NCBI GenBank assembly: GCA_036011785.1
Contig: DASCOB010000158.1
Coordinates: 1 to 53,592, forward strand
Length of the DNA: 53,592 bases
Direction: 5' to 3'
DNA from: Anaerolineales bacterium
GTDB lineage: Bacteria; Chloroflexota; Anaerolineae; Anaerolineales; UBA11657
The notes beneath the pieces were generated by a model that saw only the letters and a program-made list of their open reading frames with translations, was not told where the DNA came from and ran no database searches. Positions 1 through 53,592 of this stretch are shown here, piece after piece. A program made the translations under genes and the position numbers. Position 1 is the stretch's first letter. Every line of letters begins with the position of its first letter.

Positions 1-313
1 AGCCGCGCGCGGCTGCGAAAGTGGCGTAAGAGATGCCCATGTTGCCGGATGTGGCATCCAGCAGCGTCATGCCCGGCGTGAGCTGGCCGGCGTTTTCGGC
101 CTCGCGGATGATGAAGAGCGCCGCGCGATCTTTGACTGATCCACCGGGATTGGTCCATTCGGTCTTGGCATAAACCTGCACCGATTTGGGAAGACCGCGA
201 GTGACATGCCGAAGGCGCACCAGCGGCGTATCTCCGACGGAGGCCTCCAGCGAGCGCGCGGCTGGAATGTGAACCGGATGGTATTCTGGTGATGGAAGAG
301 TCGCTATCTTCAC
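1..313 (-). CDS. Cysteine synthase (PLP-dependent CysK/CysM family), N-terminal part; the gene runs off the left edge of the window
   Basis: Absent from the ORF track because it is truncated. My translation of the minus strand from GTG (313-311) reads VKIATLPSPEYHPVHIPAARSLEASVGDTPLVRLRHV...EWTNPGGSVKDRAALFIIREAENAGQLTPGMTLLDATSGNMGISYATFAAARG. It carries the family motifs TPLVRL, SVKDR (PLP lysine) and TSGNMG. Confidence 0.8.
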   Translation of the reverse strand, partial: MKIATLPSPEYHPVHIPAARSLEASVGDTPLVRLRHVTRGLPKSVQVYAKTEWTNPGGSVKDRAALFIIREAENAGQLTPGMTLLDATSGNMGISYATFAAARG

Positions 314-364
314 GGCGCTGTCCTGATGCTCACTCTGTTGTAATAATAAAAGGCCATACGGTCT

Positions 365-411
365 AATGAAAAGCGGGCGGAAATAACCGCCTGACACGCT
401 GCCCGCTCTTT
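365..411 (-). terminator. Terminator-like hairpin inside the 5' leader of the cysteine synthase gene (candidate attenuator)
   Basis: The minus strand reads AAAGAGCGGGC-AGCGUGUCAGGCGGUUAUUUCC-GCCCGCUUUUCAUU. A GC-rich stem GCGGGC/GCCCGC (or the alternative inner stem GGCGG/CCGCC) is followed by a U-tract, about 50 nt upstream of the GTG start. Confidence 0.45.
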
Positions 412-557
412 GCCGTCTGGCCTCTGGAGGCAGCTCGCTGCCTGCCCGTGGCTCGGTCCGGGATATTTACGGCGAGCGGTGGGTCAGCGCCCCCGCTCGA
501 TACACATGCAAGCTAACTTTTTCACCCTGCGTTCACCTATGCACTTCCGTGAGTGTT

Positions 558-585
558 ATTATATGACTGTAGCGGTGAATGTCAA
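558..585 (-). promoter_or_regulatory. Sigma70-type promoter pointing toward the cysteine synthase gene
   Basis: The minus strand reads TTGACA-16 nt-TATAAT, with both hexamers matching consensus. This predicts a leader of about 235 nt before the start at 313. Confidence 0.5.
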
Positions 586-687
586 CTTGCGCGGTCTATA
601 ATCTGGTTAGGGTTATGCGGCATTGTTCTTGCGACCGCGCCCTGTGGCGATTTGCCCAAAAAAGGGCCAGGGATTAAGATTCCCTCC

Positions 688-1470
688 ATGGATATTGAAC
701 ACGGACGGGAAAACGGAGTAGGCTTCGCGCAGGGATTCCGCGAGGTGGTGCGCCATGTGGGGGTAGTGCTGCTGGTGGGCGTGGGCATTGCCATCGCGTT
801 CACGTTGTGGACGCCCGCTTCGGTGCTGCCGCGTAGCGCCGCACGCCAAATCGCGCGCGCGATGGCGACGCGCGTGGGGCGCAGCACCACCCCGCTGCCG
901 CCAACTGTCACCCCGATGCCGCGAGAGCTCATCGGCATTGTGGTCGGCCACAGTGATAACGATGCGGGCGCCGTGTGCCCGGATGGGTTGACCGAAGTTG
1001 AGGTTAACCAGAATGTGGCTGAACTGGTGCGGGCGCGGCTGGACGAGGCCGGTTTCGACGTCGACCTGCTGAGCGAGTTCGACGACCGCCTGGACGGGTA
1101 CAGCGCGCGTGCACTCGTTTCCATCCATGCTGATTCGTGCGATTACATCAACGACGAGGCAACTGGCTTCAAGGTATCCGGCTCGCTGGAAACTCAGGTT
1201 CCCGTAGAATCAGACCGGCTTTCCTCCTGCCTGATCGACCGCTACTCGCGCGCTACCGGCCTGAGATTCCACGCCGGCAGCATCACCTACGACATGCAGT
1301 ACTATCATGCTTATCGTGAGATAGCGCCCCAAACGCCCGCCGCCATCATCGAGGTCGGCTTCATGAATCTTGACCGCGATATACTTATCAGCCGTGTGGA
1401 TGTGGTCGCGGATGGCGTTGCCGATGGTATTCTCTGTTATGTGAACAATGAGCCCTTGGGCATGGAATGA
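688..1470 (+). CDS. N-acetylmuramoyl-L-alanine amidase (Amidase_3 family) with an N-terminal membrane anchor
   Basis: ORF 553..1470. The sequence IGIVVGHSDNDAGAVCPDGLTEVEVNQNVAELVRARLDEAGFDVDLL...ALVSIHADS is typical of AmiA/B/C-type amidases. A hydrophobic helix VVLLVGVGIAIAFTLW lies near the N-terminus. I chose the ATG at 688 as the start, but this is uncertain. Confidence 0.7.
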   Translation: MDIEHGRENGVGFAQGFREVVRHVGVVLLVGVGIAIAFTLWTPASVLPRSAARQIARAMATRVGRSTTPLPPTVTPMPRELIGIVVGHSDNDAGAVCPDGLTEVEVNQNVAELVRARLDEAGFDVDLLSEFDDRLDGYSARALVSIHADSCDYINDEATGFKVSGSLETQVPVESDRLSSCLIDRYSRATGLRFHAGSITYDMQYYHAYREIAPQTPAAIIEVGFMNLDRDILISRVDVVADGVADGILCYVNNEPLGME

Positions 1471-1666
1471 TCCGGCCGCAGGCGCAGCTTCTTTCCGCGC
1501 AGCGCGGATTATGTTACAATCAATGTAGGTCGCGGTCTCCAGTCGGAGAGTGAGTGGTGTTGCCGGCGGTGAGCCCCCCGCTCATCGAAAAGTGCTGGCG
1601 ACCCCCCGAAAAATGCAGGCAGTGAATACTATCGGATTGCTTGACTGAGAATCGGAGAAGCGTCCA

Positions 1667-3004
1667 TTGCTAATCACCAACGGAAAACTGGTGACCTGGG
1701 GCGGGAACGCGCGCATCGTCTCTGACGGCGCGCTTCTCATTGAGGGCGACCGCATCGCCGAAATAGGCCGTTCGAAAGAACTGCTGCGCAAACATAGCGA
1801 CGCTGAAGTGCTCGACGCCGCGGGCATGCTGGTGATGCCGGGCAATATCTGCGCGCACACCCATTTCTACGGCACGTTCGCGCGCGGCATGGCCATTCCG
1901 GGCGAACCCCCGCGTGATTTCCCCGAGATTCTACGGCGACTGTGGTGGCAATTGGACCGCGTGCTTGCCGCCGAAGATGTGCGCTATTCCGCTCTGGTCT
2001 GCCTGCTGGATGCAATCAAGCATGGCACCACGACACTGATTGACCATCACGCCAGCCCTAACGCCCTTGAAGGCTCTCTGGATGTGCTCGCTTCCGCCGT
2101 GCAGCAGGCCGGGCTGCGGGCGGTGCTGTGCTACGAAGTCTCTGACCGGGGCGGCGCGGAAAATGCGCGTGCAGGTATCGCCGAGAACGTGCGCTTCATC
2201 GAGAGTGCGCGCGCCGGCGAGTGGGGCGAGCGCATCGGCGCCACGTTCGGTCTGCACGCCTCGCTGTCGCTTTCTGACGCCACGCTCGCGGCCTGCCGCG
2301 ACGCTGCACCCGAGGGGGCGGGATTCCACATCCACGTGGCGGAGCACGAGGCCGACCAGCAGGATAGTGTGCAGAAATCGGGCGTGCGTGTTGTAGAGCG
2401 TCTGCTGCGCTGCGGCATCCTCGGAGCGATGACGATTGCCGCCCACTGCGTGCACATCGACGTGGCCGAAGTCAAGCTGCTGGCGCAGACTGGCACGTGG
2501 GTGACTCACCAGCCGCGCTCCAACATGAACAACGCCGTGGGCGCCGCCGATGTTGAGGAACTGCTGCGCAAAGGCGTGCGCGTTGCCCTTGGCAATGACG
2601 GCTTTTCGAACAACATGTGGGCGGAGTGGAAGACGGCGTACCTGCTACACAAGGTCTGGCAGCGCGACCCGCGCCGTGCGGATGGCGCAACCATCATGGA
2701 GATGGCCGTGCGCCACAGTGCCGCGCTGGCCAATCAGTTCTTTCCGGCTGCCCCACTCGGGGTGCTGGCCGCCGGGGCGCAGGCCGATATTGTCTTTGTG
2801 GATTATCACCCCATCACGCCGCTTACGGCTGCCAACCTGCCTTGGCACATTCTCTTCGGATTCGAGACCAGCATGGTTAATACCACTATTTGTGCCGGAG
2901 AAGTGCTCATGCGCAATCGGGAATTGCTTACTCTGGATGAAGCGGAAATCACGGCGCGCAGTCGCGAACTAGCCGCTGCGGCTTGGAAACGTTTTTCAGA
3001 CTAA
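1667..3004 (+). CDS. Metal-dependent amidohydrolase, SsnA / chlorohydrolase-aminohydrolase-like
   Basis: 445 aa. It has GMLVMPGNICAHTHFYGTFARGM (HxH metal motif), later HVAEH, and a C-terminal NDGFSN... pattern typical of the amidohydrolase superfamily. A TTG start is preceded by GGAGAA. Confidence 0.65.
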   Translation: MLITNGKLVTWGGNARIVSDGALLIEGDRIAEIGRSKELLRKHSDAEVLDAAGMLVMPGNICAHTHFYGTFARGMAIPGEPPRDFPEILRRLWWQLDRVLAAEDVRYSALVCLLDAIKHGTTTLIDHHASPNALEGSLDVLASAVQQAGLRAVLCYEVSDRGGAENARAGIAENVRFIESARAGEWGERIGATFGLHASLSLSDATLAACRDAAPEGAGFHIHVAEHEADQQDSVQKSGVRVVERLLRCGILGAMTIAAHCVHIDVAEVKLLAQTGTWVTHQPRSNMNNAVGAADVEELLRKGVRVALGNDGFSNNMWAEWKTAYLLHKVWQRDPRRADGATIMEMAVRHSAALANQFFPAAPLGVLAAGAQADIVFVDYHPITPLTAANLPWHILFGFETSMVNTTICAGEVLMRNRELLTLDEAEITARSRELAAAAWKRFSD

Positions 3005-3007
3005 AAG

Positions 3008-3697
3008 ATGGCCGCCGTGAAAAAATCCCCCACCATTGCAATCATCGGTGGCACCGGTGCCGAGGGGTTGGGCCTGGGGTTCCGTTGGGCGCAGGCCGGG
3101 TATGCGGTCACGATTGGCTCGCGTACATTGGAGAAAGCACTTTCCAGAGTTGCCGAGTTAAACGTACGGCTTTCTGAGGGTAAGCCGGCGCTGCAGGGAA
3201 TGGAGAACCTAGCTGCGGTTCAGGCCTGCCAGCTTGCTGTTCTGACTGTCCCTTACCGCGTGCACGAAGCCACGCTCTCAGAGTTAAGAGATGCGCTGCA
3301 GGGAAAGATTCTGGTGGATGTGACCGTGCCGCTTGTGCCGCCGAGGGTTGACCGCGTGCAGCTGCCGGCGGGGCGCGCTGCCAGCCTAGAGGCGCAAACG
3401 CTGCTGGGAGCGGGCGTGAGGGTGGTCTCCGCCTTCCAGAACATCTCCGCCGAGCACCTGCGCGCGGCGGAGCGACAGATTGACTGCGATGTACTGGTAT
3501 GCGGCGATGACGTGGAAGCACGGGCCGAAATAATCCGATTGGTGCAGGTGGCCGGAATGTCGGGGTTGCATGCCGGGCCACTGGCGAATGCGGTGGCGAT
3601 TGAATCGCTCACGCCGGTGCTCATAAGCCTGAACAAGCATTACGGGGTGAAGGATGCGGGCATCCGCGTCACCGGTATTCCCCGAGCGGATGATTAA
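3008..3697 (+). CDS. npdG: NADPH-dependent F420 reductase (Fno/NpdG family)
   Basis: 229 aa. The N-terminal Rossmann motif IAIIGGTGAEGLGLGFRWAQAGYAVTIGSR and the overall length match NpdG. It sits in an F420 gene cluster. Confidence 0.7.
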   Translation: MAAVKKSPTIAIIGGTGAEGLGLGFRWAQAGYAVTIGSRTLEKALSRVAELNVRLSEGKPALQGMENLAAVQACQLAVLTVPYRVHEATLSELRDALQGKILVDVTVPLVPPRVDRVQLPAGRAASLEAQTLLGAGVRVVSAFQNISAEHLRAAERQIDCDVLVCGDDVEARAEIIRLVQVAGMSGLHAGPLANAVAIESLTPVLISLNKHYGVKDAGIRVTGIPRADD

Positions 3698-3750
3698 GAC
3701 CGTGTCTGGAGCTGGACCGACAGCGCCCAGCGTTTGACTGTATTCGGAGC

Positions 3751-4524
3751 ATGAGTGCACGCGCCCAAATTACGCTGACTGCGCTGGCGGACATCCCACT
3801 GGTGCAGCCGGGCGATAACCTCGTGGATATCATTCTGGATGCCCTGCGGCAGAGCGACATCCTGCTGCGGCCGGGCGATGTGCTGGTAATTGCCCAGAAA
3901 ATCGTCTCCAAAGCGGAAGACAGTTACGTGGATCTGGGCGAGATTAACCCCTCGCGCCGCGCGCGCGCCTTGGCGGCCAAGGTGGAGAAGGACCCGCGCC
4001 TTGTCGAAGTGATTCTCTCCGAATCGAGCGAGGTGGTGCGACACCGGCCGGGGGTACTGGTGGTGGCGCATCGGCTGGGATTTGTGCTTGCAAATGCGGG
4101 CGTGGACAGCTCCAACGCGGAGCAAGGTTCGGGCAGCGAGCGGGTGCTGCTACTCCCGCGTGACCCGGATGGCGTCTGCGCTGAGATTCGGGTGCAGTTG
4201 AAAAAGCGTGCTGGCGCTGACGTGGGTATCATCATTAATGACAGCCATGGCCGTGCCTGGCGCAACGGCACGGTGGGAGTGGCGCTGGGGGTCGCCGGGG
4301 TGCCAGCGCTGCTGGATTTGCGCGGCGCGCCCGACCTTTACGGCGAACGGCTAGAGGTCACTCAGGTCGGTCTTGCCGATGAGATTTCCGGGGCGGCATC
4401 GCTGCTGATGGGGCAGGGCGCTGATGGGCAGCCGGTTGTGCATATTCGGGGGCTGCCTTATCCTCTGCGCGCCGGCGCTGCTGCTGAATTGCTGCGCGCG
4501 AAGAGCGAGGATCTTTTTCGATGA
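3751..4524 (+). CDS. cofE: Coenzyme F420-0:L-glutamate ligase (CofE; FbiB N-domain equivalent)
   Basis: 257 aa. Contains PGDVLVIAQKIVSKAE..., ANAGVDSSN and IINDSHGRAWRNG, which are characteristic CofE motifs. Confidence 0.8.
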   Translation: MSARAQITLTALADIPLVQPGDNLVDIILDALRQSDILLRPGDVLVIAQKIVSKAEDSYVDLGEINPSRRARALAAKVEKDPRLVEVILSESSEVVRHRPGVLVVAHRLGFVLANAGVDSSNAEQGSGSERVLLLPRDPDGVCAEIRVQLKKRAGADVGIIINDSHGRAWRNGTVGVALGVAGVPALLDLRGAPDLYGERLEVTQVGLADEISGAASLLMGQGADGQPVVHIRGLPYPLRAGAAAELLRAKSEDLFR

Positions 4525-4536
4525 TCGGGAGGAAAT

Positions 4537-4935
4537 ATGACTACTGCGATACCTGAAAAATACATGGATCTGCTTTCGTGGGAGAAGAAGGCTTTCGCCC
4601 ACCTTGCCCTTGTCCTGAACGATGGCTCTCCACATGTCACGCCGGTCTGGTTCGACTATGACGGGGAACACGTGATTCTGAACAGCGCCGTCGGCAGGGT
4701 GAAGGACAAGGTTTTGCGACGCAGCGGGGTGGCAGCGCTGGCGATTTCTGACCCGGACAACCCGTACCGATACATGCAGATGCGCGGGCGGGTTGATGGA
4801 TTCAGTGAGAATGGCGCGCGCGAGATGATTGATCACCTTTCTCAGAAATACACTGGGAAACCGTACCAGTGGTATGAAGGTGAAACGCGCGTGACTTACA
4901 AAGTGCTGCCGAAACTCGTCTCAACGATGGGATGA
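4537..4935 (+). CDS. PPOX-class (pyridoxamine 5'-phosphate oxidase-like) probable F420-dependent enzyme
   Basis: 132 aa. The pattern LALVLNDGSPHVTPVWFDYDGEHVILNS...YMQMRGRV is that of the small split-barrel PPOX/FDOR family. It is embedded in the F420 cluster. Confidence 0.65.
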   Translation: MTTAIPEKYMDLLSWEKKAFAHLALVLNDGSPHVTPVWFDYDGEHVILNSAVGRVKDKVLRRSGVAALAISDPDNPYRYMQMRGRVDGFSENGAREMIDHLSQKYTGKPYQWYEGETRVTYKVLPKLVSTMG

Positions 4936-4936
4936 T

Positions 4937-5545
4937 GTGGACGTAACCGATTTGTTGCCGGTCATTCAACAGCGGCGTTCTGTTCGGCGCTACGCGACTG
5001 AGCCGGTCCAAAACGAGCTATTGGAAACCTTGCTGCAGGCCGCTGTGTGGGCGCCATCCGCGCACAATCGACAGCCTTGGCGCTTCGCGGTGTTGCAGTC
5101 AGACGCTCAAAAAGAGTGCCTTGCCGACGCGATGGGGGATAGATTCCGCGCCGATCGACTTGCGGCGGGCGACCCTCCAGAAGCCGTGGCACAAGACATG
5201 GAGCGCTCCAGGCAGGTCCTGACGCAGGCACCGGCGCTGCTGCTTTGCTGCATGTCTATGGCGGATATGGACAGGTATCCGGATGCGCGCCGCGCGCAGG
5301 CTGAACGGACGATGGCTATTCAGAGCGTCGCTCTTGCGGCGCAGAACCTCCTGCTCGTGGCGCACGCGGCCGGGCTTGGGGCGTGCTGGCGATGCGCACC
5401 TCTGTTCTGCCCGGACACGGTGCGCGAGACACTGCAGCTTCCGGCCGATTGGGAACCACAGGCAATTATCAGCATAGGTTATGCCGCTGAAGCGGGCAGG
5501 CCGCCCGAGCGCCGCCCACTGACCGAGGTGGTGCAATGGATTTAG
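4937..5545 (+). CDS. Nitroreductase-fold protein resembling the C-terminal (dehydro-F420-0 reductase) domain of FbiB
   Basis: 202 aa with a GTG start. Contains RRSVRRY...APSAHNRQPWRF, YPDARRAQAERTMAIQSVALAAQNLLLVAHAAGLGACW and LPADWEPQAIISIGYA. These closely parallel the FbiB C-domain sequence as I remember it. Confidence 0.7.
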   Translation: MDVTDLLPVIQQRRSVRRYATEPVQNELLETLLQAAVWAPSAHNRQPWRFAVLQSDAQKECLADAMGDRFRADRLAAGDPPEAVAQDMERSRQVLTQAPALLLCCMSMADMDRYPDARRAQAERTMAIQSVALAAQNLLLVAHAAGLGACWRCAPLFCPDTVRETLQLPADWEPQAIISIGYAAEAGRPPERRPLTEVVQWI

Positions 5546-6504
5546 GTTCGGTGGTCGCGCTGGCGGGCGGGGTCGGCGGCGCCAAGATGGCGCAAGGTCT
5601 CGCTGCAGCGCTTGGCCCCGGACGGCTGACCGTGGTTGTTAATACCGCCGATGACTTCGAACACCTAAGCTTGCACATTTCACCAGACCTCGACACTGTC
5701 ATGTACACCCTGGCCGGCTTGCAGAATGCGGAAACCGGATGGGGGTTGGCCGACGAGAGTTGGCATTTTCTGGAGGCGTTGGAGCGATTGGGTGGAGAAA
5801 CTTGGTTTCGGTTGGGAGACCGCGATTTGGGCACGCATGTGGAGCGCACCCGCCGTCAGCGGGCGGGAGAAAAATTGAGCAGCATCACTGAGGGTTTCTG
5901 CACGCGTCTGGGTGTGGCGGCGCGGGTGCTGCCGATGAGCGATGACCCGGTGCGCACCGTAGTGCACACGGATGCCGGCCCCATTCCATTTCAGGAGTAT
6001 TTCGCGCTCCGAAAATGTCGGCCTGCGGTACGTGGGTTTGAATTCGAGGGCGCCGACGCGGCGGAGTTCCATCCGTCGGCGGCGGCCGCGCTGCAGGCGG
6101 GTGACTTGAGTGCAGTGCTGATCTGCCCCTCCAACCCGTACGTTAGTATTGCGCCCATTCTGGCACTGACCGGTGCGCGAGAATATCTGCGCACTACCGC
6201 GGCGCCGGTGATCGCAATCTCGCCAATTGTTGGCGGCGCGGCGCTGAAAGGACCGGCGGCAAAGATGATGCGCGAACTCGGCGAGAATGTATCCGCGGAA
6301 ACTGTGGCTGTGCAGTATGCCGACTTGCTGGATGGATTCGTGCTTGACCGGTGCGATGCCGCCGAGGCTGAGGCCATCCGGGCGCGTGGGATGCGCGTGC
6401 TGCTGGCCGACACCGTGATGCGCACGAGTGCCGACGAGGCGCGCCTGGCCGCTGAAATCTTGGCCTTCGCCGGGGAATTTGCCCGCGCGCGGGTGCGTGT
6501 TTGA
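5536..6504 (+). CDS. cofD: 2-phospho-L-lactate (or EPPG) transferase CofD/FbiA
   Basis: 322 aa. Contains VVALAGGVGGAKMAQGL, DLDTVMYTLAG, WFRLGDRDLGTH and ICPSNPYVSIAPIL, the canonical CofD motifs. Confidence 0.85.
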   Translation: MDLGSVVALAGGVGGAKMAQGLAAALGPGRLTVVVNTADDFEHLSLHISPDLDTVMYTLAGLQNAETGWGLADESWHFLEALERLGGETWFRLGDRDLGTHVERTRRQRAGEKLSSITEGFCTRLGVAARVLPMSDDPVRTVVHTDAGPIPFQEYFALRKCRPAVRGFEFEGADAAEFHPSAAAALQAGDLSAVLICPSNPYVSIAPILALTGAREYLRTTAAPVIAISPIVGGAALKGPAAKMMRELGENVSAETVAVQYADLLDGFVLDRCDAAEAEAIRARGMRVLLADTVMRTSADEARLAAEILAFAGEFARARVRV

Positions 6505-7124
6505 TGGCCACATGGGCGGTTGTTCCCGTGAAACATCTCAAGGCGGGAAAGAGCCGGCTGGCCACTGTGCTCTCGCCGCAAGCGCGTGAGGGGTTCAGTA
6601 GAGATATGCTCAGGCGCACCGTGGGCCTGCTGGCACGCTCCAGCGTCATCGAGCGCACACTGGTGATTAGCCGCGATGCAAGCGCATTGCGGCTGGCACG
6701 CGAACAGGGTGCATTTACTGTCAGCGAACCCAGCGCCTCCGAACTGAACGGCGCGCTGCAGAAAGCGACTCAGGTGGCGGCTTCGCTCGGGGCAACGGGC
6801 GTGCTGGTGTTGCCCAGTGACCTCCCGCTGTTGGGTGAAAACGACGTGGAGGCGCTGGCCGGAGTAAACGGCGCAGAGCGCATCGTTGTGCTTGCCCCGG
6901 ATCGCCACGGCACCGGCACGAACGCGCTATTCGTGCGGCCACCGGGTTTGTTGCGCTATCGGTTCGGGGCGGGCAGCCTGGCCGCCCACCGGCAGCAGGC
7001 GCTCAGTCAGGGCGCAGCGGTACGCGTCCACCGACTGCCCGGTGTGGAGTTTGATGTGGATGAGCCTGCGGACCTGCACAGATTGCAGTCGATGAAAGCG
7101 GAATTAGGAGACGCGGAGGGATAA
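6504..7124 (+). CDS. cofC: 2-phospho-L-lactate / PEP guanylyltransferase CofC/FbiD
   Basis: About 206 aa. [16 protein letters not shown] and VLPSDLPLL..., plus the size, are typical of CofC. The ATG at 6504 overlaps the cofD stop (TGATG). Confidence 0.8.
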
Positions 7125-7128
7125 AGCC

Positions 7129-8121
7129 ATGGAGCGAGTAGCGCTGTACCTGCAGGACGCCCATCCTTTGCAGGATGGCATCAATTACGCTCAGTATGCG
7201 GAGAAGAAAGGCTTCGAAGCCGTGTGGCAAGCGGAAAGCCGCCTGGTGCGCGATGCGATTGTGCCGATGGCCGCGTTTTCGGCCACCACCTCGCGCTTGA
7301 AAGTGGGTTCCGGGGTAATTAACAACTGGACGCGCAACATCGGCCTGTTGGCTTCTACATTCCTGACTCTGGATGACCTTGCGCCAGACCGGATCATTTG
7401 TGGGATTGGCGCCTGGTGGGATCCGCTGGCGGCAAACGTGGGCATCCGACGCCGAAAACCGCTTCAGGCTATGCGTGAGACCGTGCAGTTGCTGCGTCGG
7501 CTGCTCGCTCTGGAAAACGTGACTTTTTCCGGAGAGTTCCATCAGGTGCGTGGCATTGAATTGGATGTGGTGCACGGACGGCGCGAGCCGCGTAATGTAC
7601 CCATTTACATCGGCGCGACTGGGCCCAAGATGATGGAGTTGACCGGCGAAATCGCAGATGGCGCGGTATTGAACTATTGTGTGCCGCCTGAATATAATGA
7701 TCGGGCGCTAGAGCGGTTGGCGGCTGGCGCAAAGCGCGTCGGTCGTTCTCTGGATGAGATTGATCGCCCGCAATTAATCGTTTGTTCCGTCCACGGAGAC
7801 CGCGCCGAGGCGATTCGGGGCGCGAAATGGTTGTTGACGCAATACCTGGCGCAGCAACCGCATATTGCCGAGGCCTCTGGGGTGAGCGCTGAAATTGTCC
7901 AGAAAGTACAGACGATCATCGGATGGCCGGCCACCAAAGAGCAGGTGGAAGAGGCGATGCAATTTGTGCCCGATGATTTTGTGCTGCGCATTAGCGCCAC
8001 CGGCACTCCGGAAGAAGCGCGCGCCCGCGTGCAGCAATACATTGAACGTGGGTGCACCTGCCCGATACTCTACCCGCTGGGCGACCCCTATCTGATGATG
8101 GACACCTTCGCGGTCAAATAG
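7129..8121 (+). CDS. LLM-class (luciferase-like) F420-dependent oxidoreductase
   Basis: 330 aa. Contains [28 protein letters not shown] and [24 protein letters not shown], matching the luciferase-like monooxygenase / Mer-like pattern. RBS GGAGGG. Confidence 0.75.
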
Positions 8122-8242
8122 CGCGCTGGCGCCCCGGAGTTTATTCCAATACCCCCCCCAACCCGCTGCCGACCTTAAGGCTGCAGCGCAGCATCAAGGT
8201 CGGCGCGCTGGCGAGCTACCGAGAGCTGCACGTGGATGCGCG
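7988..8242 (+). repeat. Direct repeat copy A (3' end of the LLM gene, the spacer, and the 3' end of convergent kbl)
   Basis: Aligns by eye with 10643-10899. In the 43 shared LLM codons there are 9 nt differences, 5 synonymous and 4 replacements. The spacer and kbl part has a few small indels. Confidence 0.85.
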
Positions 8243-8330
8243 CCTGTCCCTTGGGCACCACCGGGTAGGAGAATCTGACCATATCCATGCCAAGTTCCAG
8301 TAGGTGGTCAGACATTCGCTGCCCACAGGG
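8175..8330 (-). pseudogene. kbl: Remnant of the 3' part of kbl (2-amino-3-ketobutyrate CoA ligase / glycine C-acetyltransferase), tail frameshifted
   Basis: The C-terminal half of ORF 8175..8438 reads ...RMSDHLLELGMDMVRFSYPVVPKGQARIHVQLSVARQRADLDAALQP. The PVVPKGQARIR.Q.SAAH block is the conserved Kbl/BioF-family C-terminus. There is no N-terminal 300+ aa, and the tail is cut short relative to copy B. Confidence 0.6.
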
Positions 8331-8531
8331 TTTATCTTCTAGCGGATAATTTCGATAATTGTTGAATTGAGCGGCAAACTCACAAATTGTTTCACGAAAC
8401 TTCGCTACTTCCTTGAAAGGTCGGCACATTTCACACATGAATTACTATCAATATGATCTATGAATGTGATTGTAGATTCGACACAAGCGTGAAAATGTTA
8501 TATTAAATCGCATTATTAAAAGCAGCAATCA

Positions 8532-8559
8532 TTGTCACTTTTGTCACGTGCGATATAAT
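8532..8559 (+). promoter_or_regulatory. Sigma70-like promoter for the radical SAM gene
   Basis: TTGTCA (8532-8537), 16 nt spacer, TATAAT (8554-8559). This places the transcription start downstream of the first ATG (8558) and favours the GTG at 8588, which follows GGAGAA. Confidence 0.4.
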
Positions 8560-8587
8560 GCAGATAAGGCCATCGGAGAAATTGGTT

Positions 8588-10261
8588 GTGAAAGTACTTT
8601 TTATTTATACAGATATTGGTATCTCCGTCGGCTACTCTTGTGGTGTTGGGGCCTTGTCTGCCTACTTGAGGAAGAAGGGTCATGACACCAAACTACTGCA
8701 TGTTTCTGATGAATTAAACTATGGACTGGATGTTGAAAAAATAGTCGCAGACGTGGAAGAATATGATCCTGGACTCATCTGTTTTTCCGCGGTCACTAAC
8801 CAATGGTTCTACGTAAAAATAATCGCTAAGTTGATCCGACGCAATTGTAATATTCCTATAGTTGTTGGTGGTCACCATGCCAATGCAGCCCCAGCTGAAA
8901 TAATTGAAGAGGAAGCGGTGGATTTTGTGTGTAAGGGAGAAGGAGAGAGGCCCCTGCTTGAACTGGTTGAGAAGCTAGAAGCCGGTGAGAATGTCCATCA
9001 TGTTCCAAACATGCTGGTAAAAAAAAGAGGTTATTGCAACGACACGATTGAGATGAAAGCAGAAAGTGTAACGGTTGAGCCTGTTGGAGTAACTGACACT
9101 TCAAGTTCTGATGGCTCATCCGGCGAATCTATCAAAGACACCACGACTTACCAACTTAGTGACGGAACAGAGATTGTCGATAATCCGGTAGGTCGATGGG
9201 TGGATGATCTCGACTCCTTGCCTTTTGAAGACCGTGACATCTTCAACTACAGGGAAATTGTAGATTCTCGACACGGTTGGGCTGAAGTCATCGCTACCAG
9301 AGGCTGCCCTTATACGTGCGCCTACTGTTTTAACATTCCGTTCTTTGATATGTACAAGGAAGACCTACGAAACACTGGTGATGCCGTAAAAATGAAGGAC
9401 TTCATCCGTAGAAGGGGTGTTGAGTCTACCATTGCTATGCTAAAAGAAATCATAGAGGAGTATCCTAACGTAAAATACTTCACCTTTGTCGATGACGTTT
9501 TTGCAATATACACCCCGTGGCTTGCCGAGTTAGCCCCCGTTTATAAAAAAGAAATCGGATTGCCATTTGCTGCCACCTCGCAACCGCTGGCATTTAATGA
9601 AAGAATCGCTAGAATATTGCAGGAAATGGGCTGCAAAGTTGTGAAAATGGGCGTTGAAGCTGGTAATCCAGACCTTAGAAATCAGGTGCTAAACAGAGGT
9701 ATTCCTGATCGGGTGTTAATTGACGCGTTCAACATTGCACGCAAATATAACCTCAAGCCGCAGGCCTTCAACATGATCGGTCTACCTAGAGAAACCAACG
9801 ACAATATGATGGAAACAGTTAGGTTAAATGCTAAGTTGCGGGCTTATATTGTCTGGGTGTCCACGTTTATGCCATACCCTGGTACAAATCTATACACCTA
9901 TTGCCGAGACCAAGGACTAATGGATGAGACCAAATGGGATGGCGTGAAAAGCTATCGAGGCGGTTCTGTTCTAAACGAAACTAGTTTCTCCCGCCTAGAT
10001 CTCGAGAAAATGCGAGTGATGTTTCGCTGGCACCTTAATGTCGCATTGCAAAATGGTTGCTCTGAAACTTATGCGGCGGCTATCGCGGAACTTGATAGCC
10101 TCAGTGAAAAAGTTTGGATGTCTGGAGAAGCAGAAGAGCTTTGGCTTGAAAGAGAACCAATGCTGGACAAACAGTTCCGTGAAGTGCAGATCGACCATTA
10201 CGTTGGTAAGAAATATGTCAACATGTTGTGGGCTGAAGAATACAATTATGATCTTACTTGA
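8588..10261 (+). CDS. B12-binding-domain (class B) radical SAM enzyme of unknown specificity
   Basis: ORF 8558..10261. N-terminal Rossmann-like B12 domain: VLFIYTD...GALSAYLRKKGH, IVVGGHHANAAP and CKGEGE. Radical SAM cluster motif RGCPYTCAYCFN (CxxxCxxC, nt about 9305-9328). An S/T/D/G-rich stretch lies at about nt 9029-9193. Start is GTG 8588 (RBS GGAGAA) or ATG 8558. Confidence 0.8.
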   Translation: MKVLFIYTDIGISVGYSCGVGALSAYLRKKGHDTKLLHVSDELNYGLDVEKIVADVEEYDPGLICFSAVTNQWFYVKIIAKLIRRNCNIPIVVGGHHANAAPAEIIEEEAVDFVCKGEGERPLLELVEKLEAGENVHHVPNMLVKKRGYCNDTIEMKAESVTVEPVGVTDTSSSDGSSGESIKDTTTYQLSDGTEIVDNPVGRWVDDLDSLPFEDRDIFNYREIVDSRHGWAEVIATRGCPYTCAYCFNIPFFDMYKEDLRNTGDAVKMKDFIRRRGVESTIAMLKEIIEEYPNVKYFTFVDDVFAIYTPWLAELAPVYKKEIGLPFAATSQPLAFNERIARILQEMGCKVVKMGVEAGNPDLRNQVLNRGIPDRVLIDAFNIARKYNLKPQAFNMIGLPRETNDNMMETVRLNAKLRAYIVWVSTFMPYPGTNLYTYCRDQGLMDETKWDGVKSYRGGSVLNETSFSRLDLEKMRVMFRWHLNVALQNGCSETYAAAIAELDSLSEKVWMSGEAEELWLEREPMLDKQFREVQIDHYVGKKYVNMLWAEEYNYDLT

Positions 10262-10351
10262 TTATGCTTTACCCCCACACAATGATGTTAGTAGGTTTGG
10301 CCTCCCGACGAATTGACAAGGCAGCAAATTCACTCACTAAGGTAATAGGAT

Positions 10352-10609
10352 ATGCCAAATTGCGGTAACGGACATGTCATGAACGAGAGTTCCAGAAGCC
10401 GTACTATAGAGAGGGTTGAGGAAGTCGTCTATACTAAGCAAAAAATAAAGCATTTCGATCGCAATGGCTCAGAATTCTGGCAAGAGACCAATGTTCCAGA
10501 CCTAGTTGAGAAGGAGGTCAAGCTCGACAGCGTGGTATATGTGTGCGCTATCTGTGGCGAGACACAAACGGTCACGGAAGAGCTGACCGAGCCGTCCAAC
10601 GTACCTTAG
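10352..10609 (+). CDS. Small hypothetical protein (85 aa) with a putative Cys/His metal knuckle
   Basis: Low-GC codon usage matches the neighbouring rSAM gene. It has N-terminal NCGNGH and C-terminal CAICGE (CxxC). The RBS is weak (AAGG/AGGA) and I recognise no family. Confidence 0.45.
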   Translation: MPNCGNGHVMNESSRSRTIERVEEVVYTKQKIKHFDRNGSEFWQETNVPDLVEKEVKLDSVVYVCAICGETQTVTEELTEPSNVP

Positions 10610-10642
10610 TTGTTTCTTTTCTCCGCGGCCAAGGTAATTGAA

Positions 10643-10899
10643 GCATTAGTGCTACCGGCACTCCGGAAGAAGCGCCCGCCCGCGTGCAGCAGTACATTGA
10701 ACGTGGGTGCACCTGCCCGATGCTCTACCCGCTGGGTGAACCCTATCTGATGATGGATACCTTCGCGGTCAACTAGCGCGCTGCCGCCCCGGCGTTTATT
10801 CCAACACCCCCAACTCGCTGCCGACCTGTTTAAAGGCTGCCAGCGCGGCGTCCAGGTCGGCGCGCTGGTGAGCTGCCGAGAGCTGCACGCGGATGCGCA
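10643..10899 (+). repeat. Direct repeat copy B
   Basis: See copy A. Offset is 2655 nt through the LLM-derived part. Confidence 0.85.
10645..10776 (+). pseudogene. Remnant of the last 43 codons of an LLM-class oxidoreductase gene
   Basis: Translates to [43 protein letters not shown]. The intact gene has [43 protein letters not shown]. An in-frame TGA lies immediately upstream at 10639-10641. Confidence 0.8.
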
Positions 10900-10990
10900 C
10901 ATCGTTAGGGCGCAGTTCCAGCAGCGGGATTTCTTGCAGCTGCAGGCCCGCACCGGGTTCAGGTTTCATAAGCGCTCGTAAGGTCTGCAT
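10796..10990 (-). pseudogene. In-frame fusion of a tdh 5' remnant (about 31 codons) to a kbl 3' remnant (about 33 codons)
   Basis: The 64-aa ORF reads MQTLRALMKPEPGAGLQLQEIPLLELRPNDV|RIRVQLSAAHQRADLDAALAAFKQVGSELGVLE. The first part is the classic N-terminus of L-threonine 3-dehydrogenase. The second part is the Kbl C-terminus. Confidence 0.65.
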
Positions 10991-11007
10991 ATATCCCTAC
11001 CGGTTAG

Positions 11008-11169
11008 TCAATCGCTCTCGCGAGAGCGCAAGTCTGTTTGCGCGGGTATCAAAGCCTGGTCGAGGTCGGCGATTATGTCGTCGGGATGCTCGCTGCTCAC
11101 ACTCAGGCGGACAAGATTGTCGGGCACCGCGGCCATTTCCCGATCATATCTTTCCCGGCTGGCGGCACA
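11008..11169 (-). pseudogene. 3' remnant of a MetY-like (O-acetylhomoserine sulfhydrylase family) gene
   Basis: My translation gives ...SRERYDREMAAVPDNLVRLSVSSEHPDDIIADLDQAL.... The intact paralogue at 12787..14166 has ...SGRELAEVPDHLIRLSVGGEHFDDIIADLDRAL. The remnant is closed upstream by an in-frame TAA. Confidence 0.55.
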
Positions 11170-11296
11170 TTACGTCCCAGACCGAAAGCTCCTTGTCGTC
11201 CGCACAGGTGCCGCCTTCGATTTTGGTAGCTGGAGGCGGCGCCTGTGCCCCTGACGGAGCCTACCGGGAAACTCATTGAGTCAAGCTCAGTGCCTG

Positions 11297-11923
11297 TTAA
11301 GCCGGCTTGCGCGCGATGCCGCGTACGGTCGGCCGCAACACCGGCGCTGCTTTGCGCATGCATTCTCTGGTCACCGCCTCGATGACGAAACCGGCGGCGA
11401 GAATGGCGCTGGTCGTGTGCCGGGCGAGATGGCAATTGCCGGCCACCCGCTTCCAGACTGGCTGCAGGCGGCGTTGCCATCTCAGCCGGCGGGGGCGCTC
11501 TTCGGCGGCGACATGTTCGAGAAAGACAAGACCACCGCCGGGTGTAAGCAACTGGTAGATTGCCGCCAGCGCTGCCGTCAGATCTGCTACCGAGCAGAGC
11601 ACTAGCGTGGCGACGACGAAATCAAAGGATTCATCTGGCAAATCCAGCTTCTCTAGCGCGCGGTCAATGATGTCCACGCTGTTGGTGCGCCCGGATGCGG
11701 CCAGCTTTTTCGACAGTTTCCTGCGCATGTAGCGGTCGGGCTCAACCAGCACCAATCGCTCGATGGCGGGTGGGTAGTGAGTCAGGTTGGCGCCCGTGCC
11801 TGCACCCACTTCTATAATATCGCCGCGCACTCCGGCGAGCAGACTTGCCCGCCAGTCTTGCAGGCATGCCTGCTCGCTCCGGCGCGTAAAGCGGTCGTAT
11901 ATGGCGGCTCCCAACCACGACAT
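11297..11923 (-). CDS. Class I SAM-dependent methyltransferase
   Basis: 208 aa. Motif I is DIIEVGAGTGANL, followed by the acidic loop LVLVEPD and then FDFVVATLVLCSV. Confidence 0.75.
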   Translation of the reverse strand: MSWLGAAIYDRFTRRSEQACLQDWRASLLAGVRGDIIEVGAGTGANLTHYPPAIERLVLVEPDRYMRRKLSKKLAASGRTNSVDIIDRALEKLDLPDESFDFVVATLVLCSVADLTAALAAIYQLLTPGGGLVFLEHVAAEERPRRLRWQRRLQPVWKRVAGNCHLARHTTSAILAAGFVIEAVTRECMRKAAPVLRPTVRGIARKPA

Positions 11924-11929
11924 CAGTGA

Positions 11930-12250
11930 TTATTCCCGGCCCAATTTGACGGCAGTTCCGTACGCCAGCAACTCCGCTGCACCTTGCATCACAGCGGACG
12001 TGGTGAAGCGCACGCAGACAACCCCGTTAGCCCCTCTGGTTCTGGCGTCAGCAATCATTCTGTCTAGGGCCTGCTCGCGCGACTCGGCCAGCATTTTCGT
12101 GTATTCCTTGATTTCACCGCCCACCAGGTTTCTCAACCCGGCGAGGATATCCTTTCCGACGTGTCTCGCTCGAATCGTGTTTCCCTTGACCAACCCCAGA
12201 GTCTCTGTTATTTCTCTATCTGCGAATTCGTCTTGAGTCGTGATCAGCAT
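11930..12250 (-). CDS. ybjQ: YbjQ/UPF0145 family protein
   Basis: MLITTQDEF..REITETLGLVKGNTIRARHVGKDILAGLRNLVGGEIKEYTKMLAESREQALDRMIADA...GANGVVCVRF is the canonical YbjQ sequence pattern. The ATG at 12250 is preceded by AGGAGGTG. Confidence 0.8.
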   Translation of the reverse strand: MLITTQDEFADREITETLGLVKGNTIRARHVGKDILAGLRNLVGGEIKEYTKMLAESREQALDRMIADARTRGANGVVCVRFTTSAVMQGAAELLAYGTAVKLGRE

Positions 12251-12259
12251 GCCCACCTC

Positions 12260-12463
12260 CTATTTTTTTACTGTGGAAGAATAGTGGTCGTCCTCTGTGT
12301 TGCCCAGTCGGTCCTTGATGACCTTCGCCAGCAGAAAACCGATTCCGAGAATGGCCGCCAGCCCAATCACCCCAGCCGGGAATGCGGCAATTGACTCGGC
12401 GATGATAGCGGCAATCCAGGCGACGGCCACAATTGCCAGTAGAACGTATCCGATGTTTTCCAT
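12260..12463 (-). CDS. Small two-helix membrane protein (67 aa)
   Basis: ORF 12260..12505. I prefer the internal ATG at 12463 because AGGAGA lies 7 nt upstream. It has two hydrophobic segments, YVLLAIVAVAWIAAIIA and VIGLAAILGIGFLLA. Confidence 0.5.
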   Translation of the reverse strand: MENIGYVLLAIVAVAWIAAIIAESIAAFPAGVIGLAAILGIGFLLAKVIKDRLGNTEDDHYSSTVKK

Positions 12464-12786
12464 GTCTGAGTCTCCTGTCTCCCACTCACTGATCAGCACT
12501 GCCATTTCGGCGGGCCAGTGGCAAGGGTGAGAAAGCCGCTAATGCGCGCCCGTGGGTTCGCAGCCTTGAAAAAAGAAACCGTACATCTTTCACGTTTTCA
12601 GAATTATTGATGCCGCCTGCCTTCGTCTCACCTAGGATGTCCATTTGCATTACTATAATGCCAGAGGCAACGCAACACAACACGTCATAAGCCGTGAGTT
12701 CACGGCGCAACATAGAGCGCAGACATTATGTGGCTTGAGAATTTCGCGCTGTGCCGGAAGTTGCTCCCGTGCGCACCGCGCTGGCT

Positions 12787-14166
12787 TCACGCGCTGGTCA
12801 GTGCACGGTCGAGGTCAGCGATTATGTCGTCAAAGTGTTCGCCGCCCACGCTTAGCCGGATGAGGTGGTCGGGCACCTCCGCGAGCTCGCGTCCGGATTT
12901 GCCCTGCTGCTGATGGGTGGAAATGGCTGGAATGGTGGCGATGCTCTTGATGCGCCCTAAATCTGTGGCACGCCAGATGAGCTGCAGGCGGTCGAAGGTG
13001 GCCCGCGCCGCAGCTGCCCCGCCGCGCACGGTGAAGCCCATCAGGTGGCCGTATCGATTGAGCGGAGCGCCGCCTTCGAGCGCGCCATCGACCAGCCACA
13101 TCTGCTGGGCTGCCAGCGCGTAATCGCGCATGCTTTCCAGCCCGGGGTATAAGGCAGTCTCGACCTGTGGATGGTTGCTGAGAAAGCGTGCCACCTGCAT
13201 TGTGTTGCGACTGAAAAGATCCATTTTGCTGCGCAAGGTACGCAGGTCGTTCATGATCATTGTCGCGCTGAACGGGCTCAGCCCCGGGCCGTGGTCGCGG
13301 CCCGGGTGCAACTTCACGTATCGGGCGAAGTCCTCGCGCATTTCATCCGGGCCGATGCGGCTGGGCAAATCGTGGCGCGCAATCAACGCACCGGCAATCG
13401 CCATGCCGCTGCTGGTAATGGTCTTGCTGAGCGAATGCACCACTATATCCGCGCCGTAGCAGAGCGGACGCAGCAGCGCTGGGGTGGCGACGGTGCTGTC
13501 AACAATTAGCGGGCACCCGTGCTCATGCGCCTGCGCCGCCACTGCGGCGACATCCAGCATCGCCAGACCCGGGTTGCTGGGCAACTCGCCGTACAGGAAA
13601 CGCGTGTTCTCGTCAATCTGACCGGCCCATTCCTCCAGATTGAGTGGATCACGCACCCAGCGAATCTCCACCCCGCGTTCTGCGCCATAGCGTTCCTCAA
13701 AGAGCGTGAAGGTACCGCCATAGCATTTGACGCTGGCGACGATGTTCATTGGCCGGCTGCCGGAAAGAAACGGATTGGTCGCCATGAAAACTGCTGCCAT
13801 CCCTGAAGCGATTACGCAGGCGCTGGTCGCGCCTTCATAACCATAACCTTCCAGCAGCGCAAGAGTCTCCTCGAGGAAATGCTGCGTTGGGTTTGCGACA
13901 CGGCTATACGCCCAGGCCGGCATCAGGTAGGCGAGGGCCGCCTCCATGTGGTTGCTGTTTTCAAAATGTTGCGCCGAGCTGAGGTACGTTGGTTCGATAA
14001 TGCTGCCCTGATTGGCTAGCGCTGCCTCCATGCCGTATAGGCCGTGCACGGCGATTGTGTCGAATTTCATCGCGCGCATAGCAGCGCGGCGGGATTCCTC
14101 TGCGGATGTCAGCGCTTCGCCGCGCTGAATGTATTCCTGCACTCCGGGAGAGTATGTGTTTGTCAT
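12787..14166 (-). CDS. metY: O-acetylhomoserine/O-acetylserine sulfhydrylase family PLP enzyme (MetY-like)
   Basis: 459 aa of the Cys/Met-metabolism PLP family. Contains DIVVHSLSKTITSSG (PLP-lysine region) and ATIPAISTHQQ...LIRLSVGGEH at the C-terminus. Confidence 0.75.
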   Translation of the reverse strand: MTNTYSPGVQEYIQRGEALTSAEESRRAAMRAMKFDTIAVHGLYGMEAALANQGSIIEPTYLSSAQHFENSNHMEAALAYLMPAWAYSRVANPTQHFLEETLALLEGYGYEGATSACVIASGMAAVFMATNPFLSGSRPMNIVASVKCYGGTFTLFEERYGAERGVEIRWVRDPLNLEEWAGQIDENTRFLYGELPSNPGLAMLDVAAVAAQAHEHGCPLIVDSTVATPALLRPLCYGADIVVHSLSKTITSSGMAIAGALIARHDLPSRIGPDEMREDFARYVKLHPGRDHGPGLSPFSATMIMNDLRTLRSKMDLFSRNTMQVARFLSNHPQVETALYPGLESMRDYALAAQQMWLVDGALEGGAPLNRYGHLMGFTVRGGAAAARATFDRLQLIWRATDLGRIKSIATIPAISTHQQQGKSGRELAEVPDHLIRLSVGGEHFDDIIADLDRALTSA

Positions 14167-14208
14167 CTTCTCTTTCTCACAATGGACGGCGCATGTGCAG
14201 GCACAGTT

Positions 14209-15513
14209 TTAGCCGAGGACCGAGAAGCTGCTTTCGCGGTTCACCGCGCGCAGGCGCGAAAAGAAACCGAGGTCAAGCTCGAGTCCGGTGTAACGACCTT
14301 TCACTTTGACCGGGTCGCGATCATGGTCGTGACCGCGCTCGCACGCTTCAATGAGCGTTGCCAGCATGTGCGCGGCCGGCGCTGCGTTTTTAAACTGGTT
14401 GCCGCTGGTGCCGATGGCCATGTAGAAACCGGGCAGATCGGAGCGGTCATAGATGGGAATCCAGTCATCGCTCACATCATACAGGTCGGCTATACCCATT
14501 GTTTCATTAGGCACGCGCAAACCGGGGAAGCGCTTCGCCAGGCGATAGGTTTGCGCTTTCCAGCGCGCGTCGGTGACGTTCTCGTTGAAGTCGTCCGGGT
14601 CTTCAATCCACTCCAGTGGGTCGCAGGGCGGATCGCCGCTCCCCACCAGCAGCAGGTTGCCCACTTCCGGGCGGAAATAAATGCCGTTGTCGTTGTCCGA
14701 GGTCGGACAGCCCGCGTGCTCAAAATTCACTCCCTCCGGCGCGGGTACATAATGAACCTCGTGCCTGAGCGCGCGGGTTTTCACGTTCATTCCAGTTTCC
14801 ACGCCAGCCATGCGATTGATGACGAATGAATGCGGACCAGCCACATTGACGACAATGTCCGCATCGATTTCCTCGCCGCCACGCAGCGTGACGCCCAGTG
14901 CCTTTTCGGCATTGCGGCGCACGGCGGTGACCGCACGCCTTAGCAGGAATACCGCGCCATGGGCCTCGGCCGCTGCGCACATGTTTCGCGTGGCCAGCTG
15001 CGGGTCGTTGACGTAACCCTCGCCGGGATTGAATATCGCTCCGGGAACCTGTGCGCCGGGCTCATCCCAGAATGAATCGGCATCAGGCAGCGTGGGCGGC
15101 CAGAAGGAAGCGGTGTCGAAGAAGGGGTATTTCGCACGTAGTTCCTCCAGCGTTAATCGCTGGTATTCGATTCCGATTTCGTCGTAGATGGGCAGCACCT
15201 TTTTCCAGTGCTCATCGGGCGCCTTAAGCTGCGTCATGCCGCACTCGATGTAGCGCGCTAACTCGGAAGGCTTGCCGTCGGCGACGTAGTTTTCCCAGTC
15301 TCTCCAGTAGAAGACGCCTTCATAGGCGAGCGCCACTCCCTGAAAGGTGGAATAACAGGTGCGCACAATAGCGCACGAATTGGCCGTGGAGCCGCACCCG
15401 ACTGCGGCGTTGCGGTCCACGCAGGTGACGCGACAGCCTTTTTTCTGCAACTCAAATGCGATGGCGCATCCGATTATGCCCGCGCCGATGACGACTGCTC
15501 TCTTATCTTTCAT
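14209..15513 (-). CDS. FAD-dependent oxidoreductase (DAO / sarcosine-oxidase-beta-like family)
   Basis: 434 aa. N-terminal dinucleotide fold is KRAVVIGAGIIGCAIAFELQKKG. Size and layout fit DAO-family enzymes. The substrate is unknown. Confidence 0.7.
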   Translation of the reverse strand: MKDKRAVVIGAGIIGCAIAFELQKKGCRVTCVDRNAAVGCGSTANSCAIVRTCYSTFQGVALAYEGVFYWRDWENYVADGKPSELARYIECGMTQLKAPDEHWKKVLPIYDEIGIEYQRLTLEELRAKYPFFDTASFWPPTLPDADSFWDEPGAQVPGAIFNPGEGYVNDPQLATRNMCAAAEAHGAVFLLRRAVTAVRRNAEKALGVTLRGGEEIDADIVVNVAGPHSFVINRMAGVETGMNVKTRALRHEVHYVPAPEGVNFEHAGCPTSDNDNGIYFRPEVGNLLLVGSGDPPCDPLEWIEDPDDFNENVTDARWKAQTYRLAKRFPGLRVPNETMGIADLYDVSDDWIPIYDRSDLPGFYMAIGTSGNQFKNAAPAAHMLATLIEACERGHDHDRDPVKVKGRYTGLELDLGFFSRLRAVNRESSFSVLG

Positions 15514-15526
15514 GGAGTGGATCGGT

Positions 15527-16393
15527 TCAGTTGTCGCGCTGCCCTTCGGTTTGAATTTTGTTCCACGCGCTTTTTATCAGCAGTGCGTCCTCTTCCATTA
15601 TCGGGCTTTCGCACAACAAACGCCCCGCACAAGCGTTGTCGGCAAGCGCCCGCAGAAAGTCGCGATAGCGCAGGTCGGCATCTTCGAAAGGTAGGTGCCT
15701 TTTCTCGCCTTTCGGGCCGTAATCAATGCCGGAAATATGAATGTGCAATTGGCGCAACGCCTGCTCTCCCAGCGCCGTACCGATTGACTTGATAACCGCG
15801 TCAAATTCCGCATATGTGTTGACGCTTCCGTCGCCGGGGCGGGCGTGCAGGTGGGCAATGTCGATGCACGGAGCCACGCCGGGGATTTCCTGTGCAAGTT
15901 GCAGCGTGTCTTCCAGAGAACCGAGCATAGCGCTTTTGCCCATAGTTTCCGGACGTAAGGTGACCGGGTTCCCGGCGGCGCGCAATTCCTGTACGCAGGC
16001 GCGCAGTCGCTGTAGAGCCAGTGGCAGCACGTCCGCCGCCGGGCTGCCGAAATACGAGCCGGGATGAAAGATTATGTCGGTGGCACCAGCGAGGTTGCCG
16101 TAGTGGGCCGCGTCCATCAGGCGCTTGCGACTTTTGGGCCACTCATCGTCTTTCGCGTTCAGGTTTATGAAATAAGGCGCGTGCACGCTGAGCGCCACCC
16201 GGTGTTCGGCCGCGGCCATGTTGATTTTCTCGCAGGTGGTCTCTTTCACCCGCACCGAGTGCACCCAGCCGAGCTCCAATGTGCTTAGGCCGAGGTCGGC
16301 GCTGTGTGCAACCGCGCCTGCCGAGCCGCCCGGCTTCTTTGGGGTGGAAATAGGAGAGCCCACCGTGCCAAATTGGAAATCTGATTCGGTCAT
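15527..16393 (-). CDS. Endonuclease IV-like (AP endonuclease family 2) TIM-barrel protein
   Basis: Start taken at ATG 16393 (RBS GGAGCG). Motifs are VHAPYFINLNA, IFHPGSY, LRPETMGK, CIDIAHLHA and IHISGIDYGPKGEKRHLPF. These mirror the metal-ligand blocks of Nfo-type enzymes. Confidence 0.65.
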   Translation of the reverse strand: MTESDFQFGTVGSPISTPKKPGGSAGAVAHSADLGLSTLELGWVHSVRVKETTCEKINMAAAEHRVALSVHAPYFINLNAKDDEWPKSRKRLMDAAHYGNLAGATDIIFHPGSYFGSPAADVLPLALQRLRACVQELRAAGNPVTLRPETMGKSAMLGSLEDTLQLAQEIPGVAPCIDIAHLHARPGDGSVNTYAEFDAVIKSIGTALGEQALRQLHIHISGIDYGPKGEKRHLPFEDADLRYRDFLRALADNACAGRLLCESPIMEEDALLIKSAWNKIQTEGQRDN

Positions 16394-16430
16394 GTTCGCT
16401 CCATGATGGGGATTATAAACAAGCCGGTGT

Positions 16431-17969
16431 TTAGCGGGGCCGTGAAATTTGATTGTTGTGGACGCAGGCACATGCGGTCAGGCTCCTCCCGCTGCTGCGT
16501 TCGACCAATTTGCCGTGATAAGCGCGGTGTTCGCCCAGCACCTCCCAGTCGCTGAGCACATAAGCGGGCGGCCCTCCGGCCGGCATCCACTCGCCGTTGT
16601 ATTTGCGCGCAAGGTGCAGGTGTGTGCCCGTGGTCTCCAGTCCACCATCGCAGGAGGGTTGGCCCAGCCGTTCCCCGACCTGCACGCGCTGGCCAACGCG
16701 CAGTTTGAATCGGTCCGTATGCAAATGCACGTACACGAGTGTCCATCCGGCTAGTTCGGTCTCAGCTTCGCCAATGGTGTGGGCCAGCAGACCGATGTCG
16801 CTGCGGGTGATGATTCCGTCAGCGGGCGCGACCACCCAGTCGTCGCTTTCCACGCAACCCGAAGTGGGCAGCTGCGGGGCGAAGTCGATGGCAGCCCACG
16901 GGGCGGAATCGCGCCAGCCGTTATGTGGGCCGCCAGTGAAGTTCCAGATCACTCCCGGCTCGAAAGGCAGCTCCAGCGCGGGCTGGGTCAGACCCGGCTC
17001 GATTATCGCAACCTTGTAGTCAAACGGGTCCCCGAAAAGCTGCCGATATGTGGCGGCAAAACCGTCGGGCGCAACTATCTCTTCAAAAAGCGCTGCCGAA
17101 TAAAGCTGCGCGAAAAACGCGTAAACAGCTACCGTGCCGGCGTTCAGACGCGGGTCGAGCGGATAGGTTTCGCCGTTCGCGAGCGTCAGTTCTGAAAGAT
17201 GGCCGTGCCGCCAGCCGTAGTAGCCCGCGTTGAGCTGTTCGGCCGCCCACATAAGCTGATTCGGCAGTTTGGCAAATTTCCACTTCTGCACGTTCAGCGG
17301 ATACTTAGCTATGTCCTCAGATTCGGTGTCGCCGGTGACAAGGCCGCTTTGATATTCTATTAACGCCAGCAGCAGGCGCGGGTTGACCGAGTACGCCGTG
17401 GCGGCGTCCTGCACCACCTTCCAACCGGGGGCGAGAGCGTCATTGCCGGCCATGACACGTGCTAGCCATCCGCCTTCATAGGCTTTCACCGTCCCGCGCA
17501 GGTCGAGGTCACGCTGCCCGGGTCCGTACACCAGTTCGCTGTCGGGGATTATCAGGAACGAGGGTGGGGTCTCGCTCATGTCAACGTCTGGAATGGTGAC
17601 GGCCGTGCCCGTTGCCAGAAAACCGACTTCCGGAAGGTCGAGGTTGGTGCGGCGAATGAGGTCGGCACCAACCTGAAAGCGGCGCGCCAGGACCGGCAGC
17701 CTGTCTCCGCTGCGTGCATAGTGCGTGGAAAGAACCTGCGGGTGATATGGCTCGAGCGTAGACGTTGCTGCCAGGGTCGGTATTTTAGGTGTTTGCGTTG
17801 GAATGGGCGTTGGCTCGCTGGCGCTGAGCACGGGCGACTGCGCGGTGATGTTCACCACCGGCGGTAACAGGGTGGGTGTAGACAGCGGAGCCGGCGTACC
17901 GGTCGGCACGCACGCCGACGCCAGCGTGGCTAAAAATGCCGCAAAGACATGAACGATCTGGAGCTTCAT
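16431..17969 (-). CDS. Secreted LysM-domain plus M23 (LytM) family peptidase
   Basis: Start taken at MKLQIVHVFAAFLATLASAC (signal or lipoprotein-like), ATG 17969. A LysM-like block reads YARSGDRLPVLARRFQVGADLIRRTNL....GTAVTIP. The C-terminus VYVHLH...GQPSCDGG...GTHLHLA is the M23 HxH signature. Confidence 0.7.
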   Translation of the reverse strand: MKLQIVHVFAAFLATLASACVPTGTPAPLSTPTLLPPVVNITAQSPVLSASEPTPIPTQTPKIPTLAATSTLEPYHPQVLSTHYARSGDRLPVLARRFQVGADLIRRTNLDLPEVGFLATGTAVTIPDVDMSETPPSFLIIPDSELVYGPGQRDLDLRGTVKAYEGGWLARVMAGNDALAPGWKVVQDAATAYSVNPRLLLALIEYQSGLVTGDTESEDIAKYPLNVQKWKFAKLPNQLMWAAEQLNAGYYGWRHGHLSELTLANGETYPLDPRLNAGTVAVYAFFAQLYSAALFEEIVAPDGFAATYRQLFGDPFDYKVAIIEPGLTQPALELPFEPGVIWNFTGGPHNGWRDSAPWAAIDFAPQLPTSGCVESDDWVVAPADGIITRSDIGLLAHTIGEAETELAGWTLVYVHLHTDRFKLRVGQRVQVGERLGQPSCDGGLETTGTHLHLARKYNGEWMPAGGPPAYVLSDWEVLGEHRAYHGKLVERSSGRSLTACACVHNNQISRPR

Positions 17970-18109
17970 GGATATAGTAGAACAGGCATTATACGCGATG
18001 GCGTCCGCTCCGGAAGGTTGGGGTTGTGAGCGTCCGTGCGTTGTGATATTGTTCGCGGCTGATGAGAGTGACGGCACTCTGCATACCAGAATTCCGGCTG
18101 TGGGCGGGG

Positions 18110-19591
18110 ATGTATGTGCTTCGCTCTGTGGCCTGTGTGGCGATGGGATGTCTTCCGCTGGGAACAGTCGCTGCCGGTGAACCTGACCCCGACCATCGCT
18201 TTGGGGCGGTTGAAGCGTATCAGCGACCACAAGCCGCTGTGGAGCTGGGCGTGGGCTGGGATCGGCTAATCATCGAGTGGTTCCGCGTGCAGCCGCTAGG
18301 GCCGCAGCACTGGCTGCCAGTCTTCCCACACGGTCTGCATAGCCGCACCGCACCCGACAATCGCACTTACACTAACCACATCACTCATCCCCTATCGCAA
18401 GACGATTGGGCGGCCAGCGCCCGGGCGGGCGGCCGGGAGGTCGCCGCGCTCCTGATGGGAACACCGGGATGGGCGACAGAGGGCGTTCCGGTGCGCGGGG
18501 TGCCGTCCGGGCTATACCTTCCGGTGCAGCATCCTGAGAACCACTGGGCGAATTTCGTGCGGCGCATGGTGGGCGAGCATGGCGGGCACATCAAGCACTG
18601 GATAATATGGAATGAACCCGACATCGGGCCCGACCACCCGGGCGCGCAGTTTGATGGCGCGGTGGAGGACTATTACCGGCTGGTTAAAGTGGCCGCTCTG
18701 GCAGCACGGGAAGTCGATCCGGAGGCGGTGATACACCTTGGCGCGCTCACTTTCTGGCATGACGTGGTCTATGGGCGCGAGCCATATTTGCGGCGGTTGT
18801 TGCAGGTCGCTATGCAGGATGAAAACGCCGCAGAGCACGGTTATTTCTTTGATGTGGCTACCGTGCACGTCTATTTCAATGCAGAGAGCGTGCACACCAT
18901 CATCACACGGCAGCACGAAATCCTGCGCGAGTTCGGGCTGCAGAAACCGGTGTGGATGAACGAGACCAACGCTGCTCCGATGGATGACCCATTCCACCCG
19001 TGGAACGACCCGCTCGTTGCGGTGACGCTGCGGCAACAGGCGTCGTTTGTCATTCAATCCACAGCACTTGCGTTCGCGGCCGGGGCCGAGCGTATGGCGG
19101 TATACAAACTGTTCGACCACGTTGCCCCGGTGCACGGCTTAGAATCCTACGGATTGATTCGCAGCGATGGCTCGCTGCGCCCGGCGGCGACGGCCTATCG
19201 AGTGGCCGTCGAGCAGTTGTCCGGTTTCCGGAGCGTGCGGCACGTTGCCCGTCCGACGCACCATCTGGTGACTTTTGTGGGCGTATCCGCTGTTACGCAC
19301 GTTGTCTGGGCGCGGGAGGCTGAGCCAGTGACTGTGCGCGTGGCCGCGAATCCTGGTACTGCGGACGCAATCTTGGTGGACCAGCGTGGCACGGTGACGC
19401 ACCTCGTGCCGAAGGACGGTGAGTACCGCTTTGTATTGCCCGCAGCGCACTGTTTAGAAGATGGCGGAGAATGCGTCATCGGGGGTGAGCCACAGATGCT
19501 GGTAGAGCACCTGAAATGCGATCCGGCACGGCTGGAACATCAGCGCAAGTGCGTGCTCTGGCTGGCTGCCGGGGCAGGGCGCGCGGGATGA
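18110..19591 (+). CDS. Putative clan GH-A glycoside hydrolase (secreted)
   Basis: ORF 18062..19591. Signal-like N-terminus from ATG 18110. HWIIWNEPD (acid/base NEP) and VWMNETN (nucleophile Glu) are spaced as in (beta/alpha)8 GH5/GH39-type enzymes. The family assignment is tentative. Confidence 0.5.
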   Translation: MYVLRSVACVAMGCLPLGTVAAGEPDPDHRFGAVEAYQRPQAAVELGVGWDRLIIEWFRVQPLGPQHWLPVFPHGLHSRTAPDNRTYTNHITHPLSQDDWAASARAGGREVAALLMGTPGWATEGVPVRGVPSGLYLPVQHPENHWANFVRRMVGEHGGHIKHWIIWNEPDIGPDHPGAQFDGAVEDYYRLVKVAALAAREVDPEAVIHLGALTFWHDVVYGREPYLRRLLQVAMQDENAAEHGYFFDVATVHVYFNAESVHTIITRQHEILREFGLQKPVWMNETNAAPMDDPFHPWNDPLVAVTLRQQASFVIQSTALAFAAGAERMAVYKLFDHVAPVHGLESYGLIRSDGSLRPAATAYRVAVEQLSGFRSVRHVARPTHHLVTFVGVSAVTHVVWAREAEPVTVRVAANPGTADAILVDQRGTVTHLVPKDGEYRFVLPAAHCLEDGGECVIGGEPQMLVEHLKCDPARLEHQRKCVLWLAAGAGRAG

Positions 19592-19595
19592 CTAC

Positions 19596-19624
19596 TTGAC
19601 GTAATCTCCCGGACAACGTATAAT
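19596..19624 (+). promoter_or_regulatory. Consensus-like sigma70 promoter of the dtxR-feoA/feoB operon
   Basis: TTGACG (19596-19601), 17 nt spacer, TATAAT (19619-19624). Confidence 0.55.
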
Positions 19625-19627
19625 GAA

Positions 19628-19653
19628 TTAGGGTGGCCTAAAAATATTTTTAG
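19628..19653 (+). promoter_or_regulatory. Candidate DtxR/IdeR-type operator overlapping the transcription start
   Basis: TTAGGGTGGCCTAA (19628-19641) matches 12 of the first 14 positions of the DtxR/IdeR box TTAGGTTAGCCTAACCTAA. It overlaps a perfect 16-bp palindrome, CTAAAAATATTTTTAG (19638-19653). Confidence 0.45.
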
Positions 19654-19677
19654 ACGAATATTAATGAGAGTGACATC

Positions 19678-20694
19678 ATGCCCAATCCGCTGCTAGCGCT
19701 GGCGTGGGCCGGGCTGACCACAGTGCTGACGTTGCTTATTTTTCGACCGGAAAATGGTCTCTTCTGGCGCTGGAAGCGCACCCGCCAACTGACTGAACGC
19801 GTGCTCAGCGAGGATGCGCTGAAGCACCTGCACAAATGCGAGCTGCGCGATGACCGCGCCACGCTGGTTAGTATCACCGGGGCGCTCGGCATCAGTGGCA
19901 ACCGGGCGGCCGCTCTGCTGGCGAAGATGGCTGACCACCGCCTGCTGCGTGTAGATGGCGATGCATTCGAGCTCACGGCGCGCGGGCGCGATTCCGCACT
20001 GCACATTCTGCGTGCCCATCGGTTGTGGGAACGTTATCTGGCGGAGGAAACCGGATATGTTGAAGCGGAGTGGCACGACCGCGCCGAGCGGCGTGAGCAT
20101 CGTATTTCTACCAACGAGGCTGACAATCTCTCCGCGCTGCTGGGTAATCCCACTCACGACCCGCATGGCGACCCCATTCCCAGCGCCAGCGGCGCGCTCG
20201 TCTATCATGGCGGGCAGCCGCTCTCCAATCAGATCGTCGGGCAGCGCTTGCGTGTGGTGCATCTGGAGGACGAGCCAGAGGCGGTGTACGCGCAACTGGT
20301 CGCTCTCGGTCTGCATCCAGGTGTGGAGTTGCAACTGCTGGAGAGCGGGCCGACCCGCATCCGCCTGTGGGCCGCCGGGGATGAACATGTAATCGCACCG
20401 GTGTTGGCCACGAATATCTCTGTGCTGCCGGTCGCGCCAGAACAGGCGGACATGCATGGTGGCCAGCCGCTGGCACACCTGTACCACGGCCAGAGCGGAC
20501 GCGTGCTCGGAATATCACGCAAATGCCGCGGATTGGAGCGGCGGCGCCTGCTGGATTTGGGCGTGTTGCCCGGCACAGTTATAACTGCTGAAATGCGTAG
20601 CCCGAGCGGGGATCCGACTGCCTACCGCATACGTGATGCGGTTATCGGCCTACGTTCAGAGCAGGCGCACATGATAGATGTGGCCCCCATCTGA
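19678..20694 (+). CDS. DtxR/MntR-family metal-dependent regulator fused to FeoA/SH3-like domains, with a hydrophobic N-terminal segment
   Basis: 338 aa. Winged-helix and dimerisation region: [28 protein letters not shown]...[12 protein letters not shown]. Two FeoA-like blocks: [25 protein letters not shown] and GQSGRVLGI...[16 protein letters not shown]-terminus: [18 protein letters not shown]. Confidence 0.7.
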
Positions 20695-20720
20695 TTTCAA
20701 TAGCGAGGATTCAAAGAGGA

Positions 20721-21506
20721 ATGACCTTTGAGATTGAAACCCCAAACGCCGAGGCCTGTGCCAATTGCCCGGCACACAACGCCAACCACTTGCTCAAGCT
20801 GGGAGTGGATATGGAGGACTGGGACTTCGTCGTGGCGCTGGCCGGAAACCCGAATACCGGCAAGAGCACGGTGTTCAATGCGCTCACTGGGCTGCGGCAG
20901 CACACCGGCAACTGGCCCGGCAAAACTGTCACGCGCGCGGAAGGCGGTTTTGATTTTGACGGGCAGCGCTTCAAATTAGTCGACCTTCCCGGTACGTACT
21001 CTCTCCTTTCCACCACTCTGGATGAGGAGATCGCTCGCGATTTCATCCTTTTTGGGCGTCCGGATGTGACCGTGGTGGTTGTGGACGCCACCCGCCTTGA
21101 GCGCAACCTTAATCTGGTGCTGCAGGTGCTGGAAATCACAGACCGCGCGATTGTCTGCCTGAATCTGATGGACGAAGCTCGCCGACACGGGCTGCAGGTA
21201 GATGAGCGCCGGCTGGCGCGGGACCTCGGCATTCCGGTGGTTCCTACCGCCGCGCGCTATGGCGAGGGGTTATCAGATTTGCTACCCGCCATCAGCCAGG
21301 TTGCATCCGGGCAGCTGCGCTGTTGCCCACATCGCGTGCGTAGCCAGTCATCTGATCTGAGCGGCGCCGTGCGGCAACTCACCGCGCAGATTGAAGCAGT
21401 CTTCCCGGGGTTGCCAAACGCGCGCTGGGTGGCGCTGCGCCTGTTAGACGGCGACGGGTGTGTCGCCACGGCATTGCGCAAAGGCGAGCTGGGAGCGCTG
21501 GCATGA
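20721..21506 (+). CDS. feoB: FeoB N-terminal part (G-domain plus part of the helical domain)
   Basis: 261 aa. G1 is [21 protein letters not shown]3 is DLPGTYSL and G4 is LNLMDE. It ends inside the helical domain. Confidence 0.8.
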
Positions 21507-21531
21507 CGATGGGGCGGGAATGGAGAAAGCG

Positions 21532-22962
21532 ATGAGCGAGAATAACCTGGAAGCGGTACTGGCAAACGCCGAGACGCTGCGTTGGCAGGTGGGTTCCGAT
21601 TTCCACGAGAGACTAGTGGAGGCCATATACGCTGACGCGGCGCGTATTGCCGACCGCGCCGTCACGCGCCCGCAGCAGCGTCCGCGTTTCGACCTGGACC
21701 GCACCCTCGACCGATTGGTGACCAGTCGCGCCTTCGGGTTCCCGCTGATGCTGCTGATGCTGACAGTGGTCTTCTGGGTGACCATTGCCGGTGCGAACGT
21801 GCCTTCCAGCATGTTGGCCACGCTGTTGCTGGACAAGCTGCATCCGCTGCTGAAGACTGGCGTGGCATCCATCGGCGTGCCCTGGTGGCTAGATGGATTC
21901 CTGATTGACGGCGTTTATCTTGCTATGGGATGGGTGATGAGCGTGATGCTGCCGCCTATGGCGATCTTTTTCCCACTGTTCACGCTGCTGGAAGATTTCG
22001 GCTATTTGCCGCGCGTGGCCTTCAACCTCGACAACATTTTTCGCAAATCCGGCGCGCATGGCAAGCAGGCGCTCAGCATGGCCATGGGGTGGGGATGCAA
22101 CGCTGCCGGGGTTATCGCAGCGCGAATTATCGACAGTCCGCGCGAACGCCTGATTGCGATTATCACCAACAACTTTGCACTGTGCAACGGGCGCTGGCCG
22201 ACGCAGATTCTGGTGGCCACGGTGTTTGTAGGCACGTTGGTCCCGGCGCATCTGGGCGGGCTAATCTCCGCGCTGGCGGTTGTGGCCATCGCCGTGTTGG
22301 GCGTCGGGTTAACGTTTGCGGTATCGTGGGGGCTTTCACGCACCGTGCTCAAAGGGGAGGTTTCCACCTTCAGCTTGGAATTGCCGCCCTATCGCCCGCC
22401 GCGCATCTGGCAGACCATCTACACATCTATCATCGACCGCACGATGTTTGTGCTCTGGCGCGCGATTCTGTGGGCCGCGCCGGCCGGCGCGCTCATCTGG
22501 ATCAGTTCCAATTGGTTTATCGGTGAACTGAGTCTGGCGGAACATCTTGTCACCGTGCTTGATCCGTTCGGGCTGCTGCTGGGGTTAAACGGCGTGATTC
22601 TAATGGCCTATATTCTGGCCATTCCGGCGAACGAAATCGTCATCCCCACGATTCTGATGTTGACGGTGCTCTCGGCGCGCATGGCTTCTGTGGGCGCAGG
22701 TGCCGGGGTGATGTTCGAACTCGACTCGTTCGGCGGCACGCTGGCGGTGTTCAACGAGGGCGGATGGACGCTGCTGACGGCGATAAACCTGATGCTCTTC
22801 AGCCTGATTCATAACCCATGCAGCACCACCATCCACACCATCTACAAAGAGACCGGCAGCGCGAAGTGGACCCTGGTCTCGGCGCTGCTGCCGGTTGCCA
22901 TGGGGCTGGCGGCAACTTTTCTCGTCGCGCAGTTGTGGCGGCTGTTCGGCGGCGAGGGCTAG
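21532..22962 (+). CDS. feoB: FeoB C-terminal part (rest of the helical domain plus the membrane permease domains)
   Basis: ORF 21460..22962 lies in the +1 frame relative to the G-domain ORF, with a 47-nt overlap. An internal ATG at 21532 follows GGAGAA. It is polytopic, with [26 protein letters not shown] and gate-motif-like regions. Confidence 0.75.
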
Positions 22963-22984
22963 GGCGCTCGCAGGTCGGCGCGGC

Positions 22985-23413
22985 TCATTCTCCCATCACC
23001 TGCGCCACCAGTTCACGCTGGCGCGGACGATTGTCGAAATCGACGAAGATAATTTGCTGCCATGTTCCCAGCGTTAATTCCCCCGACACAAAAGGCACGT
23101 TGAGCGAGGGGCCGAGCAGCGCGGCGCGCGCGTGGGCGTGGCCGTTGCCGTCTCCCCAGCGGGCGTTGTGGGCGTAGTCACGTGCCGGGTCGGCAATCTC
23201 ATCGAATAGCTGCCGTAAATCTTGCAGGCAACCGTCCTCGAATTCAATCGTGGTGAGAGCGGAGGTGGAGGAGGGGCAAAAAACCGTCACTGTTCCGTTC
23301 TGCAGGCCGGTGTCGCGCACCAACTGCGCCACGCGGTTGGTGATGTCGTGCGCGTCTGTGTGGCCCTGCGTGTGCAGGTTGATGGTGTCGGTGGTTACGC
23401 TCATTGGCGGCAC
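22985..23413 (-). CDS. yjbQ: YjbQ/UPF0047 family protein (secondary thiamine-phosphate synthase-like)
   Basis: 142 aa. TVFCPSSTSALTTIEFEDG...DGNGHAHARAALLGPS...GTWQQI is the canonical YjbQ pattern. Confidence 0.8.
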   Translation of the reverse strand: MPPMSVTTDTINLHTQGHTDAHDITNRVAQLVRDTGLQNGTVTVFCPSSTSALTTIEFEDGCLQDLRQLFDEIADPARDYAHNARWGDGNGHAHARAALLGPSLNVPFVSGELTLGTWQQIIFVDFDNRPRQRELVAQVMGE

Positions 23414-23461
23414 TCTCGAATAAAGCGCAGTTTATCATAAGTGCGCGTTCTCTACCGGGCC

Positions 23462-23490
23462 TTGCTGATATTGTCGGCACGCTCTAGAAT
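23462..23490 (+). promoter_or_regulatory. Possible promoter of the metal ATPase gene
   Basis: TTGCTG, 17 nt spacer, TAGAAT, about 70 nt upstream of the first ATG. Confidence 0.3.
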
Positions 23491-23561
23491 GGAGGACAGG
23501 TCTTTATGGGAAACTTTTTCATGTCGGCTGATATTCTTCCCGAATCGGCGCTCGCTCTGCA

Positions 23562-26006
23562 ATGCCCTCGGATGGGCGCGTGAACATGGCCGAGCAGCCG
23601 GAACCTCCCGCACCGGAGGAGAGGCAAAAAGAAGATGCGGCCTGTGCGCGCGCGATTAACACGCACGTCTCGGAGCGCAAAGGAATCGTCAATGTGCAGC
23701 TGCATCCGGACCGTGCTGCGTTCTCCATTGATTACGATCCGGCCGTAATCACGACACCGGCGGTAGAGCGCGTCGTGGAGCAGCTGGCGGAGACCGTACA
23801 GCAGCGCTTTGAGACCTGCACCATGCGCCTGGGTCCGCACGGTGGCCGCGCTTGCGAGGCGTGCGCCGCTGCGTTGGAACGCGAGGTTGGTCGCCTCACC
23901 GGAGTGCGGCGCGTCACCGCAAGTTATCTTGGCGGAGCCATGAGCATCACCTACGACCATGCGCAAACCACTCCGGCGCAGTTGCTGCGGCAGGTGCGCC
24001 GGCTCGGGGCGCCGGCGCGGCCCTCCGGGCTGACCCAGGCGCAGCGTCCATCCGTCAGGCCCGCTCGAAAGTCGGCGTTTCCGGGGCTGCGCGGCTGGCT
24101 TGACCAAGGCCGCTTGGCGATTGTACTCACTGCTATCACGTTTATCAGCATGATGCTGGCGCGCTTTGCTGCCTCCGGGAAGTTTGCAACTGCGCTTTTC
24201 GCTGTGGCCTACGTCTCCGGGAGCGCTTTTGGGTTACGGGCCGGCCTCCAGTCCCTGCGCCAGCGGGCCATCGACATCGATTTACTCATGGTGCTGGCTG
24301 CTGGTGGTGCGGCCGTTGTGGGCGCGCCGTTTGAGGGCGCCATGCTCCTATTTCTTTTTTCCGTCTCTAACGTGTTGCAGGCTTACGCCATGGACCGCAC
24401 GCGCAATGCCATCCGCGCGCTGATGAAACTACGTCCGGATCAGGCCATTGTGCGCCGCGATGGTAAAACGGTTGTGCTTCCAATAGGGCAGATTCTCATC
24501 GGAGACCGCATCGTGGTGCGCCCTGGAGACCGCATTGCGCTGGATGGAGAGGTCTTGGAGGGAGAGAGCGGCGTCGATCAGGCCTCCCTGACGGGCGAAT
24601 CTTTGCCGGTGGCCAAAGCGCCGGGGGACCCGGTTTTCGCCGGCACCATCAACCAGCATGGCAGCTTGGAGGTAAGCGTCACCCGGTTGGCGCGCGATTC
24701 GACCATCGCCCGGTTAATAAAGCTGGTGGAGGAAGCGCAGAGCAAGAAGGCGCCAACGCAGCGCTTCATCGACCGGGCGGAACAATATTACGCTGCCGGC
24801 GTGATTGGCTTCACGCTGCTCGCGATCGCCGTGCCCATACTGCTGCTAGGCGAGGCATTTCAGCCCGCTTTTTACCGCGCAATGACCCTGATGGTGGCTG
24901 CCTCGCCCTGCGCGCTGGTAATTAGCACCCCGGCGGCGGTGCTTTCGGCTATCGGGAACGGCGCGCGCCGGGGTATCCTCTTCAAGGGCGGCGTGTACAT
25001 GGAGAAGGCTGCCGGCATTCGCGTGGTGGCATTCGATAAAACGGGCACACTCACATACGGAAGACCACAAGCGACTGACGTGGTAGCCGTCCCAGCGACT
25101 GACGGCGATGATGCTCTCAGCGAACGTGAATTGCTGGCCATCGCCGCCTCCGCGGAGGCGCGCTCTGAGCATCCACTGGCCGAAGCCATCGTGCGCGCGG
25201 CTGCGGAACAGCAGGTGGCGATTTCCACTGCCATTGATTTTCGCGCCGAAGTCGGCCGTGGGGTGCGTGCGCGCGTCGGCACGGATGAAATCCGCTTGGG
25301 TAATCTGCGCTACTTTGAGGGGTTTTCCGGCGCGGGGTTGGATTGGGCCGGCAGCCAGGCCAAACGTCTGCAGCAAGAGGGAAAAACCGCGGTGACCGTG
25401 GCGCGCGTGTTGCCCGGAGGTGAGCAGGTGCGCGTGCTGGGCGTGATTGGCGTCGCGGATGTGCTCCGCGAGGACGCCAGCGAGGTTGTGCGGCGCTTGA
25501 AAGCTCAGGGAGTGGAGAAGGTGGTCATGCTGACTGGTGACGACCGGCGCGTGGCGCACGCCATCGCCGGGCAAGCTGGCGTGGACGAGTATTTTGCTGA
25601 GATGCTTCCGGAGGACAAAGTGCGTGCACTAAAGCAAATCCGAGAGCAGTTCGGCACAGTGGCCATGGTCGGGGACGGCGTCAACGATGCTCCCGCGCTG
25701 GCTTCGGCCTCTATCGGTATTGCCATGGGCGCGGCCGGCACCGACGTTGCTCTGGAGACTGCCGATGTGGTTTTGATGTCCGATGATTTGAAACGCATCC
25801 CCTACCTGATTGCGCTTAGCCGCAAGACGCGCAAGACGCTCATTGCCAACATAAGCTTCGCGCTCGCGATGATAGCCGTGCTCATTGCCGGCATTCTGGC
25901 GATAAACCTGCCGCTTCCCCTCAGCGTGCTTGGGCATGAGGGCGGGACGGTTCTGGTCTCGTTGAACGGCCTGCGCCTGCTGGCCTTTCGTGGAGGCGCA
26001 GATTGA
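23562..26006 (+). CDS. Heavy-metal-translocating P1B-type ATPase (SPC / HEGGT signature, P1B-4-like; Co/Zn/Cd-type candidate)
   Basis: 814 aa. Contains an HMA-like domain with CEAC, TGES, SPC in the TM4 region (VAASPCALV), DKTGTLT, GDGVNDAPAL and HEGGT in the last TM. The start could alternatively be ATG 23586. Confidence 0.85.
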   Translation: MPSDGRVNMAEQPEPPAPEERQKEDAACARAINTHVSERKGIVNVQLHPDRAAFSIDYDPAVITTPAVERVVEQLAETVQQRFETCTMRLGPHGGRACEACAAALEREVGRLTGVRRVTASYLGGAMSITYDHAQTTPAQLLRQVRRLGAPARPSGLTQAQRPSVRPARKSAFPGLRGWLDQGRLAIVLTAITFISMMLARFAASGKFATALFAVAYVSGSAFGLRAGLQSLRQRAIDIDLLMVLAAGGAAVVGAPFEGAMLLFLFSVSNVLQAYAMDRTRNAIRALMKLRPDQAIVRRDGKTVVLPIGQILIGDRIVVRPGDRIALDGEVLEGESGVDQASLTGESLPVAKAPGDPVFAGTINQHGSLEVSVTRLARDSTIARLIKLVEEAQSKKAPTQRFIDRAEQYYAAGVIGFTLLAIAVPILLLGEAFQPAFYRAMTLMVAASPCALVISTPAAVLSAIGNGARRGILFKGGVYMEKAAGIRVVAFDKTGTLTYGRPQATDVVAVPATDGDDALSERELLAIAASAEARSEHPLAEAIVRAAAEQQVAISTAIDFRAEVGRGVRARVGTDEIRLGNLRYFEGFSGAGLDWAGSQAKRLQQEGKTAVTVARVLPGGEQVRVLGVIGVADVLREDASEVVRRLKAQGVEKVVMLTGDDRRVAHAIAGQAGVDEYFAEMLPEDKVRALKQIREQFGTVAMVGDGVNDAPALASASIGIAMGAAGTDVALETADVVLMSDDLKRIPYLIALSRKTRKTLIANISFALAMIAVLIAGILAINLPLPLSVLGHEGGTVLVSLNGLRLLAFRGGAD

Positions 26007-26202
26007 CCGCAGGCGCCCCAGATGAGGCCAGTGCGATAGTCGGCGCTGCAATCGCGCGGGCAGGCACATTACAGCTTTCACTGTTGAGATTGGAGAAATG
26101 ACGAGAGTCACGTTATCCTGCATGATTTGACTTGTGTCTCCATCGACAATCCCTGCGATGCTTGACGGAACCTAGTATAATAAGTATGGAGGAACTCGAA
26201 GC

Positions 26203-26436
26203 ATGGCCGACAAGGAAAGCAGCACTGAACGCCAGCGGTTTCAAGAGTTCATTCCCGATCAGGCGTTGGAGCATGCGCGGACGGCATGTGTCGAAATGTG
26301 CAGGAGTATCGAAGGATTGTTGCCGCCCGAATTTGTAGCGCATCAGCGGGTAGCTCGCAAGGAAATGCTGCTGGCTGTTCGCAGCATGATTGACGCCAGT
26401 CTGGAACGAATCGAAACGGAGCAGGCGGCAGAATAG
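26203..26436 (+). CDS. Hypothetical small protein (77 aa) with a CxxxC pair
   Basis: An ORF with coding-like composition directly downstream of the ATPase. It contains ACVEMC. I recognise no family. Confidence 0.4.
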   Translation: MADKESSTERQRFQEFIPDQALEHARTACVEMCRSIEGLLPPEFVAHQRVARKEMLLAVRSMIDASLERIETEQAAE

Positions 26437-26439
26437 ACG

Positions 26440-26459
26440 CCGTCAGGGCTGCCTGACGG
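26440..26459. terminator. Hairpin between convergent genes (possible bidirectional terminator)
   Basis: CCGTCAGG-GCTG-CCTGACGG is an 8-bp perfect stem with a 4-nt loop, followed by GATTATTTA. It lies between the stop at 26436 and the stop at 26462. Confidence 0.45.
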
Positions 26460-26461
26460 GA

Positions 26462-28126
26462 TTATTTATCCCCTCGCCCGGAAAGGATCATCCAGGCCAG
26501 GGGCAGTAAAGCGCCTATTAGCAGGGTTCTCCCGAGCAGAACCTCTCCGCCAGAGTAAAGTTGAGCGCCTCCCGAAAGAAGCACAGCGAAAATCAACGCT
26601 CCTGCCAGCCGGCGCACAGAAAGTTCAAGTCTTCCCACTTGGTCGGCGACCTGCGGAATGCGCACCGCCAGGTCGCCCTGCTGCATCTTGGTGAGTACCA
26701 CATCTATGCGCCTTGGCGTTTCGACGAGCGCACGCACAAAAGCCCCTAGTTCATCTTTCCAGAATTCCCAGTTCGAAGTAGCCTCCGCAGCGACCAATTT
26801 CTGCGCGAACGGTGCGATGCTCTCCCAGAAGTTGAATTCGGGATGCAGGCCGGTGCATATACCTGACAGAATCGCGACCGTCCTGCCCAGCAGGATCAAG
26901 TCCTGGGGAACCTGAAAGGGCATCGAGAAAACCACTTCGCGAAACTCGCTTGCGAATTCTCGCATCTCTTCTATGCTGATCCCTCGCAGCTCGCTCATGC
27001 TCCTGCCCCAGAAACGGTCCAGCGCCATGGCCTCGGCTCGCTCCAGAAGCGCCAGGTCTGCCTGTGGCAGCAACACCCCTAGCAGCTGGTAGGATTTCAC
27101 CAATCGCTCCGGATTTTTTGTGCCCAGCGCAATGGCAAGTTCCCGCAATCCGGCGCGCAAGTCGGGCGACACGTTTCCCGCCATGCCAAAATCCACAAAA
27201 GTGAGCATCCACTTGTCTCCTGCTGTCGGGGGCGAGATGAACAAGTTGCCGGGGTGCGGGTCGGCGTGAAAGAAACCATCCTCGAATATCTGAAGCAGGT
27301 AGACTTCGAACAGGCGCGCGGCGACCTCATCGCGTTCGACGCCGGCCGCGGTTATGGCCTCGTAATCTGTGATTTTGATCGCGTACACGTCCTCTAAAGT
27401 GAGCACGCGCTTGGTCGTGTGCGTCCAGGCCACTGCCGGCACGCGCACACCGGGCCTGCCATGAAAATTGGCGGCGAAGGTCTCGGCATTGTGCCCTTCG
27501 GCCAAATAGTCAATCTCACCGTAAATTATGCGGGTGAATTCGGCCAACAGTGAGGGCACGTCAGCGCGCCGGCGGATGGGCCGGTAGCGCTGCAGCCAGC
27601 CGCCCACGGTACGGAGTGCTGCTAGGTCGGTGGCAATGACGGCCTCTATATCGGGGCGCTGCACCTTCACGACTACATCCTTGATCTGGCCTTGTTCGCT
27701 CAGCGCATCGCCCTCCGCCAACGTGGCTCGGTGAACTTGACCCAGCGAGGCAGCCGCAAGCGGAGTCTCATCGAACGACGCGAATCTCTCTGATAGCGGA
27801 GCGCCTAGTTCAGCTTCCGCCAGGCGGCGAATGTCGGCAAAGTCCTCTGGCGGTACCTCATCTTGCAGTGCGGTCAATTCAGATGTGATTTCGTCGGGCA
27901 GCATGTCCACGCGGGAGGAGAGGAATTGACCCACCTTAATAAGCACGCCGCCCATCTGTATGGAAAGGGCGCGGAAATCAGCGGCAATCCGCCGCAGGCG
28001 ACTGGGCCGTGTGCGCCTTACCCAGCCGCGCAAACCAATCCGGGCCAACATCAAATCCCATAGAATAAGACTGACGGTAACCCGAAAGAAGAAAAGCACG
28101 ATGCGGCGGTAACGAGTTCGGAGCAT
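26462..28126 (-). CDS. ABC1/UbiB-family atypical kinase
   Basis: Start taken at MLRTRYRR (ATG 28126). Contains GGVLIKVGQFLSSRVDMLP, ASLGQVHRA, VVKVQRP and FFHADPHPGNLF, the ABC1 family hallmarks. Two C-terminal TM helices. Confidence 0.8.
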   Translation of the reverse strand: MLRTRYRRIVLFFFRVTVSLILWDLMLARIGLRGWVRRTRPSRLRRIAADFRALSIQMGGVLIKVGQFLSSRVDMLPDEITSELTALQDEVPPEDFADIRRLAEAELGAPLSERFASFDETPLAAASLGQVHRATLAEGDALSEQGQIKDVVVKVQRPDIEAVIATDLAALRTVGGWLQRYRPIRRRADVPSLLAEFTRIIYGEIDYLAEGHNAETFAANFHGRPGVRVPAVAWTHTTKRVLTLEDVYAIKITDYEAITAAGVERDEVAARLFEVYLLQIFEDGFFHADPHPGNLFISPPTAGDKWMLTFVDFGMAGNVSPDLRAGLRELAIALGTKNPERLVKSYQLLGVLLPQADLALLERAEAMALDRFWGRSMSELRGISIEEMREFASEFREVVFSMPFQVPQDLILLGRTVAILSGICTGLHPEFNFWESIAPFAQKLVAAEATSNWEFWKDELGAFVRALVETPRRIDVVLTKMQQGDLAVRIPQVADQVGRLELSVRRLAGALIFAVLLSGGAQLYSGGEVLLGRTLLIGALLPLAWMILSGRGDK

Positions 28127-28223
28127 GGCAAGCGGATTATAACAACCCCGCCGACGCCGTGCACGACTTGCTCGCATCAGCAGTCCGTGAGACAATTGCG
28201 CGTGGGAGTGCACAGAGCAGCGC

Positions 28224-28994
28224 ATGAACGACGCCACCGAGCCAGCAGCGGCCAGTGTCAAGCCGCCAACCCCATCCCCTGAAACAATTACCTTTAAGCG
28301 CAGTCATTTCTACATTGCGCTCGCGCCGATGATGTTCGTCTGCGGGTTAGCTGCTGGTTACTTAATCTGGGGGCGGGCGCAGGCGGCTTCCGGTGACGCG
28401 GGAGCACTGCCTGGGGGTGAGGAGAGTGGCCCAGCGCGGGCCGTGCCGGCGCCGGCGCCGGAGCAACAGCGCGTTGCGGTGAGCGCTGACGATGACCCCT
28501 CTCTTGGCCCGCAGAACGCGCCCATCACCATCGTCGAATTCAGTGATTTTGAGTGCCCGTACTGTGTGCGCTTCAGCCGGGACACACTGGTGCCGCTGCT
28601 GGAGACCTATCCGCAACAGATTCGCTTTGTCTATCGTGATTTTCCACTGGTGAATATCCACCCTAACGCGCGGCCCGCAGCGGAGGCGGCACAGTGTGCT
28701 TTTGCGCAGGGAAGATTTTGGGAGTTCCATAACGGCATTTTCCAGAATCAGTCGCGGATGGGAGAGGCGCTCTATCTGGAACTGGCGGCGGAGTTGGGCC
28801 TGGATCAGGCGGAGTTTGAGCAGTGCGTCAATTCAAGGCGGTTTGCAGATGAGGTCGCTGCGGATATGAACGCAGCGCGCGAACTGGGAATAACCGGCAC
28901 GCCAACTTTCTTCATTAATGGCCGACCGCTGGTCGGCTCGCAGCCGCTGCAGGCTTTTGTGGCCATTATCGAAGTGGAACTAAGCGCACAATAA
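28224..28994 (+). CDS. DsbA-family thiol:disulfide oxidoreductase with an N-terminal membrane anchor
   Basis: 256 aa. Thioredoxin-fold active site is FSDFECPYCVRF, with GTPTFFINGR near the C-terminus. TM segment: FYIALAPMMFVCGLAAGYLIW. Confidence 0.8.
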   Translation: MNDATEPAAASVKPPTPSPETITFKRSHFYIALAPMMFVCGLAAGYLIWGRAQAASGDAGALPGGEESGPARAVPAPAPEQQRVAVSADDDPSLGPQNAPITIVEFSDFECPYCVRFSRDTLVPLLETYPQQIRFVYRDFPLVNIHPNARPAAEAAQCAFAQGRFWEFHNGIFQNQSRMGEALYLELAAELGLDQAEFEQCVNSRRFADEVAADMNAARELGITGTPTFFINGRPLVGSQPLQAFVAIIEVELSAQ

Positions 28995-29138
28995 TAAAGC
29001 GGTTAGGAAGCCTTTGTTTTGATTTCACCACAAAGACACAAAGGGTTCACAGGGTTCACCCACTTGCATCTGCGTTCAACTTTTGTTCTCAGTGTATTTG
29101 TGGTGGATCTATCTGTTCAACGTTTACAGAGGTGATTG

Positions 29139-31142
29139 ATGCTCACCCTGACAGAAAAACTGCTATTTCCTACAATCGTACTGTTGTCATTGGCGCTCAG
29201 CTATCGTAACTTCCGTCTGGTTTTTGAGATAGTGCGCCGCGGCCAACCGGACTTGGCGTTGGATGCTTTGCCGCAGCGAATGTGGCGTGCGCTGGATGTG
29301 TTCCTTTCGCAGCGGACGGTGTTGCGCGCCCGCCCGGGCACAAGCCTGTTGCACGTTTTCGTGGCTTGGGGTTTCACCTATTATTTTTTGGTCAACCTTG
29401 GGGATGTGCTCGAGGGGTTTATCCCCCATTTTCGTTTTCTGGGCGAGGGTCCGCTGGGAGGGCCTTATCGCTTGGGCGCAGACCTGCTGAGTGTGGCGGT
29501 GCTTGTGGGCGTGGTTTATTTTTTGCTACGGCGTTTTGGAACGCGGGCGCCCCAGTTGACCATCGCGGAAAACGTGAAATTGCATCCCAAAGCGGTCGCC
29601 GGGCTGCGGCAAGATTCACTGATTGTGGGTGTGTTCATCTTGCTGCATGTGGGATTTCGCTTTATTGGCGCGAGCACGCTGATTGCAGCGCACGGCGCGG
29701 ATGGCTGGCAGCCGTTTGGCTCGCTGGCTGCTGTACTGTGGACTGAGCTATCACCGGCCGGATTGGTGGCGCTGGAGCATGCTGCGTGGTGGATGGCGCT
29801 GGGTCTGATTCTGCTCTTTATGCCATATTTCCCTTTTAGCAAGCACCTGCATCTGATCATCGCGCCGATTAATTATCTGACGCGGCCGCGACGCGAGGCG
29901 CTGGGAGCACTGGCACCGATGGATTTCGATGATCCCAAAATGGATGAGTTCGGCGTGCAAAGGCTGGAGCAGCTCGGTCAGACGCAGTTGCTGGATGCAT
30001 TTGCCTGTATCATGTGCAACCGCTGCCAGGATGTTTGTCCAGCTTATGTGACCGGTAAAGAGCTTTCGCCATCAGCGCTGGAGGTCAACAAGCGATACAT
30101 GCTTAATAGCGACATGGCGGCGCTGGCGAGTGGAGCGGCATCTGCGCCGCTGGTCGGGAACGCAATTAGCGAATCGGCGCTGTGGGCGTGCACCACTTGT
30201 GGCGCGTGTGTGGAGATTTGCCCGGTGGGGAATGAGCCGATGTTCGACATTGTGGGGATGCGCCGCTATCAGGTGTTGACTGCGGGTGAGTTCCCCGGCC
30301 AGCTGCAAAATGCCTTCAACGGCATGGAACGGCAGGGTAACCCGTGGCAGATGAGCGAAGACCGTATGGCCTGGGCTGCCGGTTTGGATGTGCCCACTGT
30401 GGAGGATAACCCGGACTTTGAGTATCTGTACTGGGTGGGTTGCGCCGCCAGTTATGAGCCGCGCGCGAAGGAAGTGGCGCGCGCGTTCGTCAAAATCATG
30501 AATGTGGCCGGCGTCAATTACGCGGTCTTGGGTGATCAGGAAAGTTGCACTGGCGATACCGCGCGCCGTGCCGGCCACGAATATCTCTTCTTCGAAATGG
30601 CTGTGGCCAATATCGAGACTTTGAACGGCGTCGGCGCGCGCCGGATTGTGGCGACCTGCCCGCACTGCCTGCATTCGCTGGGTGTGGAGTACGCGCAGTT
30701 TGGCACGCAATTCGACGTGATTCACCACACCACGCTGATAAATGACCTGATTGGTGCGAGCAGATTGAAACAGAACGGCGCGGATGGTGGAACTCAGCGC
30801 GTGACCTTCCACGACCCGTGTTATCTGGGGCGACACAATGGCGTGTTCGCCGATCCGCGTGACGCGCTGGGCGCTGGCAAAGTTGAGTTGCTGGAGATGG
30901 CGCGGTCGCGCGAGAACTCCTTCTGCTGCGGTGCGGGCGGCGGTCAGATGTGGAAAGAGGAGGAGCCCGGAGACATCGGAGTGAACGCTTCCAGATTCGA
31001 AGAGGCTGCCGGTACGGGGGCGGACACGCTAGCTGTGGGTTGTCCTTTCTGCCTGGTTATGATGACCGACGCCAGCCGAGCCGCTAGCGAGAGTTTGCGC
31101 GTGCGCGATGTGGCTGAAATCGTGGCTGACTCCCTCACGTGA
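29139..31142 (+). CDS. Membrane-anchored HdrD/GlpC-like (Fe-S)-binding protein with CCG domains
   Basis: About 667 aa. The N-terminal ~250 aa are polytopic membrane. Two ferredoxin motifs are present, CIMCNRCQDVCP and CTTCGACVEICP. The C-terminal Cys-rich blocks include CPHC and FCCGAGGG (CCG-type). Confidence 0.7.
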   Translation: MLTLTEKLLFPTIVLLSLALSYRNFRLVFEIVRRGQPDLALDALPQRMWRALDVFLSQRTVLRARPGTSLLHVFVAWGFTYYFLVNLGDVLEGFIPHFRFLGEGPLGGPYRLGADLLSVAVLVGVVYFLLRRFGTRAPQLTIAENVKLHPKAVAGLRQDSLIVGVFILLHVGFRFIGASTLIAAHGADGWQPFGSLAAVLWTELSPAGLVALEHAAWWMALGLILLFMPYFPFSKHLHLIIAPINYLTRPRREALGALAPMDFDDPKMDEFGVQRLEQLGQTQLLDAFACIMCNRCQDVCPAYVTGKELSPSALEVNKRYMLNSDMAALASGAASAPLVGNAISESALWACTTCGACVEICPVGNEPMFDIVGMRRYQVLTAGEFPGQLQNAFNGMERQGNPWQMSEDRMAWAAGLDVPTVEDNPDFEYLYWVGCAASYEPRAKEVARAFVKIMNVAGVNYAVLGDQESCTGDTARRAGHEYLFFEMAVANIETLNGVGARRIVATCPHCLHSLGVEYAQFGTQFDVIHHTTLINDLIGASRLKQNGADGGTQRVTFHDPCYLGRHNGVFADPRDALGAGKVELLEMARSRENSFCCGAGGGQMWKEEEPGDIGVNASRFEEAAGTGADTLAVGCPFCLVMMTDASRAASESLRVRDVAEIVADSLT

Positions 31143-31157
31143 TGTGAACTCCAACCT

Positions 31158-33068
31158 ATGGTGAAACAACCCCTTGAGCAGCGGCGCCGTTTTCTAGCGC
31201 TTCTGTTGCTCGTGTTCGCTGCATGGGCGCTGCGGGCCCATCGGCTTGGTGCACAGGAATTGCGCGGCGATGAGGCCGGTTCGTGGAATTATGTTGTACA
31301 CGCCCCTGGGCCAATTGCACTGGTGGAACGCATCATTCGCGAGGGCGATCCGCATCCCCCGCTACATTACTGGGTGCTCCACGGGTGGGTCCGTATTTTC
31401 GGCGATAGCGAATGGATGTTGCGTGCGCCGTCGGCGCTTTTGAGCCTGCTTCTGGTAGTGTTGCTATATCAGTTCGGCGCACGCGCTGCGTCGCCTGACA
31501 TCGGCCTGAGCGCAGCGGCGATTGCAGCACTGCATCCCTTCCAAATCTGGCTCGCGCAGGACGTGCGCCACATGTACCAACTGGCTATCATATTTGGCCT
31601 GCTGGCCACGCTGCGGCTTCCTGGTTTAGTCCGCGGGCGCTCCCGCGATTGGTGGGTCTATGTGGCTAGCGCGACTCTGGCGATGTACAGCCACTATTAT
31701 GCGCTCTTCGGGCTAGTAGCCCATGGGGCTTATGTCTTCGCCCAGCTGGTGGGGACGAAGCGGATGCGCTGGCTCTTGGCCTCCGGCGCGGTGGCGATGC
31801 TGGTGTCGCCGTGGGCGGCGGTGATTCTTCCAGTATATGCAAGAGGGCAGTTGGCTGACCCCGCTCCCATTCCGCCACTGCAATTCCTCAGTAGCATCGC
31901 CGCCGATTTTTCACTCGGGCCGGTGGTTGTGCCTGCACTGGGTCTACCGGCAGCGGTGCTGGGCCTGATTCTAGCCGCGTATGGCGCTGCTGCCCTAAGT
32001 CGGAGCAGCAACCGAGCGTGGGCGGCGCTTCTGATTGCGTGGCCGTTGTTCACCCTCGCCGGGATGTATGCGGTGACCACCCGGCGCGGCACTTTCAATG
32101 CCTTCTACTTTCTGGTGGCCTTTCCGGCCGTCTATTTGCTGCTGGCTGCAGGTTGGCGCGCGCTGCTCACGCGGCCGCACGGCCACGTTCCGGCTGCTCT
32201 ACTGGCGTTGCTGGCCGCGGTGTTAACCTCGATTGCATTGGGTAATCACTATTCGGCGCCGCGGTGGAGCAAGAACCGGGGTCTGCGTGAGGTCGCGGAA
32301 ATCCTGCAATTGCAGGCACGCGCTGGAGACGTCTTCATCACCAATTTCCCGGACCCGGCTCAGGATTATTATCTGCGAGAGATGACACTCGTTCGCGCAA
32401 TGCTCCCGGAAGAGGCTGCGTCCACTCGCGCGGAAACGTCTTCGGCGCTGCATCAACTGGCCAGGCAATACCAGCGCATGTGGTTTGTGCCTATCGATGC
32501 GCGACAGTGGGATGCAGACGCGACCGTGCTGGACTTGCTCAATCAGGGTTACGTGCGCGAGGCGGCATACCCCGCGCGCAAACTGCGGCTGCTGCGCTAT
32601 ACCAGCGAACCGGCGAGCGCCGCTGGCAGCCGGAGCGTGGACGTTCTGTTCGCGGCCGGGCCGAGGCTGCAGTGGGCGCACGTGGCCGTCAACGGAATGC
32701 CAGCGAGGGAAGCGCTCTTGGCGGGCGATGGCGTGCGCGTCACACTGCTCTGGTCCGCCCCGAGCGCAAGCATCGAGGGCGACTACATCGTGTTCGTGCA
32801 CATGCTGGATTCCAACGGTATGCTGCTTGCCTCCCACGATGGCACTCCTGGCAACGGCAGCCGGGCCACATCCACGTGGCAGCCCGAGGAGAAAATTTTA
32901 GATGTGCATTCGTTTCACGTGCCCGTTCAGCTTCAGGGTGAGCGCTTCACTCTGTCAGTGGGGATGTATTCGCGCGACAAAGAAGAGCGGCAGGCCGTCG
33001 TGGGTGGGGGGGATTCTGTGGCTATCTTCGCATTCGACGCGGAGGCCGCTAGGGACATCTCCAACTGA
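31158..33068 (+). CDS. GT39/ArnT-PMT-like membrane glycosyltransferase (GT-C fold)
   Basis: 636 aa. About 10 N-terminal TM helices with an early acidic loop (ELRGDEAGSW), followed by a soluble C-terminal domain. This is the typical PMT_2 architecture. Confidence 0.6.
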   Translation: MVKQPLEQRRRFLALLLLVFAAWALRAHRLGAQELRGDEAGSWNYVVHAPGPIALVERIIREGDPHPPLHYWVLHGWVRIFGDSEWMLRAPSALLSLLLVVLLYQFGARAASPDIGLSAAAIAALHPFQIWLAQDVRHMYQLAIIFGLLATLRLPGLVRGRSRDWWVYVASATLAMYSHYYALFGLVAHGAYVFAQLVGTKRMRWLLASGAVAMLVSPWAAVILPVYARGQLADPAPIPPLQFLSSIAADFSLGPVVVPALGLPAAVLGLILAAYGAAALSRSSNRAWAALLIAWPLFTLAGMYAVTTRRGTFNAFYFLVAFPAVYLLLAAGWRALLTRPHGHVPAALLALLAAVLTSIALGNHYSAPRWSKNRGLREVAEILQLQARAGDVFITNFPDPAQDYYLREMTLVRAMLPEEAASTRAETSSALHQLARQYQRMWFVPIDARQWDADATVLDLLNQGYVREAAYPARKLRLLRYTSEPASAAGSRSVDVLFAAGPRLQWAHVAVNGMPAREALLAGDGVRVTLLWSAPSASIEGDYIVFVHMLDSNGMLLASHDGTPGNGSRATSTWQPEEKILDVHSFHVPVQLQGERFTLSVGMYSRDKEERQAVVGGGDSVAIFAFDAEAARDISN

Positions 33069-33995
33069 TCACTGTGCTGACATTAAACCCTCTAGTGCTG
33101 CGCCAAGGTCAGGGTATTGGAAGGTATAGCCGCACGCCTGCAAGTGCTGCGGTAAAGCGCGCTGGCCGCTCAGCAACATGGTGGCCATTTCTCCGAAAAG
33201 TACCCTAAACGCGAGCCCGGGCACCGGCAGCCAGTATGGATGCCGCAGCTCGTGTGCCAGCGCACGGGTGAACTCGGCGTTGGTCACCGGTTCCGGCGCG
33301 CTGATGTTGAAAATGCCGCGCGCGTCGTCATGTTCGATTAGGAAGCGTAATGCCCCCGCTGTGTCCGCCATGTGAATCCAGGGAAAGTACTGGCGGCCAC
33401 TACCGAGCCGACCGCCGACGAACATGCGCAGCGGCAGCGCCAGGCGCGGAAGTACCCCACCTGCTATGCTGAGCGGCATCCCGATGCGCGCCACTGCGCG
33501 TCGTACACCGTGTGCCTCCACATCCGCGGTCGAAGCTTCCCAGTCCTGGCATACGCTTGCGAGAAAATCGTTTCCAGCGGGTTGGCTCTCAGTGACGGCT
33601 TGCGCGCCGAGCGGCCCGTAGTAGCCCACCGCCGAGACCTGAATGAAGACGGTGGGTTTTCGCTCAGCCATGGAAATCGCGCCGGCAAGCACCCGACCTG
33701 AATCCACTCGACTGGCGCGAATACGTTTCTTTTTTTTCGACGTCCAGCGCAGCGGCAGCAACCCCGCACCGGGGATGCTCTCACCCGCCAGATTGAACAC
33801 CGCGTCTGTGTCTTCTAATTTATCTTTCCATCCGGAGAGAGTGCGACCATCCCATTGAAGCGCCCGCGCGCCGGAGGGCAGGGCGATGCTCGTGGCGCGG
33901 CGGCTGAGGACGGTCACGCCGTGCCCGGTGCGTAGCAGCTCATGCGTGAGCGCGCGGCCAATCAGGCCGCTGCCACCGGCGATTAGGGCGCGCAC
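33069..33995 (-). CDS. YfcH/SDR39U1-like (TIGR01777-type) epimerase-family protein
   Basis: Start taken at GTG 33995 (VRALIAGGSGLIGRALTHELL). The C-terminal DUF1731-like tail reads GSGRQYFPWIHMAD...FNISAPEPVTN...LLSGQRALPQHLQACGYTFQYPDL. Confidence 0.75.
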   Translation of the reverse strand: MRALIAGGSGLIGRALTHELLRTGHGVTVLSRRATSIALPSGARALQWDGRTLSGWKDKLEDTDAVFNLAGESIPGAGLLPLRWTSKKKKRIRASRVDSGRVLAGAISMAERKPTVFIQVSAVGYYGPLGAQAVTESQPAGNDFLASVCQDWEASTADVEAHGVRRAVARIGMPLSIAGGVLPRLALPLRMFVGGRLGSGRQYFPWIHMADTAGALRFLIEHDDARGIFNISAPEPVTNAEFTRALAHELRHPYWLPVPGLAFRVLFGEMATMLLSGQRALPQHLQACGYTFQYPDLGAALEGLMSAQ

Positions 33996-34017
33996 CGCTC
34001 TGTAGTCCCAGAAGCCA

Positions 34018-35541
34018 TCAGTCGCCGAACTGAATGCCCTGTGCCAGCGGCAATTCGTTCGACCAGTTGATGGTGGTGGTCTGCCGGCGCATGTAACCCT
34101 TCCATGCGTCCGAGCCGGCCTCTCGCCCGCCGCCGGTATCTTTCTCGCCGCCGAACGCGCCGCCAATTTCTGCTCCAGAGGTGCCGATGTTCACATTGGC
34201 AATGCCGCAGTCGGAGCCGCTTGCGGAAAGAAAACGTTCGGCGGTGCGCAAGTTGCCGGTGAAAATAGCGCTCGAGAGCCCCTGTGGCACCGCATTGTGC
34301 ATGGCAATCGCCTCCGACAACTCCTCGTATTCCATGACGTAAAGAATGGGCGCGAAGGTCTCTTCGCACACCAGTGCGGTTTGCTGTGGCATGCGCATGA
34401 TTGCGGGCCGTACAAAATGAGGTCCCAGTTCCGGTAGCCGCTCCCCTCCGGAGACCAGCTTGCCCCCGCTGGCGCGCGCGGTCTCGAGAGCGGCCATCAT
34501 AGCCTCCACTGCCTGGGCGTGCACCAACGGACCCATCAAGATACCATCCTGGAGTGGGTCACCCATTGGGACTTGCGCATAAGCTTTTGTTAGACGCCCA
34601 GTTAGCTTGTCCACGATTGAGCGATGTACGATTAATCTGCGCGTGGTCGTGCAGCGCTGGCCGGCGGTGCCCACGGCGCCAAACACGATAGCGCGCACTG
34701 TCAGGTCTAGGTTGGCGTCCGCGGTCACAATGATGCCGTTGTTGCCGCCCAGTTCCAGAATGGAGCGCCCGAGGCGCGCCGCCACCTGCTGACCCACCTG
34801 CCGGCCGGTGCGCACCGAACCGGTGAAGGAAATGAGCGGCAAGCGTGTGTCCTTCACCATGGTCTTTCCAATGCCCGTCCCGTCGCCTACCAGCAGATTG
34901 AACACGCCGGAGACATTGTGGTCGGCCATCACCTGGTTGGTGATGAGTTGCACTGCGATTGCAGTCAGCGGGGTGATTTCTGATGGCTTCCAGATGACTG
35001 TGTCTCCGCAAACGGCGGCGATTGCAGCGTTCCATGCCCAGGGTGCTCCGGGGAAATTAAACGCGGTGATGACCCCGATCGGGCCGAGCGGGTGCCACTG
35101 CTCGTACATGCGGTGACCGAGCCTCTCAGATTGCATGGTGAGGCCGTAGAGCTGGCGAGAGAGACCGACAGCGAAGTCGCAGATATCAATCATCTCCTGC
35201 ACCTCGCCAATGCCCTCCACGCGGATTTTACCCATCTCTAGGGCAATCAACTCGCCCAGCGGCTCGGCTTTTTCGCGGAGTGCGTTGCCCAGATCGCGCA
35301 CCAACTGGCCCCGCTGTGGTGCCGGGCGCTCGCGCCATGCGGCAAACGCGCCCGTGGCCTGCCCAATTACCTGCCCGTATGATTGCGTGCCGGCCGCCTG
35401 CACGCTGGCAATTGGCTGTCCGTCAGTTGGGTTGACGGAAACCACTTCTGCGCCGGAATCATCATCCAGCCATCCATCCACTCCATAGCATGCGCCGCGA
35501 TTGGATTCCGTTATCTTCAGTTCGCTCAGCAGGTTCCGCAC
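34018..35541 (-). CDS. Aldehyde dehydrogenase, ALDH7 / alpha-aminoadipic-semialdehyde (piperideine-6-carboxylate) dehydrogenase-like
   Basis: 507 aa. N-terminus LSELKITESNRGACYG..W....G..VVSVNPTDGQPIASV is typical of ALDH7. Also ELGGNN and the catalytic GQRCTT. Confidence 0.75.
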   Translation of the reverse strand: MRNLLSELKITESNRGACYGVDGWLDDDSGAEVVSVNPTDGQPIASVQAAGTQSYGQVIGQATGAFAAWRERPAPQRGQLVRDLGNALREKAEPLGELIALEMGKIRVEGIGEVQEMIDICDFAVGLSRQLYGLTMQSERLGHRMYEQWHPLGPIGVITAFNFPGAPWAWNAAIAAVCGDTVIWKPSEITPLTAIAVQLITNQVMADHNVSGVFNLLVGDGTGIGKTMVKDTRLPLISFTGSVRTGRQVGQQVAARLGRSILELGGNNGIIVTADANLDLTVRAIVFGAVGTAGQRCTTTRRLIVHRSIVDKLTGRLTKAYAQVPMGDPLQDGILMGPLVHAQAVEAMMAALETARASGGKLVSGGERLPELGPHFVRPAIMRMPQQTALVCEETFAPILYVMEYEELSEAIAMHNAVPQGLSSAIFTGNLRTAERFLSASGSDCGIANVNIGTSGAEIGGAFGGEKDTGGGREAGSDAWKGYMRRQTTTINWSNELPLAQGIQFGD

Positions 35542-35575
35542 GGTGTCCTCCCAGGGAGCATCGGTTCAGTGTAGT

Positions 35576-37546
35576 TCAATCGGTGGGTGGAAAGGTCACC
35601 ACCATAGTCATGCCCCAGCGCAAGCGCGGGTCGCTTTTTTCCACGCTCACGGTCACAGTGTAGGTGACGTCGCCGCGTTTTTCCGCGTGCAGCGCGCTGA
35701 TATCGGTCACCACGCCGGGAAGCTCTAATTCGGGCAGCGCGTCCGGGGTGATGCTGACCTTCTGGCCGATGGCCACTTCCGGCACTTCGATTTCTGTCAG
35801 ATTGTCGGTCTCCACTTTCCAGCCGGAGAAATCGGCCAGGGTGGCAACCGGCTGGCCGGGTTGTACGTAGACGTCCAGTTTCAGCGGCAAATCTGCCACC
35901 GCTCCAGGCCACGGGGCACGCAGCTCGTTGTGGGCGAGGTCAGCCTCGGCCGCGTCGAGCGCCGCGCGGGCGGATTGCTCCACGGCGCGCGCCGCCTGCA
36001 GGGCAACAGTCGCTGATTCTTGCTCCACGCGCGCCATCTCCACTGCTACCGCGGCGGATTGTTGTTGCACGCCCGCGACCTGCAGCGTCAATCTTGCCTG
36101 CTCTATGCGCAGATCAATTTGTTTTGCCTGCGCGTCCGTGTAAGCAGCGTGTGCCTGTGCCTGGGTAAGTTGCGCCTCGGCCAACTGCTTTGCATCTGGG
36201 TCGATGCCGTCCTGCAGCTCGCTCAAACGCTGGCGCGCGTCATCCAGCTGCGCCTGCGCCAGAGCGATGTCGGCCCGCAACTGCTGCTGTGCCAGCGAGA
36301 CAGATTGGGGTGGGGCCGGGTCGTCTGCGGATTGTCCCGCCGCAGCGAGAATGCCCTCCCGGCTGTACTGCCCACTCTGCGCCCATTCCAGATTGCGCTG
36401 CGCTCTTGCTAGGTCCATCTGCGCGGCACGGATTGATTTCTGGTTTTGCAAGCGCGCTTTCTCTAATTGCACCACCGCCTCGTCGAATTGAGTGACAACG
36501 TCGTTGTAATCGTCCTGCGCGTCCGCCAGACTGGCGGTGCGGCCGTCGATGGTGATATCGCGCTCTGCGTCGCACGTCAATGCGGCCTTGTTGACAGTGG
36601 TGGCGTAGTCGGCAAGCAACTCGTCGGCAATCCAGTTCTGCACATCGTATACCTTCCCGGTCTCATAAGTCTCACTTCTGTACGTTAATTGTTCGCTGAA
36701 CTCCAACTTCGTGTGGGTGTCAGTTTCCACATCGACCTGGCAGCCTTCGACCGCCTTTTCCACTTTGTCTAGGAACTCCTTTTCGTCATCAACGCGGTCT
36801 TCGGCGCTATCGACGGCATCCGTCAGTGCGCCGATATCCACGATGGTGGTGCTGTGCTGCAGTTGCTGAAGAGCGTTTTCCGCTTGCTGCACCTGCTGCT
36901 CGTAATACTGCACGTCAGGCCGGTCAACCACAGGCAGAGCGTCTTCAGCGGTTTGCAGCTGCGTCAGCGCCAGTTGGATCTCACTCTCGATTTGTGCCGG
37001 CGTGAGGGTGGTGGCGTCTTGCAGCGCATCCAGTTGCTGCTGCGCGCTGATGCTTTCCAGCGCGGTTTGCGCGCGTGCAAGCGCCAGCTGCGGGCCCTCC
37101 AACTGCGCCTGCGCAAGACTGTATTCAGCGCGCTGCTTTTCTACCTCAGCTTGCTTGAGATTGTGTTCCGCCTGCTGGATGCTGGCATCGGTTTGCTCAA
37201 GCGTCAGTTCGGCCTGATGCAAAGTTGCGGCAGCCTGTTCGATATTCGTCGATGCTTGTGCATACGTGGCCTGCAAGCGGGGACGGTTGTCCAGGCGGGC
37301 AATTGGCTGCCCGGCCGCGACCGTTTCTCCCTTCTGCACCAGTAGCTCGGTCACGCGGCCGGCCATCCCGAATGCCAGTTCTATGTTGCGCAGCGGCAGC
37401 AATTGTCCTTCTGCAAGTACGCCATAATCCTGCGTTATGGTGGGAACGGCGACCGATTCCGGAGTGGCGCTTTTCTCCTGCTCGCATCCGGCAAGCGCGG
37501 CCGCAGCAATTAGCAGCGCAACTACCATCAGGGTTCTTTTGATCAT
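35576..37546 (-). CDS. HlyD/MFP-family periplasmic adaptor lipoprotein with an exceptionally long coiled coil
   Basis: Start at ATG 37546 (RBS AGGAGA). Lipobox-like MIKRTLMVVALLIAAAALAGC. N-terminal barrel-sandwich piece: VLAEGQLLPLRNIELAF..GRVTELLVQKGETVAAGQPIARLD. The C-terminus reads LRAPWPGAVADL...VQPGQPVATLAD. About 450 aa of Ala/Gln/Glu/Leu heptad-like sequence lie in between. Confidence 0.65.
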   Translation of the reverse strand: MIKRTLMVVALLIAAAALAGCEQEKSATPESVAVPTITQDYGVLAEGQLLPLRNIELAFGMAGRVTELLVQKGETVAAGQPIARLDNRPRLQATYAQASTNIEQAAATLHQAELTLEQTDASIQQAEHNLKQAEVEKQRAEYSLAQAQLEGPQLALARAQTALESISAQQQLDALQDATTLTPAQIESEIQLALTQLQTAEDALPVVDRPDVQYYEQQVQQAENALQQLQHSTTIVDIGALTDAVDSAEDRVDDEKEFLDKVEKAVEGCQVDVETDTHTKLEFSEQLTYRSETYETGKVYDVQNWIADELLADYATTVNKAALTCDAERDITIDGRTASLADAQDDYNDVVTQFDEAVVQLEKARLQNQKSIRAAQMDLARAQRNLEWAQSGQYSREGILAAAGQSADDPAPPQSVSLAQQQLRADIALAQAQLDDARQRLSELQDGIDPDAKQLAEAQLTQAQAHAAYTDAQAKQIDLRIEQARLTLQVAGVQQQSAAVAVEMARVEQESATVALQAARAVEQSARAALDAAEADLAHNELRAPWPGAVADLPLKLDVYVQPGQPVATLADFSGWKVETDNLTEIEVPEVAIGQKVSITPDALPELELPGVVTDISALHAEKRGDVTYTVTVSVEKSDPRLRWGMTMVVTFPPTD

Positions 37547-37565
37547 AAAATGATTCTCCTCGGGC

Positions 37566-38585
37566 TCACACGCGGTGATAGAGTACCACCGGTTGCTGAG
37601 CGTTCTCAACCTCCTCCAGATTAGCGACCGCCAGTTCGCCGCGCTGATAGAGATACTCAATGTGCGCGCCGGTCTCCTGCAGTGCCAAGAGCATATTATA
37701 CCCGTGCACCGTGCCAAACAGGCTCCGCGAAACGTCTTTGACGGTGGCTGGTAGGGTGCACAGTTGCAGCACTCTCGAAAGCCGCTGCTCGTGTGAACGG
37801 CGAATCTCATCCACCCGATTCGCGAGGTTGCGGATGGGCAGCTCGTGCCCACCCAAGCACAGATTCACTCCAGGCAGGTCGCGCACTTTGTGCAGCGAGT
37901 TAAAGTAGTGCCCCAGCCCGATGTTGCGAGTGATGCTCTCGGGAGACTGGTGCGGGGTGATGCGAGAAAGAACATGGTCAGCGGTGAAGAGCACGTCCGC
38001 GAGCTGCACGCACACCTGGCCTGGGCAGTGCCCGGGGACGTGGATAAAACGGAAACCCTCCACCTCTGTTTCATCTTCCTGCAGTGTGAAATCAACCGGA
38101 ACAGAGTGATAGAGACCCTTTGCGAAGGTGTACAGTCGCATCATCTCACCTAGCCGTTTTTCAGCGACGCCGGCGTGAATGAGAAAGGTCCGCAGGCTCT
38201 TGGCGGTCAGCACCATGCGTTCTTCAAAATTGGTGAGCACACGGCGGTCGAGCGTGTGCACCCCAATGGGCGCGCGCGTGTGCTCGCGCACGAAAGCGAG
38301 TCCGCCGAAATGGTCGAGGTGCCCATGCGTGATGATTATGCGGCCCACATCTGTGAGCGACACCTTCTCGCCATACTTGACCTGCATCTCGGCAAACCCT
38401 GTCAGCAGATCATCGTTTGAATCTGCCCAGCCGGAGCCGACGTCTATCAGCGTGGGCGTGTCCGCGCCTAGCACCAAGTGCGCGTGCGCGTAGAAATCAG
38501 GGAAGGCCTGCAACCGCAGCCGGTAAATCCGAAAGCCGTTGGCGCTAAATCGCTCCACTCTAGGGGCATCGGTCTGGGCGCGCAT
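37566..38585 (-). CDS. MBL-fold metallo-hydrolase
   Basis: 339 aa. Contains IITHGHLDHFGG (HxHxDH) and a later HVPGHCPG. Confidence 0.75.
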   Translation of the reverse strand: MRAQTDAPRVERFSANGFRIYRLRLQAFPDFYAHAHLVLGADTPTLIDVGSGWADSNDDLLTGFAEMQVKYGEKVSLTDVGRIIITHGHLDHFGGLAFVREHTRAPIGVHTLDRRVLTNFEERMVLTAKSLRTFLIHAGVAEKRLGEMMRLYTFAKGLYHSVPVDFTLQEDETEVEGFRFIHVPGHCPGQVCVQLADVLFTADHVLSRITPHQSPESITRNIGLGHYFNSLHKVRDLPGVNLCLGGHELPIRNLANRVDEIRRSHEQRLSRVLQLCTLPATVKDVSRSLFGTVHGYNMLLALQETGAHIEYLYQRGELAVANLEEVENAQQPVVLYHRV

Positions 38586-38694
38586 ACCGTCATTTTACCG
38601 CACCTTGCGCACGATGCGCTTGCTCGCCCGCGAAGGTAGTTGGGGTATAATGCCGCTGCAACATTGCCTGCGAGGGGTGGATGACGAAGTGGTT

Positions 38695-39441
38695 ATGAGT
38701 TTTGCAGATAGAGTGGCGGTGGTGACAGGCGCGTCGCGCGGTATCGGACGCGCCATAGCTGAGGAACTCGCGGCCGAGGGCGCCGCCGTAGTGGTGAACT
38801 ACGCGCAGGACGCAGACGGGGCGGCCGCCACGGTAGAGGCCATCCGCAGTGCGGAGGGGGCTGCCGGCGTCTTTCAGGCCGACGTCTCCGATTTCTCCGA
38901 GGCCGAGGCGCTCATCAAGTATGTCGTCACGGAACACGGAAGACTCGATGTTCTCGTGAATAACGCCGGCACCACCCGTGACCAAGTGATTATGCTCATG
39001 CCGGAAGAGGACTGGGACATGGTGTTGCGCGTCAATTTGAAGAGTGCCTTCAATTGCAGCAAAGCGGCAGTTAGGGCGATGATGCGCAGGCGTTATGGGC
39101 GCATCATCAACATCAGCTCGGTAGCGGGCATCGCTGGAAACCCCGGACAAACCAATTACTCGGCCTCCAAGGCGGGCTTGATAGGGTTTTCGCGCGCGCT
39201 GGCGCGGGAGGTGGCGCCGCGCAAAATCACGGTGAACGTGGTCGCGCCCGGGTTTGTGCCCACGGCGCTGACGAATGATTTACCGGATGACATGAAGGAT
39301 GCATCGATTGCCAGCATTCCGCTGGGGCGGTGGGGTGAGCCCATCGAAGTGGCTGGCGCGGTGGCGTTTCTGGCCAGCGAGGCCGCTGGTTATATCACCG
39401 GTCAGGTCCTGAATGTGGACGGTGGCATGGTGATGGCGTGA
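38695..39441 (+). CDS. fabG: 3-oxoacyl-[ACP] reductase (FabG-type SDR)
   Basis: Start at ATG 38695. Contains VAVVTGASRGIG, NNAG, YSASKAG and NVDGGMVM. Confidence 0.8.
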   Translation: MSFADRVAVVTGASRGIGRAIAEELAAEGAAVVVNYAQDADGAAATVEAIRSAEGAAGVFQADVSDFSEAEALIKYVVTEHGRLDVLVNNAGTTRDQVIMLMPEEDWDMVLRVNLKSAFNCSKAAVRAMMRRRYGRIINISSVAGIAGNPGQTNYSASKAGLIGFSRALAREVAPRKITVNVVAPGFVPTALTNDLPDDMKDASIASIPLGRWGEPIEVAGAVAFLASEAAGYITGQVLNVDGGMVMA

Positions 39442-39478
39442 GGCCTAAATTGTGAGAGAGGCGGAAAGAGGTGTGACC

Positions 39479-39811
39479 ATGACCCAGCCGCGTGACCGCA
39501 CGGTGGCTGCGCCCGCAGTGCTGCTGACTATCGCGCGCCTTTCCGCGCTCGCCGTGGAGGGCGTGACCGGTATGGCCGCTGTGCCCGGAGGAGTGAATCG
39601 GCACTTCACACGCGGCACCGGCGACGGGGTGCAAATTGAGGTAGATGACAATTCCATCTGCGCGAAGCTGTACCTTGTGGTCTCGGCCATGGCTGATATG
39701 AAGGCGGTCGCGCGAGCGGTGCAGGCCGAGGTCGGGCGCGCATATCAGGATATGGTGGGAATGGAAGTGCGCGGCGTGAGCGTGTCCATCGAGGATGTGG
39801 ATTACGACTGA
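39479..39811 (+). CDS. Asp23/Gls24-family (alkaline shock) protein
   Basis: ORF 39452..39811. The ATG at 39479 follows AAGAGGTG. Contains TIARLSALAVEGVTGM...V.VEV.D and a conserved Asp23 layout. It sits in the classical position just upstream of nusB. Confidence 0.65.
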   Translation: MTQPRDRTVAAPAVLLTIARLSALAVEGVTGMAAVPGGVNRHFTRGTGDGVQIEVDDNSICAKLYLVVSAMADMKAVARAVQAEVGRAYQDMVGMEVRGVSVSIEDVDYD

Positions 39812-39872
39812 GCTAACCTCGGCGCGCATGTGCGGGTGCGACCGCCGAAATTTGCGCCAGTGGTGAGCGCGC

Positions 39873-40328
39873 ATGAAAGCCCGTCGTAAAGCGCGTTGCC
39901 TTGCCTTGCAGGTGCTCTATGAAATCGACTGTAGTGGCCATGCGCTGGCGGAGGCTTTTGAGTACCGGCGCGCGGCGGCTGCTTTGAGTGAGCCCCAGGC
40001 GACGTTCGCGCTCCGGCTTGTGGAGGGCGCATGGGGGCAGCGCGCTTGGCTCGACCAAGTCATCCATCGCCATGCACCCGAGTGGCCGCTCTCGCAGATG
40101 GCTTATGTGGACCGCAATGTTCTCCGCATCGCAATCTGGGAATTCGCTCTGAGCGGGGAGACGCCCCTCAAAGTCGCAATTAACGAAGCCGTAGAACTGG
40201 CGAAGCGCTTTGGCAGTGATTCTTCCTCGCGCTTTGTCAACGGCGTTCTGGGCGCGCTCGCCTCCAAAGAGAACGACGTGCGCCAGATGCTGGCGGCGAA
40301 GGTAAAAAAAGAAGCCAGAGCCACATGA
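39873..40328 (+). CDS. nusB: Transcription antitermination factor NusB
   Basis: 151 aa. Contains RRKARCLALQVLYEID, DRNVLRIAIWEF, PLKVAINEAVELAKRFG and FVNGVLG. Confidence 0.85.
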   Translation: MKARRKARCLALQVLYEIDCSGHALAEAFEYRRAAAALSEPQATFALRLVEGAWGQRAWLDQVIHRHAPEWPLSQMAYVDRNVLRIAIWEFALSGETPLKVAINEAVELAKRFGSDSSSRFVNGVLGALASKENDVRQMLAAKVKKEARAT

Positions 40329-40768
40329 ACGGATTCAGCGGCATTGGTGGCTGGGAACTTCTACTGGTGGCGGTCATCGCTATGCTCGTCCTCGGCCCGG
40401 AGCGCATGGTCAAACACGCCTATCGCCTCGGCCGCTGGGCACGCAAGTTCTCGAGCTACTGGCAGGAGGGTGTGTCTGCCTTTCGGGAACAGATCCAGGA
40501 TATAGAAGAAGACGCTGTCGGCGACAGCGCTGACTTGCCCAGCTTGGCACAATTGAAGGAACTGGCAGCCGAGATCCGACTGGAGGACGAATTGATGGGC
40601 AGCGTCTCGGCGGAAGCCGCGCCGGATGCGGCCGCGCGGGCCGAACCTGAGACCGGGAGGCCGGCCGCGAGCGCCTCGAGACCGGCCTCCCGGACCGACC
40701 CCAATACCGCCTCGGAAAAACCGACCTCGTACAGCGCCTGGCGCCCGCCCAGAAAGCCGACGAGATGA
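40325..40768 (+). CDS. tatB: Twin-arginine translocase TatA/TatB-family protein with a long Pro/Ala-rich tail
   Basis: 147 aa. The N-terminus GIGGWELLLVAVIAMLVLGPERM is the TatA/B signature. ATGA overlap with nusB. Confidence 0.75.
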   Translation: MNGFSGIGGWELLLVAVIAMLVLGPERMVKHAYRLGRWARKFSSYWQEGVSAFREQIQDIEEDAVGDSADLPSLAQLKELAAEIRLEDELMGSVSAEAAPDAAARAEPETGRPAASASRPASRTDPNTASEKPTSYSAWRPPRKPTR

Positions 40769-41511
40769 GCGCCAGCTATTCCAACTCCGAAAAACCCGGC
40801 AGAAAAATGCCGCTTATGCAGCATCTGGCCGAATTGCGCACGCGCATATTGTGGTCGGCCGCCGCGATTGCGGCGGCATCCGCAGTGAGCTTCTGGTTTG
40901 CTGAGGATATCATTCAAGTGCTTATCAGGCCGTATGGCGGCTTGCTGCAGGTGATTGAACCCACCGAAGGCTTCGCGGTTTTTTTGCGCGTTGGCCTGAC
41001 CGGTGGTTTGGCGCTGGCGTCTCCGCTGCTGATTTATCAGGTGCTCTCTTTCGTTGCGCCCGGACTGACCCGCCGGGAGCGGCGCGTGCTCATGGGGGTG
41101 GTGCCGGGCGCGCTGCTGCTCTACACGGCCGGCGCAGCCTTCGCCTGGTTTCTGATGATACCGGCCGCCACCGATTTCTTGAGCAGATTCATGGCCGATA
41201 TTTTCGAGGTAAATTGGACCTCGCGCGCGTTCGTCAGGTTCGTGCTATCGATAACGCTGTGGATTGGCGTGGCTTTCGAGATGCCGCTCGTGCTCATGTT
41301 CCTCGCCTGGCTGGGCGCGGTGACCCCGCAAAAGCTGCTGCGCGGCTGGCGGTTGGCGGTGGTGATTATCGCAATAGTGGCCGCGGCCATCACCCCGACG
41401 ATAGATCCGTTTAACATGTTGTTGGTGATGGCGCCTCTTTTCGCACTCTATCTTTTCAGTGTCGTGCTGACCGTGTTCCCGTATAAGGCACGCCAACGCA
41501 AACTGGCGTAA
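40765..41511 (+). CDS. tatC: Twin-arginine translocase subunit TatC
   Basis: 248 aa. Contains MPLMQHLAELRTRIL, six TM segments and the PGL..RE motif (APGLTRRERR). Confidence 0.85.
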   Translation: MSASYSNSEKPGRKMPLMQHLAELRTRILWSAAAIAAASAVSFWFAEDIIQVLIRPYGGLLQVIEPTEGFAVFLRVGLTGGLALASPLLIYQVLSFVAPGLTRRERRVLMGVVPGALLLYTAGAAFAWFLMIPAATDFLSRFMADIFEVNWTSRAFVRFVLSITLWIGVAFEMPLVLMFLAWLGAVTPQKLLRGWRLAVVIIAIVAAAITPTIDPFNMLLVMAPLFALYLFSVVLTVFPYKARQRKLA

Positions 41512-41694
41512 CACAGAATTTGCGCTACGCGCTATAATGCTGATGGCTGTGCCGGACTGCTTGGTAAGCGGCGCCCCCCCGCTGCAGGCTAGCCCGGCAT
41601 GGCTCTTTCCTTCTCTTGTGCCTGTACACTGTAAACAGACGGCGCTGAGGTACGATGGGCGCGTCTATGGCTTTCTTCCGGCCGCACGACCACT

Positions 41695-42483
41695 ATGGAT
41701 GAAGCAACGCCGCAAACTCTGACGCCGGTGCGACCGCTTGAGCCACGCCAGAGCGCCATCATCGTTGGCGCGTCCTCCGGAATTGGTGCGGCGCTGGCGC
41801 GGCGACTCGCCGCCGAGGGCTACGCCCTGGGGTTGCTCGCCCGCCGCGAGCAGCATCTTCAGCGCGTGTGCGCGCAGATAAACGCGGCCGGCGCGGGGCG
41901 GGCGCTTTGTTTCGCCCATGATGTGCGCGCCACGGCGGATGTTCCCGCGCTCTTCCAGAAAGTGTGCGTGGCGCTCGGGGGTCTGAATCTGTTCGTGTAC
42001 AATACCGGCACGCAGTACCCCAATGACGCCGATGTCTTCAGCGCCGAGAACGACCTGCACGTCTTCCACGTCAACTTGCTGGGCGCGGCCGCGTGGTTGA
42101 ATCTGGCCTCCGAGCGTTTCCAGCGTGCCGGCGCGGGTCACATCGTCGGCATCGGCAGCGTGGCTGGGGACCGGGGTCGGCGCGGCATGCCGGCATACGC
42201 CGCCTCCAAAGCTGGGCTGCACACTTATCTGGAGGGCTGGCGTAATCGGCTGACGCGCCACGGCGTGACTGTCACCACCATCAAGCCGGGTCAAGTGCAG
42301 ACCGCGCTGCTGAAAAACGCGGACCGGGAGAGGGACCCGATTTCCGCGGAAGCCGCTGCCGACCTGATCTGGCATGCCATCCGGCAGCGGCGCGCCACCA
42401 CCTATGTGCCCGCGCGCTGGGCGCTCATTGGTTGGGTGGTGCGTCATCTGCCGGGGTTCATCTTCCGGCGTCTGAACATCTGA
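41695..42483 (+). CDS. Short-chain dehydrogenase/reductase, DprE2-like
   Basis: 262 aa. Contains AIIVGASSGIGAALARRL, NTG and YAASKAG. It is adjacent to a DprE1-like flavoenzyme. Confidence 0.65.
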   Translation: MDEATPQTLTPVRPLEPRQSAIIVGASSGIGAALARRLAAEGYALGLLARREQHLQRVCAQINAAGAGRALCFAHDVRATADVPALFQKVCVALGGLNLFVYNTGTQYPNDADVFSAENDLHVFHVNLLGAAAWLNLASERFQRAGAGHIVGIGSVAGDRGRRGMPAYAASKAGLHTYLEGWRNRLTRHGVTVTTIKPGQVQTALLKNADRERDPISAEAAADLIWHAIRQRRATTYVPARWALIGWVVRHLPGFIFRRLNI

Positions 42484-42501
42484 ATCCCCGCGCGCGCCGA
42501 A

Positions 42502-43935
42502 ATGTCTGCACTCCCTTTCGACAACCTGCAGCGCGTGTCCGCGTGGGGACTGGCTTCGGGGGCGCTTTGCCATGTGCATCGCCCCACCGATGAAGCCGGG
42601 GTGCGGCGCGTTTTCGAGCTGGCGCGGCGACACGGTCTCTCGGTCGGGTTTCGCGGCGGGGGTCAGAGCTACGGCGACGCCGCCCTCAACGGTGAGGCTT
42701 TGTTGCTCGATTTGTCCGGCATGCAACGCGTGCTTGACTGGGAGCCGGAAAACGGTGTCATCACTACCCAGACGGGAGTGACCATCGAGCAACTCTGGCG
42801 CAAGGTTCTCCCTTTGGGTTGGTGGCCGCCCGTGACGCCGGGCACTATGCATCCCACGCTGGGCGGTTGCGCGGCGATGAACATCCACGGAAAAAACCAC
42901 TGGCGCGTCGGCTCGTTCGGAGAGCACGTGCTTGCGTTCAGCGCGTTGCTTCCCACCGGCGAGGTGGTGCGATGCAGCCGCGCCGAACGCCCCGAGCTTT
43001 TCCACGGCATGCTTGGCGCCTTCGGGACATTGGGGTGTTTCCTTTCGCTTACGCTGCAGATGAAGCGGGTGCAATCCGGCTCGGTGCGAGTGCGCGCGTT
43101 CTCCGCGGGCGGCATTGAGGCCATGTTGGAGATCGTTGATGCGCACAAAGAGGAAGATTACGTCGTCGGGTGGATGGATTGCATCTCCGCCGGCCGCACT
43201 GCCGGGAGGGGTATCGTGCACACAGCCCGATGCCTGCTGCCCACTGAATCCGGGTCGCGCTCGCTGGGTGAAGAGATGGGCGCGCATGAATTGCCGGCCA
43301 TGCTGTTCGGCATTCTCCCGCGGGAGCGGGTGTGGCGGCTGCTGCGCCCGCTAAATCACCGCGTGGGATGGAAGTTGATTAATAGCGCCCGCTACCATGC
43401 CGGGCGTTGGAGGGACGGACACAGCTTTACGCAATCGCTGCCACGATTCAATTTTCTGCTCGATCATGTACCCCACTGGCGGCGCGCCTTTATACCTGGC
43501 GGTCTGATTCAATACCAGTGTTTCATCCCGGCGCAGAAGGCCGCCGGCGTTTTTGGAGAACTGTTGCGGCGCTGCCAGGAGCGCGGTCTGCCCGCGCACC
43601 TCGGGGTGTTAAAAAGGCATCGCGCGGATGAGTTCCTTGTTTCCTGCAATCTTGATGGTTTCTCGCTGGCACTTGATTTTCGTGTGAGCGCGCGCAACCG
43701 CGCGGGGCTGACAGCGCTGGCGGCGGAGTTGGATGAAATCGTGCTGCAGGCGGGCGGTCGTTTTTATTTTGCCAAAGACAGCACATTGCGCCCGCATGCG
43801 ACGCGGGCTTTTCTGGGGCCGCATTCGTTGCAGCAGCTCGCGGCGCTCAAGCGGCAGTGTGACCCCGAGGGGCTGCTGCACAGCAACCTTTCGCGGCGCG
43901 TGCTGCCCGAGTTGTATTCTGGCGGCGTTGGATGA
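42502..43935 (+). CDS. FAD-binding (PCMH/VAO-type) oxidoreductase, DprE1-like
   Basis: 477 aa. Contains FRGGGQSYGDAALNGEALLLDL and PGT..PTLGGCAAMNIHGKN. Overall size is as in decaprenylphosphoryl-ribose oxidase-type enzymes. Confidence 0.65.
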   Translation: MSALPFDNLQRVSAWGLASGALCHVHRPTDEAGVRRVFELARRHGLSVGFRGGGQSYGDAALNGEALLLDLSGMQRVLDWEPENGVITTQTGVTIEQLWRKVLPLGWWPPVTPGTMHPTLGGCAAMNIHGKNHWRVGSFGEHVLAFSALLPTGEVVRCSRAERPELFHGMLGAFGTLGCFLSLTLQMKRVQSGSVRVRAFSAGGIEAMLEIVDAHKEEDYVVGWMDCISAGRTAGRGIVHTARCLLPTESGSRSLGEEMGAHELPAMLFGILPRERVWRLLRPLNHRVGWKLINSARYHAGRWRDGHSFTQSLPRFNFLLDHVPHWRRAFIPGGLIQYQCFIPAQKAAGVFGELLRRCQERGLPAHLGVLKRHRADEFLVSCNLDGFSLALDFRVSARNRAGLTALAAELDEIVLQAGGRFYFAKDSTLRPHATRAFLGPHSLQQLAALKRQCDPEGLLHSNLSRRVLPELYSGGVG

Positions 43936-44329
43936 AGCGGTTGTCGGAATTAATGGGTGCGAAAGAACCGGAGCAATGGGTTCGCGGAGACGGATGGGGA
44001 TTTGGCGAGGAGAGATTGGGCTAACGTCGAGCTCAGCGGCGGACGGCGAATCTGTCGCACTATTTCTTTCTGTTTCACAAATCATCATTTATTCTCAAAA
44101 TATTTGAATCACCCGCCAAGTTGGCCGTCCGGTAGAGTGATGACTATACAATTGATTGTTCGAGAGTTTGAAGAAAACTTCCTGGCTCAAACAAAAAATT
44201 GTTATCATAATAATGGCAAGAATCCAAGAAACTCCCGAACCCTTTTTTATCATATGGACCAGCATACATTCCAAACCTAACCAAACCAGTATCAAACCAA
44301 ATGAAACATTTGCGCTCCCTTGATGGCTG

Positions 44330-44338
44330 TGCTATAAT
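44330..44338 (+). promoter_or_regulatory. Extended -10 element (TGcTATAAT) upstream of nusA
   Basis: TGCTATAAT at 44330-44338 in an AT-rich gap. There is no well-spaced -35. Confidence 0.35.
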
Positions 44339-44373
44339 TCGGCTAGCAAGGGGTTAGGAATTAGCGTATGTCG

Positions 44374-44406
44374 GAGAAGTGGGTGAACCCCGCTTCTCTT
44401 TTTTTT
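44374..44406 (+). terminator. Strong intrinsic-terminator-like hairpin in the nusA leader (candidate attenuator)
   Basis: GAGAAGUGGG (44374-44383), loop UGAAC, CCCGCUUCUC (44389-44398). This is a 10 bp stem including one G-U pair, followed by T8 (44399-44406). It ends 40 nt before the nusA ATG. Confidence 0.6.
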
Positions 44407-44445
44407 GCCCGCACCTGCTGATTACAATCAGGAGAATATGGCACC

Positions 44446-46314
44446 ATGAAAAGCGAATTTACACTGGCTTTCAACGAAATCGCGGAACGCAGCCACCTCG
44501 ACCGCGAGACCATAGTCGAGGCTTTGGAGTTAGCGTTGGTGCAAGCGTACCGAAAGTCGGTCACCGCATCGGAGGCGCAGGAGATTTTGGCTCGGGTGGA
44601 CCCCGAAACCGGTCAGGTGTCCGTATTTGCTGAGAAAGAAGTGGTGGATGAGCCGCAGGATGACCGCACCGAGGTCGGTCTTCACGTGGCACGTGAGGTG
44701 GCGTCAGAGGCACAGTTGGGAGATCTGTTGACGGTGGATTCAACCCCGACCGGTTTCGGCCGCATCGCCGCGCAAACCGCCAAGCAGGTCATCTTGCAAA
44801 AACTCAAGGAAGCGGAGCGCGAGAGCCAGTATCTGGAATTTGTCGAACGCGAGGGAGACATCATACACGGCACGGTGCAGAGTTACGGCGCGCAGGGGGT
44901 CACCCTTTCGCTTGGGCGTGCCGAGGCGCAAATGCCGCGTAACCAGCAGATGCCCGGTGAGCGCTATCGCACCCATGAAAAGGTGCGTTTCTATGTGCTG
45001 GAGGTGCGAAAAACCTCGCGCGGTCCGCAGATAATCGTCTCGCGTACGCACCGTAATCTGTTGCGGCGTTTGCTGGAGATGGAAGTTCCGGAGATTTACA
45101 ACGGGGTAGTGGAAATCAAATCGATTGCGCGCGAGGCTGGCTACCGTTCCAAGGTGGCGGTGGCAGCGATGCAACAGGGCGTGGATCCGGTCGGCGCGTG
45201 CGTCGGCATGCGCGGTATGCGTATTCAGTCCATCGTGAAAGAATTGCACGGCGAGAAAATCGATGTGATTCAATGGAACCCGGATGTGGCCACATTTATT
45301 TCCAAGGCGCTCAGCCCGGCGCGGGTGGCTAGTGTGCATTTGGAAGACGCCTCCGTGGAGGGGCGCACGGCCACGGTCATCGTGCCCGACGACCAGCTCT
45401 CGCTCGCAATAGGGCGCGAGGGCCAGAACGCCCGCCTTGCAGCCAAGTTGACCGGCTGGCGCATCGATATCAAGAGCATGGCCGAGGCCGCGCGTGAGGC
45501 AGTGGAGCTGCTGCAGGATGATGAGCGTTATGCAGACCTTGCGCCACCGTTGCAGGCCGAAATGGAGCGAGCCGGAATCACGCTGACGAAAATGGCCGAA
45601 AACAGGCCGGTGATGCCGGAGGAATACACCACGCTGAACACGCTTGTGGATGTTGTCGAGCAGCGCCGCCTTGAAATGCAGGCCACCGAGCTTGCTGAAA
45701 GAAGAGCGACGCTGGAAGCGGTGCGGGCCAGCATCCCCGTGGCGGCTTACGCGTGTTCGTTGCGGGATGCCGAAGTGCTTACCGAGGGGCTGCGGACCAC
45801 CCTTGAGGAAGCCGATTACCAGAGCGTTGGTCAGGTTATGGAAGAACTTGCCATGGACCCCGACGCGATTCTGGCACTGCATGGCGTTGGCCCGAAAGTG
45901 TTGGAAAAGTTGTTGGGCACACTCACTGAATTGGCGGCCGTCTTGCCCGAACCTGCACCTGAGCCCGAACCGGAAACGGAAGCTGAAACGGTGGCTGTGG
46001 AAGAGGCGGCTGATGCTGAGGTGTCAGCGGCCGAGCTCAGTGCTGAAACCGAACTCGCAGGGGAGATAGAGGAGCCGGCGGAGGCCGAAGCGGGAATCGC
46101 CGAAGAACCTGCTGTTCGGCCGGTGGACGCGCCCGTTCCGGAAGATTGGCAGGAAGAGGAGCCGGACATTGACCAGCTGTTGAATTCGAAGCAGAAAAAG
46201 CAAAAGCGGCGTAAGAAGCGTACCGTTGTCTTTGATGATGAGCGCGGCGTGTTTGTTACCTCGCACGCGCACAAGCGCGATGCCGACCAGTTTGAATGGG
46301 ACGAGGAGTTATAG
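44446..46314 (+). CDS. nusA: Transcription termination/antitermination factor NusA with a long acidic then basic C-terminal extension
   Basis: 622 aa. N-terminal domain, S1 ([10 protein letters not shown]), KH1/KH2 ([56 protein letters not shown]), HhH-like region, then an [13 protein letters not shown]... tail and [11 protein letters not shown]. Confidence 0.9.
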
Positions 46315-46324
46315 AGGTCCGGCG

Positions 46325-46648
46325 GTGAGCAAGAATAATAGCGTGAAAGGCCAAGTGCGGCAGAGACGAGTGTCGCTGCGCACCTGCATCGGCTGTCGTG
46401 AGACTGACTCGAAACGTGGCCTCATCCGCATTGTGCGCAGCCCAACTGGCGTGCAGGTTGATCTGACCGGAAAACAGGCCGGGCGCGGCGCTTACATGCA
46501 CGCGCAGCGCGCGTGCTGGGAGAGTGCTCTGCAGGGGCAGGAGGTCGCGCGGGCGCTGCGCATGGAAATAGGCCCGCAGGACCGGCAGCGGCTGCATGCT
46601 CATGCTGCCACGCTGCCCGACGCCGAGCGCAACAAGGTGAGCCAATGA
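46325..46648 (+). CDS. ylxR: YlxR/DUF448-family RNA-binding protein
   Basis: GTG at 46325. Contains RTCIGCRETDSKRGLIRIV....V.VDLTGKQAGRGAYMH, the YlxR signature. The stop overlaps the infB start (ATGA). Confidence 0.8.
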   Translation: MSKNNSVKGQVRQRRVSLRTCIGCRETDSKRGLIRIVRSPTGVQVDLTGKQAGRGAYMHAQRACWESALQGQEVARALRMEIGPQDRQRLHAHAATLPDAERNKVSQ

Positions 46649-48432
46649 GCGAGCAGAACGACGCCCCGTTAGCGGTCCCGGTCCCTGAAGTTGTCACAGT
46701 ACGAGACCTGGCTATCCTGATTGACGCCAGCCCGATAGCCATCATCAAACAGTTGATGGCCAATGGCGTGATTGCCAATATCAATCAACAGATTGATTAT
46801 GATGCCGCCGCAATCGTCGCTGAAGAGATGGGCTGCACGGTGGAGCCAGCCAAGGTGGAAGAGGCCGCCGACGAAGAGGTGTCCAGCGAGGCGCCCGCTT
46901 GGCGCAGGTTGATCGAAGCGGAGGCCGCCGGTGATCTGGAAAACAGACCGCCTGTGGTCGCAATTCTGGGACATGTGGACCATGGCAAGACATCCCTGTT
47001 GGACGTCGTTCGCCGCACGGAAGTGGCTGAGGGTGAGGCTGGAGGTATCACGCAGCACATTGGCGCTTATCAGATTGAGCGAGACGGGCGCAAGATCACC
47101 TTTCTTGACACCCCAGGTCATGAGGCCTTCACGGCCATGCGCGCCCGCGGCGCTCAGACCACCGATATCGTCGTGCTCGTAGTTGCCGCCGACGACGGCG
47201 TAATGCCGCAGACGCGTGAGGCTGTCGCCCACGCTCAGGCCGCGGGAGTGCCAATACTGGTGGCGCTGAACAAAATGGATCGTGAAAACGCCAACGCCGA
47301 GCGCGTCAAGCAGCAGCTTGCCGATAACGGGCTGACGCCGGATGACTGGGAGGGCGACACGATGGTGGTGCCAGTCTCTGCCAAGCAGGCGATCGGCATT
47401 GATGATTTGCTGGAAGCCATCCTGCTCGTCACGGACGAGACCGCGATTAAGGCAAACCCGCGTGCCCCCGGCGCGGGCACGGTGATTGAGGCGCAGATTG
47501 ACCGCTCCCGCGGGGTGGTAGCCACACTGCTGGTGCAAAATGGCGCCCTCGCCAAGGGCGACGTGATTGTGGCCGGGCCTGCCTGGGGGCGCATCCGCGC
47601 CATGTTCGACCACGATGGGGGTTCCATTAATAGCGCGCTGCCCTCTTCTCCTGTTGAGGTGATGGGACTGGACACTGTGCCCAGCGCGGGCGACATGTTT
47701 GCCACCGTCAAGAGCGTGCGTCAGGCACGGGCGCAGGTGGATGAGTTCCGTGCTGCGCAAAAGGCCTCCGCGCGGCGGGCGGACGCGGTCGATTTGCAGA
47801 ACATCTTCGCTCAGTTCGAGGCCGGTAGCGCGCAGGAGCTGAACATGGTCGTCAAGGCGGATGTGCAAGGCTCGCTCGAGCCGATTGTCTCTTCCCTCGA
47901 GCGGCTCGGTGACGAGGGGTTGAAAGTGCGCCTGTTGCACGCCGAAACCGGCAACATCAGCGAGAACGACGTGCTGCTGGCGGCCGCCTCGCGCGCCATC
48001 GTCATCGGCTTCAACGTGAAACCAGATGTGGCTGCGCGCAATCTGGCCAGCACCGAGGGTGTCTCCATTCGCCAGTACCAGGTGATTTACCGGCTGGTGG
48101 AGGACGTGGAAAAAGCGCTCAAAGGGCTGCTGGAACCGGAATCGCGCGAGGTGGTGCTCGGTGAGGCTGATGTGCGCGCCGTGTTCAAGATATCGAAAGT
48201 AGGCCGCATTGCTGGTTGCTATATGCGCGAGGGAGAATTCCGCCGCAAGGCGCATGCGCGCGTTTTGCGCGGGGACGAGGTGCTCCACGATGGTGCGGTT
48301 GCCTCGTTGAAACACGAGAAGGACGACGTCAATCAGGTGCGCAAAGGCTTCGAGTGCGGCATTGGCCTGAAGGGATATCAGGATTTTGAAGTCGGGGATG
48401 CGCTGCAATGTTACGTGGTGGAGAAGGGTTAG
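46645..48432 (+). CDS. infB: Translation initiation factor IF-2 (short form, about 595 aa)
   Basis: Start at ATG 46645 (MSEQNDAPL...VTVRDLA). G-domain motifs are [24 protein letters not shown] and NKMD. The C-terminal domains are conserved. Confidence 0.9.
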
Positions 48433-48436
48433 CCGG

Positions 48437-48829
48437 GTGGCGCGAACACGTGGCATCGGGCGCAAACGTGTCGCCGAGCGGTTGCAGGCAGCAATTGCGG
48501 ATTTGATTCGTACCGGCATGGGGGATTCCCGACTGGAACTTGTCACCGTGACGGATGCGCGCGTCGATCGCGAGTTGGAACTGGCGAACATATGGGTGTG
48601 CGCTCCTGCGCTGAAAGAGGATCGCCGCGAGCAGGTGCTGGCGGCCCTCACCGGTGCGCGCGGTTTCATCCGCCGCGAACTGGCCGCGCGTTTGCGCATG
48701 CGCCGCATGCCGAGGCTGGAGTTCCACTGGGATTTCACACCCGACCACGCCGTACAAATCGAGAAGTTAATTGATGGTGTCGCTGCACCGAACGAGAGTC
48801 TCGATGAAGGCGGAACTGCGCAAGGCTAG
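48437..48829 (+). CDS. rbfA: Ribosome-binding factor A
   Basis: GTG at 48437. Contains RVAERLQAAIADLI....DSRLELVTVTDARVDRELELANIWV and LRMRRMPRLEFHWD. Confidence 0.8.
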   Translation: MARTRGIGRKRVAERLQAAIADLIRTGMGDSRLELVTVTDARVDRELELANIWVCAPALKEDRREQVLAALTGARGFIRRELAARLRMRRMPRLEFHWDFTPDHAVQIEKLIDGVAAPNESLDEGGTAQG

Positions 48830-49784
48830 GGATTGGCTGCACGCAGCGGAGCACATCTGCGTGCTGAGCCATACTAGCCCGGACGGGGACGCTGTCGGGT
48901 CGGTGCTCGGACTGATGTGGGCGCTGCGCGCAGCCGGCAAGCGCGTCTCTCCAGCCTTACCCGATAAAGTGCCCTCGACTTTCACATTTCTGCCTGGCAG
49001 CGCCGAAGTGGCGCAGCAAGTGCCCGCTGACGCTGATCTGCTTGTGGCGCTGGACACCGCAGATCTTGAGCGCGCGGGCTCGTTGAGCCGGGATTTGGCC
49101 CGGCCAATTGACATTAACATCGACCATCACATCAGCAATAGCGGTTTTGGGCGCATTAATCTTGTGGCAAGTAACACCACCGCCACTGCAGAATATCTGG
49201 TGGGTTTGCTGCAGGCGTTCGGTCTCGCGCTGGACGGCCAGGTGGCTAATTGCCTGCTCACCGGGCTAGTTACTGATTCGCTCGGCTTTCGCACCAATAG
49301 CACCGGGTCGGCGACGCTTGCGACGGCGCGGAAGCTGCTGCAGTACGGTGGGAAACTGCACGAAATCTACGAGCGCACGCTCCACCGGCGCTCCTTTGAA
49401 GCCGTAAAATTGTGGGGCCAGGCGCTCGGCGTGGCGCGCTGCGAGGATGGTCTTGCGTGGACGCAGGTCACACTGGCCGGCAAAGCGGAAATCGGGTACA
49501 CGGCTATTGGCGACGCTGACGTGATCTCGCAGTTGACCGCAATCGAGGGCGCAGAAGTGGCAGTGGTTTTTGTGGAGCGACCCGATGCGGAGGTCAAGAT
49601 TAGCTGGCGCTCGGTGAGCGGTCTGGATGTAGCTGCGATCGCGCAGCATTTCGGCGGCGGAGGACATCAGGCGGCCGCGGGCGCCAACATACACGGAGCC
49701 ACGCTGGTGCAGGCCGAGCGGGATGTGCTGAAGCGCACGCGGGCGGCATTACGGCATCATCGGCAGAATGGCTCGCGGCAATAG
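48804..49784 (+). CDS. nrnA: DHH/DHHA1-family phosphoesterase (NrnA-like oligoribonuclease / pAp phosphatase)
   Basis: Contains HTSPDGDAVGS, DHH (IDHHISN) and GGGHQAAAG (DHHA1 motif). It is in the usual position after rbfA. Confidence 0.75.
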   Translation: MKAELRKARDWLHAAEHICVLSHTSPDGDAVGSVLGLMWALRAAGKRVSPALPDKVPSTFTFLPGSAEVAQQVPADADLLVALDTADLERAGSLSRDLARPIDINIDHHISNSGFGRINLVASNTTATAEYLVGLLQAFGLALDGQVANCLLTGLVTDSLGFRTNSTGSATLATARKLLQYGGKLHEIYERTLHRRSFEAVKLWGQALGVARCEDGLAWTQVTLAGKAEIGYTAIGDADVISQLTAIEGAEVAVVFVERPDAEVKISWRSVSGLDVAAIAQHFGGGGHQAAAGANIHGATLVQAERDVLKRTRAALRHHRQNGSRQ

Positions 49785-49815
49785 CAGCGCGCTTCGGCGC
49801 GGGCCAAACACCTAT

Positions 49816-50697
49816 ATGAACGGATGGCTGCTGGTTGATAAACCGGGCGGCATTAGTTCGCACGATGTTGTCCAGAATGCGCGCCGCTGGCTGCGCCAGC
49901 GCCAGGTCGGCCATACCGGCACGCTGGATCCGCTTGCGACTGGGCTGCTGGTGCTATGTATCGGCGCCGCAACTAGGTTGAGCGAATATCTGCTAGGGGC
50001 ATCGAAAGCATACCGCGCAGTGGTGCGCCTGGGTGAGAGCACGAACAGCTACGACGCGGACGGTGAAATTACTGCCGCGCGCCCGGTGAACGTTGATGCG
50101 GCGAGGTTGACCGCCGCGCTGCGCCAGTTCCGCGGGGAGATTGAGCAGGTTCCCCCGGCGTTCTCGGCAATAAAAAGTTCCGGACAGCGCGCGTACAAAC
50201 TGGCGCGAGAGGGGAAGCCAGCACAGCTTATGGCGCGCCGCGTGCACATTGAACAAATCTCTGTGATTGATTTCGATGCACCGGATGTTACTTTTGAACT
50301 GGCATGTTCGGCGGGTACGTATGTGCGTTCGCTGGCGCACGACCTTGGTGAGAAGCTGGGCTGCGGGGCGCACCTCGCGGCGCTGCGGCGCACCGCGGTC
50401 GGGCCGTTTTCGCTGCGGCAGGCGCACACCCTGGCGGAACTTGCAGCGGCATTCCACTCCGGACGGGGCGAGCGCCACGTGTTGCCTCCCGGAGCGCCGC
50501 TTAGCGACTGGCCTGAGATTCGGCTGCGGGACAAGGACGTGCGCAGTCTGCAACACGGCAAAGCGGTCACAGTCGCCGGGAGCATACCCTCTCGCCTTGG
50601 GCTCGCCTATGATTCGTGCGGCGAATTGGTTGCAGTAGTCGAGGGACAGCCCGCCGCCGGGCAATGGCAGCCCAGAAAGGTGCTGACTCTGGCATGA
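49816..50697 (+). CDS. truB: tRNA pseudouridine(55) synthase TruB
   Basis: Contains GWLLVDKPGGISSHDVV, GHTGTLDPLATGLLVLCIG and PPAFSAIK. Confidence 0.9.
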   Translation: MNGWLLVDKPGGISSHDVVQNARRWLRQRQVGHTGTLDPLATGLLVLCIGAATRLSEYLLGASKAYRAVVRLGESTNSYDADGEITAARPVNVDAARLTAALRQFRGEIEQVPPAFSAIKSSGQRAYKLAREGKPAQLMARRVHIEQISVIDFDAPDVTFELACSAGTYVRSLAHDLGEKLGCGAHLAALRRTAVGPFSLRQAHTLAELAAAFHSGRGERHVLPPGAPLSDWPEIRLRDKDVRSLQHGKAVTVAGSIPSRLGLAYDSCGELVAVVEGQPAAGQWQPRKVLTLA

Positions 50698-51659
50698 CCC
50701 ACGTGCGTTCGCTGGCGGATGCAAAACCCGCCGCACCGACTTTGCTCACCATTGGCTCGTTTGACGGGGTGCACTGCGGTCATCAAGCTTTGGTGACCGA
50801 CATGGTAAGCGCGGCTCGTAGCCGAGACTGGCAGGCAGTCGTGCTAACATTTTTCCCACACCCTTCGGTGGTGCTGCGCGGACGCCGTCCGGCCTTCTAT
50901 ATCCATCGGCCGGAGGAGAAGGCAGCGGCGCTGGGGGCTCTTGGGGTTGACTGGGTGGTCACGCTGCCTTTCGATGAGCGCCGCGCGCAGACCACCGCGG
51001 CAGATTTCACCCGCCAGCTGCGCTGCGCACTGGACTTCCGCCAACTCCGGTGCGGCGGCGATTTCGCCTTCGGGCGCGGGCGTGAGGGTGATGTGGCCTG
51101 GCTGCGCGAACATTCACCTGACTACCGGTTTGAGCTGCGCGTGGTCGCGCCGGTGCAGCGGCAGGGTGGGGTGGTCTCCAGCAGCCGCGTGCGCGCTTAC
51201 ATTCGTGCCGGTGACGTGGCCGCGGCGGCGGGCTGCCTCGGGCGTCCGCTGCGCGTCCCCGGCACCGTGGAGCCTGGCGTGGGGCGCGGTCGCTCTATCG
51301 GCGTGCCCACCGCAAACCTGACTGTGTGGTCGGAGCGGGCGTGCCCGGCCTCCGGGGTGTACGCGGCGTTGGCGTGGCTGGAAGATGAGAGCCATGCCGC
51401 GGTGGTGAACGTTGGCGTGCGCCCGACTTTTGAAGACGGGAGTCGTGGCGTCACCATCGAGGCGCACTTGCTTGACTTCAATGGCGACCTTTACGGCCGA
51501 CGCTTGGCGTTGGATTTCATTAAGCGGCTGCGCGCCGAGCGTAAATTCGAGCACACGCACGCTCTTGGTGCGCAAATAAAGGCGGATGTGACCGCGGCGC
51601 GAACGCTGCTAGCCGAGCCGGAGAACCGATGGCACCCAATCGAGAAATCTACCTGCTGA
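50694..51659 (+). CDS. ribF: Bifunctional riboflavin kinase / FMN adenylyltransferase
   Basis: Contains TIGSFDGVHCGHQAL, VSSSRVR, GRGRSIGVPTANL and a C-terminal RLRAERKF. ATGA overlap with truB. Confidence 0.85.
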   Translation: MTHVRSLADAKPAAPTLLTIGSFDGVHCGHQALVTDMVSAARSRDWQAVVLTFFPHPSVVLRGRRPAFYIHRPEEKAAALGALGVDWVVTLPFDERRAQTTAADFTRQLRCALDFRQLRCGGDFAFGRGREGDVAWLREHSPDYRFELRVVAPVQRQGGVVSSSRVRAYIRAGDVAAAAGCLGRPLRVPGTVEPGVGRGRSIGVPTANLTVWSERACPASGVYAALAWLEDESHAAVVNVGVRPTFEDGSRGVTIEAHLLDFNGDLYGRRLALDFIKRLRAERKFEHTHALGAQIKADVTAARTLLAEPENRWHPIEKSTC

Positions 51660-53044
51660 GTCCGCGCGATTTAGGCCCGGAGACAATCGCGGTGGCTTTC
51701 GCGAAAACCTCGCGCAGCCCGCTCTCTTTCCGTGAAATCGCCGCTGAACTGAGCGCCGAAACATCGGCAGAGTTCCATGAAAAATGGGTGGTTGGCTACG
51801 GGCATGCCTCGGTGGCCGAACACGCTGTTTTGCACATCGCGTTCGAGAACGTCTCACGGCTGGCCATCGAGTGCATCGAATCAAACCGGCTTGCTTCCTA
51901 CACCGAAAAATCCACGCGCTATCAGATGTGGGAACCGGAAGACTACTACCTGCCGGCAGAATTGGCTCAGTCGATTCACGTAGAACGCTACCGAAAGACA
52001 TGTGCACGGCTCTTCACGGCCTATCGGAGCGCGCTGCCGCCGTTGCGGGCACTGGTGGAAGGGCGCTTTTCGCAGCGCGAGGACGAGAGCCAGGCGCGCT
52101 GGCAGGGGCGCATTCGCTCCAAATATGTGGACGTGGCCCGCTACCTGTTACCCGCGGCGGCGCTGGCAAATGTGGGCATGACCGCCAACGCGCGCGCGTT
52201 CGAGCACGCCCTTCGCAAGATGCTTTCACACCCTTTGCAGGAAGTGCGCGAAATCGGCGTGGAGGTGAAAGCGGTGGCATTGCGCGAGATACCTACCTTG
52301 GTGAAATATGCGGAGCCGGTGGAATACATGCAGAAAACGCGAGTGGCGCTACAGGCATTGAGCGAGGTGAACACGCCGCATCGCGCGGGCGACTGGCTGG
52401 AGATGGCGGATTATGACGTAGCGGGAGAGAAAAAATTTCTGGCTGCCTGTCTATACGCTGGCAGCGGCATGCCGTTTTCACAGGCGCTTCGAGTGGCCCG
52501 TGACCTGACGTCCGCCGAGCGCGAGCAAGCGGCGTGCGCCGCGCTGGGCGAACTCGGCCGCTTTGACATCCCGCTGCGCGAACTGGAGTACGTTGGCTAT
52601 ACCTTCGACGCAGTCATGGATCAGGGCGCGTACTTCGAAGTCAAGCGCCACCGCATGATGACGCAGACGCCACAGCGCCTGACGGCCACGCTAGGCTATG
52701 TCGTGCCGCGCATGTTTGCGGATGCCGGGCTGTTGGATGAGTACCGCGCTGCTATGGATATGGCCGCCGACAACCACACTACCATCGCCGCTGATTTTCC
52801 CGAACAGGCTGCATATCTGGTTCCGAACGGTTTCAGGCGCAGCTTGCTGATGAGCATGAATCTACGCGAGGCTTTTCATTTTTGTGAGCTGCGCAGCGCA
52901 GCGAACGCCCATTTTTCTGTGCGCATTCTGGCCGGGCGCATGCATGAAATGATCTGCGCGGTGCACCCGCTCATCGGCGCGATGATGCGCTGGGAAGGGC
53001 GCGAGGACTGGCGCAACATCGAGCGCGAGCATTTCCTCAGCTGA
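51629..53044 (+). CDS. thyX: FAD-dependent thymidylate synthase ThyX, long two-lobed form
   Basis: 471 aa. The N-terminal half has AFAKTSRSP, GHASVAEHAVLHIAFENVSR and a degenerate SNRLASYTEKSTRY. The C-terminal half has KRHRMMTQ and ELRSAANAH. Confidence 0.7.
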   Translation: MAPNREIYLLSPRDLGPETIAVAFAKTSRSPLSFREIAAELSAETSAEFHEKWVVGYGHASVAEHAVLHIAFENVSRLAIECIESNRLASYTEKSTRYQMWEPEDYYLPAELAQSIHVERYRKTCARLFTAYRSALPPLRALVEGRFSQREDESQARWQGRIRSKYVDVARYLLPAAALANVGMTANARAFEHALRKMLSHPLQEVREIGVEVKAVALREIPTLVKYAEPVEYMQKTRVALQALSEVNTPHRAGDWLEMADYDVAGEKKFLAACLYAGSGMPFSQALRVARDLTSAEREQAACAALGELGRFDIPLRELEYVGYTFDAVMDQGAYFEVKRHRMMTQTPQRLTATLGYVVPRMFADAGLLDEYRAAMDMAADNHTTIAADFPEQAAYLVPNGFRRSLLMSMNLREAFHFCELRSAANAHFSVRILAGRMHEMICAVHPLIGAMMRWEGREDWRNIEREHFLS

Positions 53045-53222
53045 GGCCGCTGCGCGTGTTTGTTCGACTACGCCGTACGAGAGTGGCAGTGCGGCCGCTT
53101 TTACGACGGTAATTTCAACCTCCCGCAGCGCCCATGAAAGCGTGTCCGCATCGTTGGTGTGGATAATGAAAAGCACTTCGCCCACGCGCGTGGGAGCGCT
53201 CACTCTGCGGTGCATCACGATG

Positions 53223-53414
53223 TCAGCTGATTGATCGATGGGATCGCCCTAGCGGGCGCGCCCGACCAATGTGGATTGTCTCCATTCGCGCCAGAAATCC
53301 ATCATCCTCAACTTCCACTGATTGCGTCAATGTTGCCGCTGGCAGTTTTTTGGGCTCGTCCATGTAAGCCACTTCAGTGCTCGGCGCGGCCGCCAGCGCG
53401 CGGAACTTTGCCAA
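53223..53414 (-). CDS. Hypothetical small ORF (63 aa), possibly the front part of a frameshifted gene
   Basis: It is the only sizeable ORF in the 440-bp gap after thyX. An adjacent out-of-frame ORF (52862..53218) continues in the same direction. I recognise no family. Confidence 0.2.
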   Translation of the reverse strand: MAKFRALAAAPSTEVAYMDEPKKLPAATLTQSVEVEDDGFLARMETIHIGRARPLGRSHRSIS

Positions 53415-53487
53415 TGCGCTGCCGTCGGTGGGAATCTAAAAGGGGATATAATAGCAGCATGCGCTCTGACCGTATGTGGAGAAACCT

Positions 53488-53592
53488 GTGACCGAGATTG
53501 ACTACCTTTTGACCGGCGCAACTGTCGTCACCGCTAACGAGAACTGGGAGGTCTTCAGCCCCGGCGCGGTTGCAGTGAGCGGCGACAGTATC
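53488..53592 (+). CDS. Amidohydrolase (MtaD / chlorohydrolase-like), N-terminal fragment running off the right edge of the window
   Basis: My translation from GTG 53488 (RBS GGAGAA) gives VTEIDYLLTGATVVTANENWEVFSPGAVAVSGDSI. This is the typical N-terminal beta-sandwich start of the amidohydrolase family. Confidence 0.55.
   Translation, partial: MTEIDYLLTGATVVTANENWEVFSPGAVAVSGDSI

Follow-up and report, generated by a model that had tools for sequence, protein, structure and literature searches.

A foreign two-gene islet between complementarily decayed repeats of host gene ends in a marine Anaerolineales population

A 2.3-kb low-GC segment with a radical-SAM gene and a small partner gene is foreign DNA in a deep-sea Anaerolineales genome, where it lies between two diverged direct repeats built from the ends of two host genes, an LLM-class F420-dependent oxidoreductase (LLM) gene and kbl. 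The differences between the repeats represent complementary decay: copy A has a decayed kbl stub and a live LLM end, and copy B has a decayed LLM stub and a clean kbl tail. The best reading, which we regard as probable rather than secure, is an old additive recombination (Campbell-type or duplicative), followed by decay and then by a deletion. The window analysed here is the whole 53.6-kb stretch of contig that holds the islet.

Results

Composition and repeats

The GC content of the islet (8326-10642) is 43.8% against 61.0 ± 1.7% when windows of the same length (2317 bp) are taken across the rest of the contig (z = -9.9), and a window scan shows a drop from about 0.60 to 0.36-0.48 from ~8300 to ~10600. 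Its tetranucleotide L1 distance is 0.618, compared with 0.195 ± 0.020 elsewhere on the contig (maximum 0.258), and GC3 is 0.44 in the radical SAM gene versus 0.65-0.73 in neighbouring genes. These values bear out the drop in GC and the switch in codon usage described in a first-pass annotation of this DNA. The islet is foreign because all three measures deviate and because the radical SAM protein lacks relatives between 71% and 100% identity, its nearest non-self homologue being 71% identical.

Both repeats, recovered by two methods, bracket the islet with host gene ends as originally described (Table 1); each comprises the last 43 LLM codons, a 19-nt spacer and the kbl 3′ end. They differ by 19 substitutions and 3 indels across about 256 nt and form one of just two direct-repeat families of at least 60 nt within 10 kb in the whole window. 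The earlier count of nine LLM differences, five synonymous and four replacements (R>P, I>M, D>E, K>N), is exact, and the small indels reported for the spacer and kbl part reappear as the three in the alignment.

Table 1. Features of the islet and its flanks, in window coordinates
Feature	Position	Strand	Basis or remark
LLM-class F420-dependent oxidoreductase, intact, 330 aa	7129..8121	+	Pfam Bac_luciferase 1.4e-66; NCBIfam F420 LLM families
Copy A: live LLM 3′ end (7988-8121), spacer, decayed kbl 3′ stub	7988..8242	.	alignments
Left crossover interval, coding kbl FSYPVVPKGQAR box	8234..8275	-	identical in host alleles; host-type left, foreign right
Foreign kbl-like fragment, residues about 330-352, GC 0.49	8276..8342	-	in frame with host kbl stub
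Non-coding cargo leader, low GC (0.36)	8343..8587	+	predicted promoter and Shine-Dalgarno
Cobalamin-dependent (class B) radical SAM enzyme, 557 aa from GTG 8588	8588..10261	+	Pfam B12-binding, Radical_SAM
Small partner protein, 85 aa	10352..10609	+	adjoins radical SAM gene 3′ at three distinct homologous loci
Terminal 33 nt of foreign DNA, then right junction 10642/10643	10610..10642	.	copy A homology starts at 10643
Copy B: dead LLM stub, 19-nt spacer, clean kbl tail	10643..10898	.	alignments
Dead LLM stub, 9 private substitutions	10645-10776		within copy B
Spacer terminator-like hairpin	10782-10794		within copy B
Clean kbl tail	10796-10898	-	within copy B
Sole surviving 14-bp repeat GCGCATCCGCGTGC, coding RIRV	10885..10898	-	marks 2038-bp kbl-tdh deletion junction
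Chimeric tdh/kbl ORF, 64 aa	10796..10990	-	NCBIfam, tblastn, translation

Alleles of the site

The islet is carried by an uncultivated marine population of Anaerolineales whose ancestral locus was cofD-cofC-LLM→ ←kbl←tdh. This order is conserved in five other Anaerolineales species. A sister lineage sampled alongside the islet form has it too (L119-L128; kbl P0241 on >55 contigs), so that the empty site whose presence in related genomes had been suggested as a check does exist. Within the same samples the site exists in three versions: the ancestral order, an islet-free form with kbl-tdh deleted, and the islet form. The LLM protein is identical on islet-bearing and empty-site contigs. Sister lineages that are 86-94% identical co-occur and exchange DNA at this locus (L004, L006, L003, L011, L132), and it is the flanks, not the islet, that have since been shuffled among them by homologous recombination, leaving mosaic flanks. 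The "frameshifted" kbl tail of copy A has likewise moved by recombination into L011, a sister lineage whose live kbl (384 aa) now includes it.

The three joints

The left joint is an in-frame homeologous kbl-to-kbl crossover inside the conserved FSYPVVPKGQARI box, beyond which the low-GC tract opens with the foreign kbl-like fragment. The window differs from the empty-site LLM-kbl sequence at 6 positions over 7145-8275, where the match ends, and the last host-allele-specific site is 8233 (L004). Beyond 8275 the kbl reading continues in frame for 22 more codons at about 60% nucleotide identity, with the first differences (8276, 8279, 8282 and 8285) all at third codon positions. Empty-site Kbl residues 330-384 align gap-free to 8342-8178 in tblastn, and copy A carries kbl model positions 328-381 (NCBIfam glycine C-acetyltransferase) over this region. 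The right joint, at 10642/10643, is illegitimate, with foreign DNA joined to LLM codon 288: homology to copy A begins abruptly at 10643, and reading the sequence upstream of that point revealed no LLM-like reading frame. The donor is unsampled.

The third joint lies in the neighbouring operon. The first-pass annotation described an intact C-terminus of convergent kbl in copy B; kbl-tdh itself is not intact, 2038 bp of it having been lost between two 14-bp direct repeats (GCGCATCCGCGTGC). The intact locus has one copy of this 14-mer in tdh and another in kbl, with 2038 bp from one to the next (L119 positions 7051 and 9089), and the window has a single copy, at the deletion junction. The first ~33 tdh codons run in frame into kbl positions 360-393, the part that copy B carries, and the resulting 64-aa ORF matches NCBIfam L-threonine 3-dehydrogenase positions 1-36 and glycine C-acetyltransferase positions 360-393. 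This ORF (tdh codons 1 to about 33 plus the last 33 kbl codons) is a pseudogene remnant of the tdh-kbl operon. The earlier remark that each copy keeps something the other lacks was correct and proved the key clue. There is no intact kbl gene on either side.

Complementary decay of the two copies

All nine LLM differences are private to copy B and absent from every live LLM allele sampled in the species complex (lineages with the islet, the intact locus or the deletion). Of the four replacements, three (R298P, I313M and D319E) put residues never seen in 80 homologues at conserved positions. In the kbl tail, three indels (+3, -4 and -1 nt) and six substitutions set copy A apart from every other allele. 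Since the LLM changes are private to B and the kbl changes to A, the copies were near-identical when made and no diverged donor strain is needed. Changes were polarised with the sister lineage and an outgroup species; all of this polarisation depends on segments 100-134 nt long, and recombination is abundant in the species complex. On this basis copy A has 1 derived change in the LLM part and copy B has 7-8, and the kbl tail has 6 substitutions plus 3 indels in A and at most 2 changes in B. This asymmetry between the repeat halves gives a Fisher p of 0.005 with indels and 0.015-0.05 without. The two copies have three derived sites in common relative to the sister lineage. A point against the decay reading is that the copy B LLM stub, with five synonymous and four replacement changes, contains fewer replacements than pure neutral decay predicts. 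The view that the repeats are neither a simple target-site duplication nor a recent tandem duplication is upheld, and of the two origins first proposed, an old duplication that has since decayed is better supported by the private variants in each copy.

Cargo genes

A sigma-70-like promoter (TTGTCA-16-TATAAT) is predicted at 8532-8559 and a GGAGA Shine-Dalgarno sequence lies at 8575-8579. The longest radical SAM ORF begins at ATG 8558, inside the -10 box, and most gene callers choose the 557/559-aa start. The protein contains B12-binding (Pfam, 7e-19) and Radical_SAM (6e-19) domains with a CPYTCAYC motif, and it scores under the cut-off of every NCBIfam equivalog. Partner proteins at the three homologous loci are 48-64% identical, each encoded directly 3′ of a radical SAM gene, with C4, H8, C65 and C68 invariant. 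The predicted fold is a long beta-hairpin (AF2 pLDDT 87), for which a search of the PDB returned no fold match. Elsewhere, the cargo corresponds to the first two genes of a module found in exopolysaccharide loci; the host lacks the Rieske and amine-oxidase partner genes.

Discussion

Proposed history

In the reading that we favour, a ~2.37-kb fragment from a lower-GC organism would have entered by recombination alone, without a mobile element, bringing a short kbl-family remnant, its own promoter, the B12-dependent radical SAM gene and the small partner gene. At one end, the most conserved kbl box is the site of a homeologous, in-frame crossover with host kbl; the other end has an illegitimate joint to LLM codon 288. 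Because that codon lies upstream of the first joint, the 250-290 bp in between (LLM end, spacer and kbl end) are present on both sides. Such a topology results when a circularised fragment carrying a piece of the target undergoes one crossover with the chromosome (Campbell-type additive integration), and likewise when an incoming fragment bridges two sister chromosomes. Initially no gene would have been broken, with LLM whole on the left and kbl-tdh whole on the right; the redundant half-copies, the kbl stub of copy A and the LLM stub of copy B, would then have decayed complementarily. Later, recombination or slippage between the 14-bp direct repeats would have removed 2038 bp of kbl-tdh and left the chimeric stub. 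The data show the foreign composition, the structure of the three joints, the empty and deleted alleles, the complementary decay and the mosaic flanks directly; the circular intermediate, the order of insertion before deletion and any benefit from the cargo are what we infer. The copy B kbl/tdh stub does look less decayed than the LLM stub, as expected if insertion came first, but not significantly so (8/134 vs 2/103, p = 0.11; 8/134 vs 7/209, p = 0.19).

Weighing the alternatives

The deletion could have preceded the insertion, or could have moved between lineages, because another lineage has an islet-free deletion allele whose junction is identical. Had it come first, a recipient already without kbl-tdh, with LLM, spacer and fused stub as in the islet-free deletion form, would have taken up DNA from a same-lineage genome that already had both kbl and cargo; copy A would be the donor's and copy B the recipient's, with a homologous anchor in LLM and with codon 288 of the recipient's LLM as the site of an illegitimate join (homology-facilitated illegitimate recombination, HFIR, with duplication). 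The deletion-only stub is common (18 contigs; among the ten listed, nine lack the islet), no islet form with copy B and intact kbl-tdh, the intermediate that our favoured reading predicts, was seen (the stub was fused in 23/23 contigs read for the small ORF), and the L006 structure is as expected from exchange between islet and deletion forms. However, the kbl tail of copy B would then have lost its function before the LLM stub did, yet it shows at most 2 derived changes against 7-9, no indel and an intact canonical reading frame. The known deletion allele also belongs to a different lineage, its stub 9-12% diverged from that of the window and its right flank closer to the intact than to the islet lineage, and so is not the recipient, and the extra polymorphic donor genome required was not observed. 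We consider this order unlikely, albeit the most serious rival. Less likely again is the arrival of islet and copy B together from a diverged related strain, the import originally suggested from a relative that already carried the cassette. The exchange among sister lineages noted above, an A-B divergence of about 7% that falls within the inter-lineage range, and the five synonymous changes in the copy B LLM part all fit strain divergence as the source of the differences. Against this stand the absence of all nine copy B variants from live alleles, the three replacements at conserved positions, the frameshifting indels among the private changes of copy A, and an asymmetry that flips between the repeat halves, which strain divergence does not predict. 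A scan for copy B-specific 30-mers yielded just an islet-bearing contig, a weak result in an incomplete metagenome contig collection.

A site-specific mobile element (integrative island, transposon or phage remnant) with the repeats as attachment sites is very improbable. The islet resembles att-bounded genomic islands and integrative elements in its compositionally deviant cargo between direct repeats and in its presence/absence polymorphism among close relatives. It differs in that the repeats are long, diverged and made of about 256 bp of ordinary coding sequence from two host gene ends, with neither a short att core nor inverted repeats, that the left joint is an in-frame gene-to-gene crossover, and that the two-gene cargo has its own promoter. 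The earlier statement that integrase, transposase and att sites are absent holds: annotated genes of the flanking DNA (about 8 kb upstream and 9 kb downstream) included no integrase or transposase, the whole contig no tRNA, the cargo had no significant match in PHROGs or PADLOC and the region none in Rfam. In relatives, the cargo genes reside in chromosomal exopolysaccharide loci, not in elements. As the window is a MAG contig from an environment with mixed strains, a chimera or a collapsed or expanded repeat also had to be considered, and its probability is negligible: such an artefact is excluded because >30 independently assembled marine metagenome contigs from independent samples span both junctions of the islet arrangement. 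These come from assemblies of JGI, ENA, NCBI and Tara, for which more than one assembler was used (MEGAHIT k119/k141, SPAdes-style NODE contigs), and they match the window at 99.9% identity or more along as much as 20 kb. Both junctions are thus spanned, GC and k-mer composition deviate, and relatives do not share the arrangement with native composition, the three points on which the first-pass annotation had made its claim depend.

Comparison with known systems

Like the class B radical SAM enzymes HpnJ, BchE and AprD4, the islet enzyme combines an N-terminal B12-binding domain with a radical SAM core bearing CxxxCxxC, and its orthologues are located in sugar or exopolysaccharide loci; its best solved-structure relative by sequence is the sugar diol-dehydratase AprD4 (8e-14). 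In contrast to the curated equivalogs, it scores far under their cut-offs (e.g., 102 bits vs 578 for HpnJ), and unlike those three enzymes it is paired with an uncharacterised Cys/His beta-hairpin protein of 80-85 aa.

The islet is a clean, well-documented example of a known process, ordinary horizontal gene gain. In E. coli conjugation, integrations of DNA with one homologous arm were mostly single crossovers of a circular molecule, with 109-950 bp of target duplicated on both sides of the foreign DNA (PMC3240628), a range that includes the about 250-290 bp at the islet. As in Campbell-type integration of suicide plasmids or recircularised DNA (PMC3240628), foreign DNA is flanked by a direct target duplication, target genes need no disruption, and no site-specific recombinase takes part. 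Unlike those experiments, the islet stems from a natural event in an uncultivated Chloroflexota population, with a circular intermediate that is inferred; its homologous segment is fused to the cargo via a homeologous kbl-to-kbl joint, and its duplication is old enough for 6-7% decay. With HFIR in natural transformation it shares one (near-)homologous anchor joint, one illegitimate joint and the addition of kilobase-sized foreign DNA without any element. Classical HFIR swaps out a similar length of recipient DNA, whereas here the illegitimate joint lies on the "wrong" side of the anchor and so yields a duplication, and the 2-kb kbl-tdh loss has a separate cause in the 14-bp direct repeat.

A foreign tract between two copies of one host segment

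Between ~8300 and ~10600 the GC content falls from ~0.60 to 0.36–0.48 (200-nt windows). The foreign low-GC tract delimited there, termed the islet, has a GC of 0.438 versus 0.610 ± 0.017 for all other same-length windows of the contig (z = −9.9), and its tetranucleotide distance to the rest of the contig is 0.618, versus 0.195 ± 0.020 with a maximum of 0.258 elsewhere, which bears out the compositional break that the first-pass annotation had placed here. The GC3 of the large islet gene is 0.44, compared with 0.65–0.73 in the neighboring genes. On either side stands a copy of the same host segment (copies A and B; see the table), recovered by both seed extension and alignment. Both copies run in the same orientation from codon 288 of the F420-dependent oxidoreductase gene (LLM) through its stop codon and the spacer to the 3′ end of kbl (glycine C-acetyltransferase), and the empty site holds one copy. 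Over ~256 bp of host coding DNA they are ~93% identical, differing by 19 substitutions and three small indels. Direct repeats of at least 60 nt within 10 kb form only two families in the whole 53.6-kb contig, and these lie side by side.

The arrangement is not an assembly artefact, as more than 30 contigs found by exact-protein look-ups in JGI, ENA, NCBI, and Tara data sets, produced by different assemblers, span both junctions. Long contigs of the islet form are 99.9–99.99% identical to the window over 8–20 kb. The nearest species-level genomes are Anaerolineae MAGs, with LLM 90% and 87% identical.

Features of the islet site, its alleles, and the loci of the cargo orthologues
Feature	Position or contig	Strand	Description
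LLM, luciferase-like F420-dependent oxidoreductase	7129–8121	+	intact, downstream of cofD and cofC
Copy A	7988–8242		left repeat
Terminator-like hairpin and T-tract after LLM stop, copy A	8127–8140		destroyed
Copy A kbl remnant			glycine C-acetyltransferase model positions 328–381
Islet	8326–10642		foreign low-GC tract
Near-consensus promoter	8532–8559		TTGTCA-16-TATAAT, 11/12 matches
Radical SAM enzyme	8558–10261		longest ORF; likelier start GTG 8588 (557 aa), GGAGA 8 nt before
Small partner protein	10352–10609		85 aa
Copy B	10643–10898		right repeat
Terminator-like hairpin and T-tract after LLM stop, copy B	10782–10794		kept
Chimeric kbl/tdh ORF	10796–10990	−	64 aa
Copy B kbl remnant			model positions 360–393, fused in frame to L-threonine dehydrogenase positions 1–36
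Cys/Met PLP enzyme stub	11049–11142		last 35 codons
Methyltransferase-YbjQ-two-small-ORF block	11143–12797		GC 0.58
Live Cys/Met PLP gene end	12798–12891		
Intact form	L119–L128		LLM→ ←kbl (396 aa) ←tdh (349 aa) ←methyltransferase
Deletion form	L129, L131–L138		LLM→, 19-nt spacer, fused kbl′::tdh′ stub, without islet
Islet form			the window's arrangement
Islet-form contig	L003		foreign patch 11705–12119
Islet-form contig	L004		84 differences, all left of 8234; copy A matches the intact-lineage allele; whole LLM differs too
Probable recombinant contig	L006 (MPMB02174753.1)		window-identical to 10806, then the deletion lineage's stub; switch in a 42-nt identical stretch of copy B
Probable recombinant contig	L011		intact-lineage backbone with the islet lineage's LLM and copy A
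Probable recombinant contig	L132 (ENA ERZ27245234 k141_135254)		intact-lineage sequence on the left (cofD/cofC deleted), then the fused stub of the deletion lineage
Orthologue locus	L014 6001–9881		
Orthologue locus	L015 6001–8574		
Orthologue locus	L016 6001–9770		
Orthologue locus	L144 3761–12843		

Three joints at base resolution

The window runs collinear with L011, an empty-site contig, and shows only six differences from it over 7145–8275. Past 8275 it continues with 22 further codons of in-frame kbl at ~60% nucleotide identity and a GC of 0.49; the first differences (8276, 8279, 8282, and 8285) fall in third codon positions, and the kbl similarity ends at 8342. This change from near-identity to an in-frame, ~60% identical kbl makes the left joint read as a homeologous crossover between the host kbl and a foreign kbl-family gene, located within the conserved FSYPVVPKGQAR box at 8234–8275. 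At the right joint (10642/10643), 33 nt past the end of the small ORF, the foreign DNA meets codon 288 of LLM. Alignment of the copies gave no homology upstream of this joint. Because the joint sits at the conserved ISATGTP motif, a homeologous crossover with an LLM of foreign origin was considered here too; it was rejected, as the 33 nt upstream have an in-frame stop and no LLM similarity.

A third joint lies within the remnants of kbl and tdh (L-threonine 3-dehydrogenase). The 14-mer GCGCATCCGCGTGC occurs twice in the intact lineage, in tdh (VRIRV codons) and in kbl (ARIRV) 2038 bp apart, and once in the window, exactly at the kbl′::tdh′ fusion (10885–10898), from which loss of the kbl-tdh operon by recombination or slippage between the 14-bp direct repeats can be read. 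This 2038-bp loss has its own end points at the 14-bp repeat, separate from the joints of the islet. The first-pass annotation had credited one side with an intact kbl end, which was wrong: kbl is a remnant on both sides, and a full-length Kbl, 396 aa in the relatives, has no representative at the site. The pseudogene stubs and the chimeric ORF of this region should accordingly not be called genes in annotation. Every allele other than copy A, copy B among them, keeps the terminator-like hairpin behind LLM; in copy A two private substitutions break it. Since copy A stands behind the live LLM, transcription of LLM may read through into the islet.

Alleles of the site and recombination among sister lineages

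The empty site that had been predicted, LLM followed by convergent kbl-tdh, is present in a sister lineage and in five other Anaerolineales species. Because these five species keep the same cofD-cofC-LLM→ ←kbl←tdh order, the intact order is taken as ancestral. The intact-form kbl occurs on at least 55 contigs and the stub protein of the deletion form on 18. The sister lineages that carry the three forms share 86–94% nucleotide identity, and the forms occur together in samples. JGI 3300048637, for instance, has all three (L010 and L104 of the islet form, L124 intact, and L135 of the deletion form), JGI 3300035202 has the islet and deletion forms, and GCA_024711645/665/725 likewise have more than one form.

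The deletion lineage's stub is 9–12% diverged from that of the window, and its right flank is 91–94% identical to the intact lineage and 86–88% identical to the islet lineage. Together, stub divergence and flank kinship suggest that the deletion between the 14-bp repeats probably occurred at least twice; the alternative is one old deletion common to the lineages. Origin of the deletion form from the islet form by recombination between copies A and B was rejected, as its flanks belong to another lineage. A recent islet-specific sweep, suggested by an islet that does not vary between flanks that do, was likewise rejected: islet contigs are at least 99.9% identical over 18–20 kb, and the divergence in the flanks of L003, L004, and L006 is confined to local patches derived from sister lineages.

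Contigs L132 and L006 appear to be real inter-lineage recombinants, assembly chimeras being the less likely explanation. Contig L011 carries at 1563–2714 a live, otherwise full-length kbl (protein P0247, on two contigs) of 384 instead of 396 aa, whose tail …RIHVQLSVARQRADLDAALQP is the decayed, frameshifted end of copy A. The LLM and copy A of the islet lineage apparently recombined into the intact-lineage backbone, so that a pseudogene stub overwrote the end of a working kbl.

The lineages also differ upstream of LLM. The intact lineage has lost 1262 bp (L119 10208–10528, also in L011 and L120–L128; window 5716–6978), a deletion at the 7-nt microhomology CTGGCCG that leaves a 106-aa ORF in which the first part of cofD runs into the last part of cofC. 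It therefore has no intact cofC and cofD for F420 biosynthesis, though its LLM, which depends on F420, is retained. In the islet and deletion lineages cofC and cofD are kept and kbl-tdh is lost.

Decay of the two copies and order of events

Two readings of the diverged repeats had been offered at the outset, recombination with a related strain that already carried the cassette and an old duplication that has since decayed. To polarize the differences between the copies, the lineage of the intact form served as sister and the species L019 as outgroup. In the LLM part (134 nt), for which the earlier count of nine differences (five synonymous and four replacements) was exact, one change is derived in copy A and seven to eight in copy B. 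In the kbl tail, copy A has six substitutions and all three indels (+3, −4, and −1, the source of its frameshift), and copy B has at most two changes and no indel. This contrast between the repeat halves has a Fisher p of 0.005 with the indels and 0.015–0.05 without them. Copies A and B have three derived sites in common relative to the sister lineage, so that within the LLM part each is the nearest relative of the other.

Were copy B derived from another strain's gene, its variants might be met in a living LLM. None of the nine LLM variants of copy B was found in the live LLM alleles of the three lineages, and three of its four replacements (R298P, I313M, and D319E) hit conserved positions with residues absent from 80 homologues. 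A scan of metagenome contigs with B-specific 30-mers for a live LLM with these variants returned only one contig, an islet-bearing one, an uninformative result given that the collection lacks most of the relevant assemblies. As almost all polarized changes are confined to whichever half of a copy no longer functions, the evidence favors an old duplication that has since decayed, and the simplest reading of these ~250 nt is that the copies were near-identical when they formed. Each copy would have decayed only in the half detached from a working gene, copy A in its kbl stub and copy B in its severed LLM stub. The dead halves have changed by ~6% each, and the two repeat halves thus offer two independent measures of decay.

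The kbl tail of copy B is clean, in frame, and ends in the canonical C-terminus (…RIRVQLSAAHQRADLDAALAAFKQVGSELGVLE), which suggests that kbl was alive to the right of copy B for a long time and was deleted later. The data thus suggest, as a tendency (p = 0.11–0.19), that the kbl-tdh deletion came after much of the decay. No contig combining the islet with a complete kbl-tdh came up in exact look-ups of the radical SAM protein, small ORF, fused stub, and methyltransferase.

The cargo genes

The ATG at 8558 sits inside the −10 box of the promoter and most gene callers choose a start giving 557 or 559 aa; GTG 8588 is more likely the true start. With a B12-binding domain (PF02310, 7e-19, residues 26–136) and a radical SAM domain (PF04055, 6e-19, residues 245–423) that carries the CxxxCxxC motif as CPYTCAYC, the product is predicted to be a cobalamin-dependent (class B) radical SAM enzyme. 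Among the NCBIfam equivalogs for HpnJ, BchE, AprD4, and RiPP methylases none was matched above its cut-off, the best being HpnJ at 101.8 bits versus a cut-off of 577.6 and the rest far below. The best relative of solved structure is the sugar diol-dehydratase AprD4 (8e-14). The nearest relatives outside the islet population are 71% identical and spread over many phyla.

In three distinct loci with orthologues at 66–71% identity, the radical SAM gene is followed, in this order, by genes for a 78–85-aa protein, a Rieske protein, and an amine-oxidase-like flavoprotein. The block adjoins an epimerase and a polysaccharide exporter, and a Nitrospirota orthologue (48% identical) lies between exporter-epimerase genes and amine oxidase, sugar transferase, and Wzy genes. 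These loci are exopolysaccharide loci (exporter, epimerase, Wzz/Wzy, glycosyltransferases) in hosts of 37–63% GC. A literature search for a cluster of radical SAM, Rieske, and amine oxidase genes gave no match. We infer that the islet product is a radical enzyme dependent on cobalamin and acting in the modification of exopolysaccharide or sugars.

The small protein is 48–64% identical across the loci with C4, H8, C65, and C68 invariant, and its single-sequence model is a long beta-hairpin (pLDDT 87), for which the PDB holds no fold match beyond generic long beta-hairpins (E > 0.03). Remnants of the Rieske, amine-oxidase, or epimerase genes were not found by tblastn anywhere in the window, and Rfam searches of 7900–11400 at permissive thresholds gave no match, including no cobalamin riboswitch. 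It seems that of the module only the first two genes came across, together with a promoter of their own. On a less likely reading, the enzyme and its beta-hairpin Cys/His partner would form a self-sufficient new enzyme pair that was kept for its usefulness.

A second duplicated gene end

The other repeat family consists of a stub of a Cys/Met PLP enzyme gene, 59 nt upstream of the tdh start, and the end of the live gene (73% nucleotide and 69% amino acid identity, E = 4e-13). The pair brackets the methyltransferase-YbjQ block in the same architecture as the islet, and this duplication is the older of the two.

Elsewhere in the contig, the ~500 bp at 43940–44445, upstream of a nusA-like gene (44446–46314), have a lower GC (0.52 per kb) and no convincing ORF and are probably a long leader or intergenic region.

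Significance

For a bacterium with no obvious mobile elements, the site is an unusually complete natural record of gene gain and loss at one place. All joints are resolved to the base, and the empty, islet, and deletion-only forms occur in the same ocean samples; the predicted intermediate, an islet beside an intact kbl-tdh, was not found. Long diverged direct repeats built from host gene ends can thus signal additive recombination instead of a mobile element or an artefact; a 14-bp repeat common to two adjacent genes suffices to remove an operon, probably more than once, and a decayed stub can recombine back into the live gene of a sister lineage. It seems rather unlikely that cassettes set between duplicated host gene ends regularly bring new genes into these marine Anaerolineales without a mobile element. 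If single-crossover integration of circularized chromosomal fragments, for instance from vesicles or gene-transfer-agent-like particles, were routine, the decaying stubs of gene ends would preserve a legible fossil record of such events across uncultivated genomes.

Comparison with known routes of gene gain

The annotated flanking genes (~8 kb upstream and ~9 kb downstream) are all metabolic or housekeeping and include no integrase or transposase, and no inverted repeat was seen either, in agreement with the first reading of the site. The 53.6-kb contig contains no tRNA or tmRNA. Integrative elements have short identical att cores, whereas the window repeats are ~256 bp of diverged host coding DNA. 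A defence or phage origin was rejected, with only insignificant PADLOC and PHROGs matches, the cargo included.

The likeness to homology-facilitated illegitimate recombination (HFIR) lies in one joint, formed by homeologous pairing in an in-frame kbl-to-kbl transition (8234–8275). In HFIR the second joint is illegitimate, at a microhomology of 3–10 bp; the joint at 10642/10643 has no homology upstream, and the nearest relative available for comparison is 71% identical in amino acids. HFIR replaces recipient DNA of similar size; here the stretch between the joints is present twice and was not replaced, so that classical HFIR is a poorer fit. The two joints of the foreign DNA lie in inverted order on the target, which duplicates the 250–290 bp between them, and exactly this topology results when the chromosome recombines once with a circular molecule that bears target homology and cargo. 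A fragment bridging two sister chromosomes would give the same product. In E. coli conjugation experiments aimed at HFIR, a circular molecule had instead integrated by single crossover in 56 of the 60 integrants, and the 14 sequenced integrants had target duplications of 109–950 bp (PMC3240628).

In Campbell-type additive integration, a single crossover with a circle of this kind, the insert comes to lie between two direct, collinear copies of a single contiguous piece of the target, as the islet does. Such integration leaves the flanking targets intact at first; here LLM is intact and the kbl tail of copy B clean, but kbl-tdh is now deleted. The feature reveals no new kind of system: it is a known kind of event, documented unusually completely, in which genes were gained through recombination without a mobile element, the target was duplicated, and pseudogene decay and repeat-mediated loss of an operon came afterwards.

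Follow-up and report, generated by a model that had tools for sequence, protein, structure and literature searches.

A recently imported radical SAM gene pair in marine Anaerolineales is probably one half of a four-gene sugar-tailoring module

Class-B radical SAM (rSAM) enzymes catalyse demanding reactions at unactivated carbons, and the majority of their subfamilies lack an assigned function. The radical SAM enzyme AprD4 is a 1,2-diol dehydratase in the apramycin pathway that uses no B12 and acts together with a partner reductase, AprD3; HpnJ remodels the sugar moiety of a hopanoid. On the side of gene context, the NDP-furanose pathways of O-antigen and EPS clusters comprise a nucleotidyltransferase, a dehydratase, a reductase and a UGM-type mutase, e.g. 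the dTDP-fucofuranose pathway (Fcf1/Fcf2) of E. coli O52. Here we describe a foreign piece of 2.3 kb, made up of a class-B rSAM gene and a small zinc-ribbon partner, within a 53.6-kb window (the whole stretch of DNA that was analysed) from a marine Anaerolineales bacterium. Our favoured reading, which we consider likely though by no means certain, is that the islet was recently imported and corresponds to the promoter-proximal half of a glycan-tailoring operon of four genes, with the small protein as an adaptor and the pair cut off from its partners.

The islet (∼8323–10642) has 44% GC compared with 60% for the window and the host (0.36–0.48 across the islet; window 0.60) and, as the original prediction had stated, holds two ORFs, encoding the rSAM enzyme and an 85-aa Cys/His protein (Table 1). 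Since the islet departs from host GC in this way while the GC of the same cassette in relatives follows that of their hosts, it is foreign by base composition. It would have come from a lower-GC donor and appears to have been imported recently into a marine Anaerolineales population.

Table 1. Features of the islet and its flanks (window coordinates)
Feature	Position	Strand	Remarks
Host LLM/F420 oxidoreductase gene	7129–8121		
Direct repeat, left copy	7988–8241	.	LLM/F420 oxidoreductase 3′ end, intergenic terminator region and kbl 3′ end
Chimeric 87-aa ORF	8175–8438	-	Not a real gene; annotated as a gene in public records
AT-rich foreign upstream region, 36% GC	8323–8587	+	Promoter-like site and Shine-Dalgarno
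Shine-Dalgarno GGAGA	8574–8578	+	
Class-B (B12-binding-domain) radical SAM enzyme	8588–10261	+	557 aa from GTG 8588
Intergenic spacer, rSAM gene to small ORF	10262–10351	+	90 nt
Zinc-ribbon / long beta-hairpin protein (metal binding putative)	10352–10609	+	85 aa; 90 nt downstream of rSAM
Terminal 33 nt of foreign DNA	10610–10642	.	Repeat begins at 10643
Direct repeat, right divergent copy	10643–10898	.	LLM 3′ fragment (10643–10776), hairpin and kbl 3′ fragment
kbl::tdh deletion remnant, 64-aa ORF	10796–10990	-	Tdh N-terminus fused to Kbl C-terminus

The rSAM protein (HJO34014.1, from a marine Anaerolineales MAG) is encoded by a frame open from ATG 8558 (8558–10261, 567 aa). GTG 8588 is the likeliest start, because it coincides with the Met of every homologue in the alignment and is preceded by GGAGA at a distance of 9 nt; the ATG at 8558 partly coincides with the -10 box. 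The expected length of about 557–567 aa was thus confirmed, with 557 aa being consistent with the family. An N-terminal B12-type Rossmann domain and a CxxxCxxC rSAM core had also been proposed, and both were recovered in Pfam searches (567-aa numbering): the B12-binding domain (PF02310) covers aa 26–136 (68.2 bits; cutoff 32.1) and Radical_SAM (PF04055) aa 245–423 (69.2 bits; cutoff 29.5). The ORF contains RGCPYTCAYCFN, with Cys codons at 9305–9307, 9317–9319 and 9326–9328, as well as VDDLDSLPFEDRD; the three cysteines (C250, C254 and C257 in 567-aa numbering; nt 9305–9328) are invariant in 37 sequences. The S/T/D/G-rich stretch noticed earlier is real and represents a hypervariable insertion, which ranges across homologues from absent to very long (P0051); the variable linker at aa 160–191 (567-aa numbering; nt 9035–9130) is predicted to be disordered (pLDDT <50). 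An AF2 model of the enzyme (pLDDT 87.8, pTM 0.86) matched AprD4, TsrM, MgmA, OxsB, TokK and CysS in Foldseek (E 1e-16 to 1e-20). With its B12 domain, rSAM core and an overall fold like that of solved class-B enzymes, the protein belongs to class B. The Rossmann domain may hold cobalamin, with the reservation that the nearest structure, AprD4, functions without B12, so binding is not to be assumed. Features particular to this family are a conserved C-terminal helical domain and the tail …DHYVGKKYxNxxWAxEYxYDLS. Of 173 conserved columns, the window rSAM protein departs from the family at 5, comprising the start-codon column and four conservative changes; the small protein departs at none of 15. 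Judged by these sequences, both genes appear intact and free of decay.

As predicted, a near-consensus promoter (TTGTCA-16-TATAAT, 11/12 consensus matches) is present at 8532–8559; by itself this match is weak evidence, since the AT-rich region contains 9 promoter-like matches against 4.2 expected. The AT-rich leader gave no Rfam match to a riboswitch or other RNA at E values up to 1. The gene pair is probably transcribed in this host.

Homologues of the rSAM protein fall into ∼110 clusters (44–71% identity), found here solely in MAGs and metagenome contigs from many phyla. The enzyme reached no curated NCBIfam subfamily cutoff, and the earlier view that it lies outside every characterised subfamily therefore stands. 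The best match was HpnJ (TIGR03471; 101.8 bits, cutoff 577.6), and BchE (TIGR02026; 76.1, cutoff 481), the AprD4-type diol dehydratase model (NF033070; 53.2, cutoff 500) and the RiPP-maturase models ApyD (NF050148; 57.6, cutoff 750) and rSAM_ocin_1 (TIGR03975; 34.7, cutoff 282) likewise scored far below their cutoffs. Plasmid-borne or annotated relatives in cultured organisms amounted to rSAM proteins on Solidesulfovibrio plasmids that are merely 27–28% identical. Assignment to an anti-phage defence system was rejected (sub-threshold PADLOC matches only, E 1e-4 or weaker), as was a phage origin or role as a phage auxiliary gene (no PHROG match, and no family member on IMG/VR viral contigs). 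On sequence evidence, this is a conserved, uncharacterised rSAM family.

The small ORF with MPNCGNGH and CAICGE was found where it had been predicted, downstream of the rSAM gene. Its 85-aa start is correct, and public 76-aa calls lose the conserved N-terminal Cys/His knuckle. The family comprises 78 clusters without a Pfam domain, and an exhaustive search of 1.84 billion representatives returned 13 members, all of 66–96 aa and none fused, and no distant relatives or fusions. Putative metal ligands are C4, H8, C65 and C68: C65 is invariant, conservation of C4 and C68 reaches at least 90%, and the fourth position is taken by H8, with Cys instead in some versions. Two Cys/His knuckles for one putatively bound metal ion, as in a zinc ribbon, are therefore present. 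The AF2 model (pLDDT 88) predicts strands at residues 9–35, 41–65 and 71–78, which by their boundaries would put both knuckles together at the base of the hairpin. Zinc-ribbon proteins likewise have two knuckles, here C-x3-H (C-x2-C in Planctomycetota) near the N-terminus and C-x2-C near the C-terminus, but in the small protein these would clamp a beta-hairpin with strands of ∼25 residues. A PDB sequence search returned nothing. Foldseek gave only long hairpins of pore-forming toxins (E >0.1, not meaningful), and a fold-based function was therefore rejected. The small protein thus has no Pfam, PDB-sequence or Foldseek relative, and its family is confined to this gene context.

That context is consistent. 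In all 24 loci outside this population, from several phyla, the small ORF lies directly downstream of the rSAM gene and in the same direction, as in the window, which establishes it as the genuine conserved partner that had been suspected. In addition, 33 small-protein clusters match an rSAM cluster in longest-contig size, all within P0002–P0070. A Rieske gene, starting 45–285 nt after the small ORF, comes next in 22 of the 23 loci that reach far enough, and most loci also carry a UGM-like gene, whose flavoprotein product resembles UDP-galactopyranose mutases (E 1e-37). The unit in relatives is therefore one of four genes (rSAM, small protein, Rieske ferredoxin and UGM-like flavoenzyme) inside Wzx/Wzy polysaccharide clusters. 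When neighbours were clustered over MAG loci from Krumholzibacteriia, Gamma-, Alpha- and Betaproteobacteria, Planctomycetota, Nitrospirota and Desulfobacterota, the recurring types were an initiating sugar transferase, a Wzz-like protein, GT2, RmlD-like, GalE-like and NTP-transferase proteins, Wzy, Wzx and Wza. The two closest relatives (70–71% identity) have the same polysaccharide context (precomputed Pfam tables). The Rieske gene is also missing in one relative (L052), so the pair can exist without it close by. Loci of a sister rSAM subclade (46–58% identity), whose members retain the conserved rSAM residues, lack both the small ORF and the Rieske gene.

Measured against this arrangement, the idea of a self-contained cassette was not supported, as the pair in relatives is the first half of the four-gene unit. 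Since the foreign DNA stops 33 nt past the small ORF, at a position corresponding to the small-ORF/Rieske intergenic region of relatives, the window holds only the first two genes. In agreement, when the proteins of all neighbours were compared with the window by tblastn, no Rieske, UGM-like, transferase or export gene was found, and the single match was a weak partial GalE-like one (37% over 72 aa, ∼33.8 kb). Without Rieske, UGM-like and polysaccharide genes downstream, the window locus is a truncated member of the group, and the pair probably represents half of a severed sugar-tailoring module rather than a self-contained peptide-modification cassette.

The synteny also bears on the role of the small protein, for which a substrate, a zinc-ribbon adaptor and a regulator had been proposed. 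We infer from gene context that it serves the rSAM enzyme as an accessory or adaptor subunit, docking on it and linking it to the ferredoxin; among the proposed roles, the zinc-ribbon adaptor fits best and the RiPP-like precursor did not survive. We do not think that the small protein is the rSAM substrate. That it is methylated or otherwise modified, as a RiPP-like or other protein substrate, appears highly improbable to us, even though it strictly adjoins a class-B rSAM enzyme and some such enzymes do modify peptides or proteins (those of the ApyD and rSAM_ocin_1 models, and the structural neighbour MgmA). The ApyD and rSAM_ocin_1 scores are far under cutoff, and conservation runs along the whole folded core, including the central region and metal ligands of the predicted fold, rather than in a conserved leader with a variable core. 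Protease, transporter and immunity genes were found in no locus, which instead carried polysaccharide genes. A RiPP-type substrate is further disfavoured by the sister subclade, which does without both the small protein and the Rieske gene. On these four grounds (model scores, conservation pattern, context and sister-subclade absence), a RiPP precursor was rejected.

In the glycan-tailoring reading that we favour, SAM would be reductively cleaved at the CxxxCxxC [4Fe-4S] cluster, leading to radical modification of a sugar unit, which may be an NDP-sugar or a lipid-linked repeat unit. C-methylation would be the likeliest reaction, with an AprD4- or HpnJ-like rearrangement or dehydration as the alternative. 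The small protein would dock on the rSAM enzyme and couple it to the Rieske [2Fe-2S] ferredoxin. Because no family member has been characterised and a full-text search found no paper on this rSAM family or on the four-gene module, we draw the substrate and chemistry from gene context only. Rieske ferredoxins are not very low-potential, and therefore the Rieske protein may serve the flavoenzyme rather than the rSAM enzyme. At this locus, lacking the Rieske, mutase-like and polysaccharide genes, the intact pair would have been severed from its usual partners, and since these are absent from the window, the pair may not have its home function in this host.

The islet occupies the kbl–tdh site, and an allele with intact kbl–tdh (L043) coexists in the same sample; its alignment to the window stops at 8322. 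The islet is flanked by a direct repeat of host-type sequence. The left copy lies within a block 96.9% identical to L043, whereas the right copy is 88.8% identical to it; in repeat families D1–D3, the left copy is 90–95% identical to 10643–10898. The right copy contains a terminator-like hairpin (10782–10794), and 8 of the 9 differences in its LLM fragment fall at third codon positions. The kbl::tdh remnant matches both Kbl and Tdh in NCBIfam, its Tdh part also by BLASTP against L043 Tdh, and junction alignment places the fusion at a shared GCACGCGGATGCGC microhomology. The chimeric 87-aa ORF is composed of low-GC foreign sequence (residues 1–32), a diverged kbl-like part (33–56) and a part identical to the host Kbl C-terminus (57–87; BLASTP against intact L043 Kbl); the NCBIfam glycine C-acetyltransferase model covers residues 33–86 only. 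A transposon-type insertion was rejected, as there is no transposase or integrase ORF, there are no terminal inverted repeats, and the flanks are a 255-nt divergent duplication. The window contains no tRNA, which rules out a tRNA integration site.

Across the population, the islet shows 0–1 SNPs per 2381 nt and the flanks differ by 3–8%. The near-invariant tract common to strains with such diverged flanks (∼8234–10800) is essentially the islet, and the 90-nt spacer is SNP-free across population contigs. Records from TARA, JGI, ENA and NCBI are among the many independent samples and assemblies that carry the same allele. A near-invariant islet in diverged flanks is a sequence pattern pointing to recent spread, and it can be read in more than one way. 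The islet could be inert cargo, a piece of a foreign operon that became fixed through hitch-hiking or recombination, has no function in this host and is bound to decay. The missing operon partners, the untidy rearrangement (duplicated flank, kbl::tdh deletion and chimeric ORF) and a SNP count that leaves too little time for visible selection all agree with this. However, the allele recurs in independent samples and on diverged backgrounds, the breakpoints spared both genes and the promoter, and two intact metabolic genes (kbl and tdh) were displaced, a cost for a neutral insert; we therefore rate this account as quite improbable.

Conversely, the pair could be self-sufficient in this host, drawing on host reductants and a host substrate (e.g. 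a surface glycan), with a selected trait explaining its spread. The foreign segment consists of exactly two complete genes with promoter and Shine-Dalgarno, family-conserved residues are retained, the shared tract resembles a gene-specific sweep, and the L052 pair is likewise without a Rieske gene. But near-zero diversity would fit a very recent neutral spread equally well, and intact genes are expected in young DNA. Moreover, nearly all assessable relatives keep the adjoining Rieske gene and most the UGM-like gene, and the window has no glycan genes related to the usual neighbours of the family. On balance, we find self-sufficiency unlikely. A bolder proposal, which we regard as doubtful, is that the pair is the minimal catalytic unit of an undescribed class-B rSAM glycan-tailoring system, active alone on a host substrate here and driven by selection into diverged strains. 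The advantage might be, for example, a change in surface glycans under phage pressure, and in a radical variant the small protein itself would be the rSAM target.

With the truncated-module reading preferred, this analysis ties one conserved, MAG-only rSAM subfamily to polysaccharide synthesis and gives it a defined set of partners: a new small zinc-ribbon protein, a Rieske ferredoxin and a UGM-like flavoenzyme. This places an 'orphan' enzyme in a four-gene module that can be tested and may be responsible for an unusual modification of a sugar. In a marine Chloroflexota population, a two-gene half-module took the place of the threonine-catabolism genes kbl and tdh and spread with hardly any change among diverged strains, which makes the window a natural experiment. 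An active half-module would define the minimal unit, and an inactive one would offer a clear case of a newly arrived operon fragment.

Among known systems, the clusters of relatives share NTP-transferase, GalE/dehydratase-like, RmlD-like and UGM-type enzymes with NDP-furanose pathways; the window contains none of the genes for these sugar enzymes. To our knowledge, no described NDP-furanose pathway includes a class-B rSAM enzyme, a Rieske ferredoxin or this small protein. HpnJ and BchE, the top-scoring NCBIfam models, share the class-B architecture, and none of the rSAM neighbourhoods examined contains hopanoid (hpn) or bacteriochlorophyll genes. TsrM, TokK, CysS, OxsB and MgmA share the two-domain layout (B12-type Rossmann domain and CxxxCxxC barrel; Foldseek TM ∼0.5–0.6; PDB profile matches). 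Solved class-B enzymes are only 13–17% identical to the window protein and act in antibiotic, cofactor or MCR modification, in contrast to the polysaccharide-synthesis context of this family. AprD4 (PDB 6fd2) is the top match both in structure (E 3.5e-20, TMt 0.73) and among PDB sequences, at 16% identity. It belongs to an aminoglycoside cluster, whereas the present family belongs to polysaccharide clusters; nevertheless, AprD4 acts on a carbohydrate, consistent with the substrate class that we propose for the rSAM enzyme.

The window spans one full 53,592-nt contig of its host, a marine MAG labelled 'Anaerolineales bacterium'. GC content falls to 45-51% at 8001-11000, compared with ~60% in the rest of the genome, and within this dip it is 36% in the upstream region, 44% in the class-B (B12-binding-domain) radical SAM (rSAM) gene and 48% in the small open reading frame (ORF) that follows. 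Milder dips are found at 44001-45000 (0.52; just 5′ of or overlapping nusA, 44446-46314) and at 26001-27000 and 29001-30000 (0.55-0.56). The near-consensus promoter proposed in the original prediction is present, although the AT-rich region holds 9 promoter-like sites versus 4.2 in shuffled sequences. The rSAM product is likely the 557-aa form initiated at GTG 8588, because the starts of all homologues align with this codon, a GGAGA motif precedes it by 9 nt, and the alternative ATG 8558 shares bases with the -10 box of the promoter-like site. NCBI record HJO34014.1 likewise gives the 557-aa form; public gene calls vary (557, 559 or 567 aa; starts 8558-8588).

Features of the low-GC islet and its borders
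Feature	Position	Strand	Details
Promoter-like site TTGTCA-16-TATAAT	8532-8559	+	11/12 consensus matches
rSAM ORF	8558-10261	+	Pfam B12-binding aa 26-136, Radical_SAM aa 245-423; contains RGCPYTCAYCFN
Small ORF, 85 aa	10352-10609	+	Starts 90 nt past the rSAM ORF
Flanking direct repeats, ~255 nt	7988-8241 and 10643-10898		90-95% identical; 3′ end of the F420-dependent LLM oxidoreductase gene (LLM) plus 3′ end of kbl

No NCBIfam model approached its cutoff (bits/cutoff: HpnJ 102/578, BchE 76/481, ApyD 58/750 and AprD4 53/500), placing the enzyme outside characterised subfamilies, and PADLOC and PHROGs searches gave no usable match. The rSAM family is sharply bounded: ~110 clusters of close homologues share 44-71% identity and the next relatives drop to ~31%. 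Within the scans run, every carrier was a MAG or a metagenome contig; these belonged to Krumholzibacteriia, Gamma-, Alpha- and Betaproteobacteria, Planctomycetota, Nitrospirota and Desulfobacterota. The S/T/D/G-rich stretch noted earlier proved to be a hypervariable insertion between the B12 and radical SAM domains; in the alignment its length ranges from zero, throughout one subclade, to very long in certain members (e.g. cluster P0051). Residues 160-191 are predicted to be disordered and the rest of the structural model is confident (pLDDT 87.8, pTM 0.86). Its structural neighbours were AprD4, TsrM, MgmA, OxsB, TokK and CysS (13-17% identity), i.e. the predicted architecture is generic class-B with a sugar-acting enzyme as the top match. 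Three cysteines outside the CxxxCxxC motif (C125, C359 and C449 of the window enzyme) are invariant in 37 family members (alignment A2). The window enzyme deviates at 5/173 conserved columns, one being the start-codon column and four conservative changes, and the small protein at 0/15; neither protein shows decay. These comparisons support a class-B-type rSAM of a new subfamily.

A single-sequence search with the small protein returned only the window protein itself and one 67% relative, directly 3′ of an rSAM C-terminus on another contig (L011). There, an in-frame upstream ATG gives MPSCSNGH (MPNCGNGH in the window), and because this restores the matching N-terminus, the predicted 85-aa start is upheld; the public calls of 76 aa are too short and drop the conserved N-terminal Cys/His knuckle. 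Using tblastn and a profile HMM on six-frame translations, we found the small ORF directly 3′ of the rSAM gene at every locus of the ≥59%-identity rSAM subclade and nowhere outside it. A profile search of a protein database yielded a family of 78 clusters without a Pfam domain, 33 of which match an rSAM cluster in the size of the longest contig, all within clusters P0002-P0070. When 1.84 billion representatives were searched exhaustively by HMM, 13 small proteins were recovered at E ≤1e-10, all 66-96 aa and none fused. Ten residues are invariant (E23, Y27, I32, K33, F35, R37, G39, E41, P49 and C65) and C4, R15, V25, E53 and C68 are ≥90% conserved; Planctomycetota proteins have CPxC in place of C-x3-H. 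In the AlphaFold model (pLDDT 88), two ~25-residue strands make up a long hairpin, accompanied by a third strand; judged by strand boundaries, both putative metal knuckles lie at the hairpin base. Foldseek and PDB sequence searches found no meaningful relative. Together, these data support a dedicated partner of the rSAM that is predicted to be folded and is a putative metal-binding protein.

The pair had been proposed to form a self-contained two-gene cassette, but relatives carry it with two further genes inside polysaccharide clusters. Across 24 loci with the small ORF outside the window's population, the rSAM gene was immediately 5′ of it in all 24, and a Rieske [2Fe-2S] ferredoxin gene (~125 aa) was immediately 3′ in 22 of the 23 that reach far enough; the exception, L052, nonetheless lies inside a polysaccharide cluster. 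Next, in most of the 24, comes a ~440-aa flavoprotein matching UDP-galactopyranose mutases (UGM; E 1e-37). When the neighbours of 19 loci were clustered and then named by NCBIfam, the recurrent ones were an initiating polyprenyl-phosphate sugar transferase, a Wzz-like chain-length protein, GT2 glycosyltransferases, RmlD-like and GalE-like enzymes, an RmlA-like nucleotidyltransferase, and Wzy-like, Wzx and Wza proteins (the Wza group including pepcterm_export). The two closest rSAM relatives (70-71% identity) have a matching context in precomputed Pfam tables. This cluster type recurs across distant phyla (L012-L029, L039, L040 and L047-L057), always with the rSAM and at most loci with the UGM-like gene; its parts are a Bac_transf initiating transferase, Wzz-like, GT2, NTP-transferase, GalE-like, Wzy, Wzx and Wza proteins, an RmlD-like enzyme with a C-terminal extension, a TolB-like beta-propeller protein and sometimes PEP-CTERM proteins or a sulfotransferase. 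These loci support assignment of the rSAM and small protein to a four-gene unit of polysaccharide clusters. Apart from these two, none of the home-context families is truly represented in the 53.6-kb window; one weak, partial GalE-like match is the sole other hit.

A sister subclade (46-58% identity, ~512 aa; Nitrospirota, Desulfobacterota and some Planctomycetota) retains the polysaccharide context, with the mutase-like gene kept at most loci, and has neither the small ORF nor the Rieske gene. The small protein had been considered a possible rSAM substrate. The strongest argument against this is that it is gained and lost together with the Rieske ferredoxin, and that the sister subclade does without both; the same pattern leads us to infer that it may act as an adaptor. 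From the gene context and AprD4 as top structural match, the substrate would be a sugar in the form of an NDP-sugar or a lipid-linked glycan. The reaction may be a radical methylation or rearrangement, and the Rieske protein may feed the rSAM, the cobalamin or the flavoenzyme.

In relatives, cassette GC follows host GC, but not in the window. In ten population contigs (L001-L010), from independent samples and assemblers, the islet carries only 0-1 SNPs per 2381 nt. Divergence of the immediate flanks is 3-4% in L003 and L006 and peaks at 8.0% on the left side (in L007) and 7.3% on the right (in L010). The near-invariant tract common to them covers ~8234-10800, with edges that differ by contig (left ~8234 in L007, right ~10800 in L010). 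Because the near-invariant islet sits amid 3-8% divergent flanks, the pattern indicates recent spread by recombination across diverged strains, and is characteristic of introgression or a gene-specific sweep.

Metagenome sample ERZ27286502 holds both alleles: L007 with the islet and L043 (1-5762) without it, the latter ordered LLM, kbl (384 aa), tdh (349 aa) and methyltransferase. Since host homology between the window and L043 ends at 8322 and restarts at 10885, the islet allele lacks kbl-tdh, retaining as remnants a kbl::tdh fusion and a chimeric 87-aa ORF, which public calls give as a gene (8175-8438, minus strand). Both genes, encoding glycine C-acetyltransferase (kbl) and threonine dehydrogenase (tdh), are lost (8175-10990), so carriers are probably without this threonine-degradation route. 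The kbl::tdh junction (10885-10900) lies at 14 nt of microhomology, GCACGCGGATGCGC, which occurs in the kbl 3′ part and the tdh 5′ part (L043 ~1600-1630 and ~3650-3670) and therefore points to a putative microhomology-mediated deletion. The right repeat copy is just 88.8% identical to L043. The right-hand LLM fragment (10643-10776) differs from the functional copy (7988-8121) at nine positions, and because eight are third codon positions, we conclude that the right copy accumulated its changes while still functional in a related lineage, rather than decaying as a pseudogene at its present site. An F420 gene block directly precedes the islet (3008-8121; Pfam matches on an identical population contig), comprising F420_oxidored, F420_ligase (CofE), PNPOx-like, nitroreductase-family, CofD, CofC and the LLM oxidoreductase.

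These results support a window that carries a recently imported half of the four-gene unit. The sweep-like pattern and clean breakpoints argue for activity of this half-module in the host; the missing partners and the young age of the insert argue that its intactness is no proof. A full-text literature search found no description of the rSAM family or the four-gene module, and neither a plasmid search nor the loci of a species-representative genome scan included a cultured or annotated carrier of the family. The window copy is truncated and the mechanism is drawn from context; the four-gene module deserves the attention of radical SAM and glycan biochemists. The enzyme itself is a class-B rSAM tailoring enzyme, and what is new is its partner set.
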